Origin: a bacterium
Lineage (GTDB): Bacteria; Hydrothermota; UBA3073; JACQXS01
Reading direction: 5' to 3'
Assembly (NCBI GenBank): GCA_030605695.1
Contig: JAUWHX010000055.1
Location: forward strand, 1-55,352
DNA: 55,352 bases
Shown here: piece after piece, positions 1-55,352 of the stretch
Layout: each line of letters starts with the position of its first letter
How positions within the stretch are numbered: the stretch's first letter is position 1
Program-made: the position numbers and the translations under genes
The notes under the pieces: model-generated
Told to the model about the DNA's origin: nothing
The model's input: the letters and a program-made list of their open reading frames with translations, nothing else
Database searches by the model: none

Positions 1-2
1 CG

Positions 3-167
3 ATAACACTTAAGTATTTTAATAATATGTCTTATCAAGAGATAGCAGATACCCTGCGAGTTCCTATTGGGACTGTGAGGTCCAGACTCGCAAGAGGGAG
101 AGAAGCATTAGAAAAGAAATTATCCAAAGGATCCGTATGGAAAAGTGAGGTGAGAAATGAAGTGTAA
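3..167 (+). CDS. ECF RNA polymerase sigma factor, C-terminal fragment (5' end outside window)
   Basis: Frame 3 reads ITLKYFNNMSYQEIADTLRVPIGTVRSRLARGREAL..., a sigma-70 region 4.2 HTH; overlaps the anti-sigma start. Confidence 0.9.
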   Translation: MTLKYFNNMSYQEIADTLRVPIGTVRSRLARGREALEKKLSKGSVWKSEVRNEV

Positions 168-768
168 ATATATAAGAGAGTTAATTCAGGCATCTATTGA
201 TGATGAAATAACGGATGAGGAGAAAACACAGCTGGAAGCTCATCTAAAGGAGTGTGAAGCTTGCCAGAAAGCGTTTGACCTCGCCCAAAAGAGCAGAAAC
301 CTTCTTGTTACCAACATCGTTGAAGAGGAGCTTCCACCATATTTTAAAGCAAAGTTCTGGGATAGGGTTGAGAATGAAGCACATCCTGAAGGAATATTTA
401 TTCCTAAAAGACTAATTCCAAAGCTCGCTGGTGCAATGGTCTTGATTCTCAGTCTTGTTTTTATTTTTCGTAGCACAAGAGCTACGACTTCCGAGATATA
501 TATCGTTTCACCACAACCTCAGCATATAATATCAGGCGAAGACGCGACAATCAGTGCGGCATTTTATCCAAAGCCCAAAGAAGGGAGTATATCTTTAGTC
601 CTCAATGGCAAGCAAATTGCTCCTCTTGTAGAACTGACAGATGGCCACATAATGTATACTCCGGAAGAGCCACTCGAAGAAGGGTATTACAAAGTGAAGG
701 TGCAGATTAAAGACAAGGGCGGCAAGATTCAACAGGAAAAAGAGTGGCTATTTTATGTAGTTCCCTGA
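157..768 (+). CDS. Zinc-binding anti-sigma factor (zf-HC2) with TM helix and C-terminal Ig-like domain
   Basis: HLKECEAC (HxxxCxxC); TM LAGAMVLILSLVFIF; directly follows the ECF sigma. Confidence 0.88.
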   Translation: MKCKYIRELIQASIDDEITDEEKTQLEAHLKECEACQKAFDLAQKSRNLLVTNIVEEELPPYFKAKFWDRVENEAHPEGIFIPKRLIPKLAGAMVLILSLVFIFRSTRATTSEIYIVSPQPQHIISGEDATISAAFYPKPKEGSISLVLNGKQIAPLVELTDGHIMYTPEEPLEEGYYKVKVQIKDKGGKIQQEKEWLFYVVP

Positions 769-770
769 TA

Positions 771-919
771 TTTAACCGCGGATGTCGCAGATACCGCAGG
801 ATAAATCAATTTAAAATTATCAATTAACAATTAGCATTTCAAAATTGTTCATTGCTAATTGCTAATTTTGTATTTTGCATTGTTTCTTCTCTATCCGTGC
901 TATCCGCGTAATCTGCGGT
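771..919. repeat. MITE-like inverted-repeat module with 9-mer-periodic arms and a heptamer-rich interior
   Basis: Left arm tttaaccgcggatgtcgcagatacc, right arm tatccgtgctatccgcgtaatctgcggt; arms match the element at 11724-11840 in opposite orientation. Confidence 0.7.
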
Positions 920-975
920 CCCTCTTTAATCTTTTTCTTTGTGAGCTTTGTGCTCTTTGTGGTTAAAATATATCT

Positions 976-1629
976 CTATCTCACAGTAACCGTAGCTTGT
1001 GCAACCATACTAAATCTCCCTGTCCGCATCTTTTTGTCAAGCCACTGCGCCCGATATTCCAGTGCCTCGCCCAAATCAATATTATGTCTATAAGGACTAT
1101 TTGTATCATAGCCAAGCCATTCCCACTCTGCTCCTCCAACACGATACCAGAGCTTCACTCCAGCTATATTCTCCGGTTTAGCATTCTCGTGCTCATTACC
1201 CGGGTTCACTCCAAAATGAATCGTTACCTGTCCCGACCGTAAATCCAACTTCAAAAGTGGCGGGTCTATCTCCATCACATATTCTGGCGATATCGGAGTC
1301 GGCGTGGTATCTCGCACCGTGATGTCAAGAATCTCTCGCTGGGCATCCGTCAAATCTGGAAATGCCTGAAGCACTCCCACCAACAATCTCGCTATACTCT
1401 TCGCATTAACTCGCTTTTCATTCTTGGTTTCTGTGGCGCCCTTTGCCTCATTGTGTATCTTCTGATTTGCCGTATAAGCAGTCCTCCAATCCGCATAAGC
1501 CGCAACCAGCTTATCAATCAGCGCTTGCGGAACCCCAATCGCAGTCGCTATAGATGGAAGCTTCTTGCTGAGATTCCGAAGCCACCTATCAAACTCCGCA
1601 TCCGAAATCGGAATATAATCCTTTCCCAT
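976..1629 (-). CDS. Conserved hypothetical protein (helical N-terminus, possible FN3-like C-terminus)
   Basis: 217 aa ORF with strong RBS AAGGAGG; N-terminal DYIPxxDAEF motif; beta-rich C-terminus (EYRAQWLD). Confidence 0.75.
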   Translation of the reverse strand: MGKDYIPISDAEFDRWLRNLSKKLPSIATAIGVPQALIDKLVAAYADWRTAYTANQKIHNEAKGATETKNEKRVNAKSIARLLVGVLQAFPDLTDAQREILDITVRDTTPTPISPEYVMEIDPPLLKLDLRSGQVTIHFGVNPGNEHENAKPENIAGVKLWYRVGGAEWEWLGYDTNSPYRHNIDLGEALEYRAQWLDKKMRTGRFSMVAQATVTVR

Positions 1630-1641
1630 CCTTACCTCCTT

Positions 1642-1850
1642 TAATCATTAACGGACAGCAATTAATTATTAACGGAACTCCGTAATCTTTTAATTGCTAT
1701 CCATAATCAATTAACAGACATCCATAACTTGTCAAGGGAATTCCGTAAATTATTAAGGGAGAGCAATTACTCATTAACGGACAGCAATTAATTGTTAATA
1801 GACATCCGTAAGTAATTAACGGAAGGCAATGAGTTATTAACGGAACTGTG
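1642..1850. repeat. Degenerate 21-bp tandem array (~10 units)
   Basis: Units such as taatcattaacggacagcaat and tactcattaacggacagcaat recur with 21-bp period. Confidence 0.8.
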
Positions 1851-1957
1851 GCGAAGGCAGGCAGAATTCACGATTTTAATCGTGTGTCAGGATTTTGCGA
1901 ACAACTCTATACTCTTAATCCTGTCTAAATCATTCATTCCTCTTTCTGAAGAACCAT

Positions 1958-2587
1958 TCATCTTCTAACCTGCTTATCTTTCTTTCCCCAGTGGTATCCC
2001 CAAACACCACCAACGATAGGTAAACCCGCAGTGATAAGTAGTGCTGGTTCCATACCGTAAGTTGTCTCGAGAGCTATCCACATAAGTCCAACACCTGCTG
2101 CAAGTCCCACTGCTGTCCCCAAGAAAGACTTCCAATACGAGCCTTTACATCCGAGCCAGTTGCCTGTGATTGCAACGCCTGCAGAAGTTCCAAAAAGAGT
2201 ACCAAGCGGGACTCCAATGAAAAGTGCAGTAAAACCCAAAGCCTCCCCAGATAAGTAAAGCAAACCGAAACCCCCGGCCATTCCTCCCACGGATCCTCCT
2301 ATATAACCACCCACTCCTTCCAGAATATAGTCTCGTTTAGTCGGCTGATAAAGAATTATGTTCTTTATAGTTCTCGTATCTAAATTCTCACCATAATTAA
2401 TTGAAACTACTTCACTTCTATCTATTGAGTAAAGAGACCTGTCATAAGTCTCAATATTTATAAAGCGTTCATCCGTAGTATCTTTGATTATTCCCCCTAA
2501 AATTCTACCATCTTTTAATTCAATAGTATCTGCCCAAATCATAGATGCAACACAAAGCAACAAAGCAATACACCACTTTTTCATCAC
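1958..2587 (-). CDS. Hypothetical exported/membrane protein with Gly-rich TM segments
   Basis: Signal peptide, DTIELKDG motif, several GxxxG hydrophobic helices; RBS AAGGAGG. Confidence 0.75.
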   Translation of the reverse strand: MMKKWCIALLLCVASMIWADTIELKDGRILGGIIKDTTDERFINIETYDRSLYSIDRSEVVSINYGENLDTRTIKNIILYQPTKRDYILEGVGGYIGGSVGGMAGGFGLLYLSGEALGFTALFIGVPLGTLFGTSAGVAITGNWLGCKGSYWKSFLGTAVGLAAGVGLMWIALETTYGMEPALLITAGLPIVGGVWGYHWGKKDKQVRR

Positions 2588-2665
2588 TCACCTCCTTATC
2601 TCACAAAGATACAGCCGTTATCAAGAAAGTCAAGGGAAAACGAGCCACATTTTTTTGAGTTTCTT

Positions 2666-2694
2666 GGAACTTTTTGAGCAGATTTTTTATCTAA
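2666..2694 (+). promoter_or_regulatory. Putative ECF (RpoE/AlgU-type) promoter
   Basis: GGAACTT-N17-TCTAA; identical copy at 6221-6249. Confidence 0.6.
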
Positions 2695-2784
2695 TGCAAT
2701 GAAAGGATGTGAGAAAGAATAAAGAAGTTTTACAAAAATAGTGACAATAATCGTCTCTTGTAGAGACGAAAATGGAGGTGTAGA

Positions 2785-4173
2785 ATGAAGAATTTTATAG
2801 TTATCTCATTGATTATGATTGGTCTGCTGAGCGTCGAGACTCTTATGGCAGAGGATTGGGATTTTCCATTAACCGTAGAGACGCCGGATACATCATGGGA
2901 GGTCGTGGTCGGAGTGCGACCTTCGGCGAGCGCAGAGTATAACCTGCTTTTTGATATTCCTTACATTGGTACTCCTCTCGATGCCGCTGCATTCTTTGAG
3001 GTCTATTTCCCTCAATTGAACATGCCTATCTGGCTCACGACCGACCGCAAAAAAGGAGACGGTATCTATCTGCCATGGAAATTGAAAGTAGGAATTGGTG
3101 CTGGCTTGAGCAACAGGATAGTCAGGTGGAATTCAACTAACCTTCCTGCCGGGAACTGGACTATGACCACCAATCTTGGGGATACTGCGTTTAACATGGC
3201 AGAGGTTGACTCATTCACTTTCTCATTCCTTAACACAGTCAAAATCGTTCGTGCCTTCCGTCCAATCATCGACCCTACAGGACCGGTGATTGCTGCCTCT
3301 ACTCCTGCTGATGGCGATACAGGAGTCCCAATCAATACAAGTATCCGAATTACGTTGATAGATGAAGAATCGTGGGTGGATGATACCACCATCACCGTGA
3401 CTGTGGCAGGGAATCCTGTTATCTCAACTGCGTATTTAGCGGAAAAGGGATATATGTTGTGGGTCGAGATGCTTTTTGACTTACCACCTGACTCAAACAT
3501 AGTAGTAGAAGTACGCTCAAAGAATGTTGCTGATACACCAGTAGAGTCGATTCAAACTTTCTCCTTTCGCACTTCTAATGAGACTGCTATCTATTCCCTT
3601 TCAGGTACTATTACCTGCGCCGATAGTGGAAGCCCGGAAGGTGCAATGGTCAATATTTTTGAGAACGATACCTTAGGCGATACCTTAGTGGCTTCGGACA
3701 CAGTGGATAGCTCCGGGGAGTATTATCTCTTCCCCTTGAACTCAGGAGTACACACCATCAAGGTGAATCTATCCGGATACAAAGAAGTCTCCCTCCCTGC
3801 CCTTATCATTCTTGAGGACCAAAAGCGCGATTTCACCTTACAACCAGAGGTAGGGATTCAGGAACCTCTCAAGTCTGAAAAACTATCTACTTCTATAATT
3901 ACCTGTCCCAATCCTTTCAGTTCCTCAACGAGTATCAGGTATTCAGTTGCAAGGGTGGGAAATATTGAACTCAAAATTCACAACATTGCGGGACAGTTGG
4001 TGAAAACATTAGTAAATGAAAAACAGAACCCAGGAAGTTATTCAACTATCTGGGATGGAAGAGATAACAACGGTAAAATTTTACCATCAGGAATTTATTT
4101 TTATAAGTTGAAAATAGGTGATAAGTTTTCGCAATCCGCCTCAGGCGGAAAGAAACTGCTACTTTTGAGGTAG
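2785..4173 (+). CDS. Secreted protein with Ig-like and carboxypeptidase-regulatory-like domains and T9SS/FlgD-type CTD
   Basis: Signal peptide; STPADGDTGVPINTSI Ig motif; CPNPF...WDGRD...SGIYFYKL tail. Confidence 0.85.
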   Translation: MKNFIVISLIMIGLLSVETLMAEDWDFPLTVETPDTSWEVVVGVRPSASAEYNLLFDIPYIGTPLDAAAFFEVYFPQLNMPIWLTTDRKKGDGIYLPWKLKVGIGAGLSNRIVRWNSTNLPAGNWTMTTNLGDTAFNMAEVDSFTFSFLNTVKIVRAFRPIIDPTGPVIAASTPADGDTGVPINTSIRITLIDEESWVDDTTITVTVAGNPVISTAYLAEKGYMLWVEMLFDLPPDSNIVVEVRSKNVADTPVESIQTFSFRTSNETAIYSLSGTITCADSGSPEGAMVNIFENDTLGDTLVASDTVDSSGEYYLFPLNSGVHTIKVNLSGYKEVSLPALIILEDQKRDFTLQPEVGIQEPLKSEKLSTSIITCPNPFSSSTSIRYSVARVGNIELKIHNIAGQLVKTLVNEKQNPGSYSTIWDGRDNNGKILPSGIYFYKLKIGDKFSQSASGGKKLLLLR

Positions 4174-4182
4174 CGGGAGGAG

Positions 4183-6186
4183 ATGGAGAAAATGGAAAGA
4201 ATTAGAGCGTTTATGATTCTGATTATAGGGGTTTTATTGGTAAATATGGCAGAGGCAATTCATGCTCAAGATTATACAGATTCTGCTTTTGATTTCCATC
4301 CCAGAAATGAAGGAACAGCCAGTGATAGTACTTTGTCTTTTTGGACCATCCATTGCGAGTATCCAGGTGGAACACCTGAGCATCCATCCCTTGTTGGTAC
4401 TGGACACTGGGAAGGATTGGTAGACAAAATAAACTATGCTGATAGCAATGGAGTCAAGTTAAGCCTGGCAATGACTGGCCGCTGGGCTGACGCAATTATG
4501 AATGATGGGCACCAGAGCACTATTTTGAGTTGGATAAATAATGGACATATAGTAGGAACCCATACCGACCCAGAGCGTAAAGAAGGGAGCAGATGGATTG
4601 TTTATAATTGGGGTACTATTCCAGAAGATAAAATGCAACAGGCTATAGATGATGCTATTACAGCAGTAAATAATGTGGTAGGAGTTAATAACAATAAGCA
4701 TACAGATAACCCGGCTGTGTTCTGGTCTGCATTTGGTGGAAAAGGTTATTTCCATAAGCAAATGACTCATCTTTTGATAGGGAACTTTGGACATAATTAT
4801 CCCTGCCGGATATTCCTGTCTGATGGACGAGAAATTACGCTTGTTGCCTATTGTGGAGTAATTCAAAGGAATACTCAGAATTGGGGTGTCAAGAGAATTT
4901 CTCCTGAGGATATGATTATTGAATACAACGAGGGAGGAGAAGCTTACGGTCCAGTACATTTCCCTGGTGGTTTGACGAACAATTCACATATTGAATGGAT
5001 GGAATGGCTAAATAACAATAATAAGCCACGTGTAAGAGCTACGACTATTTCTGCTCCTTATTCCGGGGGATGTAGTTTAGACAGATTTGTAAGAATGTGG
5101 ACAGAATATGAAGAAACGCCCGATGTTTCTCTTGCTACTACAATAATAATTAAAAATTCATCAAATACCGACTTGACTAATATTAAAATTACCCATTACA
5201 TGCCACTCACGTATTGTAACTTCCAACCTGGCAGCGATTCACCTCCAGTAACCTATTATGCCACCATTCTTCGCCGTCACCTTATTTGGGATAATCAAAC
5301 TATTCCTAAGAAGAGTACCGTTACTTATGTCTACACTGGGAATCGTACGGATATTCCAGGAACTCACCGAATAGAGAACCGAGCGGATACTTACTTAGAC
5401 GACCTTTCAGCGATACCATTAATAGCACGTCGTTTTGCGATGTTCGATCTTGGTGATTGGGATTTTCTGCCATTTGAATCAGTAGCTTTCACCCCACCAA
5501 ATACGCCAACAAATCCTTTATGTGAAAGTCAGACTAATCCGACTGATGTAGTTAACCCTACACCAGAATTTTCATGGACCTATAGTGACCCTGATGTAAT
5601 GGATACCCAACAAACCTATCGGATACTGGTAGCATCAAGTTTATCTGACCTCAATGCCAACAATGGTGATATGTGGGACAGTGATAAAGCAGAAAGTACT
5701 GACAGTATCGTTACTTATGCCGGCTCAGCATTAGCTGATTATATCATTTACTACTGGAAGGTAATGACTATGGATCCCATTGGCTACTGGAGTCCTTATT
5801 GTTCTGCACAGAGTTTTATGACAGATTCGCTATTTCCTTCGGTTGAAGAAAATGGATTTATTGCTCCTAAAAGCTTTTATTTATCCCAGAACTATCCGAA
5901 TCCATTCACTCAGAAAACCGTTATAGCGTTTAGAGTTCAGGGTTTAGAGTTAAAAGACAAAAAACTCTTAACTCTCAAAATTTATGATTTGGCGGGCCGG
6001 ATGGTTAAGACCCTTTTTAACTCTGAACTCTCTACTCTTAACTCTTCCGAAGGATTCCGTGAACAACTTTCTGTGTCTTGGGATGGCAGAAATGATTTGG
6101 GTAAAAGTGTGTCATCAGGAATTTATTTTTATAAATTAAAAGTAGGGAAATTCTCCCAAACCAAGAAACTGCTAATTTTGAGATAG
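4183..6186 (+). CDS. Secreted multi-domain protein (possible deacetylase/hydrolase-like N-domain, FN3-like domain, T9SS/FlgD-type CTD)
   Basis: Signal peptide; GHIVGTHT motif; PEFSW...YRILVASS...MWDS...YYWKV; SQNYPNPF CTD. Confidence 0.8.
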   Translation: MEKMERIRAFMILIIGVLLVNMAEAIHAQDYTDSAFDFHPRNEGTASDSTLSFWTIHCEYPGGTPEHPSLVGTGHWEGLVDKINYADSNGVKLSLAMTGRWADAIMNDGHQSTILSWINNGHIVGTHTDPERKEGSRWIVYNWGTIPEDKMQQAIDDAITAVNNVVGVNNNKHTDNPAVFWSAFGGKGYFHKQMTHLLIGNFGHNYPCRIFLSDGREITLVAYCGVIQRNTQNWGVKRISPEDMIIEYNEGGEAYGPVHFPGGLTNNSHIEWMEWLNNNNKPRVRATTISAPYSGGCSLDRFVRMWTEYEETPDVSLATTIIIKNSSNTDLTNIKITHYMPLTYCNFQPGSDSPPVTYYATILRRHLIWDNQTIPKKSTVTYVYTGNRTDIPGTHRIENRADTYLDDLSAIPLIARRFAMFDLGDWDFLPFESVAFTPPNTPTNPLCESQTNPTDVVNPTPEFSWTYSDPDVMDTQQTYRILVASSLSDLNANNGDMWDSDKAESTDSIVTYAGSALADYIIYYWKVMTMDPIGYWSPYCSAQSFMTDSLFPSVEENGFIAPKSFYLSQNYPNPFTQKTVIAFRVQGLELKDKKLLTLKIYDLAGRMVKTLFNSELSTLNSSEGFREQLSVSWDGRNDLGKSVSSGIYFYKLKVGKFSQTKKLLILR

Positions 6187-6220
6187 AGAGTGATAATTAT
6201 TGTGAAAAATATAAATTGTT

Positions 6221-6249
6221 GGAACTTTTTGAGCAGATTTTTTATCTAA
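6221..6249 (+). promoter_or_regulatory. Putative ECF promoter (second copy)
   Basis: GGAACTT-N17-TCTAA, identical to 2666-2694. Confidence 0.6.
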
Positions 6250-6342
6250 TGCAATGAAAGGAGGTGAAAAAGAATGAAGAAGTTTTACAAACCGAATAAT
6301 GATGTTAGCTGTCTCTTATGGAGACGAAAAGGAAGGTGTAAA

Positions 6343-8037
6343 ATGAAGAGATTTTTAGCAATTGCGGCTCTTGTTATTCCATTCGCATTGGCAGGGCAAA
6401 CAGAAGATTCAGGAGATAAGCCAAATCGCCAGATTAGAGTAAAGGTATTACCGAATCCTGCTTTAGTTGCTCCGGGAGGTTCAATCCACTTCGAAGCAAA
6501 GGTTGTTGATTCATTGGGCAATTCATTAGATGCCAAGATAGAGTGGAAGGTTGCTCCTGAGAAATTAGGCAAGATTGGACCTAATGGACTTTTCCTTGCT
6601 GCCAATCACGAAGGCAAAGGGATAGTTAGAGCAATAGTGAAAACCAATGCAGGACAAGCAGTTGGGCATGCTCTCGTTAGAGTAAAACGAGAAGGACAGC
6701 ATCAAGGAATGTTGGTGAAGGTAATGCCCAAACGGATTTTTGTAAAGGTAGGAGAAGACAGACAATTCAAGGTAAAGGTATTTGGTCCCACTGGAGAGCC
6801 AATTGAGGATGCAAAGCTTGTATTTAAGGTTGCTCCCAAAGATATGGGAAGTATTACGCAGGACGGATTATTTACTGCAGGCAAAGAGCGAGGAAAGTGC
6901 AGAATTATAGTTCTTGCAAAGAGTGGAGACCTTGAAGGTGTTGGAACTGCACTTGCAATCATTGGAGACCCTGATAGGCATCTTCCTGTGAAAATACGGC
7001 CAAAACATACGGCTCTTAAACCCGGTGGAACTCAGAAATTTGACTATGAAATCCTGGGACCATCTGACCAAACTGACCAAAATGCTGAGCCCAAGGTAAA
7101 ATGGAAGGTTATACCAAAGGAGTTTGGGACTATAACTTCAGATGGTGCCTTCACTGCCGGCAACAAGAAAGGCAAAGGTTTTGTTGTAGTTATCGTGAAA
7201 GTAGGCGATAAAGTCGGGATAGACCGTGCAGTTGTTATTGTAGGGAAACCAAGACGGATACGGGTAAAAATCTATCCAAGAATAGCGATTGTTGAGCCAA
7301 GTAGGTCGTTTAAGTTTCACGCTCTGACATTTGATGAACAGGGTAATCCTGTGCAGTTACCTTTGAAGTGGTTAGTAAAGCCCAAAGAGGCAGGTACTAT
7401 CACGCCAGAAGGACTTTTCACTGCTGGAGGCAAACCTTGCAAGTGTGAAGTAATTGCACTTGTGCCACCTAAGTTTGGTATTGGCAAAGCTATTGCCAAA
7501 GTAATCGTCCAAGAGAAGTTTGCAGTCAAGATTATGCCCAAACAAGCACTTATTGAGCCGAAGAAATCACAGAAGTTCAATGCTCAAGTATTTGACCACC
7601 AAGGTAATCCTGTCAATATGCCAATAAAATGGTTAGTTAGGCCTATGGAAGCAGGCACTATCACACCAGATGGGCTTTTCACGGCTGGAGATAAACCCTG
7701 CAAATGTGGAGTTATTGCATTTATACCTCCTCATCTTGGACTTGGCAGAGATATCGCTGGTGTAGTTATTCAGAGGAAACTTACGGTTAAGATTAAGCCG
7801 AAGCAAGCAGATGTTCCAGTAGGAAAGACTCATCTATTTTCTGCACAAGCATTCGATGAAAATGGAGCGGTGAATGTTACATTCAGATGGAGAGTTATGC
7901 CACCCAGAGCAGGCAAGATTAATCAAGACGGATTATTTAAAGCCGGCGATAAACCTTGTTTGTGCAAAGTGATTGTAGTAGTGGACCCTCGTGTTGGGCT
8001 TGGCAGAGATGTTGCGGGAGTGAAGATTACAAGGTAA
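6343..8037 (+). CDS. Secreted basic protein with about six tandem Ig-like (Big_2-type) repeats
   Basis: Signal peptide MKRFLAIAALVIPFALA from ATG 6343 (ORF track starts at 6274); repeats V.I.P...F.A...W.V.P..AG.I..DGLFTAG. Confidence 0.85.
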   Translation: MKRFLAIAALVIPFALAGQTEDSGDKPNRQIRVKVLPNPALVAPGGSIHFEAKVVDSLGNSLDAKIEWKVAPEKLGKIGPNGLFLAANHEGKGIVRAIVKTNAGQAVGHALVRVKREGQHQGMLVKVMPKRIFVKVGEDRQFKVKVFGPTGEPIEDAKLVFKVAPKDMGSITQDGLFTAGKERGKCRIIVLAKSGDLEGVGTALAIIGDPDRHLPVKIRPKHTALKPGGTQKFDYEILGPSDQTDQNAEPKVKWKVIPKEFGTITSDGAFTAGNKKGKGFVVVIVKVGDKVGIDRAVVIVGKPRRIRVKIYPRIAIVEPSRSFKFHALTFDEQGNPVQLPLKWLVKPKEAGTITPEGLFTAGGKPCKCEVIALVPPKFGIGKAIAKVIVQEKFAVKIMPKQALIEPKKSQKFNAQVFDHQGNPVNMPIKWLVRPMEAGTITPDGLFTAGDKPCKCGVIAFIPPHLGLGRDIAGVVIQRKLTVKIKPKQADVPVGKTHLFSAQAFDENGAVNVTFRWRVMPPRAGKINQDGLFKAGDKPCLCKVIVVVDPRVGLGRDVAGVKITR

Positions 8038-8064
8038 CTCATAGTAGAGTTTATACCTTGCATC

Positions 8065-8092
8065 GTAGGGGCGTTCAATTGAACGTCCCTAC
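8065..8092. repeat. Intergenic REP-like palindrome between convergent genes (may also act as a terminator)
   Basis: gtaggggcgttcaa-ttgaacgtccctac, 28 bp with one mismatch, GTAG/CTAC ends. Confidence 0.8.
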
Positions 8093-8099
8093 ATTCTTA

Positions 8100-10031
8100 T
8101 TAAAACCTTTTTTTAAGTCGTAGAGTGAAAATATTTTCCTCGTAACTGTATTCCCCGCTTGAATAATCTTTGTTGAATATCCCTTTATATTCTAAAGCTA
8201 CCATATCCATTAGTTCTATCTCAAAATCAGAGTTTTGGGTAAGGGTTATATTTGTTCCTAAACTATCCAGACTTTCACTTCTTCCGTACCCGCCTTTTAT
8301 GTTTAGCTTATTTTTGAAAATCTCACAACTACAATCTCCTCTGAAGGAATTACTATTACTGCCAAGTCCATAGCTCATCGAAATATTGCCTCTGTCAAAA
8401 CCAAACCGATTACCGAAAGTGAAACTTGTTGAACTCCCAATCATTGAATGAATAATGTAGGGAGCAAACTTCCAGAGCGTATAATTTACAGAAGTATAGA
8501 GATTGTATTCCAATGTATCATAAATCTGATAAACTTCGTAAGTGCCGTTGTAATACATATTCTTATACGGAGATGAGAACTCGCCTAAAAATCCCTCTTT
8601 GCCAGCTTCAAGATATGGATTTCCTATTGTATAATAACTCTTGCCTATCTTATTGTAAGTAAGCTTGGCATCTATCAACGTGTTTTCAAGTTTTGCAAAC
8701 AGGAGGTATGCACTTCCTGTGGTATCCTGTGACATATCTTCAAAAGTATAAGAGGGTATGTTGTGAGTATTGCTTACAGAATACTCAGCTCCTACCGAAA
8801 AATTTCTCAATATGGGATATTCAAACTCTCCTGCAATGAAGTTATTTATCACAGGTGGTTCAACAAGAGCACTTTCTAAAAGATGTGGCTCAATTCCCAA
8901 GGAGCTTGAGTCGTCATATCCGTAAAAATAACTAACTCCAAGTTTTGCATTCCACAAGTTCCATCTTGCACTTCCTCCAAATAGGTATCGTGTGTAATTG
9001 CCACTAAAAGTTGTGTCAATTAAAGTATCAATCAGGGTATCAACGAAAATATCCACAAAAACAGTATCAACGATAATAAAAGTATCAACAAGAGTGTCAA
9101 TACAAAGAGTAACATCTTTATGCTCTAATTCCCCAGCAACTAATTCTATATCCAGAGGAAGTGAAGGTCGTGTTAAAGAAAGCTGAATACCCCTTGGAGA
9201 TGCCACATATAAAGTAAGCAAAGAGCCGGTAGGATATATATCTCCGAGTGATATTTTGGCAATCGGAGTCTCGACTTCCAAATTAAAATTAGTGGTCTCA
9301 TCATAATACATCCAGAAAGAAAATGGCAGATAGAAGCTTCCACTTGCATATATATCAAAAGGCACACGAAAGCCAGGTTTGTAAGGCAAGTAATCAGTAT
9401 CGATAGAACCATCGTTCGTTGTATATCGCAGTCCAGCACTTCCCTGCCCATTAACATATTTATCAGGCACGATAGAAAATGTGTAGGTAGCGTGAGTTAC
9501 ATTTTTGATTACTGCTTCCAATGTATGCTCTCCCATTCCCAATTCCTTATCCGGCTTGTAATACGCAGAGCCCTGCATAATTTCACACTCCCGAGTTATA
9601 TCAATCCTATCTAATAATATAGCTACACTGGAGATTTCTATCTGACTATTAAAAGCGAGAACTATCTCTGGCTTCTTATCCTTTATAGACTCATAAAGTC
9701 CGGGAGCTATAAGCTCGATTATCTCCTCTCTTTCTATAACTGTAACTTTGTATTCAGGAGACCGTATAGTTTTATTATCACGAGTCTTGACTACGATGCG
9801 GTATTTTACATAAGGAGGACTCACAAATTCCACAGGAATAGTAGCAGATAGACTTCGCTTATCTTTTTCCATATGGATAGAACGTTCCTCTACCAATAAA
9901 TGTGCTGTCAAGATTTCTTCTGATATGGTTGCATAGATTTTAACCGGCTCATCACTATAAACCTGCTTTGGTGGAGTATGCACAATTTCAAGAACAAGGG
10001 GACACAAAATGCTTATTAATATAGCTGACAT
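8100..10031 (-). CDS. Putative outer-membrane beta-barrel protein with N-terminal Ig-like domains
   Basis: Short hydrophobic N-terminus, I.HTP Ig-like start, amphipathic aromatic strands, terminal Phe. Confidence 0.65.
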   Translation of the reverse strand: MSAILISILCPLVLEIVHTPPKQVYSDEPVKIYATISEEILTAHLLVEERSIHMEKDKRSLSATIPVEFVSPPYVKYRIVVKTRDNKTIRSPEYKVTVIEREEIIELIAPGLYESIKDKKPEIVLAFNSQIEISSVAILLDRIDITRECEIMQGSAYYKPDKELGMGEHTLEAVIKNVTHATYTFSIVPDKYVNGQGSAGLRYTTNDGSIDTDYLPYKPGFRVPFDIYASGSFYLPFSFWMYYDETTNFNLEVETPIAKISLGDIYPTGSLLTLYVASPRGIQLSLTRPSLPLDIELVAGELEHKDVTLCIDTLVDTFIIVDTVFVDIFVDTLIDTLIDTTFSGNYTRYLFGGSARWNLWNAKLGVSYFYGYDDSSSLGIEPHLLESALVEPPVINNFIAGEFEYPILRNFSVGAEYSVSNTHNIPSYTFEDMSQDTTGSAYLLFAKLENTLIDAKLTYNKIGKSYYTIGNPYLEAGKEGFLGEFSSPYKNMYYNGTYEVYQIYDTLEYNLYTSVNYTLWKFAPYIIHSMIGSSTSFTFGNRFGFDRGNISMSYGLGSNSNSFRGDCSCEIFKNKLNIKGGYGRSESLDSLGTNITLTQNSDFEIELMDMVALEYKGIFNKDYSSGEYSYEENIFTLRLKKRF

Positions 10032-10152
10032 TTTATTTAATTAAGCATAGAAATGATGGGATATAGCTTAAATCAAATGCATTCAAGTGGTTATATCTGA
10101 TAATTATAACATCGCACTCTATGCCAGTCGCAGACTCTGTGAGATGTATCCT

Positions 10153-11664
10153 TTAGTACAAAAGATTTATTAACTTTACACTTTCTCTTATACCTTGTGA
10201 GTTTAACACAACAAAATAAACTCTACCGTCTTTTATATTTGGCATAAATGTATGACCACCTTTGCTTAAAACCCCTCTATAAATTACTTGCTTCAATCTA
10301 CCACATAAATCATAAAGTTTTATATCTACTTCTATAGCATTTGGAGTAAAAAGATAAATTCCTTTCCCCATAACTCTAAACTCTAAACTTTTAACTTTTA
10401 ATTCTCTCTTCTCCTCTACGCTTGCGGAGACATCATCATCCAGTGCCCAAATTGTCCATGAGTCCCGTGTTCCGACTATTAGTTCCACGTATCCATCCAT
10501 ATCAATATCTGCAATAGTTATATCATGAATATCAGTGTCTAATGATTTTGTCCACAAGACAGACTTATCTTCACCATTAAGACAGGTAAGCTTATTAGTG
10601 TTCATGTTGGGAACAAGGACTTCAAGGGTGTCATCTCCATCTATGTCTGCAACCGATATACCCCGATGAACATCACTTCCTGCAGTATAACTCCATTTCT
10701 CGGTACCGTCTATCCCCCTCAAACAATAGACTTTGTTGTCATAACTTCCAATCACGACTTCCATATTTCCATCTCCATCTACATCTGCTATTGCCGCAGA
10801 AGACCGTACCTCATCTCCTGTTGGATGACTCCATTTCTCGTGACCATCTACTCCATCCAAACAGTAGACTTTCTTGTCCGTACTTCCAACCACAACTTCC
10901 AATCCAGCAATTCCATCTACATTTGCTACCGCCGGTGAAGAAATTACCTTGTTCCATATTGATGTTGGAAAACTCCATTTCTCTAAACCGGTTACCCCAT
11001 TTAAACAATAGACTTTGCCATCAAAACTTCCAATCACAACTTCCATTGTATCATCCTCATTTACATCTGCTATCGCCGGCGAAGAAAATATCCAATCTCC
11101 TGTTGGAAAACTCCATTTCTCGGTGCCGTCTATCCCATCCAAGCAGTAGACTTTCTTGTCCTTGCTACCGACCACAACTTCCATTCCAGCAATTCCATCT
11201 ACATTTGCTATCGCCGGTGAAGAATGCACCTCACCTCCTGTTGGAAAACTCCATTTCTCTAAACCGGTTACTCCATTCAAACAGTAGACTTTAAAGTCAC
11301 AACTTCCAATCACAACTTCCGTAGTGTCATCTACATCTACATTTGCTATCGCAGGAGAAGAATACACCTCACCTCCTGTTGGGAAACTCCATTTTACTAA
11401 ACCGGTTACCCCATTCAAACAGTAGACTTTCTTGTCACAACTTCCAATCACAACTTCCGTGGTATCATCCTTATCCACATTCGCTACTGCTGCGCCATGA
11501 GCTTCTACAAAACTCCCTGTTACATAAAACCATTTAACATCAGGCTCAGTGTCCATAGCTCCTTCCATTTTCTGATAATGCGTATTCTCAAGTGTAGCCC
11601 CATACATAGACCAGGTAGTGTCAGCATAAGTCTGCGATAAAATAAATAATATAATTACACACAT
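10153..11664 (-). CDS. Secreted FG-GAP/PQQ-repeat beta-propeller protein with degenerate CTD
   Basis: Tandem ~39-aa repeats SSPAIANVDxDxxxEVVIGSxDxKVYCLxGxxGxEKWSFPTG; YDLCGRL in tail. Confidence 0.88.
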   Translation of the reverse strand: MCVIILFILSQTYADTTWSMYGATLENTHYQKMEGAMDTEPDVKWFYVTGSFVEAHGAAVANVDKDDTTEVVIGSCDKKVYCLNGVTGLVKWSFPTGGEVYSSPAIANVDVDDTTEVVIGSCDFKVYCLNGVTGLEKWSFPTGGEVHSSPAIANVDGIAGMEVVVGSKDKKVYCLDGIDGTEKWSFPTGDWIFSSPAIADVNEDDTMEVVIGSFDGKVYCLNGVTGLEKWSFPTSIWNKVISSPAVANVDGIAGLEVVVGSTDKKVYCLDGVDGHEKWSHPTGDEVRSSAAIADVDGDGNMEVVIGSYDNKVYCLRGIDGTEKWSYTAGSDVHRGISVADIDGDDTLEVLVPNMNTNKLTCLNGEDKSVLWTKSLDTDIHDITIADIDMDGYVELIVGTRDSWTIWALDDDVSASVEEKRELKVKSLEFRVMGKGIYLFTPNAIEVDIKLYDLCGRLKQVIYRGVLSKGGHTFMPNIKDGRVYFVVLNSQGIRESVKLINLLY

Positions 11665-11723
11665 ATCACCCTCCTTATGATTAAATATATTTAGAAAAAC
11701 AAAAAAGTCAAGAGGAAAACTGA

Positions 11724-11840
11724 TTTAACCGCAGATTGCGCAGATAGCACGGATAAAGAAGATTAGAGAATTAGAGATTAGAGATTCAAAATAATCTGTG
11801 GTATCTGCGACATCTCACAGAGTCTGCGACCGCGGTTAAA
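11724..11840. repeat. MITE-like inverted-repeat module, inverted sister of 771-919
   Basis: tttaaccgcagattgcgcagatagcacggata...gtatctgcgacatc[...]ccgcggttaaa; interior gattaga heptamers. Confidence 0.7.
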
Positions 11841-11862
11841 TTATAGTTTTTGTGGCTCTTGC

Positions 11863-13389
11863 TTATTTCAATGGACCAATGGCTTTTTCTACTTCGTCAA
11901 GGAACTCGCCGGATTTAACTACACGGGCTAAGTTATTTATGTCATCAAATATAGGGCGGTCTTCCTCAAGATGCTTCACATACTTTCGGACTATGTCATA
12001 AGCAATCTGAGTTCCTTTGCCAGGTCGTAGGGGCTTCTTGAAATCAAATGCCTGTGCATCCGCCATAAGTTCGATAGCCACTACTGCATTTGCATTCTCT
12101 ATGATTTGGCGGGTCTTGATTGCTGTGGTCATTCCCATCGATACGAAGTCCTCCTGGTCAGCCGCCGCAGGAATTGACCCCGTAGCCGCAGGATTCGCAA
12201 GGACACGATTCTCACAAACCAATGAGCCAGCTGTATATTGCGATAACATCAACCCGGAAAACATACCTGCTCCTTTGGTAAGGAAAGCTGGAAGCCCCAT
12301 TGATAGATGAGGATTCATCAAGCGATTTAACCTTCTTTCCGAGAGGACACAGATTGTGGTAACTGCTGTCCCAAGGAACTCAAGAGCAAGTGCAAGCGGA
12401 AGTCCTTGGAAGTTAGCACAACTTAAGCAAGTTCCTCCATCATCCTCAAAAAACAAAGGATTATCGCCAACTCCATTTAATTCTGTTGTAAATATCTTTC
12501 TTGGAAATCGGAATGTGTCTTTTGCTGCACCAACTGACTGAGGCGTGCTCCTTAAACTATAAGCATCCTGAATCTTCTTGCCAGGTTGATTGAAAAGCCC
12601 GCTTCCTTCCGTGAGTCTTCTTATATTCTCTGCACACTCGATAGCTCCCTGATGACCACGAGCATAATGAATCCGCTCATCATAAGCTTGCATATTAGCA
12701 TTCAATGCCTCAAGTGTCATTGCCGCTGCTATTTCCTGAGTCTTGAGCCATCGCTCTGCATCATATATCTCAATAGTTCCAATACCTGATACAACATTAG
12801 AGCCGTTTATAGTGGCTAATCCGTCTCTGGCTTCAAATACGATTGTTGGAATTCCTGCTTGCTTCATTGCTTCTTTGCCGGGCAACCTATTGCCTTGATA
12901 GAATGCCTCTCCTTCACCCATCGGCACGAGAGCCATTTGAGCCATAGGAGAAAGGTCGCCACTCGCCCCTACTGAACCACGTTGACACATTACAGGAGTC
13001 ACTTCTCTATTCAACATTTCAACAAGTGTGTTCACTATGAGAGGTCTGATACCGGAGTGTCCTATGCAGAGGCAATTAATCCTTGAAAGTATAGCCGCAC
13101 GGACATCTTCTATTGCCACAGGGTCGCCATAACCAGCGGCATGACTATAAATTAAATACTTCTGAAACTCCTTAACTTGTTCTGGGGGTAAAACCACTTC
13201 TGAAAGTTCTCCAATTCCCGTAGTCACGCCATACATAACAGCTCTCTCCTCAAGTTTTTTGTCAACAATCTTCCTGCATTTTTGAATCCTTTCTATTGTT
13301 TCATTGGGGATTTCAATTTTCTCTTTTCCCCGTGCTACTTTTACTACATCTTCAATCTTAAGTTCCTTACCAGTAATTTTTATAGCCAT
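11863..13389 (-). CDS. hutH: Histidine ammonia-lyase / aromatic amino acid lyase
   Basis: YGVTTG, LIYSHAAG, GSVGASGDL (MIO-forming ASG), QDAYSLR, QEDFVSMG. Confidence 0.85.
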   Translation of the reverse strand: MAIKITGKELKIEDVVKVARGKEKIEIPNETIERIQKCRKIVDKKLEERAVMYGVTTGIGELSEVVLPPEQVKEFQKYLIYSHAAGYGDPVAIEDVRAAILSRINCLCIGHSGIRPLIVNTLVEMLNREVTPVMCQRGSVGASGDLSPMAQMALVPMGEGEAFYQGNRLPGKEAMKQAGIPTIVFEARDGLATINGSNVVSGIGTIEIYDAERWLKTQEIAAAMTLEALNANMQAYDERIHYARGHQGAIECAENIRRLTEGSGLFNQPGKKIQDAYSLRSTPQSVGAAKDTFRFPRKIFTTELNGVGDNPLFFEDDGGTCLSCANFQGLPLALALEFLGTAVTTICVLSERRLNRLMNPHLSMGLPAFLTKGAGMFSGLMLSQYTAGSLVCENRVLANPAATGSIPAAADQEDFVSMGMTTAIKTRQIIENANAVVAIELMADAQAFDFKKPLRPGKGTQIAYDIVRKYVKHLEEDRPIFDDINNLARVVKSGEFLDEVEKAIGPLK

Positions 13390-13498
13390 TTTTACTCCTC
13401 TCTAAATTCCGATTTCATATAATGTTTACAGTGTAAAAGAAGCTCTGCAAAGCCGAATTCTGATGGAGCAACATAGAGTATTATACCTTTACACCATG

Positions 13499-14437
13499 TC
13501 ATGCACTAATGGTTGCCTTCTTTAAACAAAAAAATTTGTCTCTATGTTCCCTTATTCTTCTTTCGGCCAATTTTACATATTCTTCTTTTGTGTCGTAACC
13601 GATATAATGCCTTCCTGTTTTGATTGCAGCAATGCAAGTCTGTCCACTCCCACAAAATGGATCCAATACAACTTCATCCCTGAAAGTGTATAGTTGGATT
13701 AACCTGTACGGAAGTTCAATGGGAAAAGGGGCTGGATGTCCAACCTTTCGGGCTGGTTCAGCAGGGAATGTCCAGACACTCTTTGTAAAACTCAAGAACT
13801 CCTCTTTGGATATCGTACTGACTTTTCCTGGCAAATTCTTTCTATTAAATGCCTCCTTTGAGAATATCAAGATATATTCGTGAATATCTCTCAAAACAGG
13901 ATTGGCAGCAGATAACCAAGTCCCCCAAGCCGTAGAAGGACTGGCACTTGAAGCCTTATTCCAGATTATTTCACCCCTCATTAAAAAACCAATATCAAGC
14001 ATATCTCGAATAATGTAACTATGCAAAGGAATGTAGGGTTTTCTTCCAAGATTCGCTAAATTTATACATGCTCTACCACCAGTAACAAGCTTTTTATACA
14101 CTTCAGTAAATACTCTCTTCAATAATTCCCTATATTCATCTAATGTGAAATCTTTATCATATTCTTTTGTAACATTATAAGGAGGCGAAGTTACCATCAA
14201 ATGAACGCTATAATCGGGGATTTCATTCATCTCTTCACTTGTCTTGCAGAAAATCTTATTTAAAACTGGTAGCTCAATTGTATTCTCTATATATCTGGCT
14301 GGTGGTTTAACTATCTGTCCATCATATAACCTGCTATTATAAAATTTTGTTGAGTTATGTCCAATTCTTCCTGGTGAACCAAAGGCACTTGTTTCTGTCC
14401 CCTTTTTTCGATTAGAATACTTCTTGTTTTTATCCAT
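13499..14437 (-). CDS. Beta-class DNA methyltransferase (N4-C/N6-A)
   Basis: VTSPPY catalytic motif precedes HPAPFP and VLDPFCGSG SAM-binding motif. Confidence 0.93.
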   Translation of the reverse strand: MDKNKKYSNRKKGTETSAFGSPGRIGHNSTKFYNSRLYDGQIVKPPARYIENTIELPVLNKIFCKTSEEMNEIPDYSVHLMVTSPPYNVTKEYDKDFTLDEYRELLKRVFTEVYKKLVTGGRACINLANLGRKPYIPLHSYIIRDMLDIGFLMRGEIIWNKASSASPSTAWGTWLSAANPVLRDIHEYILIFSKEAFNRKNLPGKVSTISKEEFLSFTKSVWTFPAEPARKVGHPAPFPIELPYRLIQLYTFRDEVVLDPFCGSGQTCIAAIKTGRHYIGYDTKEEYVKLAERRIREHRDKFFCLKKATISA

Positions 14438-14443
14438 AATTGC

Positions 14444-15073
14444 TTACTCCTCCCAGTAATCAACCCATTTTTTGTAAGGATTATAATCTATTTTCGACCG
14501 TTGCCAAAATATTTCAATAATTTGGGTCTTTCTATCTTTGACCAATTGTGATAATGCTTCTTTAGTAATTTCAACACCTCTTGGATTTGTTCCTGGTTTA
14601 GGAAGTTTGATGTACCTTTCTTTACCCATTTCTTCAAAAAGCCTTTTTTGAGCTTTCAGGGGTATGTAATAAAGTCCTCCTATGTTATCCCAGTTAATTT
14701 GCACAAGTAAAATATCATAGTGAGGATAATAACTTTCACGAAATTCTTTTGCCTTTTGAGCGTCAACAGTCCATATAAGCTTAACTCCATTAAATCCTTT
14801 ACCTGTGATTGTCTTAATGGAAATAGAGTTACCAAATAATTTTACATCGATCTCTGTCTCAGTTATGGGAATTTGTGTTCTTACATTTTCTTCTCCGAAT
14901 TTGTATATCAGAAGAGCAATTAGGATTCCTTCACGGACTGATCCAACTTGCATTCCTATTTTCCCTGCCCTAGAACTTTCCAACTCAGCAATATGGAATA
15001 GATGGGGAAGCTTATCCTTGATTTTTTTCTTGAGAATCTCGTCTTTAAATATCTTTTGCAAATGATTACTCAT
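14444..15073 (-). CDS. Type II restriction endonuclease, ThaI-like
   Basis: RAGKIGMQVGSVRE, E.D...SIKT nuclease core, GTNPRGVE; adjacent to the MTase; ATG 15073 has an AAGGA RBS. Confidence 0.8.
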   Translation of the reverse strand: MSNHLQKIFKDEILKKKIKDKLPHLFHIAELESSRAGKIGMQVGSVREGILIALLIYKFGEENVRTQIPITETEIDVKLFGNSISIKTITGKGFNGVKLIWTVDAQKAKEFRESYYPHYDILLVQINWDNIGGLYYIPLKAQKRLFEEMGKERYIKLPKPGTNPRGVEITKEALSQLVKDRKTQIIEIFWQRSKIDYNPYKKWVDYWEE

Positions 15074-15192
15074 ACTGTTCCTTATCAAAATTTAATAGCG
15101 ACCGATTGTGTATAACTTGGTTCATATCCGAACTTCGCTTTTTGTTTCATTTTGGCGTTATATCTGAATCCCCCTGGGTGAATTATCCAACT

Positions 15193-15783
15193 TTAAATAT
15201 ATCCTACATAAGAGAATTTAAGGGCTCGGACGGGCTCTCCACCTAAAATATCTTTAAAGTCAAATTCTAATATTACTTGTTCTTCAAATTTCCACCTTAT
15301 TCCAGCATTAAGGATAAAATCCTTCTTAAAGAAACCTTCGGATACGATACTCATAAAGTTTGAGATTCCTGCTTCAGCTCCAAAAAAGACTCCAAGTGAA
15401 TCTCTATAATTTACTCCACCATATGGAATAAGCTTCCATCCTAAATCGCCTCCCACAACCCCATAAATTCCAATTGGGGAGTCTTCATATTTCTCTGAGT
15501 CAAATCCAATTGCAAATGAAAGTTTTGAAGCTTGTGTTCCAAATTTTATTTGGACTCCCGGAGACGAGTGATACACCGGACTCCCAGAGCCAAGAATGTT
15601 TTCTCCGCCGTAGGAAACACCAAAAACAAAGTTCTCAAATGGAGAGACTCCTATTCGTCCAATTACTTTACCCTCCGCCCCGAATCGGAACTCAAGTTCG
15701 GAACTACCTACAGGAGAAATGTAAGTAGTCGGAAAATCTACAAGATAACCCAAATTGAACAGGAAAAGAGATATTAATCCCAT
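15193..15783 (-). CDS. Putative outer-membrane beta-barrel protein (YjbH-like)
   Basis: LVDFPT motif after short signal; LNAGIRW; amphipathic strands; ATG 15783 preferred over 15852. Confidence 0.6.
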   Translation of the reverse strand: MGLISLFLFNLGYLVDFPTTYISPVGSSELEFRFGAEGKVIGRIGVSPFENFVFGVSYGGENILGSGSPVYHSSPGVQIKFGTQASKLSFAIGFDSEKYEDSPIGIYGVVGGDLGWKLIPYGGVNYRDSLGVFFGAEAGISNFMSIVSEGFFKKDFILNAGIRWKFEEQVILEFDFKDILGGEPVRALKFSYVGYI

Positions 15784-15927
15784 CTTATCTGACTTATTAC
15801 ATTGTAAAGCTCCGATGTCAAGAAAAAAGAATTTCCATATGAGTTGAGTCAATAATTTTTCCTAAATACCATCTATGAGTGAAGAAAATTCTTGCAATCC
15901 AAGAAAATGGTAGTACTATCCTAAATA

Positions 15928-17346
15928 ATGCATTTTGTATTTTCAATTTTGATTTTCAATCTCAGCAATGTTACATACATCCCATTAGAATCGCAATTGG
16001 GAGAGGTAGTTGAGGAACTTAGAGTCAGGGGAGTAAAACTTGTTAGATATCCGAATATAAAGAATTATTGGCTCTCGGAGGTTCCTGAAGCAAAAGGAGT
16101 TGGTGCTAATATTCTCCTGTCAAGGATTTCCTCACCTGTTTTAAGAACACGACTCGGAATAGATAGTATAAATGTTTTAAGTCCCAGTGGTTTTATCAGA
16201 TATGAGAGAAATCCTGTAAGTATAATTTTAGAGCCAGTTGCAAAGTTTGGTGAAAACGATGTTTGGCCTAAAGAAAAGTTCAAGGGGAAATTTGCAGCTG
16301 ATTATGAAAGAGCATTCATAAGATTAGCCAACCCAAGATTCTCAGGAATCTTTGGGAGAGAGAGATTTGGGCTAGGACCCTCACCAAGACATAATCTTTT
16401 ACTCTCAGGATACTCACCTCCCTTGGATGGCGGATTTCTATCTTATGAGGGAGAGAAATTTAAGTTGAGCTTTATTTTCTCAAGACTTGAAGATGTAAAA
16501 GCCGAGACACTAAACTTTGTGGGTGACCCAGACTCAACGGATATAGCAAATTCAAAACGTTTTATGTCGGTTCGCAGGATAGATTTCTTGCCCAGAGATT
16601 GGATAAATGTGGGACTTACAGAACTTGTAATTTTTGGAGGACCCGGTGGATTCCCGTCACTCTATTATTTAAACCCTATTGCTCTCAGTTACCCTTACGA
16701 ATATCTTCATAAAGAAGCTAATCATAATATATTCTGGGACATAGATTTTAGATTAGACTTAAAGAATATGGCTTTATATGGAGAATTTCTGATGGATGAC
16801 TTCCAGTATGGGAAGGATGCACAAAATGAACCTAATCATATTGGATTTTTAGCTGGGGTGGAGCTTGCAGACCCCTTAAAATTAAAGAATACTTTCTTTT
16901 GGATAGAATATGCAAGAGCAACAAGATGGTTATATAATCATTTCATCCCTTGGCAGAGGCATGAGTATATGGGTTATCCAATCGGGCATCCGCAGGGACC
17001 TGATTTTGATGAGCTTTTTGCAAAAATTACACATCACTTAAATCCAGAGTGGGATCTTTATGGAAAATGCTCATATATAAGGCACGGAGCAGGAAGAATA
17101 GACGATGCTTGGCCCATACCGGAGTTTCCAAGAGAATCTGGAACTTATTTCCTGGATGATAATTTTCTTTTGGCTCCGGTGCATACTTACTTAGACTTGA
17201 GAGCTGGGATAAACTTTTTCAAGTTGGTCAGATTGCACAATCTAAAAATTATGACTACTATTTCGGGAGAAGCTGGATTTTGTAGACCTTCTGATAAAGA
17301 TTATTTCCCTGTATTTAAAGCATTATTTACTTTTGGTATTCCTTGA
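15928..17346 (+). CDS. Capsule assembly Wzi family outer-membrane protein
   Basis: FGRERFGLGP...LLLSGYSPP, YLNP, YGEFLMDD, GHPQGPD motifs. Confidence 0.75.
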   Translation: MHFVFSILIFNLSNVTYIPLESQLGEVVEELRVRGVKLVRYPNIKNYWLSEVPEAKGVGANILLSRISSPVLRTRLGIDSINVLSPSGFIRYERNPVSIILEPVAKFGENDVWPKEKFKGKFAADYERAFIRLANPRFSGIFGRERFGLGPSPRHNLLLSGYSPPLDGGFLSYEGEKFKLSFIFSRLEDVKAETLNFVGDPDSTDIANSKRFMSVRRIDFLPRDWINVGLTELVIFGGPGGFPSLYYLNPIALSYPYEYLHKEANHNIFWDIDFRLDLKNMALYGEFLMDDFQYGKDAQNEPNHIGFLAGVELADPLKLKNTFFWIEYARATRWLYNHFIPWQRHEYMGYPIGHPQGPDFDELFAKITHHLNPEWDLYGKCSYIRHGAGRIDDAWPIPEFPRESGTYFLDDNFLLAPVHTYLDLRAGINFFKLVRLHNLKIMTTISGEAGFCRPSDKDYFPVFKALFTFGIP

Positions 17347-17357
17347 TATAAAAAATC

Positions 17358-17385
17358 TTGACATCAGTAAATTTTAAGTTATAAC
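17358..17385 (+). promoter_or_regulatory. Putative sigma-70 promoter
   Basis: TTGACA-N16-TATAAC upstream of RBS AAAGGAGG. Confidence 0.5.
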
Positions 17386-17417
17386 TAAATCTTCAAAGAT
17401 AAAAAAGGAGGTATGGT

Positions 17418-17945
17418 ATGTTTAAACATTTTGCTTTAGTAGTAGTTATTTTAGGAACAATGTTGTTTGGGTGCGCACCGAAGGATGAGGATATTTCCGT
17501 GAAAACGGTCGGAGCTACTAAGTGCGTATTCATCGCTGGACAAGGGAACTATTCTGAAATCGGTCCAACATTTGGCAAGCTTTTTGAATGGTTAATAGAA
17601 AACGACGTTAGACCAATTGGTCCGCCTTTTGGTATATATTATGACAATCCTGAAGAAGTGCCACCTGAGGAATGCAGGTATGACATATGTGTTCCTGTTG
17701 GAGCAGAAATTGAGGGTGATAGTTTAGTGCAGGTAAAAGAAATACAGGAAATGGAAGTAGCTTCACTTATGTACAAGGGACCGTATGACAAGGTGAGTGC
17801 CTCTTGGGAAAAGCTTTATGGCTGGATATACAGGAATAAATATGAACCAGCAGGACCAGGAATGGAGATATACCTTAACTCACCTGATGAAGTGCCTGAA
17901 AACTCACTTTTGATAGAAATTCAAGTTCCCGTTAAGAAAAAATAA
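17418..17945 (+). CDS. GyrI-like small-molecule-binding lipoprotein
   Basis: Lipobox LFGC; GIYYDNP, YKGPY, EIYLN...EIQVPV. Confidence 0.85.
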   Translation: MFKHFALVVVILGTMLFGCAPKDEDISVKTVGATKCVFIAGQGNYSEIGPTFGKLFEWLIENDVRPIGPPFGIYYDNPEEVPPEECRYDICVPVGAEIEGDSLVQVKEIQEMEVASLMYKGPYDKVSASWEKLYGWIYRNKYEPAGPGMEIYLNSPDEVPENSLLIEIQVPVKKK

Positions 17946-17959
17946 ATAGGAGGTAGATT

Positions 17960-19063
17960 ATGGGTAAGATAACGATATCTGTTATAAAAGCAGATATAGG
18001 TGGATATGTAGGACATTCCTCATCACACCCAGATATCCTTGAGCTCGCGAGAAAAGACCTTGAGAAAGCAAAATTAGAGGGATTGCTCATTGACTTTCGG
18101 GTTCTGAGTTGTGGGGATGACCTTGAACTAATTATGACTCACGAGAAAGGAGAAAATGCAAAACCAATACATAAACTTGCTTGGGATACATTTCTGAACG
18201 GTACTGAACTTGCAAAGCAAATGAAACTATATGGTGCAGGGCAAGACATTTTATCTGATGCATTCTCTGGAAATGTTAAGGGTATGGGACCGGGAGTTGC
18301 AGAGATGGAGATTGAAGAAAGAAAATCCGAACCCATTCTTATCTTTATGGCTGATAAGACTTCACCAGGTGCCTGGAACTTCCCTTTATACAAGATGTTT
18401 GCAGACCCGTTTAATACTGCAGGATTAGTAATAGACCCGAGTCTTCACGACGGATTTAAGTTTGAGGTACTTGATCCTTACAAAGAAGAGACTATAGTAT
18501 TCTCTGCACCTGAAGAGATATATGATATGCTTGTCTTTATTGGAGCAAAAGAGCATTATGTTATACAACGTGTATGGAGGAAATCAGACAGCAAGATAGC
18601 CGCTGCATCATCTACACAGAAACTTGCTCTTATTGCAGGAAAATATGTAGGCAAGGATGACCCTGTTTTAATTGTTCGTGCTCAATCAGGATTCCCAGCA
18701 GTTGGTGAGGTGCTTGAAGGATTCGCGTTCCCATTTCTTGTTGCAGGATGGATGAGGGGTTCACATCACGGACCATTTATGCCAACATCATTTAAAGAGG
18801 CAAATCCGACAAGATTTGATGGACCACCAAGAGTAACTTGTGCAGGATTTCAGTTATCTAATGGAAAGCTTGTGGGGCCAAGGGATATGTTTGATGACCC
18901 ATCATTTGAACGTGCACGCAGAACAGCAGATGAAATAGCAGATTATATGCGTCGGCATGGACCTTTTGAGCCGGGCAGATTGCCACTTGCAGATATGGAA
19001 TATACTACTTTGCCCGAAGTCCGCAAGAAACTGGAAGGTAGATTTAAGAAAAGTGTAAGTTAG
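17960..19063 (+). CDS. fbp: Bifunctional fructose-1,6-bisphosphate aldolase/phosphatase (class V)
   Basis: SVIKADIGG, GDD, LYGAGQD, GKYVGKDDP, GWMRGSH, RFDGPP. Confidence 0.95.
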   Translation: MGKITISVIKADIGGYVGHSSSHPDILELARKDLEKAKLEGLLIDFRVLSCGDDLELIMTHEKGENAKPIHKLAWDTFLNGTELAKQMKLYGAGQDILSDAFSGNVKGMGPGVAEMEIEERKSEPILIFMADKTSPGAWNFPLYKMFADPFNTAGLVIDPSLHDGFKFEVLDPYKEETIVFSAPEEIYDMLVFIGAKEHYVIQRVWRKSDSKIAAASSTQKLALIAGKYVGKDDPVLIVRAQSGFPAVGEVLEGFAFPFLVAGWMRGSHHGPFMPTSFKEANPTRFDGPPRVTCAGFQLSNGKLVGPRDMFDDPSFERARRTADEIADYMRRHGPFEPGRLPLADMEYTTLPEVRKKLEGRFKKSVS

Positions 19064-19202
19064 AAATAAAGACGCTGATTTACACAGATAGGCACAGGGT
19101 AGAAGATTAAGAAGAGTTTGCAATCTTTTTAAATACTGAATCTCTCAATTTTTTATGTCTATCTGTGTCTAAATATCTAAATATTAAAATAGGAGGAGAA
19201 AG

Positions 19203-19673
19203 ATGGTAGAAATATCTAAAAAAAATGATATGTGTTTTGTAGTTGTGCGAAAAATGAATAATAAACCAGGAACTGCGGCAATTATTTTGTCATCGCTGAA
19301 GGAAGCTGGAGTAAATGTTGAGAACCTTCAAGCGATAGTTGACCCTAAAAACGAACAGGCAGATGTTTTTACGCTGGCAGTAGGTTTGCCAGATGTTGAA
19401 AAAACAGTGCAAAGTATAGAAAGAGCAAATGGAGAAGTAGGTGGAGAGCGACCACCCTTGGTTGTTAAAAATCTTGCAGGAGTTGTAGTTAGAGGAATTA
19501 CTCTTGAAAATTCGACAAACGTTTTTCACCAAGTCTTTAAAATATGTGGGAACTTAGGGATAAACGTAGCTATGGTATACACTACACCTATATCCTTAAA
19601 CATTTATATAAAGGAAAAGGTCTTTGTTAATCAATTACTTGAGGGACTGCGAAGAGGACTTAAAGAAGGATGA
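19203..19673 (+). CDS. Tandem ACT-domain protein (aspartokinase beta-like)
   Basis: NKPGTAAIILSSLKEAGVNV and VFKICGNLGINVAMV ACT-like motifs. Confidence 0.65.
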   Translation: MVEISKKNDMCFVVVRKMNNKPGTAAIILSSLKEAGVNVENLQAIVDPKNEQADVFTLAVGLPDVEKTVQSIERANGEVGGERPPLVVKNLAGVVVRGITLENSTNVFHQVFKICGNLGINVAMVYTTPISLNIYIKEKVFVNQLLEGLRRGLKEG

Positions 19674-19879
19674 AAGCTGAAGTACATATTATTGAATCAC
19701 TTTGTAAGGAATGTGGGTATTGCATAGAAGCGTGTCCTAAGAAAATACTGGAGCCTGCTGATTACTATAATCAAAACGGGTTCCACCCTGTTCGGATTAC
19801 AAAGCCAGAGGAATGCACAGGATGCAGCTTATGCTATCAGGTTTGCCCAGAGATAGCAATTGAGGTAAGGAAGCTATGA
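19670..19879 (+). CDS. 2[4Fe-4S] ferredoxin (delta subunit of 2-oxoacid oxidoreductase)
   Basis: Two CxxCxxCxxxCP motifs. Confidence 0.93.
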   Translation: MKAEVHIIESLCKECGYCIEACPKKILEPADYYNQNGFHPVRITKPEECTGCSLCYQVCPEIAIEVRKL

Positions 19880-21000
19880 ATATAGAAAAGTATAAAAAGG
19901 GTGAAAAGATATTGATTAAGGGGAATGAGGCGATGGCAGAAGGTGCTGTCAGAGCAGGATGCAGGTTTTTTGGAGGATATCCGATTACTCCGCAAAACGA
20001 GGTTCCTGAATATCTGAGTTGGCGGTTGTTTGAAGCTGGAGGCACTTTTATTCAGGCAGAATCCGAAGTTGCAGCAATCAATATGTTATATGGTGCAGCG
20101 GCTTGTGGAACAAGGTCAATGACTTCCTCGTCAGGATGCGGAATATCATTAAAGCAAGAAGGTATATCGTATATTGCAAGTGCAGAGCTTCCTATCTTCT
20201 ATGCAAATGTGATTCGTGGTGGACCAGGACTTGGTAATATTGCTCCCTGTCAGGGAGACTATTTTCAAGCAACCCGTGGAGGAGGACATGGCGATTATCG
20301 GGTGATTGTGCTTGCACCAGGTTCTGTGAACGAGATGGGAAACTTTCCAAAACTTGCATATGACCTTGCTGATAAGTATAGAAACCCTGCTATGATACTT
20401 GCTGATGGACTTCTGGGACAGATGATGGAGCCAATGGCATTTGATTTTGATTGGGTTAATATAGATAAACTTCCTCCAAAGGATTATACTATGACAGGAT
20501 GCAAGGGTAGGGAGAGAAGGATAATAAACACACTCCTTATGGATATAAATGTCCTTGAGCGACATAACTGGCACCTTTTTGAAAAGTATGAGCAAATAAA
20601 AGCTAATGAGGTGAGATTTGAGGAGAGATACACAGATGATGCTGATATTATTATAGTTGCCTTTGGGACATCAGCGAGGATTGCGGTGGATGCTATCACA
20701 AAAGCCAGAGAACAGGGAATAAAGGTTGGACTCTTGAGACCCATAACTTTGTGGCCCTTTCCCGAGAAGATTGTAGCCGAACTTGCAGAAAGAGTTGGAA
20801 AAATATTAGTGGTAGAGATGAATATTGGACAACTTGTTGAGGATGTCAAAATGTTTGCAAATGGGAAGTCTGAGATTTATTTCTACGGTCGTCCAGGAGG
20901 TGTAGTTCCCACCGGCGAAGAAGTTCTTGATGCAATAAAAAGAGCACTGAAGAGCCGTAATGTTAAATTAGGAGAGATTAATCATTTAAACAAACTATGA
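19876..21000 (+). CDS. vorB: 2-oxoacid:ferredoxin oxidoreductase alpha subunit (VorB-like)
   Basis: GNEA, GYPITPQ, QAESE, RGGPGLGNI, LRPITLWPFP. Confidence 0.88.
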   Translation: MNIEKYKKGEKILIKGNEAMAEGAVRAGCRFFGGYPITPQNEVPEYLSWRLFEAGGTFIQAESEVAAINMLYGAAACGTRSMTSSSGCGISLKQEGISYIASAELPIFYANVIRGGPGLGNIAPCQGDYFQATRGGGHGDYRVIVLAPGSVNEMGNFPKLAYDLADKYRNPAMILADGLLGQMMEPMAFDFDWVNIDKLPPKDYTMTGCKGRERRIINTLLMDINVLERHNWHLFEKYEQIKANEVRFEERYTDDADIIIVAFGTSARIAVDAITKAREQGIKVGLLRPITLWPFPEKIVAELAERVGKILVVEMNIGQLVEDVKMFANGKSEIYFYGRPGGVVPTGEEVLDAIKRALKSRNVKLGEINHLNKL

Positions 21001-21737
21001 AAGTATTTAAGAAACCACTGAGTATGACTCCAATTCCGATGAGGTATTGTCCCGGATGTGGGCATGGGATTATTCACCGCCTAATTGCAGAGGTAATTGA
21101 CGAATTTGATATAAGGGAAAGAACTGTCGGGATATCACCTGTTGGGTGTTCGGTCTTTATTGACGAGTATTTTGACTGCGATATGATACAAACCGCTCAC
21201 GGCAGAGCTCCAGCAGTGGCAACTGGTATGAAACGAAGCATCCCAAATCTTGTTGTATTCAGCTATCAGGGGGACGGAGATTTGGCTGCAATTGGCACCG
21301 CAGAGACTGTTCATGCGGCAACAAGGTCGGAGAACTTCACTACTATCTTTGTGAACAATGCGATATACGGTATGACGGGCGGCCAGCAAGCTCCGACAAC
21401 AATGCCCACTCAGAAGACTACTACCACTCCTTTTGGAAGGGAAGTCAAGATACATGGCTATCCTATAAAGGTATGTGAGATGTTAGCTCCTCTGGACGGT
21501 CCTATATATCTGGAAAGAGTTACTGTTCATAAGGCATCCGGCGTTCTCAAGGCAAAGCGAGCGATTAAGAAGGGCTTTCAATCTCAGCTTGATGGACTTG
21601 GGTTCTCATTGATTGAGATTCTTTCTCCCTGTCCGACGGGCTGGGGATTAACGTGCAAAAAGGCATGCGAGTATGTGGATGAAGTAATGATTCCGTATTA
21701 TCCGCTTGGGGTTTATAAAGATTTAACACAAAAATAG
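20997..21737 (+). CDS. 2-oxoacid:ferredoxin oxidoreductase beta (TPP-binding) subunit
   Basis: YCPGCGHG, HGRA, QGDGD, NNAIYGMTGGQ, SPCPT. Confidence 0.93.
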   Translation: MKVFKKPLSMTPIPMRYCPGCGHGIIHRLIAEVIDEFDIRERTVGISPVGCSVFIDEYFDCDMIQTAHGRAPAVATGMKRSIPNLVVFSYQGDGDLAAIGTAETVHAATRSENFTTIFVNNAIYGMTGGQQAPTTMPTQKTTTTPFGREVKIHGYPIKVCEMLAPLDGPIYLERVTVHKASGVLKAKRAIKKGFQSQLDGLGFSLIEILSPCPTGWGLTCKKACEYVDEVMIPYYPLGVYKDLTQK

Positions 21738-21754
21738 GAATGAATGATTTAATG

Positions 21755-22048
21755 AGTTCTGGGAATGATTCACGGATGTCCGAGAACGACTCACTGATGT
21801 CCGGGAATGACTCACTGATGTCCGGGAACGATTCACTGATGTCCGGGAACGATTCACTGATGTCTGGGAACGATTCACTGATGTCCGGGAATGATTCACT
21901 GATGTCTGGGAATGACTCACTGATGTCGGGGAACGACTCCCCGATGTCTGGGAACGATTCACTGATGTCCGGGAATGATTCACTGATGTCTGGGAACAAC
22001 TCACTGATGTCTGTGAATGAATCCCAGAGGTCTGGGAATGACTTCCAG
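21755..22048 (+). repeat. 21-bp tandem array, 14 units (ATGTCYGGGAAYGAYTCACTG); open as (MSGNDSL)n ORF 21740-22066
   Basis: Directly visible tandem units between the beta and gamma subunit genes. Confidence 0.95.
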
Positions 22049-22071
22049 AAGCCTGTAAACAAATAAATAAA

Positions 22072-22602
22072 ATGAGGCAAGAAGTAATAATATCGGGATT
22101 CGGAGGTCAGGGAGTCATAAAGGCAGGAGTCCTGCTGGCAACTGCTGCGATGACGGAAGATAAGCGTTGCACTCACTTCCCATCATACGGTGCTGAAATG
22201 AGAGGCGGAACCGCTAATTGCTCGGTGATTGTCTCAACCGATGAGATAGCTTCCCCAATAATCAATGAGCCAGACACAGTGATTGCAATGAACGAGCCAT
22301 CTCTTGATAAATTCGAGCCGAGACTCAAGAAAGGCGGAGTATTGATATACAACTCCTCGCTGATTTCAAAGAAGCCATCCAGAAACGATATTGACATTGT
22401 GGCTGTGCCTGCCAATGAAATAGCAGAGCAACTCGGAACCACTAAATGTGCTAATATGGTTGTGCTCGGAGCATACATATCAAAGACGCACGCAGTATCG
22501 CTTGAGAGCATAAAATCCTCTATACCCAAAGTATTCAAGGGAAAGGATAAATTCCTCGCTACGAATAAAAGTGCTCTTGACAAAGGTGCCCAATTTAAAT
22601 AA
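22072..22602 (+). CDS. 2-oxoacid:ferredoxin oxidoreductase gamma subunit
   Basis: SGFGGQG, PSYGAEMRGG, ANMVVLGA. Confidence 0.93.
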   Translation: MRQEVIISGFGGQGVIKAGVLLATAAMTEDKRCTHFPSYGAEMRGGTANCSVIVSTDEIASPIINEPDTVIAMNEPSLDKFEPRLKKGGVLIYNSSLISKKPSRNDIDIVAVPANEIAEQLGTTKCANMVVLGAYISKTHAVSLESIKSSIPKVFKGKDKFLATNKSALDKGAQFK

Positions 22603-22614
22603 AGAACCTCCAAT

Positions 22615-23049
22615 ATGTCTCTCAATCCTGCACATAAAATAATACTCCTATGCTTCTTCAGTGGCTTCTTAGCCCAATTAATAAAAGTCGCTCTCGGATA
22701 TTCTAAAGAAAAAAGAATAAACATAAGGCATATCGTTGAACCGGGCGGTATGCCAAGCTCTCACTCTTCAGCCGCATCAACTCTTACTATCTCTATCGGA
22801 TTAACTTCTGGCTTCGATTCACCACTCTTTGCAATTACATTCTTCTTTAGTATCATCGTTATGTATGAAGCTACCGGACTTAGGCAAGCCGCTGGAAAAC
22901 AAGCGCGAATATTGAATCAACTTCTTGATAAGATATATAAGAAGGAAGCTACCGGAGATATGAAACTGCGTGAACTTTTAGGCCATACACCGATTGAAGT
23001 TTTATTGGGCGCACTGATGGGAATCCTATTCGCACTTGCATTCTTTTAG
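22615..23049 (+). CDS. Divergent PAP2 family membrane protein
   Basis: GGMPSSHS, VMYEATGLR, LRELLGHTP. Confidence 0.9.
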   Translation: MSLNPAHKIILLCFFSGFLAQLIKVALGYSKEKRINIRHIVEPGGMPSSHSSAASTLTISIGLTSGFDSPLFAITFFFSIIVMYEATGLRQAAGKQARILNQLLDKIYKKEATGDMKLRELLGHTPIEVLLGALMGILFALAFF

Positions 23050-23063
23050 AAATCCTTAAACTC

Positions 23064-23960
23064 TTGAACCTTTATATGCTATGTCTATTATCCCTATTCC
23101 TCCTTTGTAAAACCAGCACCAACTTTACAATCTCCTACGAACCACAAGATACTCGCACTGCCCAAGAAATCCTTGAATTCGCAAATGAAGAACTACCTCG
23201 AATCTCAAAAGATATGGGGATAACGCAAAAGAGCATCCCACACATTAATATAAAACTCATCTCCTCAACCTCTGACATCGACAAAATCAACGGATTTCCA
23301 GACTGGGGAATCGGGTGTGCAATCCCCAATAAGCACACTATAATCCTTAAATCCCCGAGAATTATCAAATACCCTGTAAACATCAGAACCCTTGTGGCTC
23401 ACGAAATATCTCATATTGTGCTTGGAAACCTGACTCCCGTAGAAATCCCAAGATGGTTTGATGAAGGAATGGCAATGTATGAATCCCACGAATGGGAGAT
23501 TGGCGAAAGTGTGTGGCTTTCTTGGGCAAATTTTAATCACTCTATCCTCCCACTCTCAAGTATTGAAACATACTTCCCTCGGAACCACAAAAAAGCCAAA
23601 CTCGCTTATGTCGAGAGCTTCTCTACTATTGCTTTTATTATCAATCAATTCGGAGAAGAATCCCTCAAGGAACTCATTCAAGCTCTCCACTCTGCAGGAG
23701 CAACCTCCCATTTTGACCAAATCTTACACAAGGTATTGGGCTTAAACTCCATTGATTTTGCACAGGAATGGGAAAAATGGGTAGAGCATCGATATAATGG
23801 TTTTAATGTATTTTTCAACACATTTTTCCCAGGAACACTCCTTCTCGTAATCTTTTTCCTTGTAATTTTCTTAAAAAGGAGGAGAATTAACTCAAACAAC
23901 TTAAAAAGTTTTGAATCACAAATTAACAACACTAATGAGCACGAAGAATCCGATTCTTAA
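23064..23960 (+). CDS. Peptidase MA-like zinc metalloprotease with C-terminal TM anchor
   Basis: HEISH followed by PRWFDEGMAMY; C-terminal TM plus KRRR. Confidence 0.8.
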   Translation: MNLYMLCLLSLFLLCKTSTNFTISYEPQDTRTAQEILEFANEELPRISKDMGITQKSIPHINIKLISSTSDIDKINGFPDWGIGCAIPNKHTIILKSPRIIKYPVNIRTLVAHEISHIVLGNLTPVEIPRWFDEGMAMYESHEWEIGESVWLSWANFNHSILPLSSIETYFPRNHKKAKLAYVESFSTIAFIINQFGEESLKELIQALHSAGATSHFDQILHKVLGLNSIDFAQEWEKWVEHRYNGFNVFFNTFFPGTLLLVIFFLVIFLKRRRINSNNLKSFESQINNTNEHEESDS

Positions 23961-24015
23961 CTCTTTATATCTTTTAGGCATTTAGGTATTTAAGGCATTT
24001 AGGTATTTAAGTTTT

Positions 24016-25050
24016 ATGCTATTATTATTTCTACTCTTAAATCTGGAAACCCCTTTAAGAACTCCACAAATATTACTAACTATCCCGTCAAACGCTTACC
24101 AATTTACTCCACTTGACCAATATGAGGACTTTTTCCTTTCCTATCCATCCCTGAACATTAAGAACGATTCCATATATTTTAGAGGGTCTTCCAAAGTCTT
24201 ATTACTCTTGGATGGCATCCCCATTAAATCTCTACATAATGTATGCTTTCCTGCAATTGAAAAAATAGAACTACTTGCCGAACACGCAAGTTCCCTTTAC
24301 GGAGATTATGACGCAGTCCTCAATATCATTACTAAAAAATTCAGTCGGGAACAAAGCGAAGATCCTCTCCCCTACTCAAACATCAAGCTAATCAAAAATC
24401 CAGACCATGTTCAATTCGAGCTCGGAAGGATACTCTCTAATCCTTTTGACCTCTACATATCAGGCGACCTGGACTCTACCACAAAATTTAGTGCTAATCT
24501 CGGATACCAATCAAAACTCATTAACATCAGAGCTCACTATGTAGGAAAAGCTTACGAAACACCCATACTCTTACAGGGTTCGTTGTTCTCTAATTTCAAA
24601 TTCTCCTTAACTCAACACTTCTTTTCCATAATCCAGCTCTTCAATCTTAAAAATCATAAATTCTTGCTCGGCACAGATTCTTACCAAATTCTAAACAAGG
24701 ACTCATCTTCCACATCTTTCTTTATTCAAGACTATTGGGAACTGCATCCTCTTCTATATCTCGTCCCATCTGCAAGATATGATAAAACCCTTCATCCAAA
24801 AATCTCTGTGGGCTATATCCCTCAAATCAATACGACTATTTTCTCATCTCTCACACAGGACCAGCTGAATCTTGGAATCAGAACATTTGACTCAAGCATC
24901 AATGCTTATTATATGTTTGATGAAGCTCGGCAAGGAATAGAAGCAAAACTCACTACCCCCTGGCTCTGGAACTTTAAACTCTCAACAGCTTTAGACCTTT
25001 CTATATCATTCAATTCTTCAACTCTTCAACTCTTCAACTCTTATAACTGA
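24016..25050 (+). CDS. TonB-plug-containing outer-membrane protein, truncated by a frameshift
   Basis: FRG...LLLLDGIP...IEKIEL...SSLYG...VLNIITK plug motif; ORF ends just after an 8-mer repeat. Confidence 0.75.
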   Translation: MLLLFLLLNLETPLRTPQILLTIPSNAYQFTPLDQYEDFFLSYPSLNIKNDSIYFRGSSKVLLLLDGIPIKSLHNVCFPAIEKIELLAEHASSLYGDYDAVLNIITKKFSREQSEDPLPYSNIKLIKNPDHVQFELGRILSNPFDLYISGDLDSTTKFSANLGYQSKLINIRAHYVGKAYETPILLQGSLFSNFKFSLTQHFFSIIQLFNLKNHKFLLGTDSYQILNKDSSSTSFFIQDYWELHPLLYLVPSARYDKTLHPKISVGYIPQINTTIFSSLTQDQLNLGIRTFDSSINAYYMFDEARQGIEAKLTTPWLWNFKLSTALDLSISFNSSTLQLFNSYN

Positions 25051-25270
25051 ATACAGAAAAGAGTTTCAACTTGGGAAAAAGAGAAGCTCTCAATCTACCC
25101 AAAAGGGAAATCTTGAGATATATATTTTCGGAGACTTACTCTCGGAAACCTTACGCATTGAGTTACGGATAATAGACGCTCACATATTTTATCGCTTAAA
25201 CTCTTTAACCTTTGAACCCTTGAACTCTGAAACCTCTTCATACGGCTTTAACTGGCACTTCTGGAACTAA
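24995..25270 (+). pseudogene. Out-of-frame C-terminal part of the 24016 outer-membrane protein
   Basis: +1 frame open 24995-25270: ...EYRKEF...IELRIIDAHIFYR...YGFNWHFWN*, a beta-barrel-like terminal strand; no ATG of its own. Confidence 0.75.
25009..25042 (+). repeat. 8-bp simple sequence repeat (TTCAACTC)x4 at the frameshift
   Basis: ttcaattc ttcaactc ttcaactc ttcaactc tt. Confidence 0.9.
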
Positions 25271-25314
25271 CCCCTTAAACCTTTGAACCCTTCAACCCTT
25301 GAACCAGAGAAATC

Positions 25315-27150
25315 TCATTTCAATATTATGAACTTCAAAACCTTGTTTTTATCTCTGTATGATAATCTCGCAAAGTAAACACCAGAGTTCTTGCTCATTG
25401 TATCAAACTTGTTCGTCCCTCCTCCAAGATAACCATTATATACACTCTCTGCTAATCTACCAGCCACATCATAAATCATAAGTGAAACCTTATCTCCAAA
25501 TGGAAGCTTAATTACAAGTTTGTTCCCCTCAAATCCCGATATAACATCAGAAGAAACAGAAACTTCTTCTATGTTAGTTGAATGATACCGATGAGTCAAC
25601 CACACTTCATAAAGCACTGGTATATCATCGTCTCCTCTAAACTCGGCTTTATACTGAAACATCTCTGCTTTACGCTCACCGAGAGAAAAGCTATCTACTA
25701 CATTCTTTCCTATAATAGCAGCGTGAGGCCCATCCCATTGCTTATTTACAATGTCGGAACTATCAGAACCAATTCTCCAATAAAAAGCTAAAGCTGTATC
25801 ATTTGGAACACACGCTTTATAACCAAAATACTCTACTATATTGGATGTATCTGGAAGCTCAAGTATGGAAGATTCAAGAAAACCCAAGTCTGCAAATGCC
25901 TCTAACATCCGGTTTTCATAAACTATATGGGCATTTTTCTCGGTCACCAAAATATCCATACTCGGAACACATTCCCAGCACCTTAAAGATGCCACATACA
26001 CCCAATGAGAGTTATGGCTCATAGCTGCAGTATCTACATCATAAACGCTGAATGTCAAAGGATTAGCAGGGTCCTGACGAAACCAACCAATTTCATCATA
26101 AGTGCCTGCTATATCAGGTAAGCCATCTAAATCTATATCAGCAGCTATCGCCCCATCCATATAGTGTCCAGAAGAAACTTCAGCTAATAAAGTGCTGTCA
26201 AAATTATAACCTGTCCCATCGTTAAGAAGCGCATAAAATCCTTTAACACCACTATCCCATTGTTTTCCACATACTAAATCCATATCGCCATCCATATCTA
26301 TATCTTCTGCCCATGCACCATCAAAATCGCCATCAACCCAGTAATTACTGCTCCAAGATAGTGTGAAATGACCTGTTCTATCATTAAGGAAAACATAATT
26401 GGAATTAAAGCCAATAGAATAAATGTCAGGAAAACCATCTCCATTGAAATCTGCAGGATAGACTCTCCACCCATCGTCAAAAAGGTTTCCTATAAGCTCT
26501 TTGGCAAAATTCTGAGCCCCATCATTACGAAAGAGATAAACATCTCCATGAGATTGACTGCTACTGTTATCGACAGCTATCATATCCACATCCCCATCTA
26601 ATTCCACATCCGCAGATGACACTCTATGATAACCAATTCCGTTATCCACGATGTGCCATATCCATAATGAACCTTGATTTTCATACCAGCCCAAACCTAC
26701 TCCCTTTGTAGCAACTAAAACATCTATATCGCCATCTGTATCAAGGTCACAGGGATAAACAGATAGATAGACAGAAAATCCATCATTAGCAGGCCCTATT
26801 ATATGTTTTGTCGCGAAAGTGTAGTCTCCAAGATTCTCATACCAAACTACCTTATCAGCAGTATGAGCGACCAAATCTTTCTTCCCGTCCTTGTTTATAT
26901 CCGCCGGCATAAAACCCTGATGGTTACTTCCTATGCCCCAATTGCTTTCTACTATATGTTTTTCCCATTTTGAGTAGTCCCATTCAGTGGCTACCAGCGA
27001 AACTTGACCCGGAGTAGCAGCAGTAACACTATCACCTTTATAGTATTGAGTTCTCCAATCGCTTGCTGGTCCTAAAACTCCTGAGCCGCCCATCCAATCT
27101 GTCTGCAGACTCACGGCTCCAATAACTATTAAAAACAATAGGTGTAACAT
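25315..27150 (-). CDS. Secreted FG-GAP/VCBS-repeat protein with CTD
   Basis: Repeated DxDxDGDxD motifs; IYDVAGRL...SGVYFARL tail; RBS GGAGG. Confidence 0.88.
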   Translation of the reverse strand: MLHLLFLIVIGAVSLQTDWMGGSGVLGPASDWRTQYYKGDSVTAATPGQVSLVATEWDYSKWEKHIVESNWGIGSNHQGFMPADINKDGKKDLVAHTADKVVWYENLGDYTFATKHIIGPANDGFSVYLSVYPCDLDTDGDIDVLVATKGVGLGWYENQGSLWIWHIVDNGIGYHRVSSADVELDGDVDMIAVDNSSSQSHGDVYLFRNDGAQNFAKELIGNLFDDGWRVYPADFNGDGFPDIYSIGFNSNYVFLNDRTGHFTLSWSSNYWVDGDFDGAWAEDIDMDGDMDLVCGKQWDSGVKGFYALLNDGTGYNFDSTLLAEVSSGHYMDGAIAADIDLDGLPDIAGTYDEIGWFRQDPANPLTFSVYDVDTAAMSHNSHWVYVASLRCWECVPSMDILVTEKNAHIVYENRMLEAFADLGFLESSILELPDTSNIVEYFGYKACVPNDTALAFYWRIGSDSSDIVNKQWDGPHAAIIGKNVVDSFSLGERKAEMFQYKAEFRGDDDIPVLYEVWLTHRYHSTNIEEVSVSSDVISGFEGNKLVIKLPFGDKVSLMIYDVAGRLAESVYNGYLGGGTNKFDTMSKNSGVYFARLSYRDKNKVLKFIILK

Positions 27151-27601
27151 TATACCCTCCTTTTTTTATAAAAACTTCTTCTTGTATAAAATAATGTTAT
27201 AACTGGGTGATATAAGGTAGGAAATATAGGGGGGCTTTGAAGAACAACTTTCCGCAGAGAAAAGTTATTTACGGCATTTAATTAAACTCCAATTTCTTTC
27301 TGATATCTCTCATCTTACCCCTCTATTAATAACTTACTCTAAAAAAGTGATTTTGTCAAGTAAAAAACAAAAAAAGTTGCAGTAACAATGAATTTCTACG
27401 AATTTCCATAAGTTTCTATTAATTTCCGAATTCTCTGTGAGTGGTTAAATTATTTTCCCTTATCTATTTAAGAAGTCCCTGAAAAAACTTGACTCTTTGA
27501 AAGAATGGTGTAAGATAAATTCAAGAGATAAAAAGTAGCTACCGATTATGCAGATTTTATAAAAATTGGCATTACTTTTATGACGATTTCTAAAAAAACA
27601 T

Positions 27602-27629
27602 TTGACATTGAATAAAAAAGAGTTATTAT
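27602..27629 (+). promoter_or_regulatory. Putative sigma-70 promoter of the protease island
   Basis: TTGACA-N16-TATTAT; a second TTGACT-N16-TAAGAT at 27489-27516. Confidence 0.45.
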
Positions 27630-27706
27630 ACAACCAATTCTTGTGGGAAATTTAGTTTTAACCTATAGAGAAATTGATTTTAGCCAATAATTAATAAAAT
27701 AACATT

Positions 27707-28765
27707 ATGCCAAAGAAAAAAGTAAAACAATCTAACCCGGTGTCCCGGCTTGACTTAATTAAACAGATTGAAAAAGAGCGCCAATCTGCTGTGATTTGTT
27801 ATATTACAGGAGACAAAGATAAGTTTCATACTCAGATTGGAGAAGATGTAATTCTAATGCTTTTTCGGCACTTAGAATTGATTGGCAAAAAGGATAATAT
27901 TGATTTATTCCTTTATACCCGTGGTGGAGATATGGTCACGCCAATTAGAATTGTTAAGCTTATAAGAAATTACTGTAAAAAGTTCAGTCTGTTAGTTCCT
28001 TATCGGGCACATAGCGCGGGAACACTTATTGCTCTTGGAGCCGATGAAATTGTGATGGGTAAATTGGGTGAATTAACGCCGGTGGACCCTACAACCACAC
28101 ATCCATTTAATCCAAGGGATCTGGCAGTCGACCCCAAAAAACCCATGTCTATTAGCGTTGAGGATATTACTTCTTATTTACTTCTTGCAAAAGAGAAAGG
28201 GAAAGTTAAGGAGAACCAAATGGGAGAGATTTATGAGAATCTCACTAAACACTTATATCCTAACCCTAAACATCTTCACCCTTTAGCGTTAGGTAATGTT
28301 TATAGAGCACAAAGAATGAGTAGAATGTTATCTGAGAAACTTCTGAGTCTTCATATAGATGTTGAAAAGAAAAGCAATAAAGAGACTATAGAAAAAATTG
28401 TAAATGAGATTACCAGTAATATCTGTATTCATAATTATCCTATCTATAGAGATGAGGGAGAAGCATTAGGACTTAATGTAGTTACTCCTAAAAATGAATT
28501 AGAAAAAATGTTATGGGACTTGTATGAAAAATATGCTGAGGACATGGAATTAACAAAGCCGTTTAATCCTTTAGTTACATTAGGAACTGCTAATACTAGA
28601 GATATAAGATTGCAAGCGGCTCACATAGAAAGTGAAAAAGCACAAGACACTTTCTTTTTTTACATTCAGCTAAATAAAATAACAGCATCCCAAGTACCGG
28701 GTCAGCCTCCCATACCAGGAGTAAATGTGAGCGCGGTGCCCTCTGGTTGGGAAAAAGTGAGGTAA
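27707..28765 (+). CDS. ClpP-class serine protease (SDH_sah family)
   Basis: DLFLYTRGG, VPYRAHSAGTLIALGADEIVMG (catalytic Ser), LTPVDP, HNYPI. Confidence 0.88.
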   Translation: MPKKKVKQSNPVSRLDLIKQIEKERQSAVICYITGDKDKFHTQIGEDVILMLFRHLELIGKKDNIDLFLYTRGGDMVTPIRIVKLIRNYCKKFSLLVPYRAHSAGTLIALGADEIVMGKLGELTPVDPTTTHPFNPRDLAVDPKKPMSISVEDITSYLLLAKEKGKVKENQMGEIYENLTKHLYPNPKHLHPLALGNVYRAQRMSRMLSEKLLSLHIDVEKKSNKETIEKIVNEITSNICIHNYPIYRDEGEALGLNVVTPKNELEKMLWDLYEKYAEDMELTKPFNPLVTLGTANTRDIRLQAAHIESEKAQDTFFFYIQLNKITASQVPGQPPIPGVNVSAVPSGWEKVR

Positions 28766-28767
28766 TT

Positions 28768-29184
28768 ATGGATACTGCAAATACAATTTTTTCCAGTGAA
28801 GGAACTGTGTTAATGCCCCAACAGATAGGTAAGATAGGAAATATTCCTATCTTTGCTTATCCTGGAGTAGATATACCTCTTGTAGAAGAACCAACTGGAA
28901 CGGATAATCATTTAGAAATAGAAAGACCAGTTATTTGTGAAGATATAAATGTGCTTGAATTGGCAAAAAAGTATTATGAGGAACATAAGCATCTTTTGCT
29001 AAAGAAATACAGGGGCAAATATATTGCTATTCTTAATAACAAAATAGTTGGGTCAGGTAAAGATTTCTCGCTCCTTGCTCGGAGAGTCTATAAAAAATAT
29101 GGCTATCAAACAATGTATATGCCATTCGTTAATGTAAAAGAAAAGATTGTCCGAATTCCTTCTCCCAGAGTCAAAGTTTCGTAA
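28768..29184 (+). CDS. DUF5678-like domain protein
   Basis: C-terminal YYEEHK.LL.KKYRGKYIAI.NNKIVGSG.D pattern; ATG 28768 with GAGG RBS. Confidence 0.7.
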   Translation: MDTANTIFSSEGTVLMPQQIGKIGNIPIFAYPGVDIPLVEEPTGTDNHLEIERPVICEDINVLELAKKYYEEHKHLLLKKYRGKYIAILNNKIVGSGKDFSLLARRVYKKYGYQTMYMPFVNVKEKIVRIPSPRVKVS

Positions 29185-29186
29185 TT

Positions 29187-29588
29187 ATGCCGAAGAAAAA
29201 ACTCCTTGCTTATTCTTACGATAAAGACAACTTTGACCCTCCAGCTCCAGTTTTGGAAGTCTCTTTGTCTACACCAACTCTGATATCACATAGTCATATC
29301 GTTAAATCTCTTGCACTTCTTGATTCTGGAGCAGACATGACTGTAATTCCTCAATGGATAGTACAACAACTCCAGCTTAAATATGTGGATAAAATACCGG
29401 TAGCTGGATATAAGGGACGTTCCCAACCGACTTTTGTCTATTCAGTAAAAATCATTTTCAGTAATTTAGGAGATTTCATAATTAGAGCTATAGCATCCGA
29501 CAGCGAGAATGTTTTAATTGGAAGAGATATACTTAATAAGTGGTCGTTATTTTTGAAGGGACGCAGTGGAATTTTTGAAATCAGTTAG
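29187..29588 (+). CDS. Retropepsin-like (clan AA) aspartic protease
   Basis: ALLDSGADMTVIP and LIGRDIL motifs. Confidence 0.88.
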   Translation: MPKKKLLAYSYDKDNFDPPAPVLEVSLSTPTLISHSHIVKSLALLDSGADMTVIPQWIVQQLQLKYVDKIPVAGYKGRSQPTFVYSVKIIFSNLGDFIIRAIASDSENVLIGRDILNKWSLFLKGRSGIFEIS

Positions 29589-29624
29589 TGATGTAACTTC
29601 ATTTAAGCAAGGATGAATCTTGCT

Positions 29625-30491
29625 CTACAATCTTTGCTTAATTAAATCGGGGATTTCCATCGGAGTGCGGGCTACAGATACTCCTGCTTCTTCAAGTGCC
29701 TTAATTTTTGCCTCCGCAGTCCCAGTGCCACCTGCTATTATAGCTCCTGCATGACCCATCCTTTTTCCGGCAGGAGCCGCACGACCAGCAATGAACGAGA
29801 CTACCGGCTTACGCATCTCAGACTTAATATAAGAGGCGGCTATTTCCTCGTCTGTACCACCTATCTCGCCTATTAAAACTACAGCATCTGTGCCTTCATC
29901 AGCTTCAAAAAGAGGCAATAGGTCAATAAATGACATCCCAATAATCTGGTCTCCTCCTATTCCAAGACAGGTGCTCTGACCAAGACCCGCACTACTGAGC
30001 TGGTCAACTACCTCATAAGTAAGAGTCCCACTTCTTGAGATTACTCCAATCTTTCCGGGTTTATGAATTCCACCAGGCATTATTCCAACTTTCGCTACAC
30101 CCGGAGTAATTATTCCTGGAGAGTTAGGACCTATCATCTTAGTTGGCTTTCCTTTTAAATAGTTATATATTTTAAGCACTTCTTGTGTAGGAACACCCTC
30201 TGTTATAGCCACAATCAGCTTAATGCCTGCATCTATGGCTTCGTAAATAGCATCAGGAGCAAAGCGAGCAGGCACATAAGTTGCTGAGGTATTCGCCCCT
30301 GTCGCCTCTACAGCTTCCTGCACTGTGTTAAATACAGGAACTCCGTGAACTTCTTGCCCTCCTTTGCCGGGAGTAACACCAGCAACCACAGGAGTCCCAT
30401 AATCCAGCATCCCTTTGGTATGAAAACTACCGTCTCGTCCGGTAATTCCCTGCACACAAACTCTCGTATCTTTATCTACTAAAATACTCAT
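29625..30491 (-). CDS. sucD: Succinyl-CoA synthetase alpha subunit
   Basis: [31 protein letters not shown]. Confidence 0.97.
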
Positions 30492-30510
30492 CTAATCTTT
30501 TAATTTTATA

Positions 30511-30687
30511 ATCTGTGTCTATCTGTGTTCATCTGTGGTTAACTAATTATTTTCAATTCGCTCAATTCGTGTAATTCGTGGTTCAGGTTTTTCCTTTGCG
30601 AGCTTTGTGTTCTTTGTGGTTCATTTTTTCTTCTTAGCATTTGGCATTTATAATTCATAATTCTTTTTTTCTGTGTCCTCTGTGGTT
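30511..30687. repeat. Stack of five short-period repeat half-modules in the sucC-sucD spacer
   Basis: 10-mer, 9-mer, 9-mer, 7-mer and 9-mer modules; four end in GTGGTT. Confidence 0.75.
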
Positions 30688-30704
30688 CAAAATTATTTTG
30701 TGAC

Positions 30705-31832
30705 TCACTCTGCAAGCTTTACTACTTTCTTCACTCCCTCTGCAAAAGAGTCTGCAAAGTTTAAATCTGTATTAGCAAGCATCTCACGAGCTTTCTCTTT
30801 ATTAGTGCCAGTCAACCTAACCACAATAGGATAAGGGACTTCCATTTTATTCATTGCTTCTATTATACCTGCGGCTATGTCATCGCATCTCGTAATCCCA
30901 CCAAATATATTGATAAGAATCGCACGCACATTTTTATTGGTTAATATTATCCGCATAGCATTTACAACTTTTTCAGGCGACGAGCTTCCTCCTACATCAA
31001 GAAAATTAGCCGGCTCTCCCCCATACAATTTAATTATGTCCATAGTGGTCATAGCAAGCCCTGCCCCATTAACAATACATGCTACACTTCCATCAAGCCC
31101 AACATATGAAAGGTCGGACTGACGCGCCTCAAGTTCTAATGGGTCTTCTGCACCAGGGTCACGAAGCTCAGCTAACTCCTTTCTAAAAAGAGCATTATCA
31201 TCAATATTAACTTTTGTATCACATGCAAGGAGTTTCCCCTCCACAGTTACCACAAGAGGATTGATTTCCGCTAAACTACAATCATTCTCTACAAACGCCT
31301 GATAAAGCTTCCTGATAATTGAACCCGCTTCTTGCTTAAGCTCTTTTTCTTTGAAAAGTGGAGCAACCAGTCTCTGTATCTGATAGTTCTTGAGTCCTAC
31401 TAATGGGTCAACTCCTACTTTATGAATCTTGTCAGGAGTCTTCCGTGCCACTTCCTCAATTTCTATTCCGCCTGCCTCTGAGGTCATTAAAGCTATCTTT
31501 TTCCCTGCCCTATCTATTACCATTCCTACATAAAGTTCTTCCTTAATATCAATCGCTTCCGTTACCATAATCTTCTCAACCGTTATGCCTTTTATTTCCA
31601 TACCAAGTATCTCTTTAGCTAACTTTTCTGCCTCTTCTGGATTTTTAGCAAGCTTTATACCTCCGGCTTTACCTCTTCCTCCAACTTGCACTTGTGCCTT
31701 AATAACTACTGACTTTTGGAGTTTCTCGGCTATTTTCCTTGCTTCTTCGGGAGTGGCACAAACTTCTCCTTGCAGAACTGGAATTCCATATCTTGCAAAT
31801 ATCTCCCTCGCTTGATATTCGTGAACTTTCAT
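30705..31832 (-). CDS. sucC: Succinyl-CoA synthetase beta subunit
   Basis: MKVHEYQA, KAQVQVGGRGKAGG, EINPL, NGAGLAM, NIFGGITRCD. Confidence 0.97.
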   Translation of the reverse strand: MKVHEYQAREIFARYGIPVLQGEVCATPEEARKIAEKLQKSVVIKAQVQVGGRGKAGGIKLAKNPEEAEKLAKEILGMEIKGITVEKIMVTEAIDIKEELYVGMVIDRAGKKIALMTSEAGGIEIEEVARKTPDKIHKVGVDPLVGLKNYQIQRLVAPLFKEKELKQEAGSIIRKLYQAFVENDCSLAEINPLVVTVEGKLLACDTKVNIDDNALFRKELAELRDPGAEDPLELEARQSDLSYVGLDGSVACIVNGAGLAMTTMDIIKLYGGEPANFLDVGGSSSPEKVVNAMRIILTNKNVRAILINIFGGITRCDDIAAGIIEAMNKMEVPYPIVVRLTGTNKEKAREMLANTDLNFADSFAEGVKKVVKLAE

Positions 31833-32047
31833 ATCTTTAATCCTGATACTCGTAAACCTTCATATCTTCAACTATACCCCAAATAAATCTTGTCAAGAAA
31901 AAATGATTTAACCACGGAGAGACAGAAATATGAAAAGATTTGAATTTCTCATACACATTCCTAAAAGTTTATATCGGGTCACTCGGTTATTAAGCTATTC
32001 ACTTTCACCATTCCAGATAAATACTAAACCAACAATTAATAACTTCT

Positions 32048-33136
32048 TCAGGTATTTTGGGCTTTAATTTCTTCTAATAATATCTCTACTATTTTATTTT
32101 TTGCAACTTTTTTTATTATTTTCCCCTTTTTGAATATGATTCCCTTATTCCTGCTTCCGGTAACACCAAAATCTGCATCTCTTGCCTCGCCAGGTCCATT
32201 CACAATACACCCCATTACTGCGATTCGCAAGGACTCACCCGTAGGGGCTGCTCCTACAGAATTCAATTTCTCTTCTATTTCCTGAACAAGCGATTCTACA
32301 TCAATCTCACATCTCCCACAGGTTGGACAAGCTATGACTTGAATTGCCTCATCCCGTAAGTCTAGAGACCTCAAAATCTCATTTCCCAACTTTACTTCCT
32401 CTTTAGAATCTCCTGTTAACGATACTCTAATTGTATCTCCAATCCCTTCAGCAAGCAATGTTCCAATTCCAACAGCCGAACGGATAGTCCCTGACATTCC
32501 ACCAGATGCAGCTGTAACCCCAAGATGCAAAGGATAATCAACTTCCTTTGAAACCAAACGATAGGCATCTATAGTAATACAAGGGTCCGATGACTTTACT
32601 GATAGCACCATTTGGTCAAAATCAAAGTCAAAGTTCTCTATTATTTTCACCCATCTAAAAATACTCTCCGCAAGAGCAGGAGCTGTAGATTTTCCATATT
32701 TTTTAACCAAATCAGACTCCAGACTCCCAGAATTTACACCTACTCTCATCGAGACACCGTAATCTTTCAAACACCTGACTACTTCTTTCACTTTAGCTTT
32801 CCCACCTATATTCCCAGGATTTATACGAATCTTGTCTGCTCCCTGTTTTACTGCCTCAATTGCAAGTTTATAGTTATAATGTATGTCTGCTATAAGGGGT
32901 ATCTTGATTTCGCATTTAATTTGCTTAATCTGTCTCGCACTCTCAAAATCAGGAACAGCTATCCTAATTAAATCACATCCAAGTTCCTCAAGTTTATGAA
33001 TCTCCTTAATAATTTGTTTTGTAAGGGAACTGCCTCTACCCCTTGACTTAACCATTGACTGAACTGAAATTGGAGCTCCTTCACCAATTTTCATATCCCC
33101 AACTTTAATCTGCTTTGTAAGCTTTCTTCTAATCAT
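32048..33136 (-). CDS. ispG: (E)-4-hydroxy-3-methylbut-2-enyl-diphosphate synthase
   Basis: VQSM, ADIH, RINPGN, GVNSGSL, GIGDTIRVSL, CPTCGR, AVMGCIVNGPGE. Confidence 0.96.
   Translation of the reverse strand: MIRRKLTKQIKVGDMKIGEGAPISVQSMVKSRGRGSSLTKQIIKEIHKLEELGCDLIRIAVPDFESARQIKQIKCEIKIPLIADIHYNYKLAIEAVKQGADKIRINPGNIGGKAKVKEVVRCLKDYGVSMRVGVNSGSLESDLVKKYGKSTAPALAESIFRWVKIIENFDFDFDQMVLSVKSSDPCITIDAYRLVSKEVDYPLHLGVTAASGGMSGTIRSAVGIGTLLAEGIGDTIRVSLTGDSKEEVKLGNEILRSLDLRDEAIQVIACPTCGRCEIDVESLVQEIEEKLNSVGAAPTGESLRIAVMGCIVNGPGEARDADFGVTGSRNKGIIFKKGKIIKKVAKNKIVEILLEEIKAQNT
32241..32257. repeat. Minimal REP-like palindrome inside ispG
   Basis: gtaggggc-t-gctcctac, encodes VGAAPT. Confidence 0.6.
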
Positions 33137-33185
33137 CTCTACAGGATTCTATCCACAGGACTCCGTGAGCGAACAATATCTGGGA

Positions 33186-33214
33186 TTTTGAGTCGGGGAA
33201 CTCAAAACTACCCG
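33186..33214 (-). repeat. Intergenic REP-like hairpin
   Basis: Minus strand GGGTAG-TTTTGAGT-TCCCCG-ACTCAAAA. Confidence 0.65.
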
Positions 33215-33236
33215 TAAGGAAAATAGCCCTGTATTG

Positions 33237-35981
33237 TTAATGGAAAATAACCACTTTCTCTTTCACTGTTATATTAGACCCCTCAAATCTCATAAAGTAG
33301 ACTCCTGAGCTGAAATCTGATATATCAAGTTGAGTAGTATATACTCCAGGCTCTCTTTTTGGTAAGGTAACCTTTCTAACCACTCTTCCACTCTTGTCAT
33401 ACATTGAGATTTTGTAAGCTCCTTTCTTTGCTATACTGTATTCAATACTTAATTTTTTAATTGCAGGATTTGGGTAGATTTGCAGGTTCTCTGAGAATTT
33501 ATGAAATGGCTTTTCCTCTTCAGTTTCTACAAATCTCCACTTCATAAGTTTTGCATAAATATCCCATTCTTTAAGTCTGCGATTGTCTGTCCAGGCAAAC
33601 ACAACCTTTTCCTTGCAAGAAGCAAGTCCTTCGCCAGATGATAAGTGATAGGCAGGGTTCATAGTATTTACTTGAAAGTTACTACCAACAGGAATTCCCG
33701 CATCGTCAAACTCTTGTGCCATAATCTGAGGGTTCCCGTTCCTATAATCTGTCCATGTTACTATAAAACTTCCTGAATCAGGATTTATTGCTACTGCAGG
33801 TGCCTCCTGCATTATACTATCTGCATCATCGTTTATCCGAAAATTAGAGCCAACAGGGAGCCAACTCTCATATCTCTGCCCATAGATATCTTTATTCCCT
33901 TTTCTTATATCTTCCCAAACTGTCACAAAATTCCCCCCGGTTATCATTGCCACCGAAGGATTTATCTGTTGATTTTGCTCTATAGGGTCATCACTTATTT
34001 CAAAATTTACTCCAACCGTATCACCCAATGAATCATATCTCTGTCCATATATATCAAAAAGTCCTACATCTCCTTGTCCTTCTTGCCACACAACAACAAA
34101 TTCACCGTTCTCACTTATAGCTACCGCAGGAGCTTCACTTCTCTCTTTTCCTAAAAACTGATTGACTCCGAAATTCGTATCTATTGGAGTGCACCCAGCA
34201 AAATATTTACGAGCATATATATCAGGTCGCTTGCTGTCATTACGAGCATCTTCCCAAACTACTACAAAGTTACCCGTTTTGTCTATTGCTACTTGCGGAG
34301 TACATCTTGGAGCATCTGGGTCTCCATTAACTTTGAATTCAGAACTTATGGGAACACCCGCACTATTATACTTGCGTGCATATATGTCGCCCAGATATAA
34401 AGCAGCTTTATACTTTTTCCTGTAAAACCAAGCTATAACAAAATCTCCTGCTGAATCTATAGCGACTCCCGGAGAGTATGCGATTCTGCTTGTGTCTTTA
34501 GTTACTATAAAATTAACACCTGCCTCTTCCCCATCTCCACCATATCTTTGAGCAAATATGCAAGAATTACCCAACCGTTCATCTTTCCATGTTATAACAA
34601 AGTCTCCGTTCAGAGACATAGCAACTTGAGGATGCTCCTGGTCTCTCATTCCTTCATCTGGAATAACAGAAAAATTGCTGTCAACAGTAGTTCCATCTGA
34701 GGCATATTTTTGCCCCATTAGTTCAGTGTCCTTTCCAGAACGGTCTTGCCATACTATAAAAAACTTTCCTTCTTTTCTTACGCCAACTACTGAATATATA
34801 TCCCATTGCTTCCCTTGAGAATGTGTATTTGCCTTAAAATTCCCTCCATCCGGATTGCCAGACTTGTCATACCTTTGACCATAAACACTCGGGACCCTAC
34901 GGTCATCTCTTTTATCGCTCCATATTACAACTACATTGCCTTCCGAATCCACTACAACATCTGGATTTTCTTGCCGAGCAGAGCCAGTATCGTCATTCAC
35001 ACGAAAGTTTATGTCCACAGGATTCCAAATTGAATCATATTGTTGACAATAGGTATTTGGATAGCTTGAATGCTCCCGATAATCCTCCCATACAATAATA
35101 GTCCTTCCTTCACCATTAGAACCAATGGCAGGAGACTGTATTGAGGAGTTGCTAACATTATCATTTACTCTGAAATTACTATCAACAGGTGTTACCCAAT
35201 TTGCATATCTTTGACAATAGATATTACATCCTTGTCGAGTATCAAGCCACACAATTGCAAACGCACTATCACCAGTACACGCAATATCAGGATAACACTG
35301 GAATGCACTTGGCAAAGTGTCATCATTTACAATAAAATTATTTCCTACTTTCGAGCCAGATTTGTCATAAACCTGACCATAAATATCGGGCGATGTTCCC
35401 CTATCGTCTCTCCATACAATTGCAAAATCTCCTTCAGGACCAACGCAAACTTTTGGTGCATATTGCAATCTTCTCGATGTATCATCATCTATCCGAAAGT
35501 TTGAGCCAAGTGGAATTCCCGTTACATCATATCTTTGCCCATAAATATCTTTATTCCCATTACGATAATCTTCCCAAACCACCACAAAATTGCCAATACT
35601 GTCTGCTTCTACTGACGGAAAACTTTGAGTGCTCCCAGTCGTGTCATCATTAACCAGAAATACGGTGCCTATAATCACACCATCTGAATCAAGCTTACAG
35701 CCATAAACATCTGGGTCATGCCCATTTCTGGAATCTACCCATACTAAAACATACCCAAATTTTGTTGCCGCCATAGCTTGCGATCCCTGGTTGCATCCTC
35801 CGAGAGTATCATCATTCACCAACCAGTCACTTTTAATAATCTCTCCCCAAAAGCTCTTTGTTTTGTGTCTATTGTTCTGTGCCTTGTGATTTGAACTGTA
35901 AATCCCCAAGGAAAATAGAATACAGAATACAGAAAATAGGAAAAATATAGGAAACTTTTGCTCCCTTAATTTTGCTTTCAT
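33237..35981 (-). CDS. Large secreted repeat protein (WxD.R...DIYGQRY repeats) with T9SS-type CTD
   Basis: Many repeats Q..P.V....G.FVVVWED.R....IYGQRYD..G...G.NF.VN; YPNP...SGVYFMR tail. Confidence 0.85.
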   Translation of the reverse strand: MKAKLREQKFPIFFLFSVFCILFSLGIYSSNHKAQNNRHKTKSFWGEIIKSDWLVNDDTLGGCNQGSQAMAATKFGYVLVWVDSRNGHDPDVYGCKLDSDGVIIGTVFLVNDDTTGSTQSFPSVEADSIGNFVVVWEDYRNGNKDIYGQRYDVTGIPLGSNFRIDDDTSRRLQYAPKVCVGPEGDFAIVWRDDRGTSPDIYGQVYDKSGSKVGNNFIVNDDTLPSAFQCYPDIACTGDSAFAIVWLDTRQGCNIYCQRYANWVTPVDSNFRVNDNVSNSSIQSPAIGSNGEGRTIIVWEDYREHSSYPNTYCQQYDSIWNPVDINFRVNDDTGSARQENPDVVVDSEGNVVVIWSDKRDDRRVPSVYGQRYDKSGNPDGGNFKANTHSQGKQWDIYSVVGVRKEGKFFIVWQDRSGKDTELMGQKYASDGTTVDSNFSVIPDEGMRDQEHPQVAMSLNGDFVITWKDERLGNSCIFAQRYGGDGEEAGVNFIVTKDTSRIAYSPGVAIDSAGDFVIAWFYRKKYKAALYLGDIYARKYNSAGVPISSEFKVNGDPDAPRCTPQVAIDKTGNFVVVWEDARNDSKRPDIYARKYFAGCTPIDTNFGVNQFLGKERSEAPAVAISENGEFVVVWQEGQGDVGLFDIYGQRYDSLGDTVGVNFEISDDPIEQNQQINPSVAMITGGNFVTVWEDIRKGNKDIYGQRYESWLPVGSNFRINDDADSIMQEAPAVAINPDSGSFIVTWTDYRNGNPQIMAQEFDDAGIPVGSNFQVNTMNPAYHLSSGEGLASCKEKVVFAWTDNRRLKEWDIYAKLMKWRFVETEEEKPFHKFSENLQIYPNPAIKKLSIEYSIAKKGAYKISMYDKSGRVVRKVTLPKREPGVYTTQLDISDFSSGVYFMRFEGSNITVKEKVVIFH

Positions 35982-35995
35982 AATCCCTCCCAGAT

Positions 35996-36050
35996 GGGTA
36001 GATGAGAACCCTCGCTCTCATCCAGTTGAAGCGAGGACTTCAACCTACCC
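35996..36050. repeat. Intergenic REP doublet (REPIN-like)
   Basis: GGGTAG-ATGAGA-accctcgc-TCTCAT facing an inverted GGGTAG-GTTGAAG-tcctcg-CTTCAAC. Confidence 0.75.
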
Positions 36051-36083
36051 GTGTCTTTTTTCTCCTTTATAGCATCAAATTAT

Positions 36084-37673
36084 TTATCTAATATAAATTA
36101 ATTTTGTCGGCATACATTCTTCTCGCGTTCCATCTTTCTCAATCCTACAAAAATAAACTCCAGAATTCACTTTATTCCCCTGATTATCTGTCCCATCCCA
36201 CATTATTTCGTGAGTCGTGGGTCGTGAATCGTGAATCGAAAACTCCCGAACAAGTCTGCCAGAAAGGTCGTGAATCGTTAACGAGATGTTAGATGTTAGA
36301 TGTCGGATGTCAAAGTTCTGGTATCTGGCATCTGGTATCTGAAATCTGATTTCCGTCTTTTGAGTAAATGGATTTGGATAAACTTGTAACTTGTAACTTG
36401 TAACTTGTAACTCCTCATCTTCTTCCACCCCAATAGGAGGCACAGGAAAGTCAAGAACAAAAATCTTGTGATGCACAAGGTCGCTTCCTACAACCTCAAG
36501 CTCGCCATCTCCATCTATATCTCCCAGAGCTAAAGGAGTATCCTGGTCTCCGGAACTATATCCCCATTGCCATTGCTCTGAACCATCGGCTTCCCAGGCA
36601 TAACAGTATCCATTATGGATTGACATTAATATCTCGAGCTCACCATCTTTATCTATATCTGCAATAGCAGGAGAACACGGCACAGGATATACATCAGAAC
36701 TAAAATCACATATCTTCCATTTTTCTATACCACTTTCTCCTTCTATTGCGTAAACGCATTCACCTCCGAAAGAGCCTATTATAACCTCAAGCAGACCATC
36801 TCCATCTATATCTGCAAGAGCAGGAGATTGATAGTCTATGTAGCCATCTGTTTTATAGGACCAAAGGAAACTTCCATCATTTCCTTTTAATGCATAGACA
36901 TAGCTATTATGACATCCAAAAACTACATCTAATGTATCATCTCCATCAAGGTATCCTAATGCAGGCGAAGAGTATATATAATCCCCAGCATCATAAGTCC
37001 ACAGAGTATCACCATTACTAAGAGCATATAATTTCCCATCTGATGACCCAACAAATATTTCAAGTGTATCATCTCCATTTATATCCCCGATAGCAGGAGA
37101 ACTCCTAATCATTCCTCCTGTCTTGTATTTCCATTTCTCACTTCCGTCAAACCACCACAAAACATAAAGACAGCTATCGTCAGAGCCCACTATTATCTCT
37201 ATCGTCCCGTCATTATCTATATCTCCGGCTACAGGTGATGAACTAATCATTCCACCTGTAGGAAAACTCCAAAGGAGCCCGCTATTTCCATCAAGTGCAT
37301 ACAATGTACTATCCCAAGAACCAAAAATAACATCTAATGTGCCACTATTATTTATATCAAAAAGTAGAGGAGAAGACTTAATAATCCCACTTACTTGATA
37401 TGACCATAAAAGCTTTCCATGATACCATAGATTGCTTCCTATACGCTCTACTGAGTCCTGTAATACATATAGGATACCAGTATTTGAAGCTGCTACCACT
37501 ATTTCAAGTATACCGTCTCCATTTATATCTCCTAAAACTGGAGATGAATTCTGCATACAATCAACCATATTCGGCAGATGCCAATCCCAGCGTAGTTTTA
37601 TAGGAGTAAGCTTACCATCAAGTTGACCAATTTCATCTGAGAATCCTGTCCGCATTGGGTCGTGCTGAAACAT
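36084..37673 (-). CDS. FG-GAP/PQQ-repeat protein with CTD; probable true start (GTG 37743) is out of frame
   Basis: SSP.GD.DG..E repeats; YPNPF CTD; frame continues upstream as ...SARADWP-MFQHD but meets TGA overlapping the GTG. Confidence 0.85.
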   Translation of the reverse strand: MFQHDPMRTGFSDEIGQLDGKLTPIKLRWDWHLPNMVDCMQNSSPVLGDINGDGILEIVVAASNTGILYVLQDSVERIGSNLWYHGKLLWSYQVSGIIKSSPLLFDINNSGTLDVIFGSWDSTLYALDGNSGLLWSFPTGGMISSSPVAGDIDNDGTIEIIVGSDDSCLYVLWWFDGSEKWKYKTGGMIRSSPAIGDINGDDTLEIFVGSSDGKLYALSNGDTLWTYDAGDYIYSSPALGYLDGDDTLDVVFGCHNSYVYALKGNDGSFLWSYKTDGYIDYQSPALADIDGDGLLEVIIGSFGGECVYAIEGESGIEKWKICDFSSDVYPVPCSPAIADIDKDGELEILMSIHNGYCYAWEADGSEQWQWGYSSGDQDTPLALGDIDGDGELEVVGSDLVHHKIFVLDFPVPPIGVEEDEELQVTSYKLQVYPNPFTQKTEIRFQIPDARYQNFDIRHLTSNISLTIHDLSGRLVREFSIHDSRPTTHEIMWDGTDNQGNKVNSGVYFCRIEKDGTREECMPTKLIYIR

Positions 37674-37699
37674 AGGCCAATCTGCTCGTGCTGAAAAGC

Positions 37700-37727
37700 A
37701 CAGAATACAGGAAACAGAATACAGGAA
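37700..37727. repeat. 14-bp (2x7) tandem repeat in the signal-peptide-coding region
   Basis: acagaatacaggaa x2. Confidence 0.85.
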
Positions 37728-37770
37728 ACTTTTGCTTCTTCACTACTTGAACCTCCTTGTATTAAATTAT

Positions 37771-39825
<2,055 letters not shown>

Positions 39826-39847
39826 TTCTCCGCCTTTCTATATCTTT

Positions 39848-40057
39848 CATACAGAGTCCGCTATCTTTTATAGCGCCTCCGCTATCTTTTACAGCGCCTC
39901 CGCTATCTTTTATAGCGCCTCCGCTATCTTTTATAGCGCCTCCGCTATCTTTTATAGCGACACCGCTATCTTTTCTGGCGACACCGCTATCTTTTCTGGC
40001 GACATCGCTATCTTTTCTGGCGACATCGCTATCTTTTCCAGCGACACCGCTATCTTT
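39848..40057 (-). repeat. 21-bp tandem array, 10 units; open as (KDSGxAx)n ORF 39818-40081
   Basis: cgctatcttttatagcgcctc-type units. Confidence 0.93.
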
Positions 40058-40094
40058 TACAGGGATGTCCCTATCTCTCATACCCTACCTTCTT

Positions 40095-41501
40095 TCATCT
40101 TATCTTAATTATCTTTACTGGTTTATAACCTTTTATTTTTACAAAATAGACCCCAGGTGATAAATCCTTACCTATAACTTTAGACTCTGTCTCCTCAACC
40201 AACCTTCCCATCACATCGTGAATCGTGAATTTTCCCTTGATAGCTTGATTGCTCGATAGCTTGATAGCTGTATGTTGCACAAATGGGTTCGGATACACTC
40301 TCATCTCTAATCTCTCATCTCTAATCTCTAATCTTTCTTCCACCCCGAGAGGGTCAAAAGAGGTCGTATAAATATCCCAGTTCCCATTTCGGTCATCCTC
40401 CCAGACTACAATACACTTGGCTTCATCCCCAGAAATATCAGGATACCATGCATTCGTTGGAGATGAGGAAACTGGATAAAACCCTCCTAAGTTTCTCAGA
40501 GTATCTACATTTCGCCTTAAAATCTCGCTCTTCGTCTGAAAATCTGCCCACGCTATAACCCATCTCTCATTATTCCAGAAAATCCGAGGATAATATGAGT
40601 CACGGGCTGTATCATATAAAACAGGAAAATCAGAACCTTCTGGAGTTCCTGTTGAATCGATAGCTCTTCCATAAATATCATAAACAGAACCAGAACGGTA
40701 GTCTGACCACACAACGAGCCAGCGACTATTGCCACAGGAAACCTCCGGATATAACTGATGTTCCGGAGCTTGACAAATTGGGAAGTTACTTCCAGCTAAT
40801 CCACCTGCTGAATCTATTAATTGACCATAAATATCAGAATTGTCCGTTCTATTGTCCTCCCATACTACGAGCCAATTTTTTTGAGTTCCATTCCAGGATA
40901 CGGACGGAGAAACCTGATGCTCATCTGCTTGAGAGATGGGAATTGCTGAGCCCACAAAATTACCACTACCATCCATAAGTTGACCATAAACATCAAGATT
41001 AGCCCCATTCCGATAGTCTGACCAGACAACAAGCCAATACTCCCCACTCCAGCTAATACTTGGATTCACTGAATTTGCAGTATCTGCAATGGAAAACACA
41101 GAATCTATTGAATCTCCTGCCCAATCCAGAAACCGACCATAAATGTGAGAGATAGCACTACCCTGGTCGTGTGTCCATACCACCAGATAGCAGGAATCAC
41201 TCCATTCTACTGCAGGAAAACACTGACTCCTTATGTCAGTACATATTGGGAAATTAATATCTACAAGCGTTCCGTCGGTATCCATAAGTTGGCCCCATAT
41301 ATCTGCAAGTGGGCTACTCCGCTGGTCTTCCCATACAACAAGCCACCCACTATCACTTCTTGCAATCGCAGCGTGCTTCTGGTCATTCAAGGCATCAGAA
41401 ACAGGAGAATCCGCATTTACTAATATAGGGGTGAATAGAAATATTATTCGCAGAATCTCAAAACGAGTCTGCGACCTGTGGATAAGCAATAGTCTTTTCA
41501 C
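40095..41501 (-). CDS. Secreted repeat protein (WLVVWxDxR repeats) with CTD
   Basis: Repeats P.V.W....WLVVW.D.R....DIYGQL; GTG 41501 with GAGG RBS preferred over 41540. Confidence 0.82.
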   Translation of the reverse strand: MKRLLLIHRSQTRFEILRIIFLFTPILVNADSPVSDALNDQKHAAIARSDSGWLVVWEDQRSSPLADIWGQLMDTDGTLVDINFPICTDIRSQCFPAVEWSDSCYLVVWTHDQGSAISHIYGRFLDWAGDSIDSVFSIADTANSVNPSISWSGEYWLVVWSDYRNGANLDVYGQLMDGSGNFVGSAIPISQADEHQVSPSVSWNGTQKNWLVVWEDNRTDNSDIYGQLIDSAGGLAGSNFPICQAPEHQLYPEVSCGNSRWLVVWSDYRSGSVYDIYGRAIDSTGTPEGSDFPVLYDTARDSYYPRIFWNNERWVIAWADFQTKSEILRRNVDTLRNLGGFYPVSSSPTNAWYPDISGDEAKCIVVWEDDRNGNWDIYTTSFDPLGVEERLEIRDERLEMRVYPNPFVQHTAIKLSSNQAIKGKFTIHDVMGRLVEETESKVIGKDLSPGVYFVKIKGYKPVKIIKIR

Positions 41502-41556
41502 TGCACGCCTCTTTTGTAACTCTTTACTCTCAACTCTCAACTCTATACTCTTAATT

Positions 41557-43014
41557 CTATCTCAATATCGTCAGCTTCCTCGTTGCCTTGTAATTATTTG
41601 TCTCTACTCTCACAAAGTAGATGCCATTGGTGAGTTCCTCAAGATTTATCTCAACACCCTGTTGCGTTGTCAAAACATGCTTTGCTAACTTGCCTGAGAG
41701 GTCGTAAATCTTGATGTTTGTCTCCTTGATAGCTTGATGGCTCGATAGCTTGATGACTGTCTTTCCCATACACGGATTCGGATAAACTCTTAATTCCAAA
41801 CTCTTAACTTTTAACTCTTTGTCCTCACTTACACCGGCAGTCGGGCATTTATGACGCTTGTAATATATCTCCTCAATGCCATGACGCCAATCTGTCCAAG
41901 CTATATGTGCATCATAAGGACATTTAGTACAAGCAACTGATATATACTCAGAAGTGCTATTATCAACAGTTAATCCTTCATCAGCTATCCAATTTGCTCC
42001 ATAATCAGCTGACCGATTATAATATACCTCAGAATTGCCATCCCTCTCATCCTGCCAAGCTATATGAACACAACTATCTGAACAACAAATTGATGGATAT
42101 TGAGAATTAGCAACGTTATTAATAAGTCTAAAATTATCAATATCCCAACTTGTTCCATAGTCACTTGACCGATTATAATATATCTCATACTTGCTGCCAA
42201 ACTTCCAACCCTGCCAAGCTATATGAACACAACTATCTGAACAACAAATTGATGGATACCAATCCCAGTCAGCATTATTAGTAAGTCTAAAATTATCAAT
42301 ATCCCAACTTGTTCCATAATCGCTTGACCGATTATAATATATCTCAGAACCCCCATCCCTATCATCCCACCAAGTCATATGAACACAACTATCTGAACAA
42401 CAAATTGATGGACGTTCGGATTTATCAGCATCATTAGTAAGTCTAAAATTATCAATATCCCAACTTGCTCCATAATCACTTGACCGATTATAATATATCT
42501 CAGAATTGCTATCTCTCTCATCCTGCCAAGCTATATGAACATAACTATCTGAACAACAAATTGATGAATATTGAGAATTAGCAGCGATATTAGTAAGTCT
42601 AAAATTATCAATATCCCAACTTGCTCCATAATCACTTGACCGATTATAATATATCTCATAATTGCCATTTCTAATATCATTCCAAGCTATATGAACAAAA
42701 CTATCAAAAACACAAATAGAAGGACAATGAGAATTTTGTGTTGTTAATTGTTGATGAGGACCAAAAGTAGCTCCATAATCTATTGACTGAACATAATAAA
42801 GCTCACCGGGGTTCGTTCCATCTCTATGTTCCCAAACTATATGAACAAAAGAATCTTGTGCTGCTATTGTCCATGCATTATTCCGGGAACCATAGTCAGA
42901 ATAGCTTGGATAAATAGTTAATCTTTTATCTGGATTCTCCCACTGCCCATACAAACTGCAAGATGCCAACACCATTCCACAGGATCCTGCGAACAAAAAT
43001 CCCCATCTTTTCAT
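41557..43014 (-). CDS. Secreted BNR/Asp-box repeat (sialidase-fold-like) protein with CTD
   Basis: Near-identical ~52-aa repeats with SSDYGxSW Asp-box; YPNP...GIYFVRV tail. Confidence 0.85.
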   Translation of the reverse strand: MKRWGFLFAGSCGMVLASCSLYGQWENPDKRLTIYPSYSDYGSRNNAWTIAAQDSFVHIVWEHRDGTNPGELYYVQSIDYGATFGPHQQLTTQNSHCPSICVFDSFVHIAWNDIRNGNYEIYYNRSSDYGASWDIDNFRLTNIAANSQYSSICCSDSYVHIAWQDERDSNSEIYYNRSSDYGASWDIDNFRLTNDADKSERPSICCSDSCVHMTWWDDRDGGSEIYYNRSSDYGTSWDIDNFRLTNNADWDWYPSICCSDSCVHIAWQGWKFGSKYEIYYNRSSDYGTSWDIDNFRLINNVANSQYPSICCSDSCVHIAWQDERDGNSEVYYNRSADYGANWIADEGLTVDNSTSEYISVACTKCPYDAHIAWTDWRHGIEEIYYKRHKCPTAGVSEDKELKVKSLELRVYPNPCMGKTVIKLSSHQAIKETNIKIYDLSGKLAKHVLTTQQGVEINLEELTNGIYFVRVETNNYKATRKLTILR

Positions 43015-43039
43015 CTTCTCTCCATTTTATTTTCTCTCC

Positions 43040-45127
43040 TTATTCTTTTTTGCTTTCTGATTTTGAAACCCGAAGGGTAATTATTCCTCCCTCGCTGTCT
43101 GCAATATATATATATTCCCCAGCTACTTTAATATCCCGAGCATACCCGGGTGTATCATATTTCCCAATTTCTACTGGATGACCTGGCTTACTTACATCAA
43201 CTACTACAACTCCTGCATTCCCGTCTGCTACATATGCATAAGAATCAACCATTGTAATTCCTGTTGCACATCCATTTGTAGAGAAGTGCCCTATTTCAAA
43301 AGGTGCATCTGGATTTGAAACATCTACTATCCTCAACCCACAATCTCCATCTGCAAGATAACAATAATCGTTTGCGAGAGCTAAACTCCATACATATCCA
43401 TGTGTATCGTGCTGTCCAACTTTCTTCGGATTCGTTGGTTGCCTCACATCTATTATCAAAAGCCCTGCTTCTGCTCCCGCCAGATAACAATAACCGCCAA
43501 CGCATTCCACATCCCAGACATAACCAACACTCTCATATCGTCCTATCTCTTTTGGAGAACTCGGTTTGCTAATATCCATTATTGAAAGTCCCCCCGAATA
43601 ATTCGCCACATAAGCATAATCCCCACAAGCACTAATACCTCGTGCATACTGCGGAGTCTTATACTTTGAACATAATTCAGGAGAACTTGGGTTGCTAATA
43701 TCTATTACCCAGAATCCACCAACATCATCTGCCACACAGGCATAAAATTCAACTTTCTCCGTAGAAATGTTTTTTGTAGTTGCGTCGGTTTTCTGGGCAG
43801 GTGCAAGACCTGCCCCTACAGTCTTTGTAGGAACTTGATTTATCAAGCTCTCTGTGGACATTTTACTCAAAGAAACATCCCATACTGCCCCATCTGTATC
43901 ATAACACCCTATTTCTAAAGGAGATTGAGGATTCTCAATATCTATTATACGAAGCCCATCTTCATACTGAGCCGCATAAAGATAATTCCCGTCTAAAGCT
44001 AATGCGTAACTTTGCCCAGCCGCATCATGCCACCCTACTTCCTGAGGACTGTCAGCTTGAGAAATATCAAAAAAACTAAGTCCCGCTCTTAAATTACACA
44101 CACATACTAAAAAGCCATCTACTGCAATTGCTTGAGTATATTCATAAGGACCTGATTCATCAAGCACACATACCTCGCGAGGACTCAAAACATTTGATAT
44201 ATCCAAAACTCTAAGTCTATAATCTAAATCAGCTAAATATGCATACTTTTGACTTTTGACTTTTGACTTTTGACTTTTTATTGCTACATCCATAATCCTT
44301 CCTCTCTTGTAGGAACTCACAATATGAGGACTTTCAGGTTGAGAAACATCAATTATTCTCAACCCCTCGTTCTTCACCGCCACAAGAGCATACGAATATC
44401 CACTATCCGCCGACTCTACACTGTGGACTGTAGACTGTGGACTGCGGACTATAGACATTACAGCTACTTTTATTGCCATACCGGGAATTCTACAACTCCC
44501 AATTTCATAGGCATAATCAGGCTCAGATATATCTATTATCCTCAATCCTCCACTATAATCCGCTATATATGCATATTTTTGATTCTGAATTGTTATTCCG
44601 TGAGCCGCACCTGAAGTTTTTACTCCTATTACCTCTCTTGGATGCGACGGATAGGAAATATCTATAACCCACATCCCATACCCACAATCTACTACATAGG
44701 CATATTTCCCATCTATGGCTACATCCATAAAATAACTTTTCACTTTTAACTTTTCACTTTTAACTTTGAAATATCCTACTTCCCGAGGTTTTTTGGGGTC
44801 AAATACATCTATGATTCTCAAGCCTTGACTACCATCCGCTATATAAGCATAATTCCCAGAGACATATATGCTTTCTGCTTCTCCCGGAGTTGCACATTTC
44901 CCCACAGATTTGGGTTTTGCATAATCTGATATATCAATAACCTCTATTCCCCTGCCGGTTGCACAATAAACAAACTTTCCTTCAATATGCGCATCTTTAA
45001 AAATTCCTGATGCCCCCATAGAACTCACCCATTCCATATTATAGGCAGAGGATTCAGTCGCACTATCACAAAGTTTTACCCCACAAACTAAAACAACAAA
45101 AAACTTAATCAAAAATCTCATCTCCAT
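43040..45127 (-). CDS. LVIVD-repeat beta-propeller protein
   Basis: Repeats YAY(I/V)AD...GLRIID(I/V)S.P..P.E(I/V)G. Confidence 0.9.
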   Translation of the reverse strand: MEMRFLIKFFVVLVCGVKLCDSATESSAYNMEWVSSMGASGIFKDAHIEGKFVYCATGRGIEVIDISDYAKPKSVGKCATPGEAESIYVSGNYAYIADGSQGLRIIDVFDPKKPREVGYFKVKSEKLKVKSYFMDVAIDGKYAYVVDCGYGMWVIDISYPSHPREVIGVKTSGAAHGITIQNQKYAYIADYSGGLRIIDISEPDYAYEIGSCRIPGMAIKVAVMSIVRSPQSTVHSVESADSGYSYALVAVKNEGLRIIDVSQPESPHIVSSYKRGRIMDVAIKSQKSKVKSQKYAYLADLDYRLRVLDISNVLSPREVCVLDESGPYEYTQAIAVDGFLVCVCNLRAGLSFFDISQADSPQEVGWHDAAGQSYALALDGNYLYAAQYEDGLRIIDIENPQSPLEIGCYDTDGAVWDVSLSKMSTESLINQVPTKTVGAGLAPAQKTDATTKNISTEKVEFYACVADDVGGFWVIDISNPSSPELCSKYKTPQYARGISACGDYAYVANYSGGLSIMDISKPSSPKEIGRYESVGYVWDVECVGGYCYLAGAEAGLLIIDVRQPTNPKKVGQHDTHGYVWSLALANDYCYLADGDCGLRIVDVSNPDAPFEIGHFSTNGCATGITMVDSYAYVADGNAGVVVVDVSKPGHPVEIGKYDTPGYARDIKVAGEYIYIADSEGGIITLRVSKSESKKE
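43795..43853. repeat. Back-to-back REP-like hairpins inside the LVIVD gene
   Basis: gggcaggtgcaagacctgcccctac and gtaggaacttgatttatcaagctc. Confidence 0.8.
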
Positions 45128-45179
45128 TATATCTTAATACCTCAAAATCCCATTTTGTCAATGTTTTTTTAAAAAAATA

Positions 45180-45253
45180 AACCACAGAGAACACAGAGAT
45201 ACACAATTTATCAAAAAATCATAATAATTTTTCTCTCTGTGAACCCTGTGGTT
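45180..45253. repeat. 9-mer-periodic inverted-repeat module
   Basis: aaccacagagaacacagaga ... tctctgtgaaccctgtggtt (17/20 complementary). Confidence 0.7.
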
Positions 45254-45281
45254 TCCTCTAATTGTGTGAAAATCTGTGGCT

Positions 45282-46898
45282 TTAGGATTGTGTCTCTCCG
45301 CAGGATTCTTCTACAAGCTCTTTTATCGCTTCTGGAAGTAGCTCCATCACATCGGATGCTAAAACTCCGTATTCCGTGAGTTTTTCTCGTGCAAGCTCTC
45401 CTGCCCTCCCATGTAACCAAACACCAAGCATTCCTGCATCTAAAGGAGTAAGTCTCTGTGCCAGAAGTCCTCCTATTATACCAGTTAATACATCACCACT
45501 TCCACCTTTGGCAAGAGCAGAATTATACATAGGATTTAAATAGCTTCTGTCTTTCCTTGCTATTATAGTAGGCGCTCCCTTAAGAACCAATGTTACTTTA
45601 AATTCTCTTGCAAACCGACCCGCCACTTCAATTCTTGATTTTTGAATATCCGATATAGATAATCCTGTGAGCTTTGCGAGTTCACCCGGATGAGGCGTAA
45701 TTATTGTATCTGCTTTGATTTTCTTCAATATATCAGGAGTCAAGTTATTTAACCCATCAGCATCAATTACAATGGGCAATTTTATCTTTGGGACTAACTT
45801 TTGAACCAGAGCACGCGTTTCAGGATTTGTTGAGAGACCAGGCCCCAACACTATCACAGTAGCTTTGTTGACCTCATCCATTATTTTCTCCATAGCACCG
45901 ATACCAAGTGTTCCATCCTTAGTTTCAGGCAATGGAACAGTTATCACCTCAGTTGCTTTGGCTTCAAGTATTGGATTAAGAGACTCCGGAATCCCAAGTC
46001 TCACGAGTCCTGCCCCAATTCTTAATGCAGAAAGCCCTGTAAGAGCCGCCGCTCCTGTCATTCCACGAGAACCTGCAAGCACAAATACTTTCCCAAATGT
46101 CCCTTTATTTGAATTATCACTCCTTTGAGGAAGTAGATTACAAACCTCATCAGGTTCAAGCAATCCTAATTTAATATATTCCCATAAATAAGGCGGTACT
46201 CCTATATCAATAACATCTACGGTTCCTGCGTAATCTTTGCCTGGATACAAGAATAATCCTCTTTTTGGCAAACACATTGTTCCTGTAAAATCTGCATACA
46301 CACAAGCTCCTTCTACTTCTCCTGTCTCTGCATTTAAGCCAGATGGAATATCTACTGCAAGAACTGGAATGTCACTGTCATTTATAATATTTATTACATC
46401 TGCAGGTATCCCTTTTGCTTTTCCCTTAAATCCTGTCCCAAATATCGCATCAACTAAAAATCCAATCTCATTATGAATGTGTTTTTTCAATGTAGCTATA
46501 TCTTTCTTACTCGTTATTTCTGTAATTTTATATCCTGATTTTAATAGAATATTTAAATTTATTCTTGCATCTCCTTTTATTTCCTGAACTTTCCCAAGCA
46601 GAAAAACCTCTACCTCTGTCCCATTATTCAATAAGTGCCTTGCAAGAACAAATCCATCTCCTCCATTATTCCCTTTGCCGCAAACTATTCCGACCTTTAA
46701 TCCTGTAGGGACAACCCTTGCGGTTGCCCTATCTTGTCGGGCAGGTGCAAGACCTGCCCCTACAAAACCAATTTCTTCCTGAATTATCTCAAATAGACCG
46801 AGTCCTGCATTTTCCATAAGCACGGCTCCTGGAATTCCAAGTCCCTGAATTGCTTTGTGGTCTATTTCTTTCATCTCATCCTGTGTTACAAGTTTCAT
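45282..46898 (-). CDS. nnr: Bifunctional NAD(P)H-hydrate epimerase/dehydratase NnrE-NnrD
   Basis: LMENAG, CGKGNNGGDG, DAIFGTG, DIPSG, NKGTFG, DADGL, TPHPGE, GGSGDVL. Confidence 0.95.
   Translation of the reverse strand: MKLVTQDEMKEIDHKAIQGLGIPGAVLMENAGLGLFEIIQEEIGFVGAGLAPARQDRATARVVPTGLKVGIVCGKGNNGGDGFVLARHLLNNGTEVEVFLLGKVQEIKGDARINLNILLKSGYKITEITSKKDIATLKKHIHNEIGFLVDAIFGTGFKGKAKGIPADVINIINDSDIPVLAVDIPSGLNAETGEVEGACVYADFTGTMCLPKRGLFLYPGKDYAGTVDVIDIGVPPYLWEYIKLGLLEPDEVCNLLPQRSDNSNKGTFGKVFVLAGSRGMTGAAALTGLSALRIGAGLVRLGIPESLNPILEAKATEVITVPLPETKDGTLGIGAMEKIMDEVNKATVIVLGPGLSTNPETRALVQKLVPKIKLPIVIDADGLNNLTPDILKKIKADTIITPHPGELAKLTGLSISDIQKSRIEVAGRFAREFKVTLVLKGAPTIIARKDRSYLNPMYNSALAKGGSGDVLTGIIGGLLAQRLTPLDAGMLGVWLHGRAGELAREKLTEYGVLASDVMELLPEAIKELVEESCGETQS
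46705..46763. repeat. Complete REP doublet in frame inside nnr
   Basis: gtagggacaacccttgcggttgccct-atcttgtc-gggcaggtgcaagacctgcccctac. Confidence 0.9.
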
Positions 46899-46914
46899 CC
46901 TTCCTCCTATAAAT

Positions 46915-47751
46915 TTACTTTACTACTATCATTTCAAGTATTCTATCCAGCCGAAAAGTGCGACGCTTCTCTCTTAAAAGACAATGTGATATTAGGTATG
47001 TATAATCCTGATAAGGAACTATGTCAACTGGCTTAATGGTCCGAATAGTCTCATTGCCTCGAGCCGATATATATCTAATTCTAAGTTTCTTCTTGGCTCT
47101 TAAACATTCTTCTATCTCAGGTGGTAATATTATCTCCCCATAAGTCGGAAAAGTAATTGAACCACCATTTAGCTCCAGAAGGTCATAAAGTGTATTAATT
47201 TTCCTCTTTTGTCTAAAATCGTCCAAAAATATATGGAAAATTTCCTTTGTTATTTTTGTATCTCCAAGTGCCCGATGTACTCCAGAAACATCTATACCGA
47301 AATAGGAAGCAATATTTGTTAGGGTATTTGAAGAAAACTGATAGTATGCGCGAGCCAAGATAAGAGTGTCAATCACAGGATTTTTGGGAAAAGTGATTCT
47401 TAAATTATATAGATGCACGCCAAGAAAATTTAAATCAAAAGGTGCATTATGTGCAACAATCACTGTTCCTTCTATAAATTCCAATACTCTCTCCACAACC
47501 GTTTCAAATGAAGGTGCATTATGAAGCATCTTGTCTGTAATTCCATTAATTTCACTCGCTCCGGGAGAAACAGGCATATGAGGATTTATTAAGCTACTAT
47601 ACGAGTCTATAATTTTATTATTTTTAGTTTTCAGGAGTCCGATTTCACAAATTCGGTCTCCATATTGTGGATGTAATCCCGTAGTTTCTAAATCAAGAAA
47701 ACAAAAAACAACATTTTGTAGGGGTTCAAAATTTTGAACCCCTACATTCAT
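46915..47751 (-). CDS. DnaQ-like DEDDh 3'-5' exonuclease fused to a C-terminal WYL domain
   Basis: DLETTG, AHNAPFD, HRALGD; IRYISARG...YLISHCLLR..RRTFRLDRI. Confidence 0.9.
   Translation of the reverse strand: MNVGVQNFEPLQNVVFCFLDLETTGLHPQYGDRICEIGLLKTKNNKIIDSYSSLINPHMPVSPGASEINGITDKMLHNAPSFETVVERVLEFIEGTVIVAHNAPFDLNFLGVHLYNLRITFPKNPVIDTLILARAYYQFSSNTLTNIASYFGIDVSGVHRALGDTKITKEIFHIFLDDFRQKRKINTLYDLLELNGGSITFPTYGEIILPPEIEECLRAKKKLRIRYISARGNETIRTIKPVDIVPYQDYTYLISHCLLREKRRTFRLDRILEMIVVK
47717..47746. repeat. Perfect 30-bp REP-like palindrome at the 5' end of the exonuclease gene
   Basis: tgtaggggttcaaaattttgaacccctaca. Confidence 0.9.
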
Positions 47752-47777
47752 TTGTGTAATCTGTGGCTCCTTTTTAT

Positions 47778-48887
47778 TTACAATGCTCTCTTATAAATAT
47801 TTTCTATATCTTCTTGCTTCACCTCTTTTGGGGTAACTTCTAAATTCCTTCTTCCCCATACATCTTTAACAAACCTCGGTATGTCATTTTGTGTTATTCC
47901 ATAATCTGACAATCTTGTGGGGATTCCTAAATTATTTATAAATTCATTTATATCGCCAAATATTTTGACAATGGACGATATTTTCTCTTGTAGGGGTTCA
48001 AAATTTTGACCCCCTACATCTCTACTTAAAAATTCAAGTGCCCACGGAATTAGAGCTCCGTTTGCCCTTCCATGAGGCACTCCATAAAATGTAGTAAGAG
48101 GATATCCAAGTGCATGTAAAATTATTGTCCGTGTCCGTGATATTACAAGTCCCCCAAGCATTGATGCATAAAGCATACGAGACCTTGCTTCAAGATTCTC
48201 TCCATCCTGAGCTACTTTTGGCAATTCCTCTTTTGTTATCCTGATTGCCTCAACTGCAACATTGTCCGACTCTGGTGTTGCAAGAATTGAAAGATACCCT
48301 TCTATTGAATGAGTTAATGCATCTACACCTGTATTTACAGTAATATCCTGAGGCATTGACAAAGTGAGTTTTGGGTCCAAAATAGCTACTTTCGGGAAAA
48401 TCCCCTGATTTGAATATCCTTTTTTATGAGAACCCATCGTTATCACTGCATGTTGCGTTACTTCAGATCCTGTCCCAGCAGTAGTTGGAATCTCAATAAT
48501 AGGAAGCGGGGAATAAGCATCTTTATCCCCACCGAGATAATCCTCTATCAAGCCATCATTTTTTGCAAGTAAAGCAATACATTTTGCCGCATCCATTGGA
48601 CTGCCACCACCAAGTCCAATTACAAGTCCAATCTTCTCTTTCCGCACTATATGAGTTCCCTTATTAACTGTCTCAAGTCCAGGATTTTCCTCTACCTCAT
48701 CAAATATAAATAAAGTTTTCTCTTTAAGCGAAGTTTTAAGCAAATCAAGTGCCCCACTTTTTTTAGATGAACTCCTTCCAGTAACCACAAGAATCCTCTC
48801 CACAGGTGGCAAAAAACTCGCTATCTCCTGAAGTTTTCCTTCTCCAAACACTATTCTCGTGGGTGAAAAATATTCAAATTTTTTCAT
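47778..48887 (-). CDS. Iron-containing alcohol dehydrogenase
   Basis: GGGSPMDAAK, PTTAGTGSE, DALTHSIE, HALG, PHG. Confidence 0.93.
   Translation of the reverse strand: MKKFEYFSPTRIVFGEGKLQEIASFLPPVERILVVTGRSSSKKSGALDLLKTSLKEKTLFIFDEVEENPGLETVNKGTHIVRKEKIGLVIGLGGGSPMDAAKCIALLAKNDGLIEDYLGGDKDAYSPLPIIEIPTTAGTGSEVTQHAVITMGSHKKGYSNQGIFPKVAILDPKLTLSMPQDITVNTGVDALTHSIEGYLSILATPESDNVAVEAIRITKEELPKVAQDGENLEARSRMLYASMLGGLVISRTRTIILHALGYPLTTFYGVPHGRANGALIPWALEFLSRDVGGQNFEPLQEKISSIVKIFGDINEFINNLGIPTRLSDYGITQNDIPRFVKDVWGRRNLEVTPKEVKQEDIENIYKRAL
47989..48018. repeat. REP-like palindrome in frame inside Fe-ADH
   Basis: tgtaggggttcaaaattttgaccccctaca (29/30 identical to 47717-47746). Confidence 0.9.
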
Positions 48888-49804
48888 TATATATGGAACT
48901 CTATAACATCTCCATCTTCAAGTTTATGTTCTCTTCCTGCGCGTTGTCCTTTAAATTTGTGGCTCCAAATCCTCGCATAATTGAGTCCACCAGCAAAATC
49001 TTTATGAATCTCACGAGCCGCATTTATGACTGTGCTACCACCGGGCAAAACAACAGGTTCCTCAAAATCAGGTTGCTTTCCGGGCTCCTTCGTATAAACC
49101 CGAATAATGTCCAAAGAGCTATAGATTTGATTCTTCAGTTCCTCAAGTCCTCTTGGCTCCTCAGCAGAAACTCCAATTACAGAGTTTCCCTCTAATTTTT
49201 CTTTTAAATACTTGAAGTTCTTTTCTCCATTTGGCAAATCAAGTTTATTTCCTACCACCATTACTTTTCTGGCTCTTGTTCTTAATTCCTCCAGCTTTTC
49301 TATACTCGGATTTATATCATTATTTAAATCTATTACAAGCAATAAAAGGTTAGCTGAATATATAAGATTACCCATCCACCTTTTTGTAAACTCATGCGTC
49401 AAAGCAGGAAGGTCTACAAGTTGTATCTGGACATTCTCAAATTGCATCATCCCAATCACAGGACTCCCAGTGGTAAATGGATATGTCGCAACTTCTGGAC
49501 TCGCGTTGGTAAGGATTGAAAGGAGTTTAGATTTGCCTACATTAGGCATTCCAAGAAGCAAAACCTGAGCCACTCCCTCTTTCTTTATAGAATAACTGTA
49601 TATCCGAGCACCTCGTTTTTTCTGCATCTCTTTATTTAGTCTGGCTATTTTTGCACGTAACTCCGCTCGCAACCTATCAGTTCCTTTATGATGCGGCATT
49701 ATTCCAAGCATTTCTTGAATGGCACTAATCTTTTCTTCTGGAGTTCCAGCTAACCTGAGCCTTTTCTCAGCCCCAAAATACTGTGGTGGTAAATTAGCCG
49801 GCAT
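48887..49804 (-). CDS. DRG/OBG-family GTPase with TGS domain
   Basis: MPANLPP, HKGTD, GMPNVGKS, YPFTT, DLP, NKLD, LEDGDVIE. Confidence 0.9.
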   Translation of the reverse strand: MPANLPPQYFGAEKRLRLAGTPEEKISAIQEMLGIMPHHKGTDRLRAELRAKIARLNKEMQKKRGARIYSYSIKKEGVAQVLLLGMPNVGKSKLLSILTNASPEVATYPFTTGSPVIGMMQFENVQIQLVDLPALTHEFTKRWMGNLIYSANLLLLVIDLNNDINPSIEKLEELRTRARKVMVVGNKLDLPNGEKNFKYLKEKLEGNSVIGVSAEEPRGLEELKNQIYSSLDIIRVYTKEPGKQPDFEEPVVLPGGSTVINAAREIHKDFAGGLNYARIWSHKFKGQRAGREHKLEDGDVIEFHI

Positions 49805-50577
49805 TATTTCTTTTCAACAAATGCGTAAGCATCGTGATTATGAATTGACTCATAACTCTCTACCTCAACTGAATACCAGATTATATTTTTCTCTCTATTT
49901 AACTTGTTAGCAACATTCCGAACCACATCTTCAACAAAAACAGGATGGTCATACGCATATTGAGTTACAAATTGTTCATCCTCACGCTTTAAAAGAGAAT
50001 AAAGTGAACCAGAAGCACAGTTTTCAACAATTTTCACAATATCCTCTATCCAAAAGAATTTATGAAATCTTATAAAGACCAATATTTTCCCACGCTGATT
50101 ATGTGCTCCTTTTTCCACAAGCTCCTTAGAACAGGGACAAAGTGTTGCTATCGGAACCGCTACACCAAGTGTAAATCGGAACTTACTTTGCTCTACAAGT
50201 GAGCACATAAATTTACATTCATATTGCATTAAGCTACGGGCATGAGAGCGAGGAGCTTCTTTTTCAATGAAATAAGGGAACTCAAACTCTATGTGTGCAG
50301 ACTCGGCATCAAACCTTTCTGTTATATCAAGAAGCATAGCTTTCATATTTTTCATAGCAATTGTGTTCTTGTGCTTATTTAGAATCTCAACAAACCTGCT
50401 CATATGAGTCCCACGAAACTTATGAGGTAAGGAGACATACATATTGATATTTGCTACTGTATGCTGTTCTGCTTCGCGCTTATCAAAAACTTTTATTGGA
50501 TACCTGAGGTTCTTAATTCCCACCTTATCTATCTCAATCCCTTTTACTTTTGGTTTTTGATTTTGAGGATCATTCAT
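49804..50577 (-). CDS. folE2: GTP cyclohydrolase IB
   Basis: IDKVGI, RGTHMSRF, TLCPCSK, GAHNQR, FVEDVVR, ESIHNHDA. Confidence 0.96.
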   Translation of the reverse strand: MNDPQNQKPKVKGIEIDKVGIKNLRYPIKVFDKREAEQHTVANINMYVSLPHKFRGTHMSRFVEILNKHKNTIAMKNMKAMLLDITERFDAESAHIEFEFPYFIEKEAPRSHARSLMQYECKFMCSLVEQSKFRFTLGVAVPIATLCPCSKELVEKGAHNQRGKILVFIRFHKFFWIEDIVKIVENCASGSLYSLLKREDEQFVTQYAYDHPVFVEDVVRNVANKLNREKNIIWYSVEVESYESIHNHDAYAFVEKK

Positions 50578-51232
50578 AATTTATTGGGTCATTAATTCCT
50601 GCTAATTCAAAGGCACTTTGCCTTCGTTTACAGCTTTCACACTCACCACAGGCAAGCTCATTATTTTTATAGCAAGACCAGGTTAGATGAAATGGAGCAT
50701 TAAGTTTTGCTCCAAGCTTCACAACCTCATATTTTTGCATATCAATTAGTGGAGCAAGAACCTCTATGTGAGTATCTGGCTTTGTTCCCAATTTAATAAC
50801 TTCATTAAATGCCTTTATAAATTCAGGACGGGTATCAGGGTATCCCGGAGCATCTTGAGCTACTACCCCGATAAATATTTTCGTAGCACCAATTACCTCA
50901 GCCAAGCTAACTCCAGCACCAAGCAAATTTGCATTCCTGAACGGAACATATGTCGTGGGGGCAGACACATGGGTCTGCCCAACTGGAACATCCATTCCTA
51001 AATCAGTCAAACTTGAACCTCCGATTTCGTGTAACCACTTAAAATCACAAACAAGTCTCTGCTTCACTCCATAGAAATCTGCAATCTTATTAAAAGAATC
51101 AAGCTCTTTTTTCTCTGTTCGTTGTCCATAGTTTATATGCAAAAAGGCAAGTTCATAATCTTTGTTTGCTATACCTGCTGTTACGCACGAATCAACTCCC
51201 CCAGAAACCAAAACCACCGCCGATTCTCTCAT
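50570..51232 (-). CDS. queC: 7-cyano-7-deazaguanine synthase
   Basis: SGGVDS, YGQR, TYVPFRN, YPDTRPEF, TWSCY, CGECESC. Confidence 0.96.
   Translation of the reverse strand: MRESAVVLVSGGVDSCVTAGIANKDYELAFLHINYGQRTEKKELDSFNKIADFYGVKQRLVCDFKWLHEIGGSSLTDLGMDVPVGQTHVSAPTTYVPFRNANLLGAGVSLAEVIGATKIFIGVVAQDAPGYPDTRPEFIKAFNEVIKLGTKPDTHIEVLAPLIDMQKYEVVKLGAKLNAPFHLTWSCYKNNELACGECESCKRRQSAFELAGINDPINYE
50955..50983. repeat. Decayed REP-like palindrome in frame inside queC
   Basis: gtgggggcagacacatgggtctgcccaac, encodes VGQTHVSAPT. Confidence 0.75.
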
Positions 51233-51238
51233 CTTATC

Positions 51239-52303
51239 TCAAAATCTCCATCTGGCTCCCAACATATATCTAAAAGTAGAAGTCACATCACTTACAGTTG
51301 AAAATTCTTCTAAGTCTTTCCTTCGGTTATCAAAAATACTTGCAAAATCTATTTCAATATGTTTATATCTATACCCAAAACCAAGTGTAGGAATGGTTCG
51401 TTTTGCATAATGATAACGCAATTCTCCATTTGAAGTTAAATATGAAGGAACAGTTGTTTTTATTAGTCCAGCCCGAAGCGAAAGCCAGGGAACCGGAGTA
51501 ATTTCTCCACCTAAATTTAAGGTGCGTTTAAACTGATAATCAACGGGAATACATTTAACTTTTTCTTCTAACAAATGGGAAATTTGAATACCAACTAAAG
51601 TTTTGCTACTCGGAGAAAAACTTACTCCCAAACTCAGATTATTAGGAAGTTCTTGAGCTATATTCCCGCTCTCCCCATCACTATAAACCCAGCATTCAAT
51701 TTCTGAACTCAAAGCATTATAAAAAGTAGAGAATACTTTAATCTGTGAAATAGGGTTAAATAAAACTCCTATATCAAAAGAAGCTGTCTGATCGTGGGCG
51801 AATATCTTTGTTACTTTCTCCCAATCAGAGTCACTTCTGAGATATTTAACATTTGCTCCAATTGAGACTAACGGCAAAATTCGTTTCCCTACGCCTAATA
51901 ATAAGCAAGTCTCATAACCCAAATCTTTCCATTTTTCTCCTGTTTTTCCTCCCGGGCCTCTTTCGATGTTTTCATTTTTCCTATCCCCTCTCTGCCAATG
52001 ATTAAAGCTTATGCCCAAATTTGGTTGTGCATAAGAAATCAGAAAACCAATATGTGAAAGAAATAAATCCCACCCAGGATCATTTGGCATATCTTCTGGT
52101 GTAATATGCCATGAGTAGTTTTGATAAGATGTGCTTGAAGTTATCGTTTTTTGCTTAATTTCTGTCAACATCGCAGGATTTTGAGATAAAATGCCCCCCA
52201 TCCCCATTGACCTTACACTTTGAAAAACAAAAGGTTCTTCTGCGAATACTATAGAAAATTTAGCTAATAATAAACAGACCAAAAATAGAACCAAACTTCT
52301 CAT
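51239..52303 (-). CDS. Outer-membrane beta-barrel protein (PorV/FadL-like)
   Basis: Signal peptide; RSMGMGG...NPA; SIGANVK; FDIGVL; LSLRAG; terminal ARWRF. Confidence 0.7.
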   Translation of the reverse strand: MRSLVLFLVCLLLAKFSIVFAEEPFVFQSVRSMGMGGILSQNPAMLTEIKQKTITSSTSYQNYSWHITPEDMPNDPGWDLFLSHIGFLISYAQPNLGISFNHWQRGDRKNENIERGPGGKTGEKWKDLGYETCLLLGVGKRILPLVSIGANVKYLRSDSDWEKVTKIFAHDQTASFDIGVLFNPISQIKVFSTFYNALSSEIECWVYSDGESGNIAQELPNNLSLGVSFSPSSKTLVGIQISHLLEEKVKCIPVDYQFKRTLNLGGEITPVPWLSLRAGLIKTTVPSYLTSNGELRYHYAKRTIPTLGFGYRYKHIEIDFASIFDNRRKDLEEFSTVSDVTSTFRYMLGARWRF

Positions 52304-52941
52304 CGGACTCCTATATGTTTATGCAACTGCACTTGTAAGCGGACAGGCAAATTATCTTTTAATATCCATTCGGCGATTAACTTTGGTAGGGACTCCGTCA
52401 AAGGCGAAGTCCCTGTAACCGGTGAGAATAAAACTTCTACACGCTCAAGCAATCCATATTTCTTAATTACATCTTTTACCCAATCGTAGTCTCTTTTATC
52501 AGATAAAACAAATTTAATCTCGTCAGCAGGTCTTAAACTCTCAAGATTATCCCAACACATTTTATCCGACATACCTGAGCCGGGGCACTTTATATCTATT
52601 ATCCTGATTATCCGAGAGTCCAATCTATCAGCAGGAATAGAACCATTTGTATCAACTAATACCTTATATCCTTTATCTAACAGTTTTTTGCTTAGCTCAT
52701 AAATCTCTTCTTGCAGTAAGGGCTCACCTCCTGTAATCTCAACCAGTAGGGGCAATTCATAAATTGCTCCTACATCATTGATAATCTCATCTATAGACAT
52801 TTCATTTCCGTTTTCGTATGCATACTTCGTGTCGCACCATCTGCAACGCAAATTACAATCCGATAGTCTCACAAAAACACAAGGATACCCCTGCCAGCTT
52901 GACTCCCCTTGAATTGACTTAAATATCTCATTCACTTTCAT
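52300..52941 (-). CDS. queE: 7-carboxy-7-deazaguanine synthase (radical SAM)
   Basis: EIFKSIQGE, CNLRCRWCDT, TGGEPL, RLQVQLHK; lies between queD and queC. Confidence 0.95.
   Translation of the reverse strand: MKVNEIFKSIQGESSWQGYPCVFVRLSDCNLRCRWCDTKYAYENGNEMSIDEIINDVGAIYELPLLVEITGGEPLLQEEIYELSKKLLDKGYKVLVDTNGSIPADRLDSRIIRIIDIKCPGSGMSDKMCWDNLESLRPADEIKFVLSDKRDYDWVKDVIKKYGLLERVEVLFSPVTGTSPLTESLPKLIAEWILKDNLPVRLQVQLHKHIGVR
52746..52773. repeat. REP-like palindrome in frame inside queE
   Basis: gtaggggcaattcataaattgctcctac, encodes VGAIYELPL. Confidence 0.85.
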
Positions 52942-53302
52942 AATAAATCACTGAATTAGTATCTGATTCCCAGACTTGAACTTCTTTGAGTTTTGAGTTT
53001 TGAGTTTTGAGTTTTGAGTTTAATTTATCCCATATATACTTTGCGATGTTTTCTGCTGTTGGGTTAATTTCCTTAAACTCAGGAAGCTCATTTAAGTTGC
53101 GGTGGTCAAGTTTCTTGAGCACTTTCTGAAACATTTGCTTTAATTCCCTAAAATCCATTCCAAAGCCCAAATTTTTAAGTTCTGATGTCTGAACGGACAC
53201 CTTAACCCTAAAATTATGACCATGAACTTCGCGACACTCTCCGGGATAGCCCCTTAATTGATGAGCCGCCGAGAAATTAGCTTCAGTTGATATAATCCAC
53301 AT
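52928..53302 (-). CDS. queD: 6-carboxytetrahydropterin synthase
   Basis: FSAAH, C..VHGHNF, LDH, NPTAENIA, VWES. Confidence 0.95.
   Translation of the reverse strand: MWIISTEANFSAAHQLRGYPGECREVHGHNFRVKVSVQTSELKNLGFGMDFRELKQMFQKVLKKLDHRNLNELPEFKEINPTAENIAKYIWDKLNSKLKTQNSKLKEVQVWESDTNSVIYYESE
52985..53021. repeat. Heptamer repeat (TTTTGAG)x~5 in frame inside queD
   Basis: Encodes LNSKLKTQNSKLK. Confidence 0.9.
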
Positions 53303-53332
53303 CTTAAAAAGTCAAAATGCAAAATTGAATCC

Positions 53333-54241
53333 TTAAATATACTCCAGCATCTTATCAAGTGCCGTTCTTGCCTTTTTGAGTATAAAATCAGGAAGCTCTA
53401 TACGGTATTTCTCTTCACGCAAGGCAAAAAGCACATCTTCTAATGTAGTTATTTTCATATTTCTACACATTCTGGCACTACCAACTGTATAAAATGTCTT
53501 GCTCGGATTCTCTTTTTGCAATCTATATATAATTCCTTCCTCAGTCCCAATTATAATTTTATCTACATTAGATTCACGAGCAAATTTTACCATTCCTCCT
53601 GTGCTTGCCACTTCGTCTGCTAAATCTATTACTTCTCGTTGGCACTCAGGATGAACTATAAGTTTTGCATTTGGATGCAAATCCTTTATTTTTTCGACGA
53701 CATCCGGCTCCATTCCATCATGCACATAGCAGAAGCCATTCCAGGGAATAATTTCTTTATCTGTGAATCTCTGGACATAGTTTGCAAGATTGCGGTCTGG
53801 GACAAAAATTATCTGCCCAGCAGGAACATTCTGGACTACTTTGACTGCATTAGCAGATGTGCAACAAACATCACTTTCTGCCTTTACATCTGCATTTGTA
53901 TTTACATATGATACAACACAAGCGTCTGGATACTTTGACTTAAATCCCATCAGCTCTTCTCTAGTTGCCATATTAGCAAGCTCACAGCCAGCATCTTCTC
54001 TTGGCAAGAGGATAAGTTTTTCCGGGCTAAGGATTTTTGCAGACTCTGCCATAAATCGCACTCCACAAAAAACTATGGTTTTAACATCTGATTCTGCTGC
54101 TATTTTAGAGAGCCCCAGTGAATCACCCAGATAATCTGCAATATCCTGAATCTCGGGTCTTTGATAATTATGCACAAGTATAATAGCTCCTTTTTCCTGT
54201 TTTAGCTTCTGGATTTCAGTTATAATGTCTTCTTTCTTCAT
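53333..54241 (-). CDS. nadA: Quinolinate synthase
   Basis: HNYQ, GDSL, FCGVRFMAE, YVNT, CTSANA, HPEC, GTEEG. Confidence 0.96.
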   Translation of the reverse strand: MKKEDIITEIQKLKQEKGAIILVHNYQRPEIQDIADYLGDSLGLSKIAAESDVKTIVFCGVRFMAESAKILSPEKLILLPREDAGCELANMATREELMGFKSKYPDACVVSYVNTNADVKAESDVCCTSANAVKVVQNVPAGQIIFVPDRNLANYVQRFTDKEIIPWNGFCYVHDGMEPDVVEKIKDLHPNAKLIVHPECQREVIDLADEVASTGGMVKFARESNVDKIIIGTEEGIIYRLQKENPSKTFYTVGSARMCRNMKITTLEDVLFALREEKYRIELPDFILKKARTALDKMLEYI

Positions 54242-55352
54242 TTTTTCCAGAATGGGGAAAGTGCACGGAGACGCTCAACAATTTGAGGAAATACTTGAAG
54301 AACATAATCTATCTCTTCTTTGGTATTATGCTTTCCGAGACTGATTCTTAAAGAGCTATGCGCAAGGTCGGCAGAGATTCCAGTAGCAGTTAGCACATGT
54401 GAGGGTTCAGCAGTCCCTGCTGCACAGGCAGAACCTGATGATGCACAAATTCCGTGAGCATCTAAATCCATAAGCATCGATTCACCCTCAACATATTTTA
54501 CACAGATTGATAAAGTGCTTGCAAGTTTTTGCTCCGGATGTCCATTAAGAACTACTTCTGGAATTTTGCTCTTTATTCCATCCCAAAGTCTGTCTCTTAG
54601 CTCTTTGATTTTATCTTCCTCTCCCATTTCTTGTTGAGCGATTTCACAAGCTTTACCAAGTCCTACAATCCCTGGAACATTCTCTGTTCCTGCTCTTCGG
54701 TCTCGTTCATGATGCCCACCGTGAATAAGAGGGTCAAGAAAAGTTCCTTTTTTTATATAAAGAGCACCTACTCCTTTGGGACCATAAAATTTATGACCTG
54801 ACAAGGAGAGCAAATCTACACCAAGCTCATTGACTTGTGTAGAGAGCTTACCTACAGTTTGAACTGCATCTGTATGAAAATAAATATTGTGAGAGCGAGC
54901 AAGTTCTGCGATTTCTCTGATTGGCTGGATTGTTCCAATTTCGTTGTTAGCATGCATAACGGTTATCAAAACAGTATTGTCAGTTATCGAGTCTTTGAGT
55001 TCATTTAAATCGACAACTCCATATTTGTCCACTCCAACATAGGTTACTTCAAATCCTTGAGATTCGAGCCACATACAGGGAATAAGAACTGCATGGTGTT
55101 CTATTTTTGATGTAATTATATGATTTCTCTTGCTTTTATTTGCAAAAGCAATTCCTTTGATTGCAAAGTTATCTGCCTCTGTTCCTCCTGCGGTGAAAGC
55201 AATTTCACGGGGTTCTGCTCCAAGCAAGGAAGCTACTTTGGTTCTCGCTTGTTCTATTACCTTGCGACAATCACGGGCAGATTTATATAAACTTGATGGG
55301 TTGTAATAGTGTGTATTAAAATAAGGGAGCATTTCCTCCAAAACCCTTGGGT
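54238..55352 (-). CDS. iscS: Cysteine desulfurase IscS/NifS (5' end outside window)
   Basis: NPSS, GGTEADN, EHHAV, HTDAVQ, SGHKFYGPKG, SSGSAC; frame open to the window edge. Confidence 0.93.
   Translation of the reverse strand, partial: PRVLEEMLPYFNTHYYNPSSLYKSARDCRKVIEQARTKVASLLGAEPREIAFTAGGTEADNFAIKGIAFANKSKRNHIITSKIEHHAVLIPCMWLESQGFEVTYVGVDKYGVVDLNELKDSITDNTVLITVMHANNEIGTIQPIREIAELARSHNIYFHTDAVQTVGKLSTQVNELGVDLLSLSGHKFYGPKGVGALYIKKGTFLDPLIHGGHHERDRRAGTENVPGIVGLGKACEIAQQEMGEEDKIKELRDRLWDGIKSKIPEVVLNGHPEQKLASTLSICVKYVEGESMLMDLDAHGICASSGSACAAGTAEPSHVLTATGISADLAHSSLRISLGKHNTKEEIDYVLQVFPQIVERLRALSPFWKK

What the first reader, a model, noticed from the sequence alone, without database searches (positions are those of the whole stretch)
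46705..46764. Full REP doublet translated inside NnrE
Seen: a 59-bp GTAG...CTAC doublet encodes VGAGLAPARQDRATARVVPT just before the conserved VGIVCGKGNNGGDG. 26 nt (gggcaggtgcaagacctgcccctaca) are identical to 43795-43820 in an unrelated gene. This is the clearest sign of recent in-frame mobility in the window.
Basis: seen in the sequence. Interest (0 to 1): 0.8.

Follow-up and report, generated by a model that had tools for sequence, protein, structure and literature searches.

The report
In-frame REP doublet inside Nnr gene
A 59-base pair of small palindromic repeats (a REP doublet, a kind of miniature mobile DNA) sits in frame in a surface loop of a conserved NAD(P)H-repair gene; this kind of insertion is already known, though it is unusually common in this genome.

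Summary
Window 46705-46763 is a GTAG...CTAC doublet of two GC-rich hairpins. It is read in frame on the minus strand as VGAGLAPARQDRATARVVPT, inside the epimerase (YjeF_N) half of a bifunctional Nnr gene (45282-46898). One half is 26/26 identical to 43795-43820, inside an LVIVD-repeat gene.

None of 19 orthologues carries it. Sixteen of 18 full-length ones have a 23-residue segment where the window has 41. A contig from another study, about 97.6% identical, bridges the site without the doublet. AlphaFold gives a confident fold with only residues 45-64 disordered.

The doublet belongs to a GTAG-tagged REP family. The genome has 91 GTAGGG-hairpin loci and one RAYT transposase gene. A same-class relative has 88 matches to the half-repeat; its prevalent doublet form, mostly extragenic, has the same architecture.

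Sixty-six of the 91 loci lie in long open frames, and 53 of 57 host frames have Pfam domains (tRNA synthetases, UvrC, Dxr, CarB and others).

Intragenic GTAG REP dimers encoding 20-30 residues were described in 2013, so this is a new member of a known kind. Translation and RAYT-driven mobility are inferred, not shown.

The parts
46705..46763 (-). REP doublet (REPIN-like dimer), GTAG...CTAC, 59 nt. It is read in frame as VGAGLAPARQDRATARVVPT (Nnr residues 46-65).
   Evidence: Absent from 19 orthologues and from the X3 allele.
46739..46763 (-). REP half A, GTAGGGGCAGGTCTTGCACCTGCCC: GTAG tag, 8-bp stem, 5-nt loop.
   Evidence: The same subtype occurs in 15 of 41 related genomes.
46730..46738 (-). 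9-nt spacer between the two REP halves. In G011's prevalent doublet form the spacer is AATA.
46705..46729 (+). REP half B in inverted orientation, GTAGGGACAACCCTTGCGGTTGCCC. Its stem triplet is swapped relative to half A (ACC..GGT against GGT..ACC).
   Evidence: The same hairpin B occurs in the doublets at G000:C20:1070-1127 and in G011.
45282..46898 (-). Host gene: bifunctional NAD(P)H-hydrate repair enzyme Nnr (YjeF_N epimerase plus Carb_kinase dehydratase), 538 aa, frame intact.
43795..43819 (-). Second exact copy of REP half A, in frame in an LVIVD-repeat gene (43040..45127) as VGAGLAPAQ. It is followed by a short stretch ending in CTAC that may be a truncated second half.
   Evidence: G001 lacks it: 64 nt in the window against 25 unrelated nt in G001.
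47718..47745 (.). 28-nt perfect-palindrome REP singlet (GTAGGGGTTCAAAATTTTGAACCCCTAC) at the 5' end of the exonuclease-WYL frame, read as VGVQNFEPLQ. It may lie upstream of the true start.
   Evidence: Shared with G001, absent in G002.
47990..48017 (.). Same REP singlet with 1 mismatch, in frame in the Fe-alcohol dehydrogenase gene as VGGQNFEPLQ.
   Evidence: Shared with G001. G002 has a different REP at the same site, read as KGEHTNSPLQ.
52746..52771 (-). REP singlet in frame in a radical-SAM gene that I read as QueE (VGAIYELPLL).
   Evidence: G002 and G003 carry 61- and 67-nt doublets between the same flanks, and all frames are intact.
52386..52414 (-). GTAGGG-hairpin element in frame near the C-terminus of the same gene (TGTSPLTESLP).
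8065..8092 (.). Another 28-nt REP singlet of the family. It is not in a long frame.

Best explanation
The 59-nt stretch is a dimer of two inverted GTAG-tagged REP hairpins, i.e. a REPIN-type miniature mobile element. It entered the Nnr gene after this lineage split from its nearest sequenced relative. It landed in the loop between helix 24-43 and the first beta-strand (68-73) of the epimerase domain. It survived because, together with small changes in the flanks, it adds a whole number of codons (+18), has no stop codon in that frame, and encodes a flexible Gly/Ala/Pro/Arg-rich loop that leaves the fold intact. Shown here: the anatomy, membership of the repeat family, the orthologue indel, an allele without it, the intact frame, the predicted disordered loop, and the presence of a RAYT gene. 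Inferred: mobilisation as single-stranded DNA by a RAYT (Y1/HUH) transposase, that the peptide is actually made, and that it is neutral.
For: Anatomy: GTAG and CTAC tags and two 8-bp GC-rich stems with 5-nt loops.

Family: GTAGGG is followed by a hairpin at 119 of 540 sites, against 2-9 of 258-910 sites for the 10 control hexamers that share no tag sequence with it. These sites merge into 91 loci. Doublets of the same architecture occur at G000:C20:1070-1127 and G000:C43:25263. The half-REP pattern occurs in 15 of 41 related genomes and never in the reversed-pattern control. G011 has 88 matches, and its prevalent doublet is GTAGGGGCAGGGCTTGCCCCTGCCC-AATA-GGGTAACCGCAAGGGTTACCCCTAC. Stem position 8 varies as T-A, G-C and C-G among copies, so pairing is kept.

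Insertion: 0 of 19 orthologues carry it, and the segment is 41 residues against 23 in 16 of 18. TM0922 (2ax3) aligns to query 8-45 and 71-238, which leaves 25 residues against 7 in the solved protein. The X3 contig gives an allele reading EEIENIDELKVG without the REP. G001, about 90% identical in DNA, lacks both copies of the 25-mer at these sites.

Tolerance: AlphaFold mean pLDDT is 89.1 and pTM 0.87. Residues 45-64 are the only internal stretch of more than four residues below pLDDT 50. All invariant motifs are present.

Transposase: a 158-aa ORF at G000:C61 scores 131.5 bits on NF047646, REP-associated tyrosine transposase, whose cut-off is 80.

Precedent: intragenic GTAG REP dimers encoding 20-30 residues (PMC3733652, passages read).
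Against: No RNA or protein evidence exists that the segment is expressed, because no RNA holder was listed. The one RAYT found is flanked directly by a different, GTGG-tagged repeat: 3 of that family's 11 genome copies lie within about 100 nt of the gene. The only GTAGGGG-type REP nearby lies roughly 200 nt upstream, so the cognate transposase of this family is not identified. The genome is 84% complete. The event is not a clean cut-and-paste: against the X3 allele, 67 nt replace 13 nt. The exact doublet is single-copy in this genome, and only its half recurs. X1, the only run whose contig spans both junctions, may be the source sample.
Confidence: 0.85

Rival explanations
1. The insert has been co-opted. 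Either the 20-residue loop gives Nnr a new property, or the strong in-ORF RNA hairpin tunes translation or mRNA stability of the exonuclease-Nnr transcript.
For: The RNA fold is very stable at -43.5 kcal/mol, z = -7.2. REPs sit in frame in dozens of conserved genes of this genome. Some sites keep a REP across genera in different forms.
Against: The insert is absent from the nearest relative and from a roughly 97.6%-identical allele, so Nnr does not need it. The same loop holds unrelated inserts in G001 and G003. The segment is predicted to be disordered. The same peptide occurs in an unrelated LVIVD protein.
Confidence: 0.08
2. Assembly or binning artefact: the doublet was spliced into the gene by mis-assembly at a repeat.
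For: The genome is a metagenome bin of 93 contigs. REP words are multi-copy in the metagenomes, where depth rises at 46734-46764 in X2 and X3. G001 has a contig break inside this gene.
Against: A separately assembled 2765-nt contig of X1 spans the site with 0 differences, though possibly from the same reads. The insert keeps the frame open with conserved sequence on both sides. Analogous in-frame REPs are shared between the independently assembled G000 and G001.
Confidence: 0.03
3. The Nnr gene, or its epimerase half, is on its way to becoming a pseudogene, and the insert is the first lesion.
For: The insert lies only about 10 residues before the GKGNNGGDG motif.
Against: The 538-aa frame has no stop. 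All 97 invariant columns of the 19-sequence alignment are by definition kept, and the protein is 90% identical to G001 over residues 26-538. The model is confident outside the loop. This loop varies in length among relatives that are presumably functional.
Confidence: 0.04
4. The loop grew by local duplication or slippage, not by a mobile element.
For: The same loop in G003 holds a (CCGAAAA)n tandem repeat. In G001 it holds a 36-nt insert with a duplicated GAAGAA that is single-copy in that genome.
Against: The window's insert carries the GTAG/CTAC tags and both hairpins of a dispersed family. It is 26/26 identical to a copy 2.9 kb away, and matches doublets in other contigs and genomes.
Confidence: 0.02

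Closest known systems
Intragenic GTAG-tagged REPs (Di Nocera, De Gregorio and Rocco 2013, BMC Genomics 14:522, PMC3733652; passages and supplement file 3 read)
   Same: GTAG terminal tag and a 5-13 bp GC-rich stem. Head-to-head dimers, with inserts inside known genes that encode 20-30 residues. Hosts include tRNA synthetases and Uvr proteins. Different REPs at about the same site in orthologues of two species (recB in Xanthomonas). REPs near tyrosine transposase genes.
   Different: In that survey most REPs are intergenic. Here 66 of 91 loci lie in long open frames in a roughly 2-Mb genome. The hairpin sequences differ, and Nnr/YjeF is not in their list: 0 hits for 'yjef' or 'carbohydrate kinase' in the supplements.
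REPIN-RAYT systems (Bertels and Rainey 2011, PMC3116915; Nunvar et al. 2010, PMC2817692; search listing and abstract starts only)
   Same: Two REPs in inverted orientation with a short spacer that can fold into one long hairpin. A RAYT gene is present in the genome. A relative (G011) has a high-copy burst.
   Different: REPINs are described as extragenic and as flanking their RAYT. Here the doublet is inside a gene, is single-copy as a doublet, and the RAYT found is flanked by another repeat type.
Rickettsia palindromic elements (RPE; Ogata et al. 2000, recalled and not read here; mentioned in PMC3733652)
   Same: Palindromic mobile repeats inserted in frame in conserved protein genes, kept because they fall in permissive surface positions.
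   Different: RPE-4 and RPE-6 are CGTC-tagged according to PMC3733652, and RPE-1 is longer. The organism, tag and sequence are all unrelated.
TM0922 / Nnr of Thermotoga maritima (PDB 2ax3)
   Same: The host protein is the same bifunctional enzyme. The N-terminal 240 residues align at E = 7e-33.
   Different: The solved protein has 7 residues where the window has 25.

Membership tests
GTAG-tagged REP | Terminal GTAG tetranucleotide next to the stem | tested here: met
   Both halves start with GTAG when each is read 5' to 3' on its own strand.
GTAG-tagged REP | Short GC-rich imperfect palindrome (stem about 5-13 bp, small loop) | tested here: met
   8-bp stems and 5-nt loops. DNA fold -19.8 kcal/mol, z = -4.9.
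GTAG-tagged REP | Dispersed multi-copy family in the genome | tested here: met
   91 GTAGGG-hairpin loci, and 119 of 540 tag sites followed by a hairpin against about 1% for control tags. This subtype has only 5 copies in G000 but 88 in G011.
GTAG-tagged REP | Pairing kept through compensatory changes among copies | tested here: met
   T-A, G-C and C-G at the same stem position among listed copies. Halves A and B differ by a swapped triplet. No formal covariation statistic was run.
REPIN | Two REPs in inverted orientation with a short spacer, able to form one long hairpin | tested here: met
   9-nt spacer. The RNA minimum-free-energy fold is a single hairpin at -43.5 kcal/mol. As DNA the fold is two separate hairpins.
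REPIN | The doublet itself is the replicating unit (many doublet copies) | tested here: inconclusive
   The exact doublet is unique in G000. Two other doublets of the same architecture occur in G000. About 15 of the 27 sampled G011 copies show the second hairpin in the printed context.
REPIN | Cognate RAYT flanked by the same REP | tested here: not met
   The RAYT at G000:C61 is flanked by GTGGGAGGGACTTCC-AGTCCC repeats. One unrelated GTAGGGG REP lies roughly 200 nt upstream. The genome is 84% complete, so another RAYT may be missing.
RAYT (REP-associated tyrosine transposase), for the G000:C61 gene | Score above the curated cut-off of NF047646, and an HUH motif | tested here: met
   131.5 bits against a cut-off of 80, plus Pfam Y1_Tnp. 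The sequence shows PDHVHLV. Reading this as the HUH motif is from my own knowledge.
Rickettsia palindromic elements | Sequence family of RPE-1 to RPE-8 | not tested
   No RPE sequence was compared. PMC3733652 places RPE-4 and RPE-6 among the CGTC-tagged repeats, a different tag.
Bifunctional Nnr (host gene) | YjeF_N and Carb_kinase domains in one chain | tested here: met
   PF03853 E = 3e-46 and PF01256 E = 5e-58. Match to PDB 2ax3.

The most novel reading that the evidence does not exclude
In this lineage, coding loops rather than intergenic DNA are the main long-term home of REPs, and occupied sites act as cassettes. Once a GTAG...CTAC element sits in a permissive loop, later RAYT activity or REP-to-REP conversion swaps its content in place, from singlet to doublet or from one hairpin to another, without breaking the frame. 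This would give a steady supply of loop variation in essential proteins. Two sites point this way. The QueE site holds 28, 61 and 67 nt between the same flanks in different genera. The ADH site holds two different REPs.
Probability: 0.15. Interest if true: 0.6.

Novelty: new member of a known kind. Interest (0 to 1): 0.4.

Why it matters
This is a clean case, checked against orthologues and a variant allele in another run, of miniature mobile DNA being absorbed into an essential-type enzyme as extra protein loop. At genome scale it shows a small genome from an uncultured bacterium in which roughly half to three quarters of REPs are read as protein. That matters in four ways. For annotation, REP-encoded peptides inflate 'novel' loops and can break homology-based alignments. 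For assembly, contigs break at these repeats. For ideas on how REP/RAYT systems persist in gene-dense genomes. And as a natural map of insertion-tolerant loops in conserved enzymes. It does not reveal a new kind of element.

Tried and rejected
- **RNA evidence:** no RNA holder was listed for the stretch, so expression could not be examined.
- **Rfam:** 0 matches at E <= 0.1 in 43000-49000.
- **Earlier notes of this scan:** none fitted.
- **G001's alternative insert as a repeat family:** the 30-mer occurs once in G001 and not in G000, G002 or G003 at up to 3 mismatches. It is therefore not a detectable repeat. G001 is only 61% complete.
- **The C61 RAYT as the cognate enzyme of the GTAGGGG family:** not supported, because its flanks carry another repeat.
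- **The ~1.3-kb units flanked by GTAGGG hairpins as IS200/IS605 copies:** rejected. They are paralogous secreted beta-propeller proteins with a Por_Secre_tail domain. REPs sit in the signal-peptide region and in the C-terminal domain.
- **Runs X2 and X4:** no listed contig bridges the doublet. X4's contig stops at 46773 with a loose end resembling the G001-type insert.
- **Not done:** no protein database search (search for homologous proteins, representatives, atlas) and no complex prediction. The orthologues from 40 related genomes answered the question.
- **First submission:** one search was returned for a missing confidence field and was resent with the field added.

Full report
**1. The observation**

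The + strand at 46705-46763 reads GTAGGGACAACCCTTGCGGTTGCCC, then TATCTTGTC, then GGGCAGGTGCAAGACCTGCCCCTAC. Each outer part is a GTAG tag followed by an 8-bp GC-rich stem and a 5-nt loop. The two parts face each other.

The stretch lies in the minus-strand ORF 45282..46898 (538 aa). There it is read as VGAGLAPARQDRATARVVPT, just before GLKVGIVCGKGNNGGDG. Pfam finds YjeF_N (residues 25-214) and Carb_kinase (271-522), so the host is a bifunctional NAD(P)H-hydrate repair enzyme and the insert is in its epimerase half.

The 25-mer of one half occurs exactly twice in the window, at 43795 and 46739. No match appeared in 100 shuffles. With the next base the identity is 26 nt. The second copy is in frame in a 695-aa LVIVD-repeat gene as VGAGLAPAQ.

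The stretch folds much better than shuffled controls. As DNA it gives two hairpins at -19.8 kcal/mol (z = -4.9). As RNA it gives one long hairpin at -43.5 kcal/mol (z = -7.2).

**2. It is an insertion**

A search of 40 related genomes with the Nnr protein gave matches in 36 of them (37 of 41 counting G000). I read the 19 best loci. None has the doublet.

The segment between MENAG and GKGNNGG has these lengths:

| Source | Residues |
|---|---|
| 16 of 18 full-length orthologues | 23 |
| G002 | 27 |
| G003 | 28 |
| G001 (contig-truncated copy) | 35 |
| Window | 41 |

The solved Thermotoga enzyme (2ax3) aligns to query residues 8-45 and 71-238. That leaves 25 query residues opposite 7 in the solved protein.

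G001 is in the same genus: about 90% DNA identity over this stretch, and 90% protein identity over residues 26-538. It carries a different 12-residue insert at the same place, with a duplicated GAAGAA. This insert is single-copy in G001. G003 has a (CCGAAAA)n tract there. The loop therefore tolerates insertions and is a recurrent target.

**3. Junctions and alleles**

Contigs of four coded runs were laid on 46300-47200.

- **X1** may be the source sample. One 2765-nt contig covers the whole stretch with no differences.
- **X3** is from another study. A 253-nt contig matches 46496-46701 with 5 other letters, then joins to 46769 with 13 other letters in between. Read on the coding strand, my own translation gives ...IIQEEIENIDELKVG, a 23-residue segment with no REP. 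Against this allele the window has 67 nt in place of 13 nt, a gain of 18 codons. The event was therefore not a clean 60-nt insertion, or the flanks have changed since.
- **X4** has a contig that ends beside the site with a loose end resembling the G001-type insert.

G001 also lacks the REP in the LVIVD gene, with 64 nt in the window against 25 unrelated nt. Both copies of the 25-mer are thus younger than the split from G001.

The identity of the two copies is not by itself a clock. The same 25-mer occurs exactly in G002 (once) and in G040, a different family (twice).

**4. What family it belongs to**

GTAGGG is followed by a hairpin at 119 of 540 sites in the genome. For the 10 control hexamers that share no tag sequence with it, the figure is 2-9 of 258-910 sites. 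Four overlapping or one-base variants of the tag were also run. TAGGGG, GGTAGG and ATAGGG rose with it (88, 35 and 17 sites), while CTAGGG gave 1 of 20.

The sites merge into 91 loci. Most are 27-30-nt palindromes of the form GTAGGGG-stem-loop-stem-CCCCTAC with many different stems. Twenty-seven loci carry both tags, and two of those are doublets. A third doublet, at C43:25263, is seen.

The half-REP pattern occurs in 15 of 41 related genomes and never in the reversed-pattern control. G011, in the same class, has 88 matches. In its sampled copies the prevalent form is a doublet of the same architecture with a 4-nt spacer. Only 5 of 27 sampled G011 copies lie in long open frames. There the family behaves as an ordinary, mainly extragenic REPIN.

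Among the listed copies, one stem position appears as T-A, G-C or C-G, so pairing is maintained.

**5. The transposase**

The genome has one ORF (G000:C61, 158 aa) that scores 131.5 bits on NCBIfam's REP-associated tyrosine transposase model, whose cut-off is 80. It also matches Pfam Y1_Tnp.

Its immediate flanks carry a different, GTGG-tagged repeat. That repeat has 11 copies in the genome, 3 of them next to the gene. One GTAGGGG-type REP lies roughly 200 nt upstream. The genome is 84% complete. The enzyme that moves the GTAGGGG family is therefore not identified.

RAYT-family matches above the cut-off occur in 24 of 41 related genomes.

**6. Why it is tolerated**

AlphaFold, run with the 19-sequence alignment, gives mean pLDDT 89.1 and pTM 0.87. 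Residues 45-64 are the only long internal low-confidence stretch. They form a coil between helix 24-43 and strand 68-73. All 97 invariant alignment columns include the window's protein.

I could not measure the distance of the loop from the active site with these tools.

**7. The wider picture in this genome**

Sixty-six of the 91 loci lie in stop-to-stop frames of at least 120 codons with at least 15 codons on each side. About 91% of the genome lies in such frames. REPs are therefore still relatively enriched outside genes, but most are inside.

Three cautions apply:
- Seventeen of the 66 lie 15-34 codons from the upstream stop and may precede the true start codon. That leaves 49 clearly internal.
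- At least 14 of the 66 sit in one paralogous family of secreted proteins, so they are not independent events.
- About 5 of the 119 sites are expected by chance.

The 66 loci fall in 57 host frames. Of these, 53 have Pfam domains: 50 of 54 at E <= 1e-5, plus 3 of 3. Going by their Pfam domains, the hosts include:
- the arginyl-, cysteinyl- and seryl-tRNA synthetases;
- UvrC, Dxr, Dxs and the carbamoyl-phosphate synthase large chain;
- biotin carboxylase, EPSP synthase and FGAM synthase;
- DapF, type III pantothenate kinase, YbeY and PdxA.

**8. Site history in the neighbourhood**

The REPs in the exonuclease and alcohol dehydrogenase genes are shared with G001. At the ADH site G002 has a different REP.

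In the radical-SAM gene that I read as QueE, the same flanks enclose 28 nt in the window, a decayed copy in G001, a 61-nt doublet in G002 and a 67-nt doublet in G003. All frames are intact. This suggests either repeated use of the same sites or replacement in place. I did not test which.

Four REP loci lie within 4.2 kb (43795-48017), against about one per 22 kb genome-wide. This comparison is post hoc.

In G002 and G006, and by coordinates in G008, a weaker RAYT-like gene lies directly upstream of the exonuclease-Nnr pair. It is absent from the window's genome. A lost transposase neighbour could explain the local density. That is inference.

**9. What is known**

Di Nocera et al. 2013 (PMC3733652; passages read, supplements searched) define GTAG-tagged REPs. 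They report the following:
- most REPs are intergenic;
- REPs also occur inside known genes in several species, most often in Opitutus terrae;
- more than half of such inserts are dimers or groups encoding 20-30 residues;
- different REPs lie at about the same site in recB of two Xanthomonas species;
- such inserts may be neutral because they fall in loops.

Their supplement lists peptides such as VGAGLPA, but no YjeF/Nnr host.

The REPIN and RAYT papers (PMC3116915, PMC2817692, PMC3479197, PMC8266576) were seen only as search listings with abstract starts. The Rickettsia RPE work is recalled and was not read.

A search for REPIN, RAYT, intragenic and coding sequence from 2014 on listed nothing in the 10 shown that treats intragenic REPINs. 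I make no claim of absence from the literature beyond that search.

**10. Verdict**

The element is a real, lineage-specific, in-frame REP doublet. The kind is known. What is unusual here is the share and number of in-frame REPs in conserved genes of a small genome, and the turnover of REP forms at fixed sites. Translation, neutrality and the mobilising enzyme remain inferred.

Noticed in passing
L032 3995-4384 (G002), L006 202-663 (G006); by coordinates G008:C37:21292-21747: A RAYT-like Y1 transposase gene, scoring below the RAYT cut-off, lies directly upstream of the exonuclease-Nnr gene pair in relatives from two families but is missing in the window's genome. These proteins themselves carry REP-like peptides just after the HUH motif (CRGGVTPPLH; VGADPRVC...GEHTGSPLR).
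   Followed up: partly
G000:C61:17067-17682 (L021) and 8 other sites in G000: A second small repeat family, GTGG-tagged (GTGGGAGGGACTTCC-AGTCCC), with 11 copies. Three of them flank the only RAYT gene found.
   Followed up: partly
window 52300-52941 and its orthologues in L028, L029, L030: The radical-SAM gene that I read as QueE carries REPs at two sites. Orthologues hold a singlet, a decayed singlet or doublets of 61 and 67 nt between the same flanks. G002 has a third REP-like insert (VGANGRSPIL).
   Followed up: partly
G000 contigs C3, C5, C6, C27, C30, C34, C82 (e.g. L022 647-2185): A paralogous family of roughly 350-540-aa secreted beta-propeller proteins with a Por_Secre_tail domain. One REP (VGTQFIVS) forms the hydrophobic part of the apparent signal peptide. 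Another (VGAYHDTP, or GHDKSCPY in a paralogue) sits in a loop of the C-terminal sorting domain. The window's member (41557-43014) has no REP there.
   Followed up: partly
window 21700-22098, 39799-40103, 1641-1844, 5924-6045, 25010-25321, 37895-38019, 41511-41554: Tracts with 21-nt periodicity inside genes, and 7-8-nt tandem repeats (GAGTTGA-like, CTTGAAC-like) between genes. Similar heptamer tracts flank REPs in G011 and fill the Nnr and QueE loops of G003.
   Followed up: no
L002 (G001:C70) 52-87: G001's Nnr has a different 36-nt in-frame insert (SCPQDSSDGQEE) at the same loop, with a duplicated GAAGAA. It is single-copy in G001. A contig of run X4 shows a similar form.
   Followed up: yes
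G000 genome-wide, e.g. window 47717-47746: Many singlets are perfect palindromes through their centre, because the loops AATT, CGCG, CATG and TATA are themselves palindromic. Most are 28 nt, and often 30 nt with a T...A flank. There are at least ten different stems under the same GTAGGGG tag.
   Followed up: no
window 46915-47751: The gene upstream of Nnr is an RNase_T-type exonuclease fused to a WYL domain. The pair is syntenic in G002 and G006.
   Followed up: no
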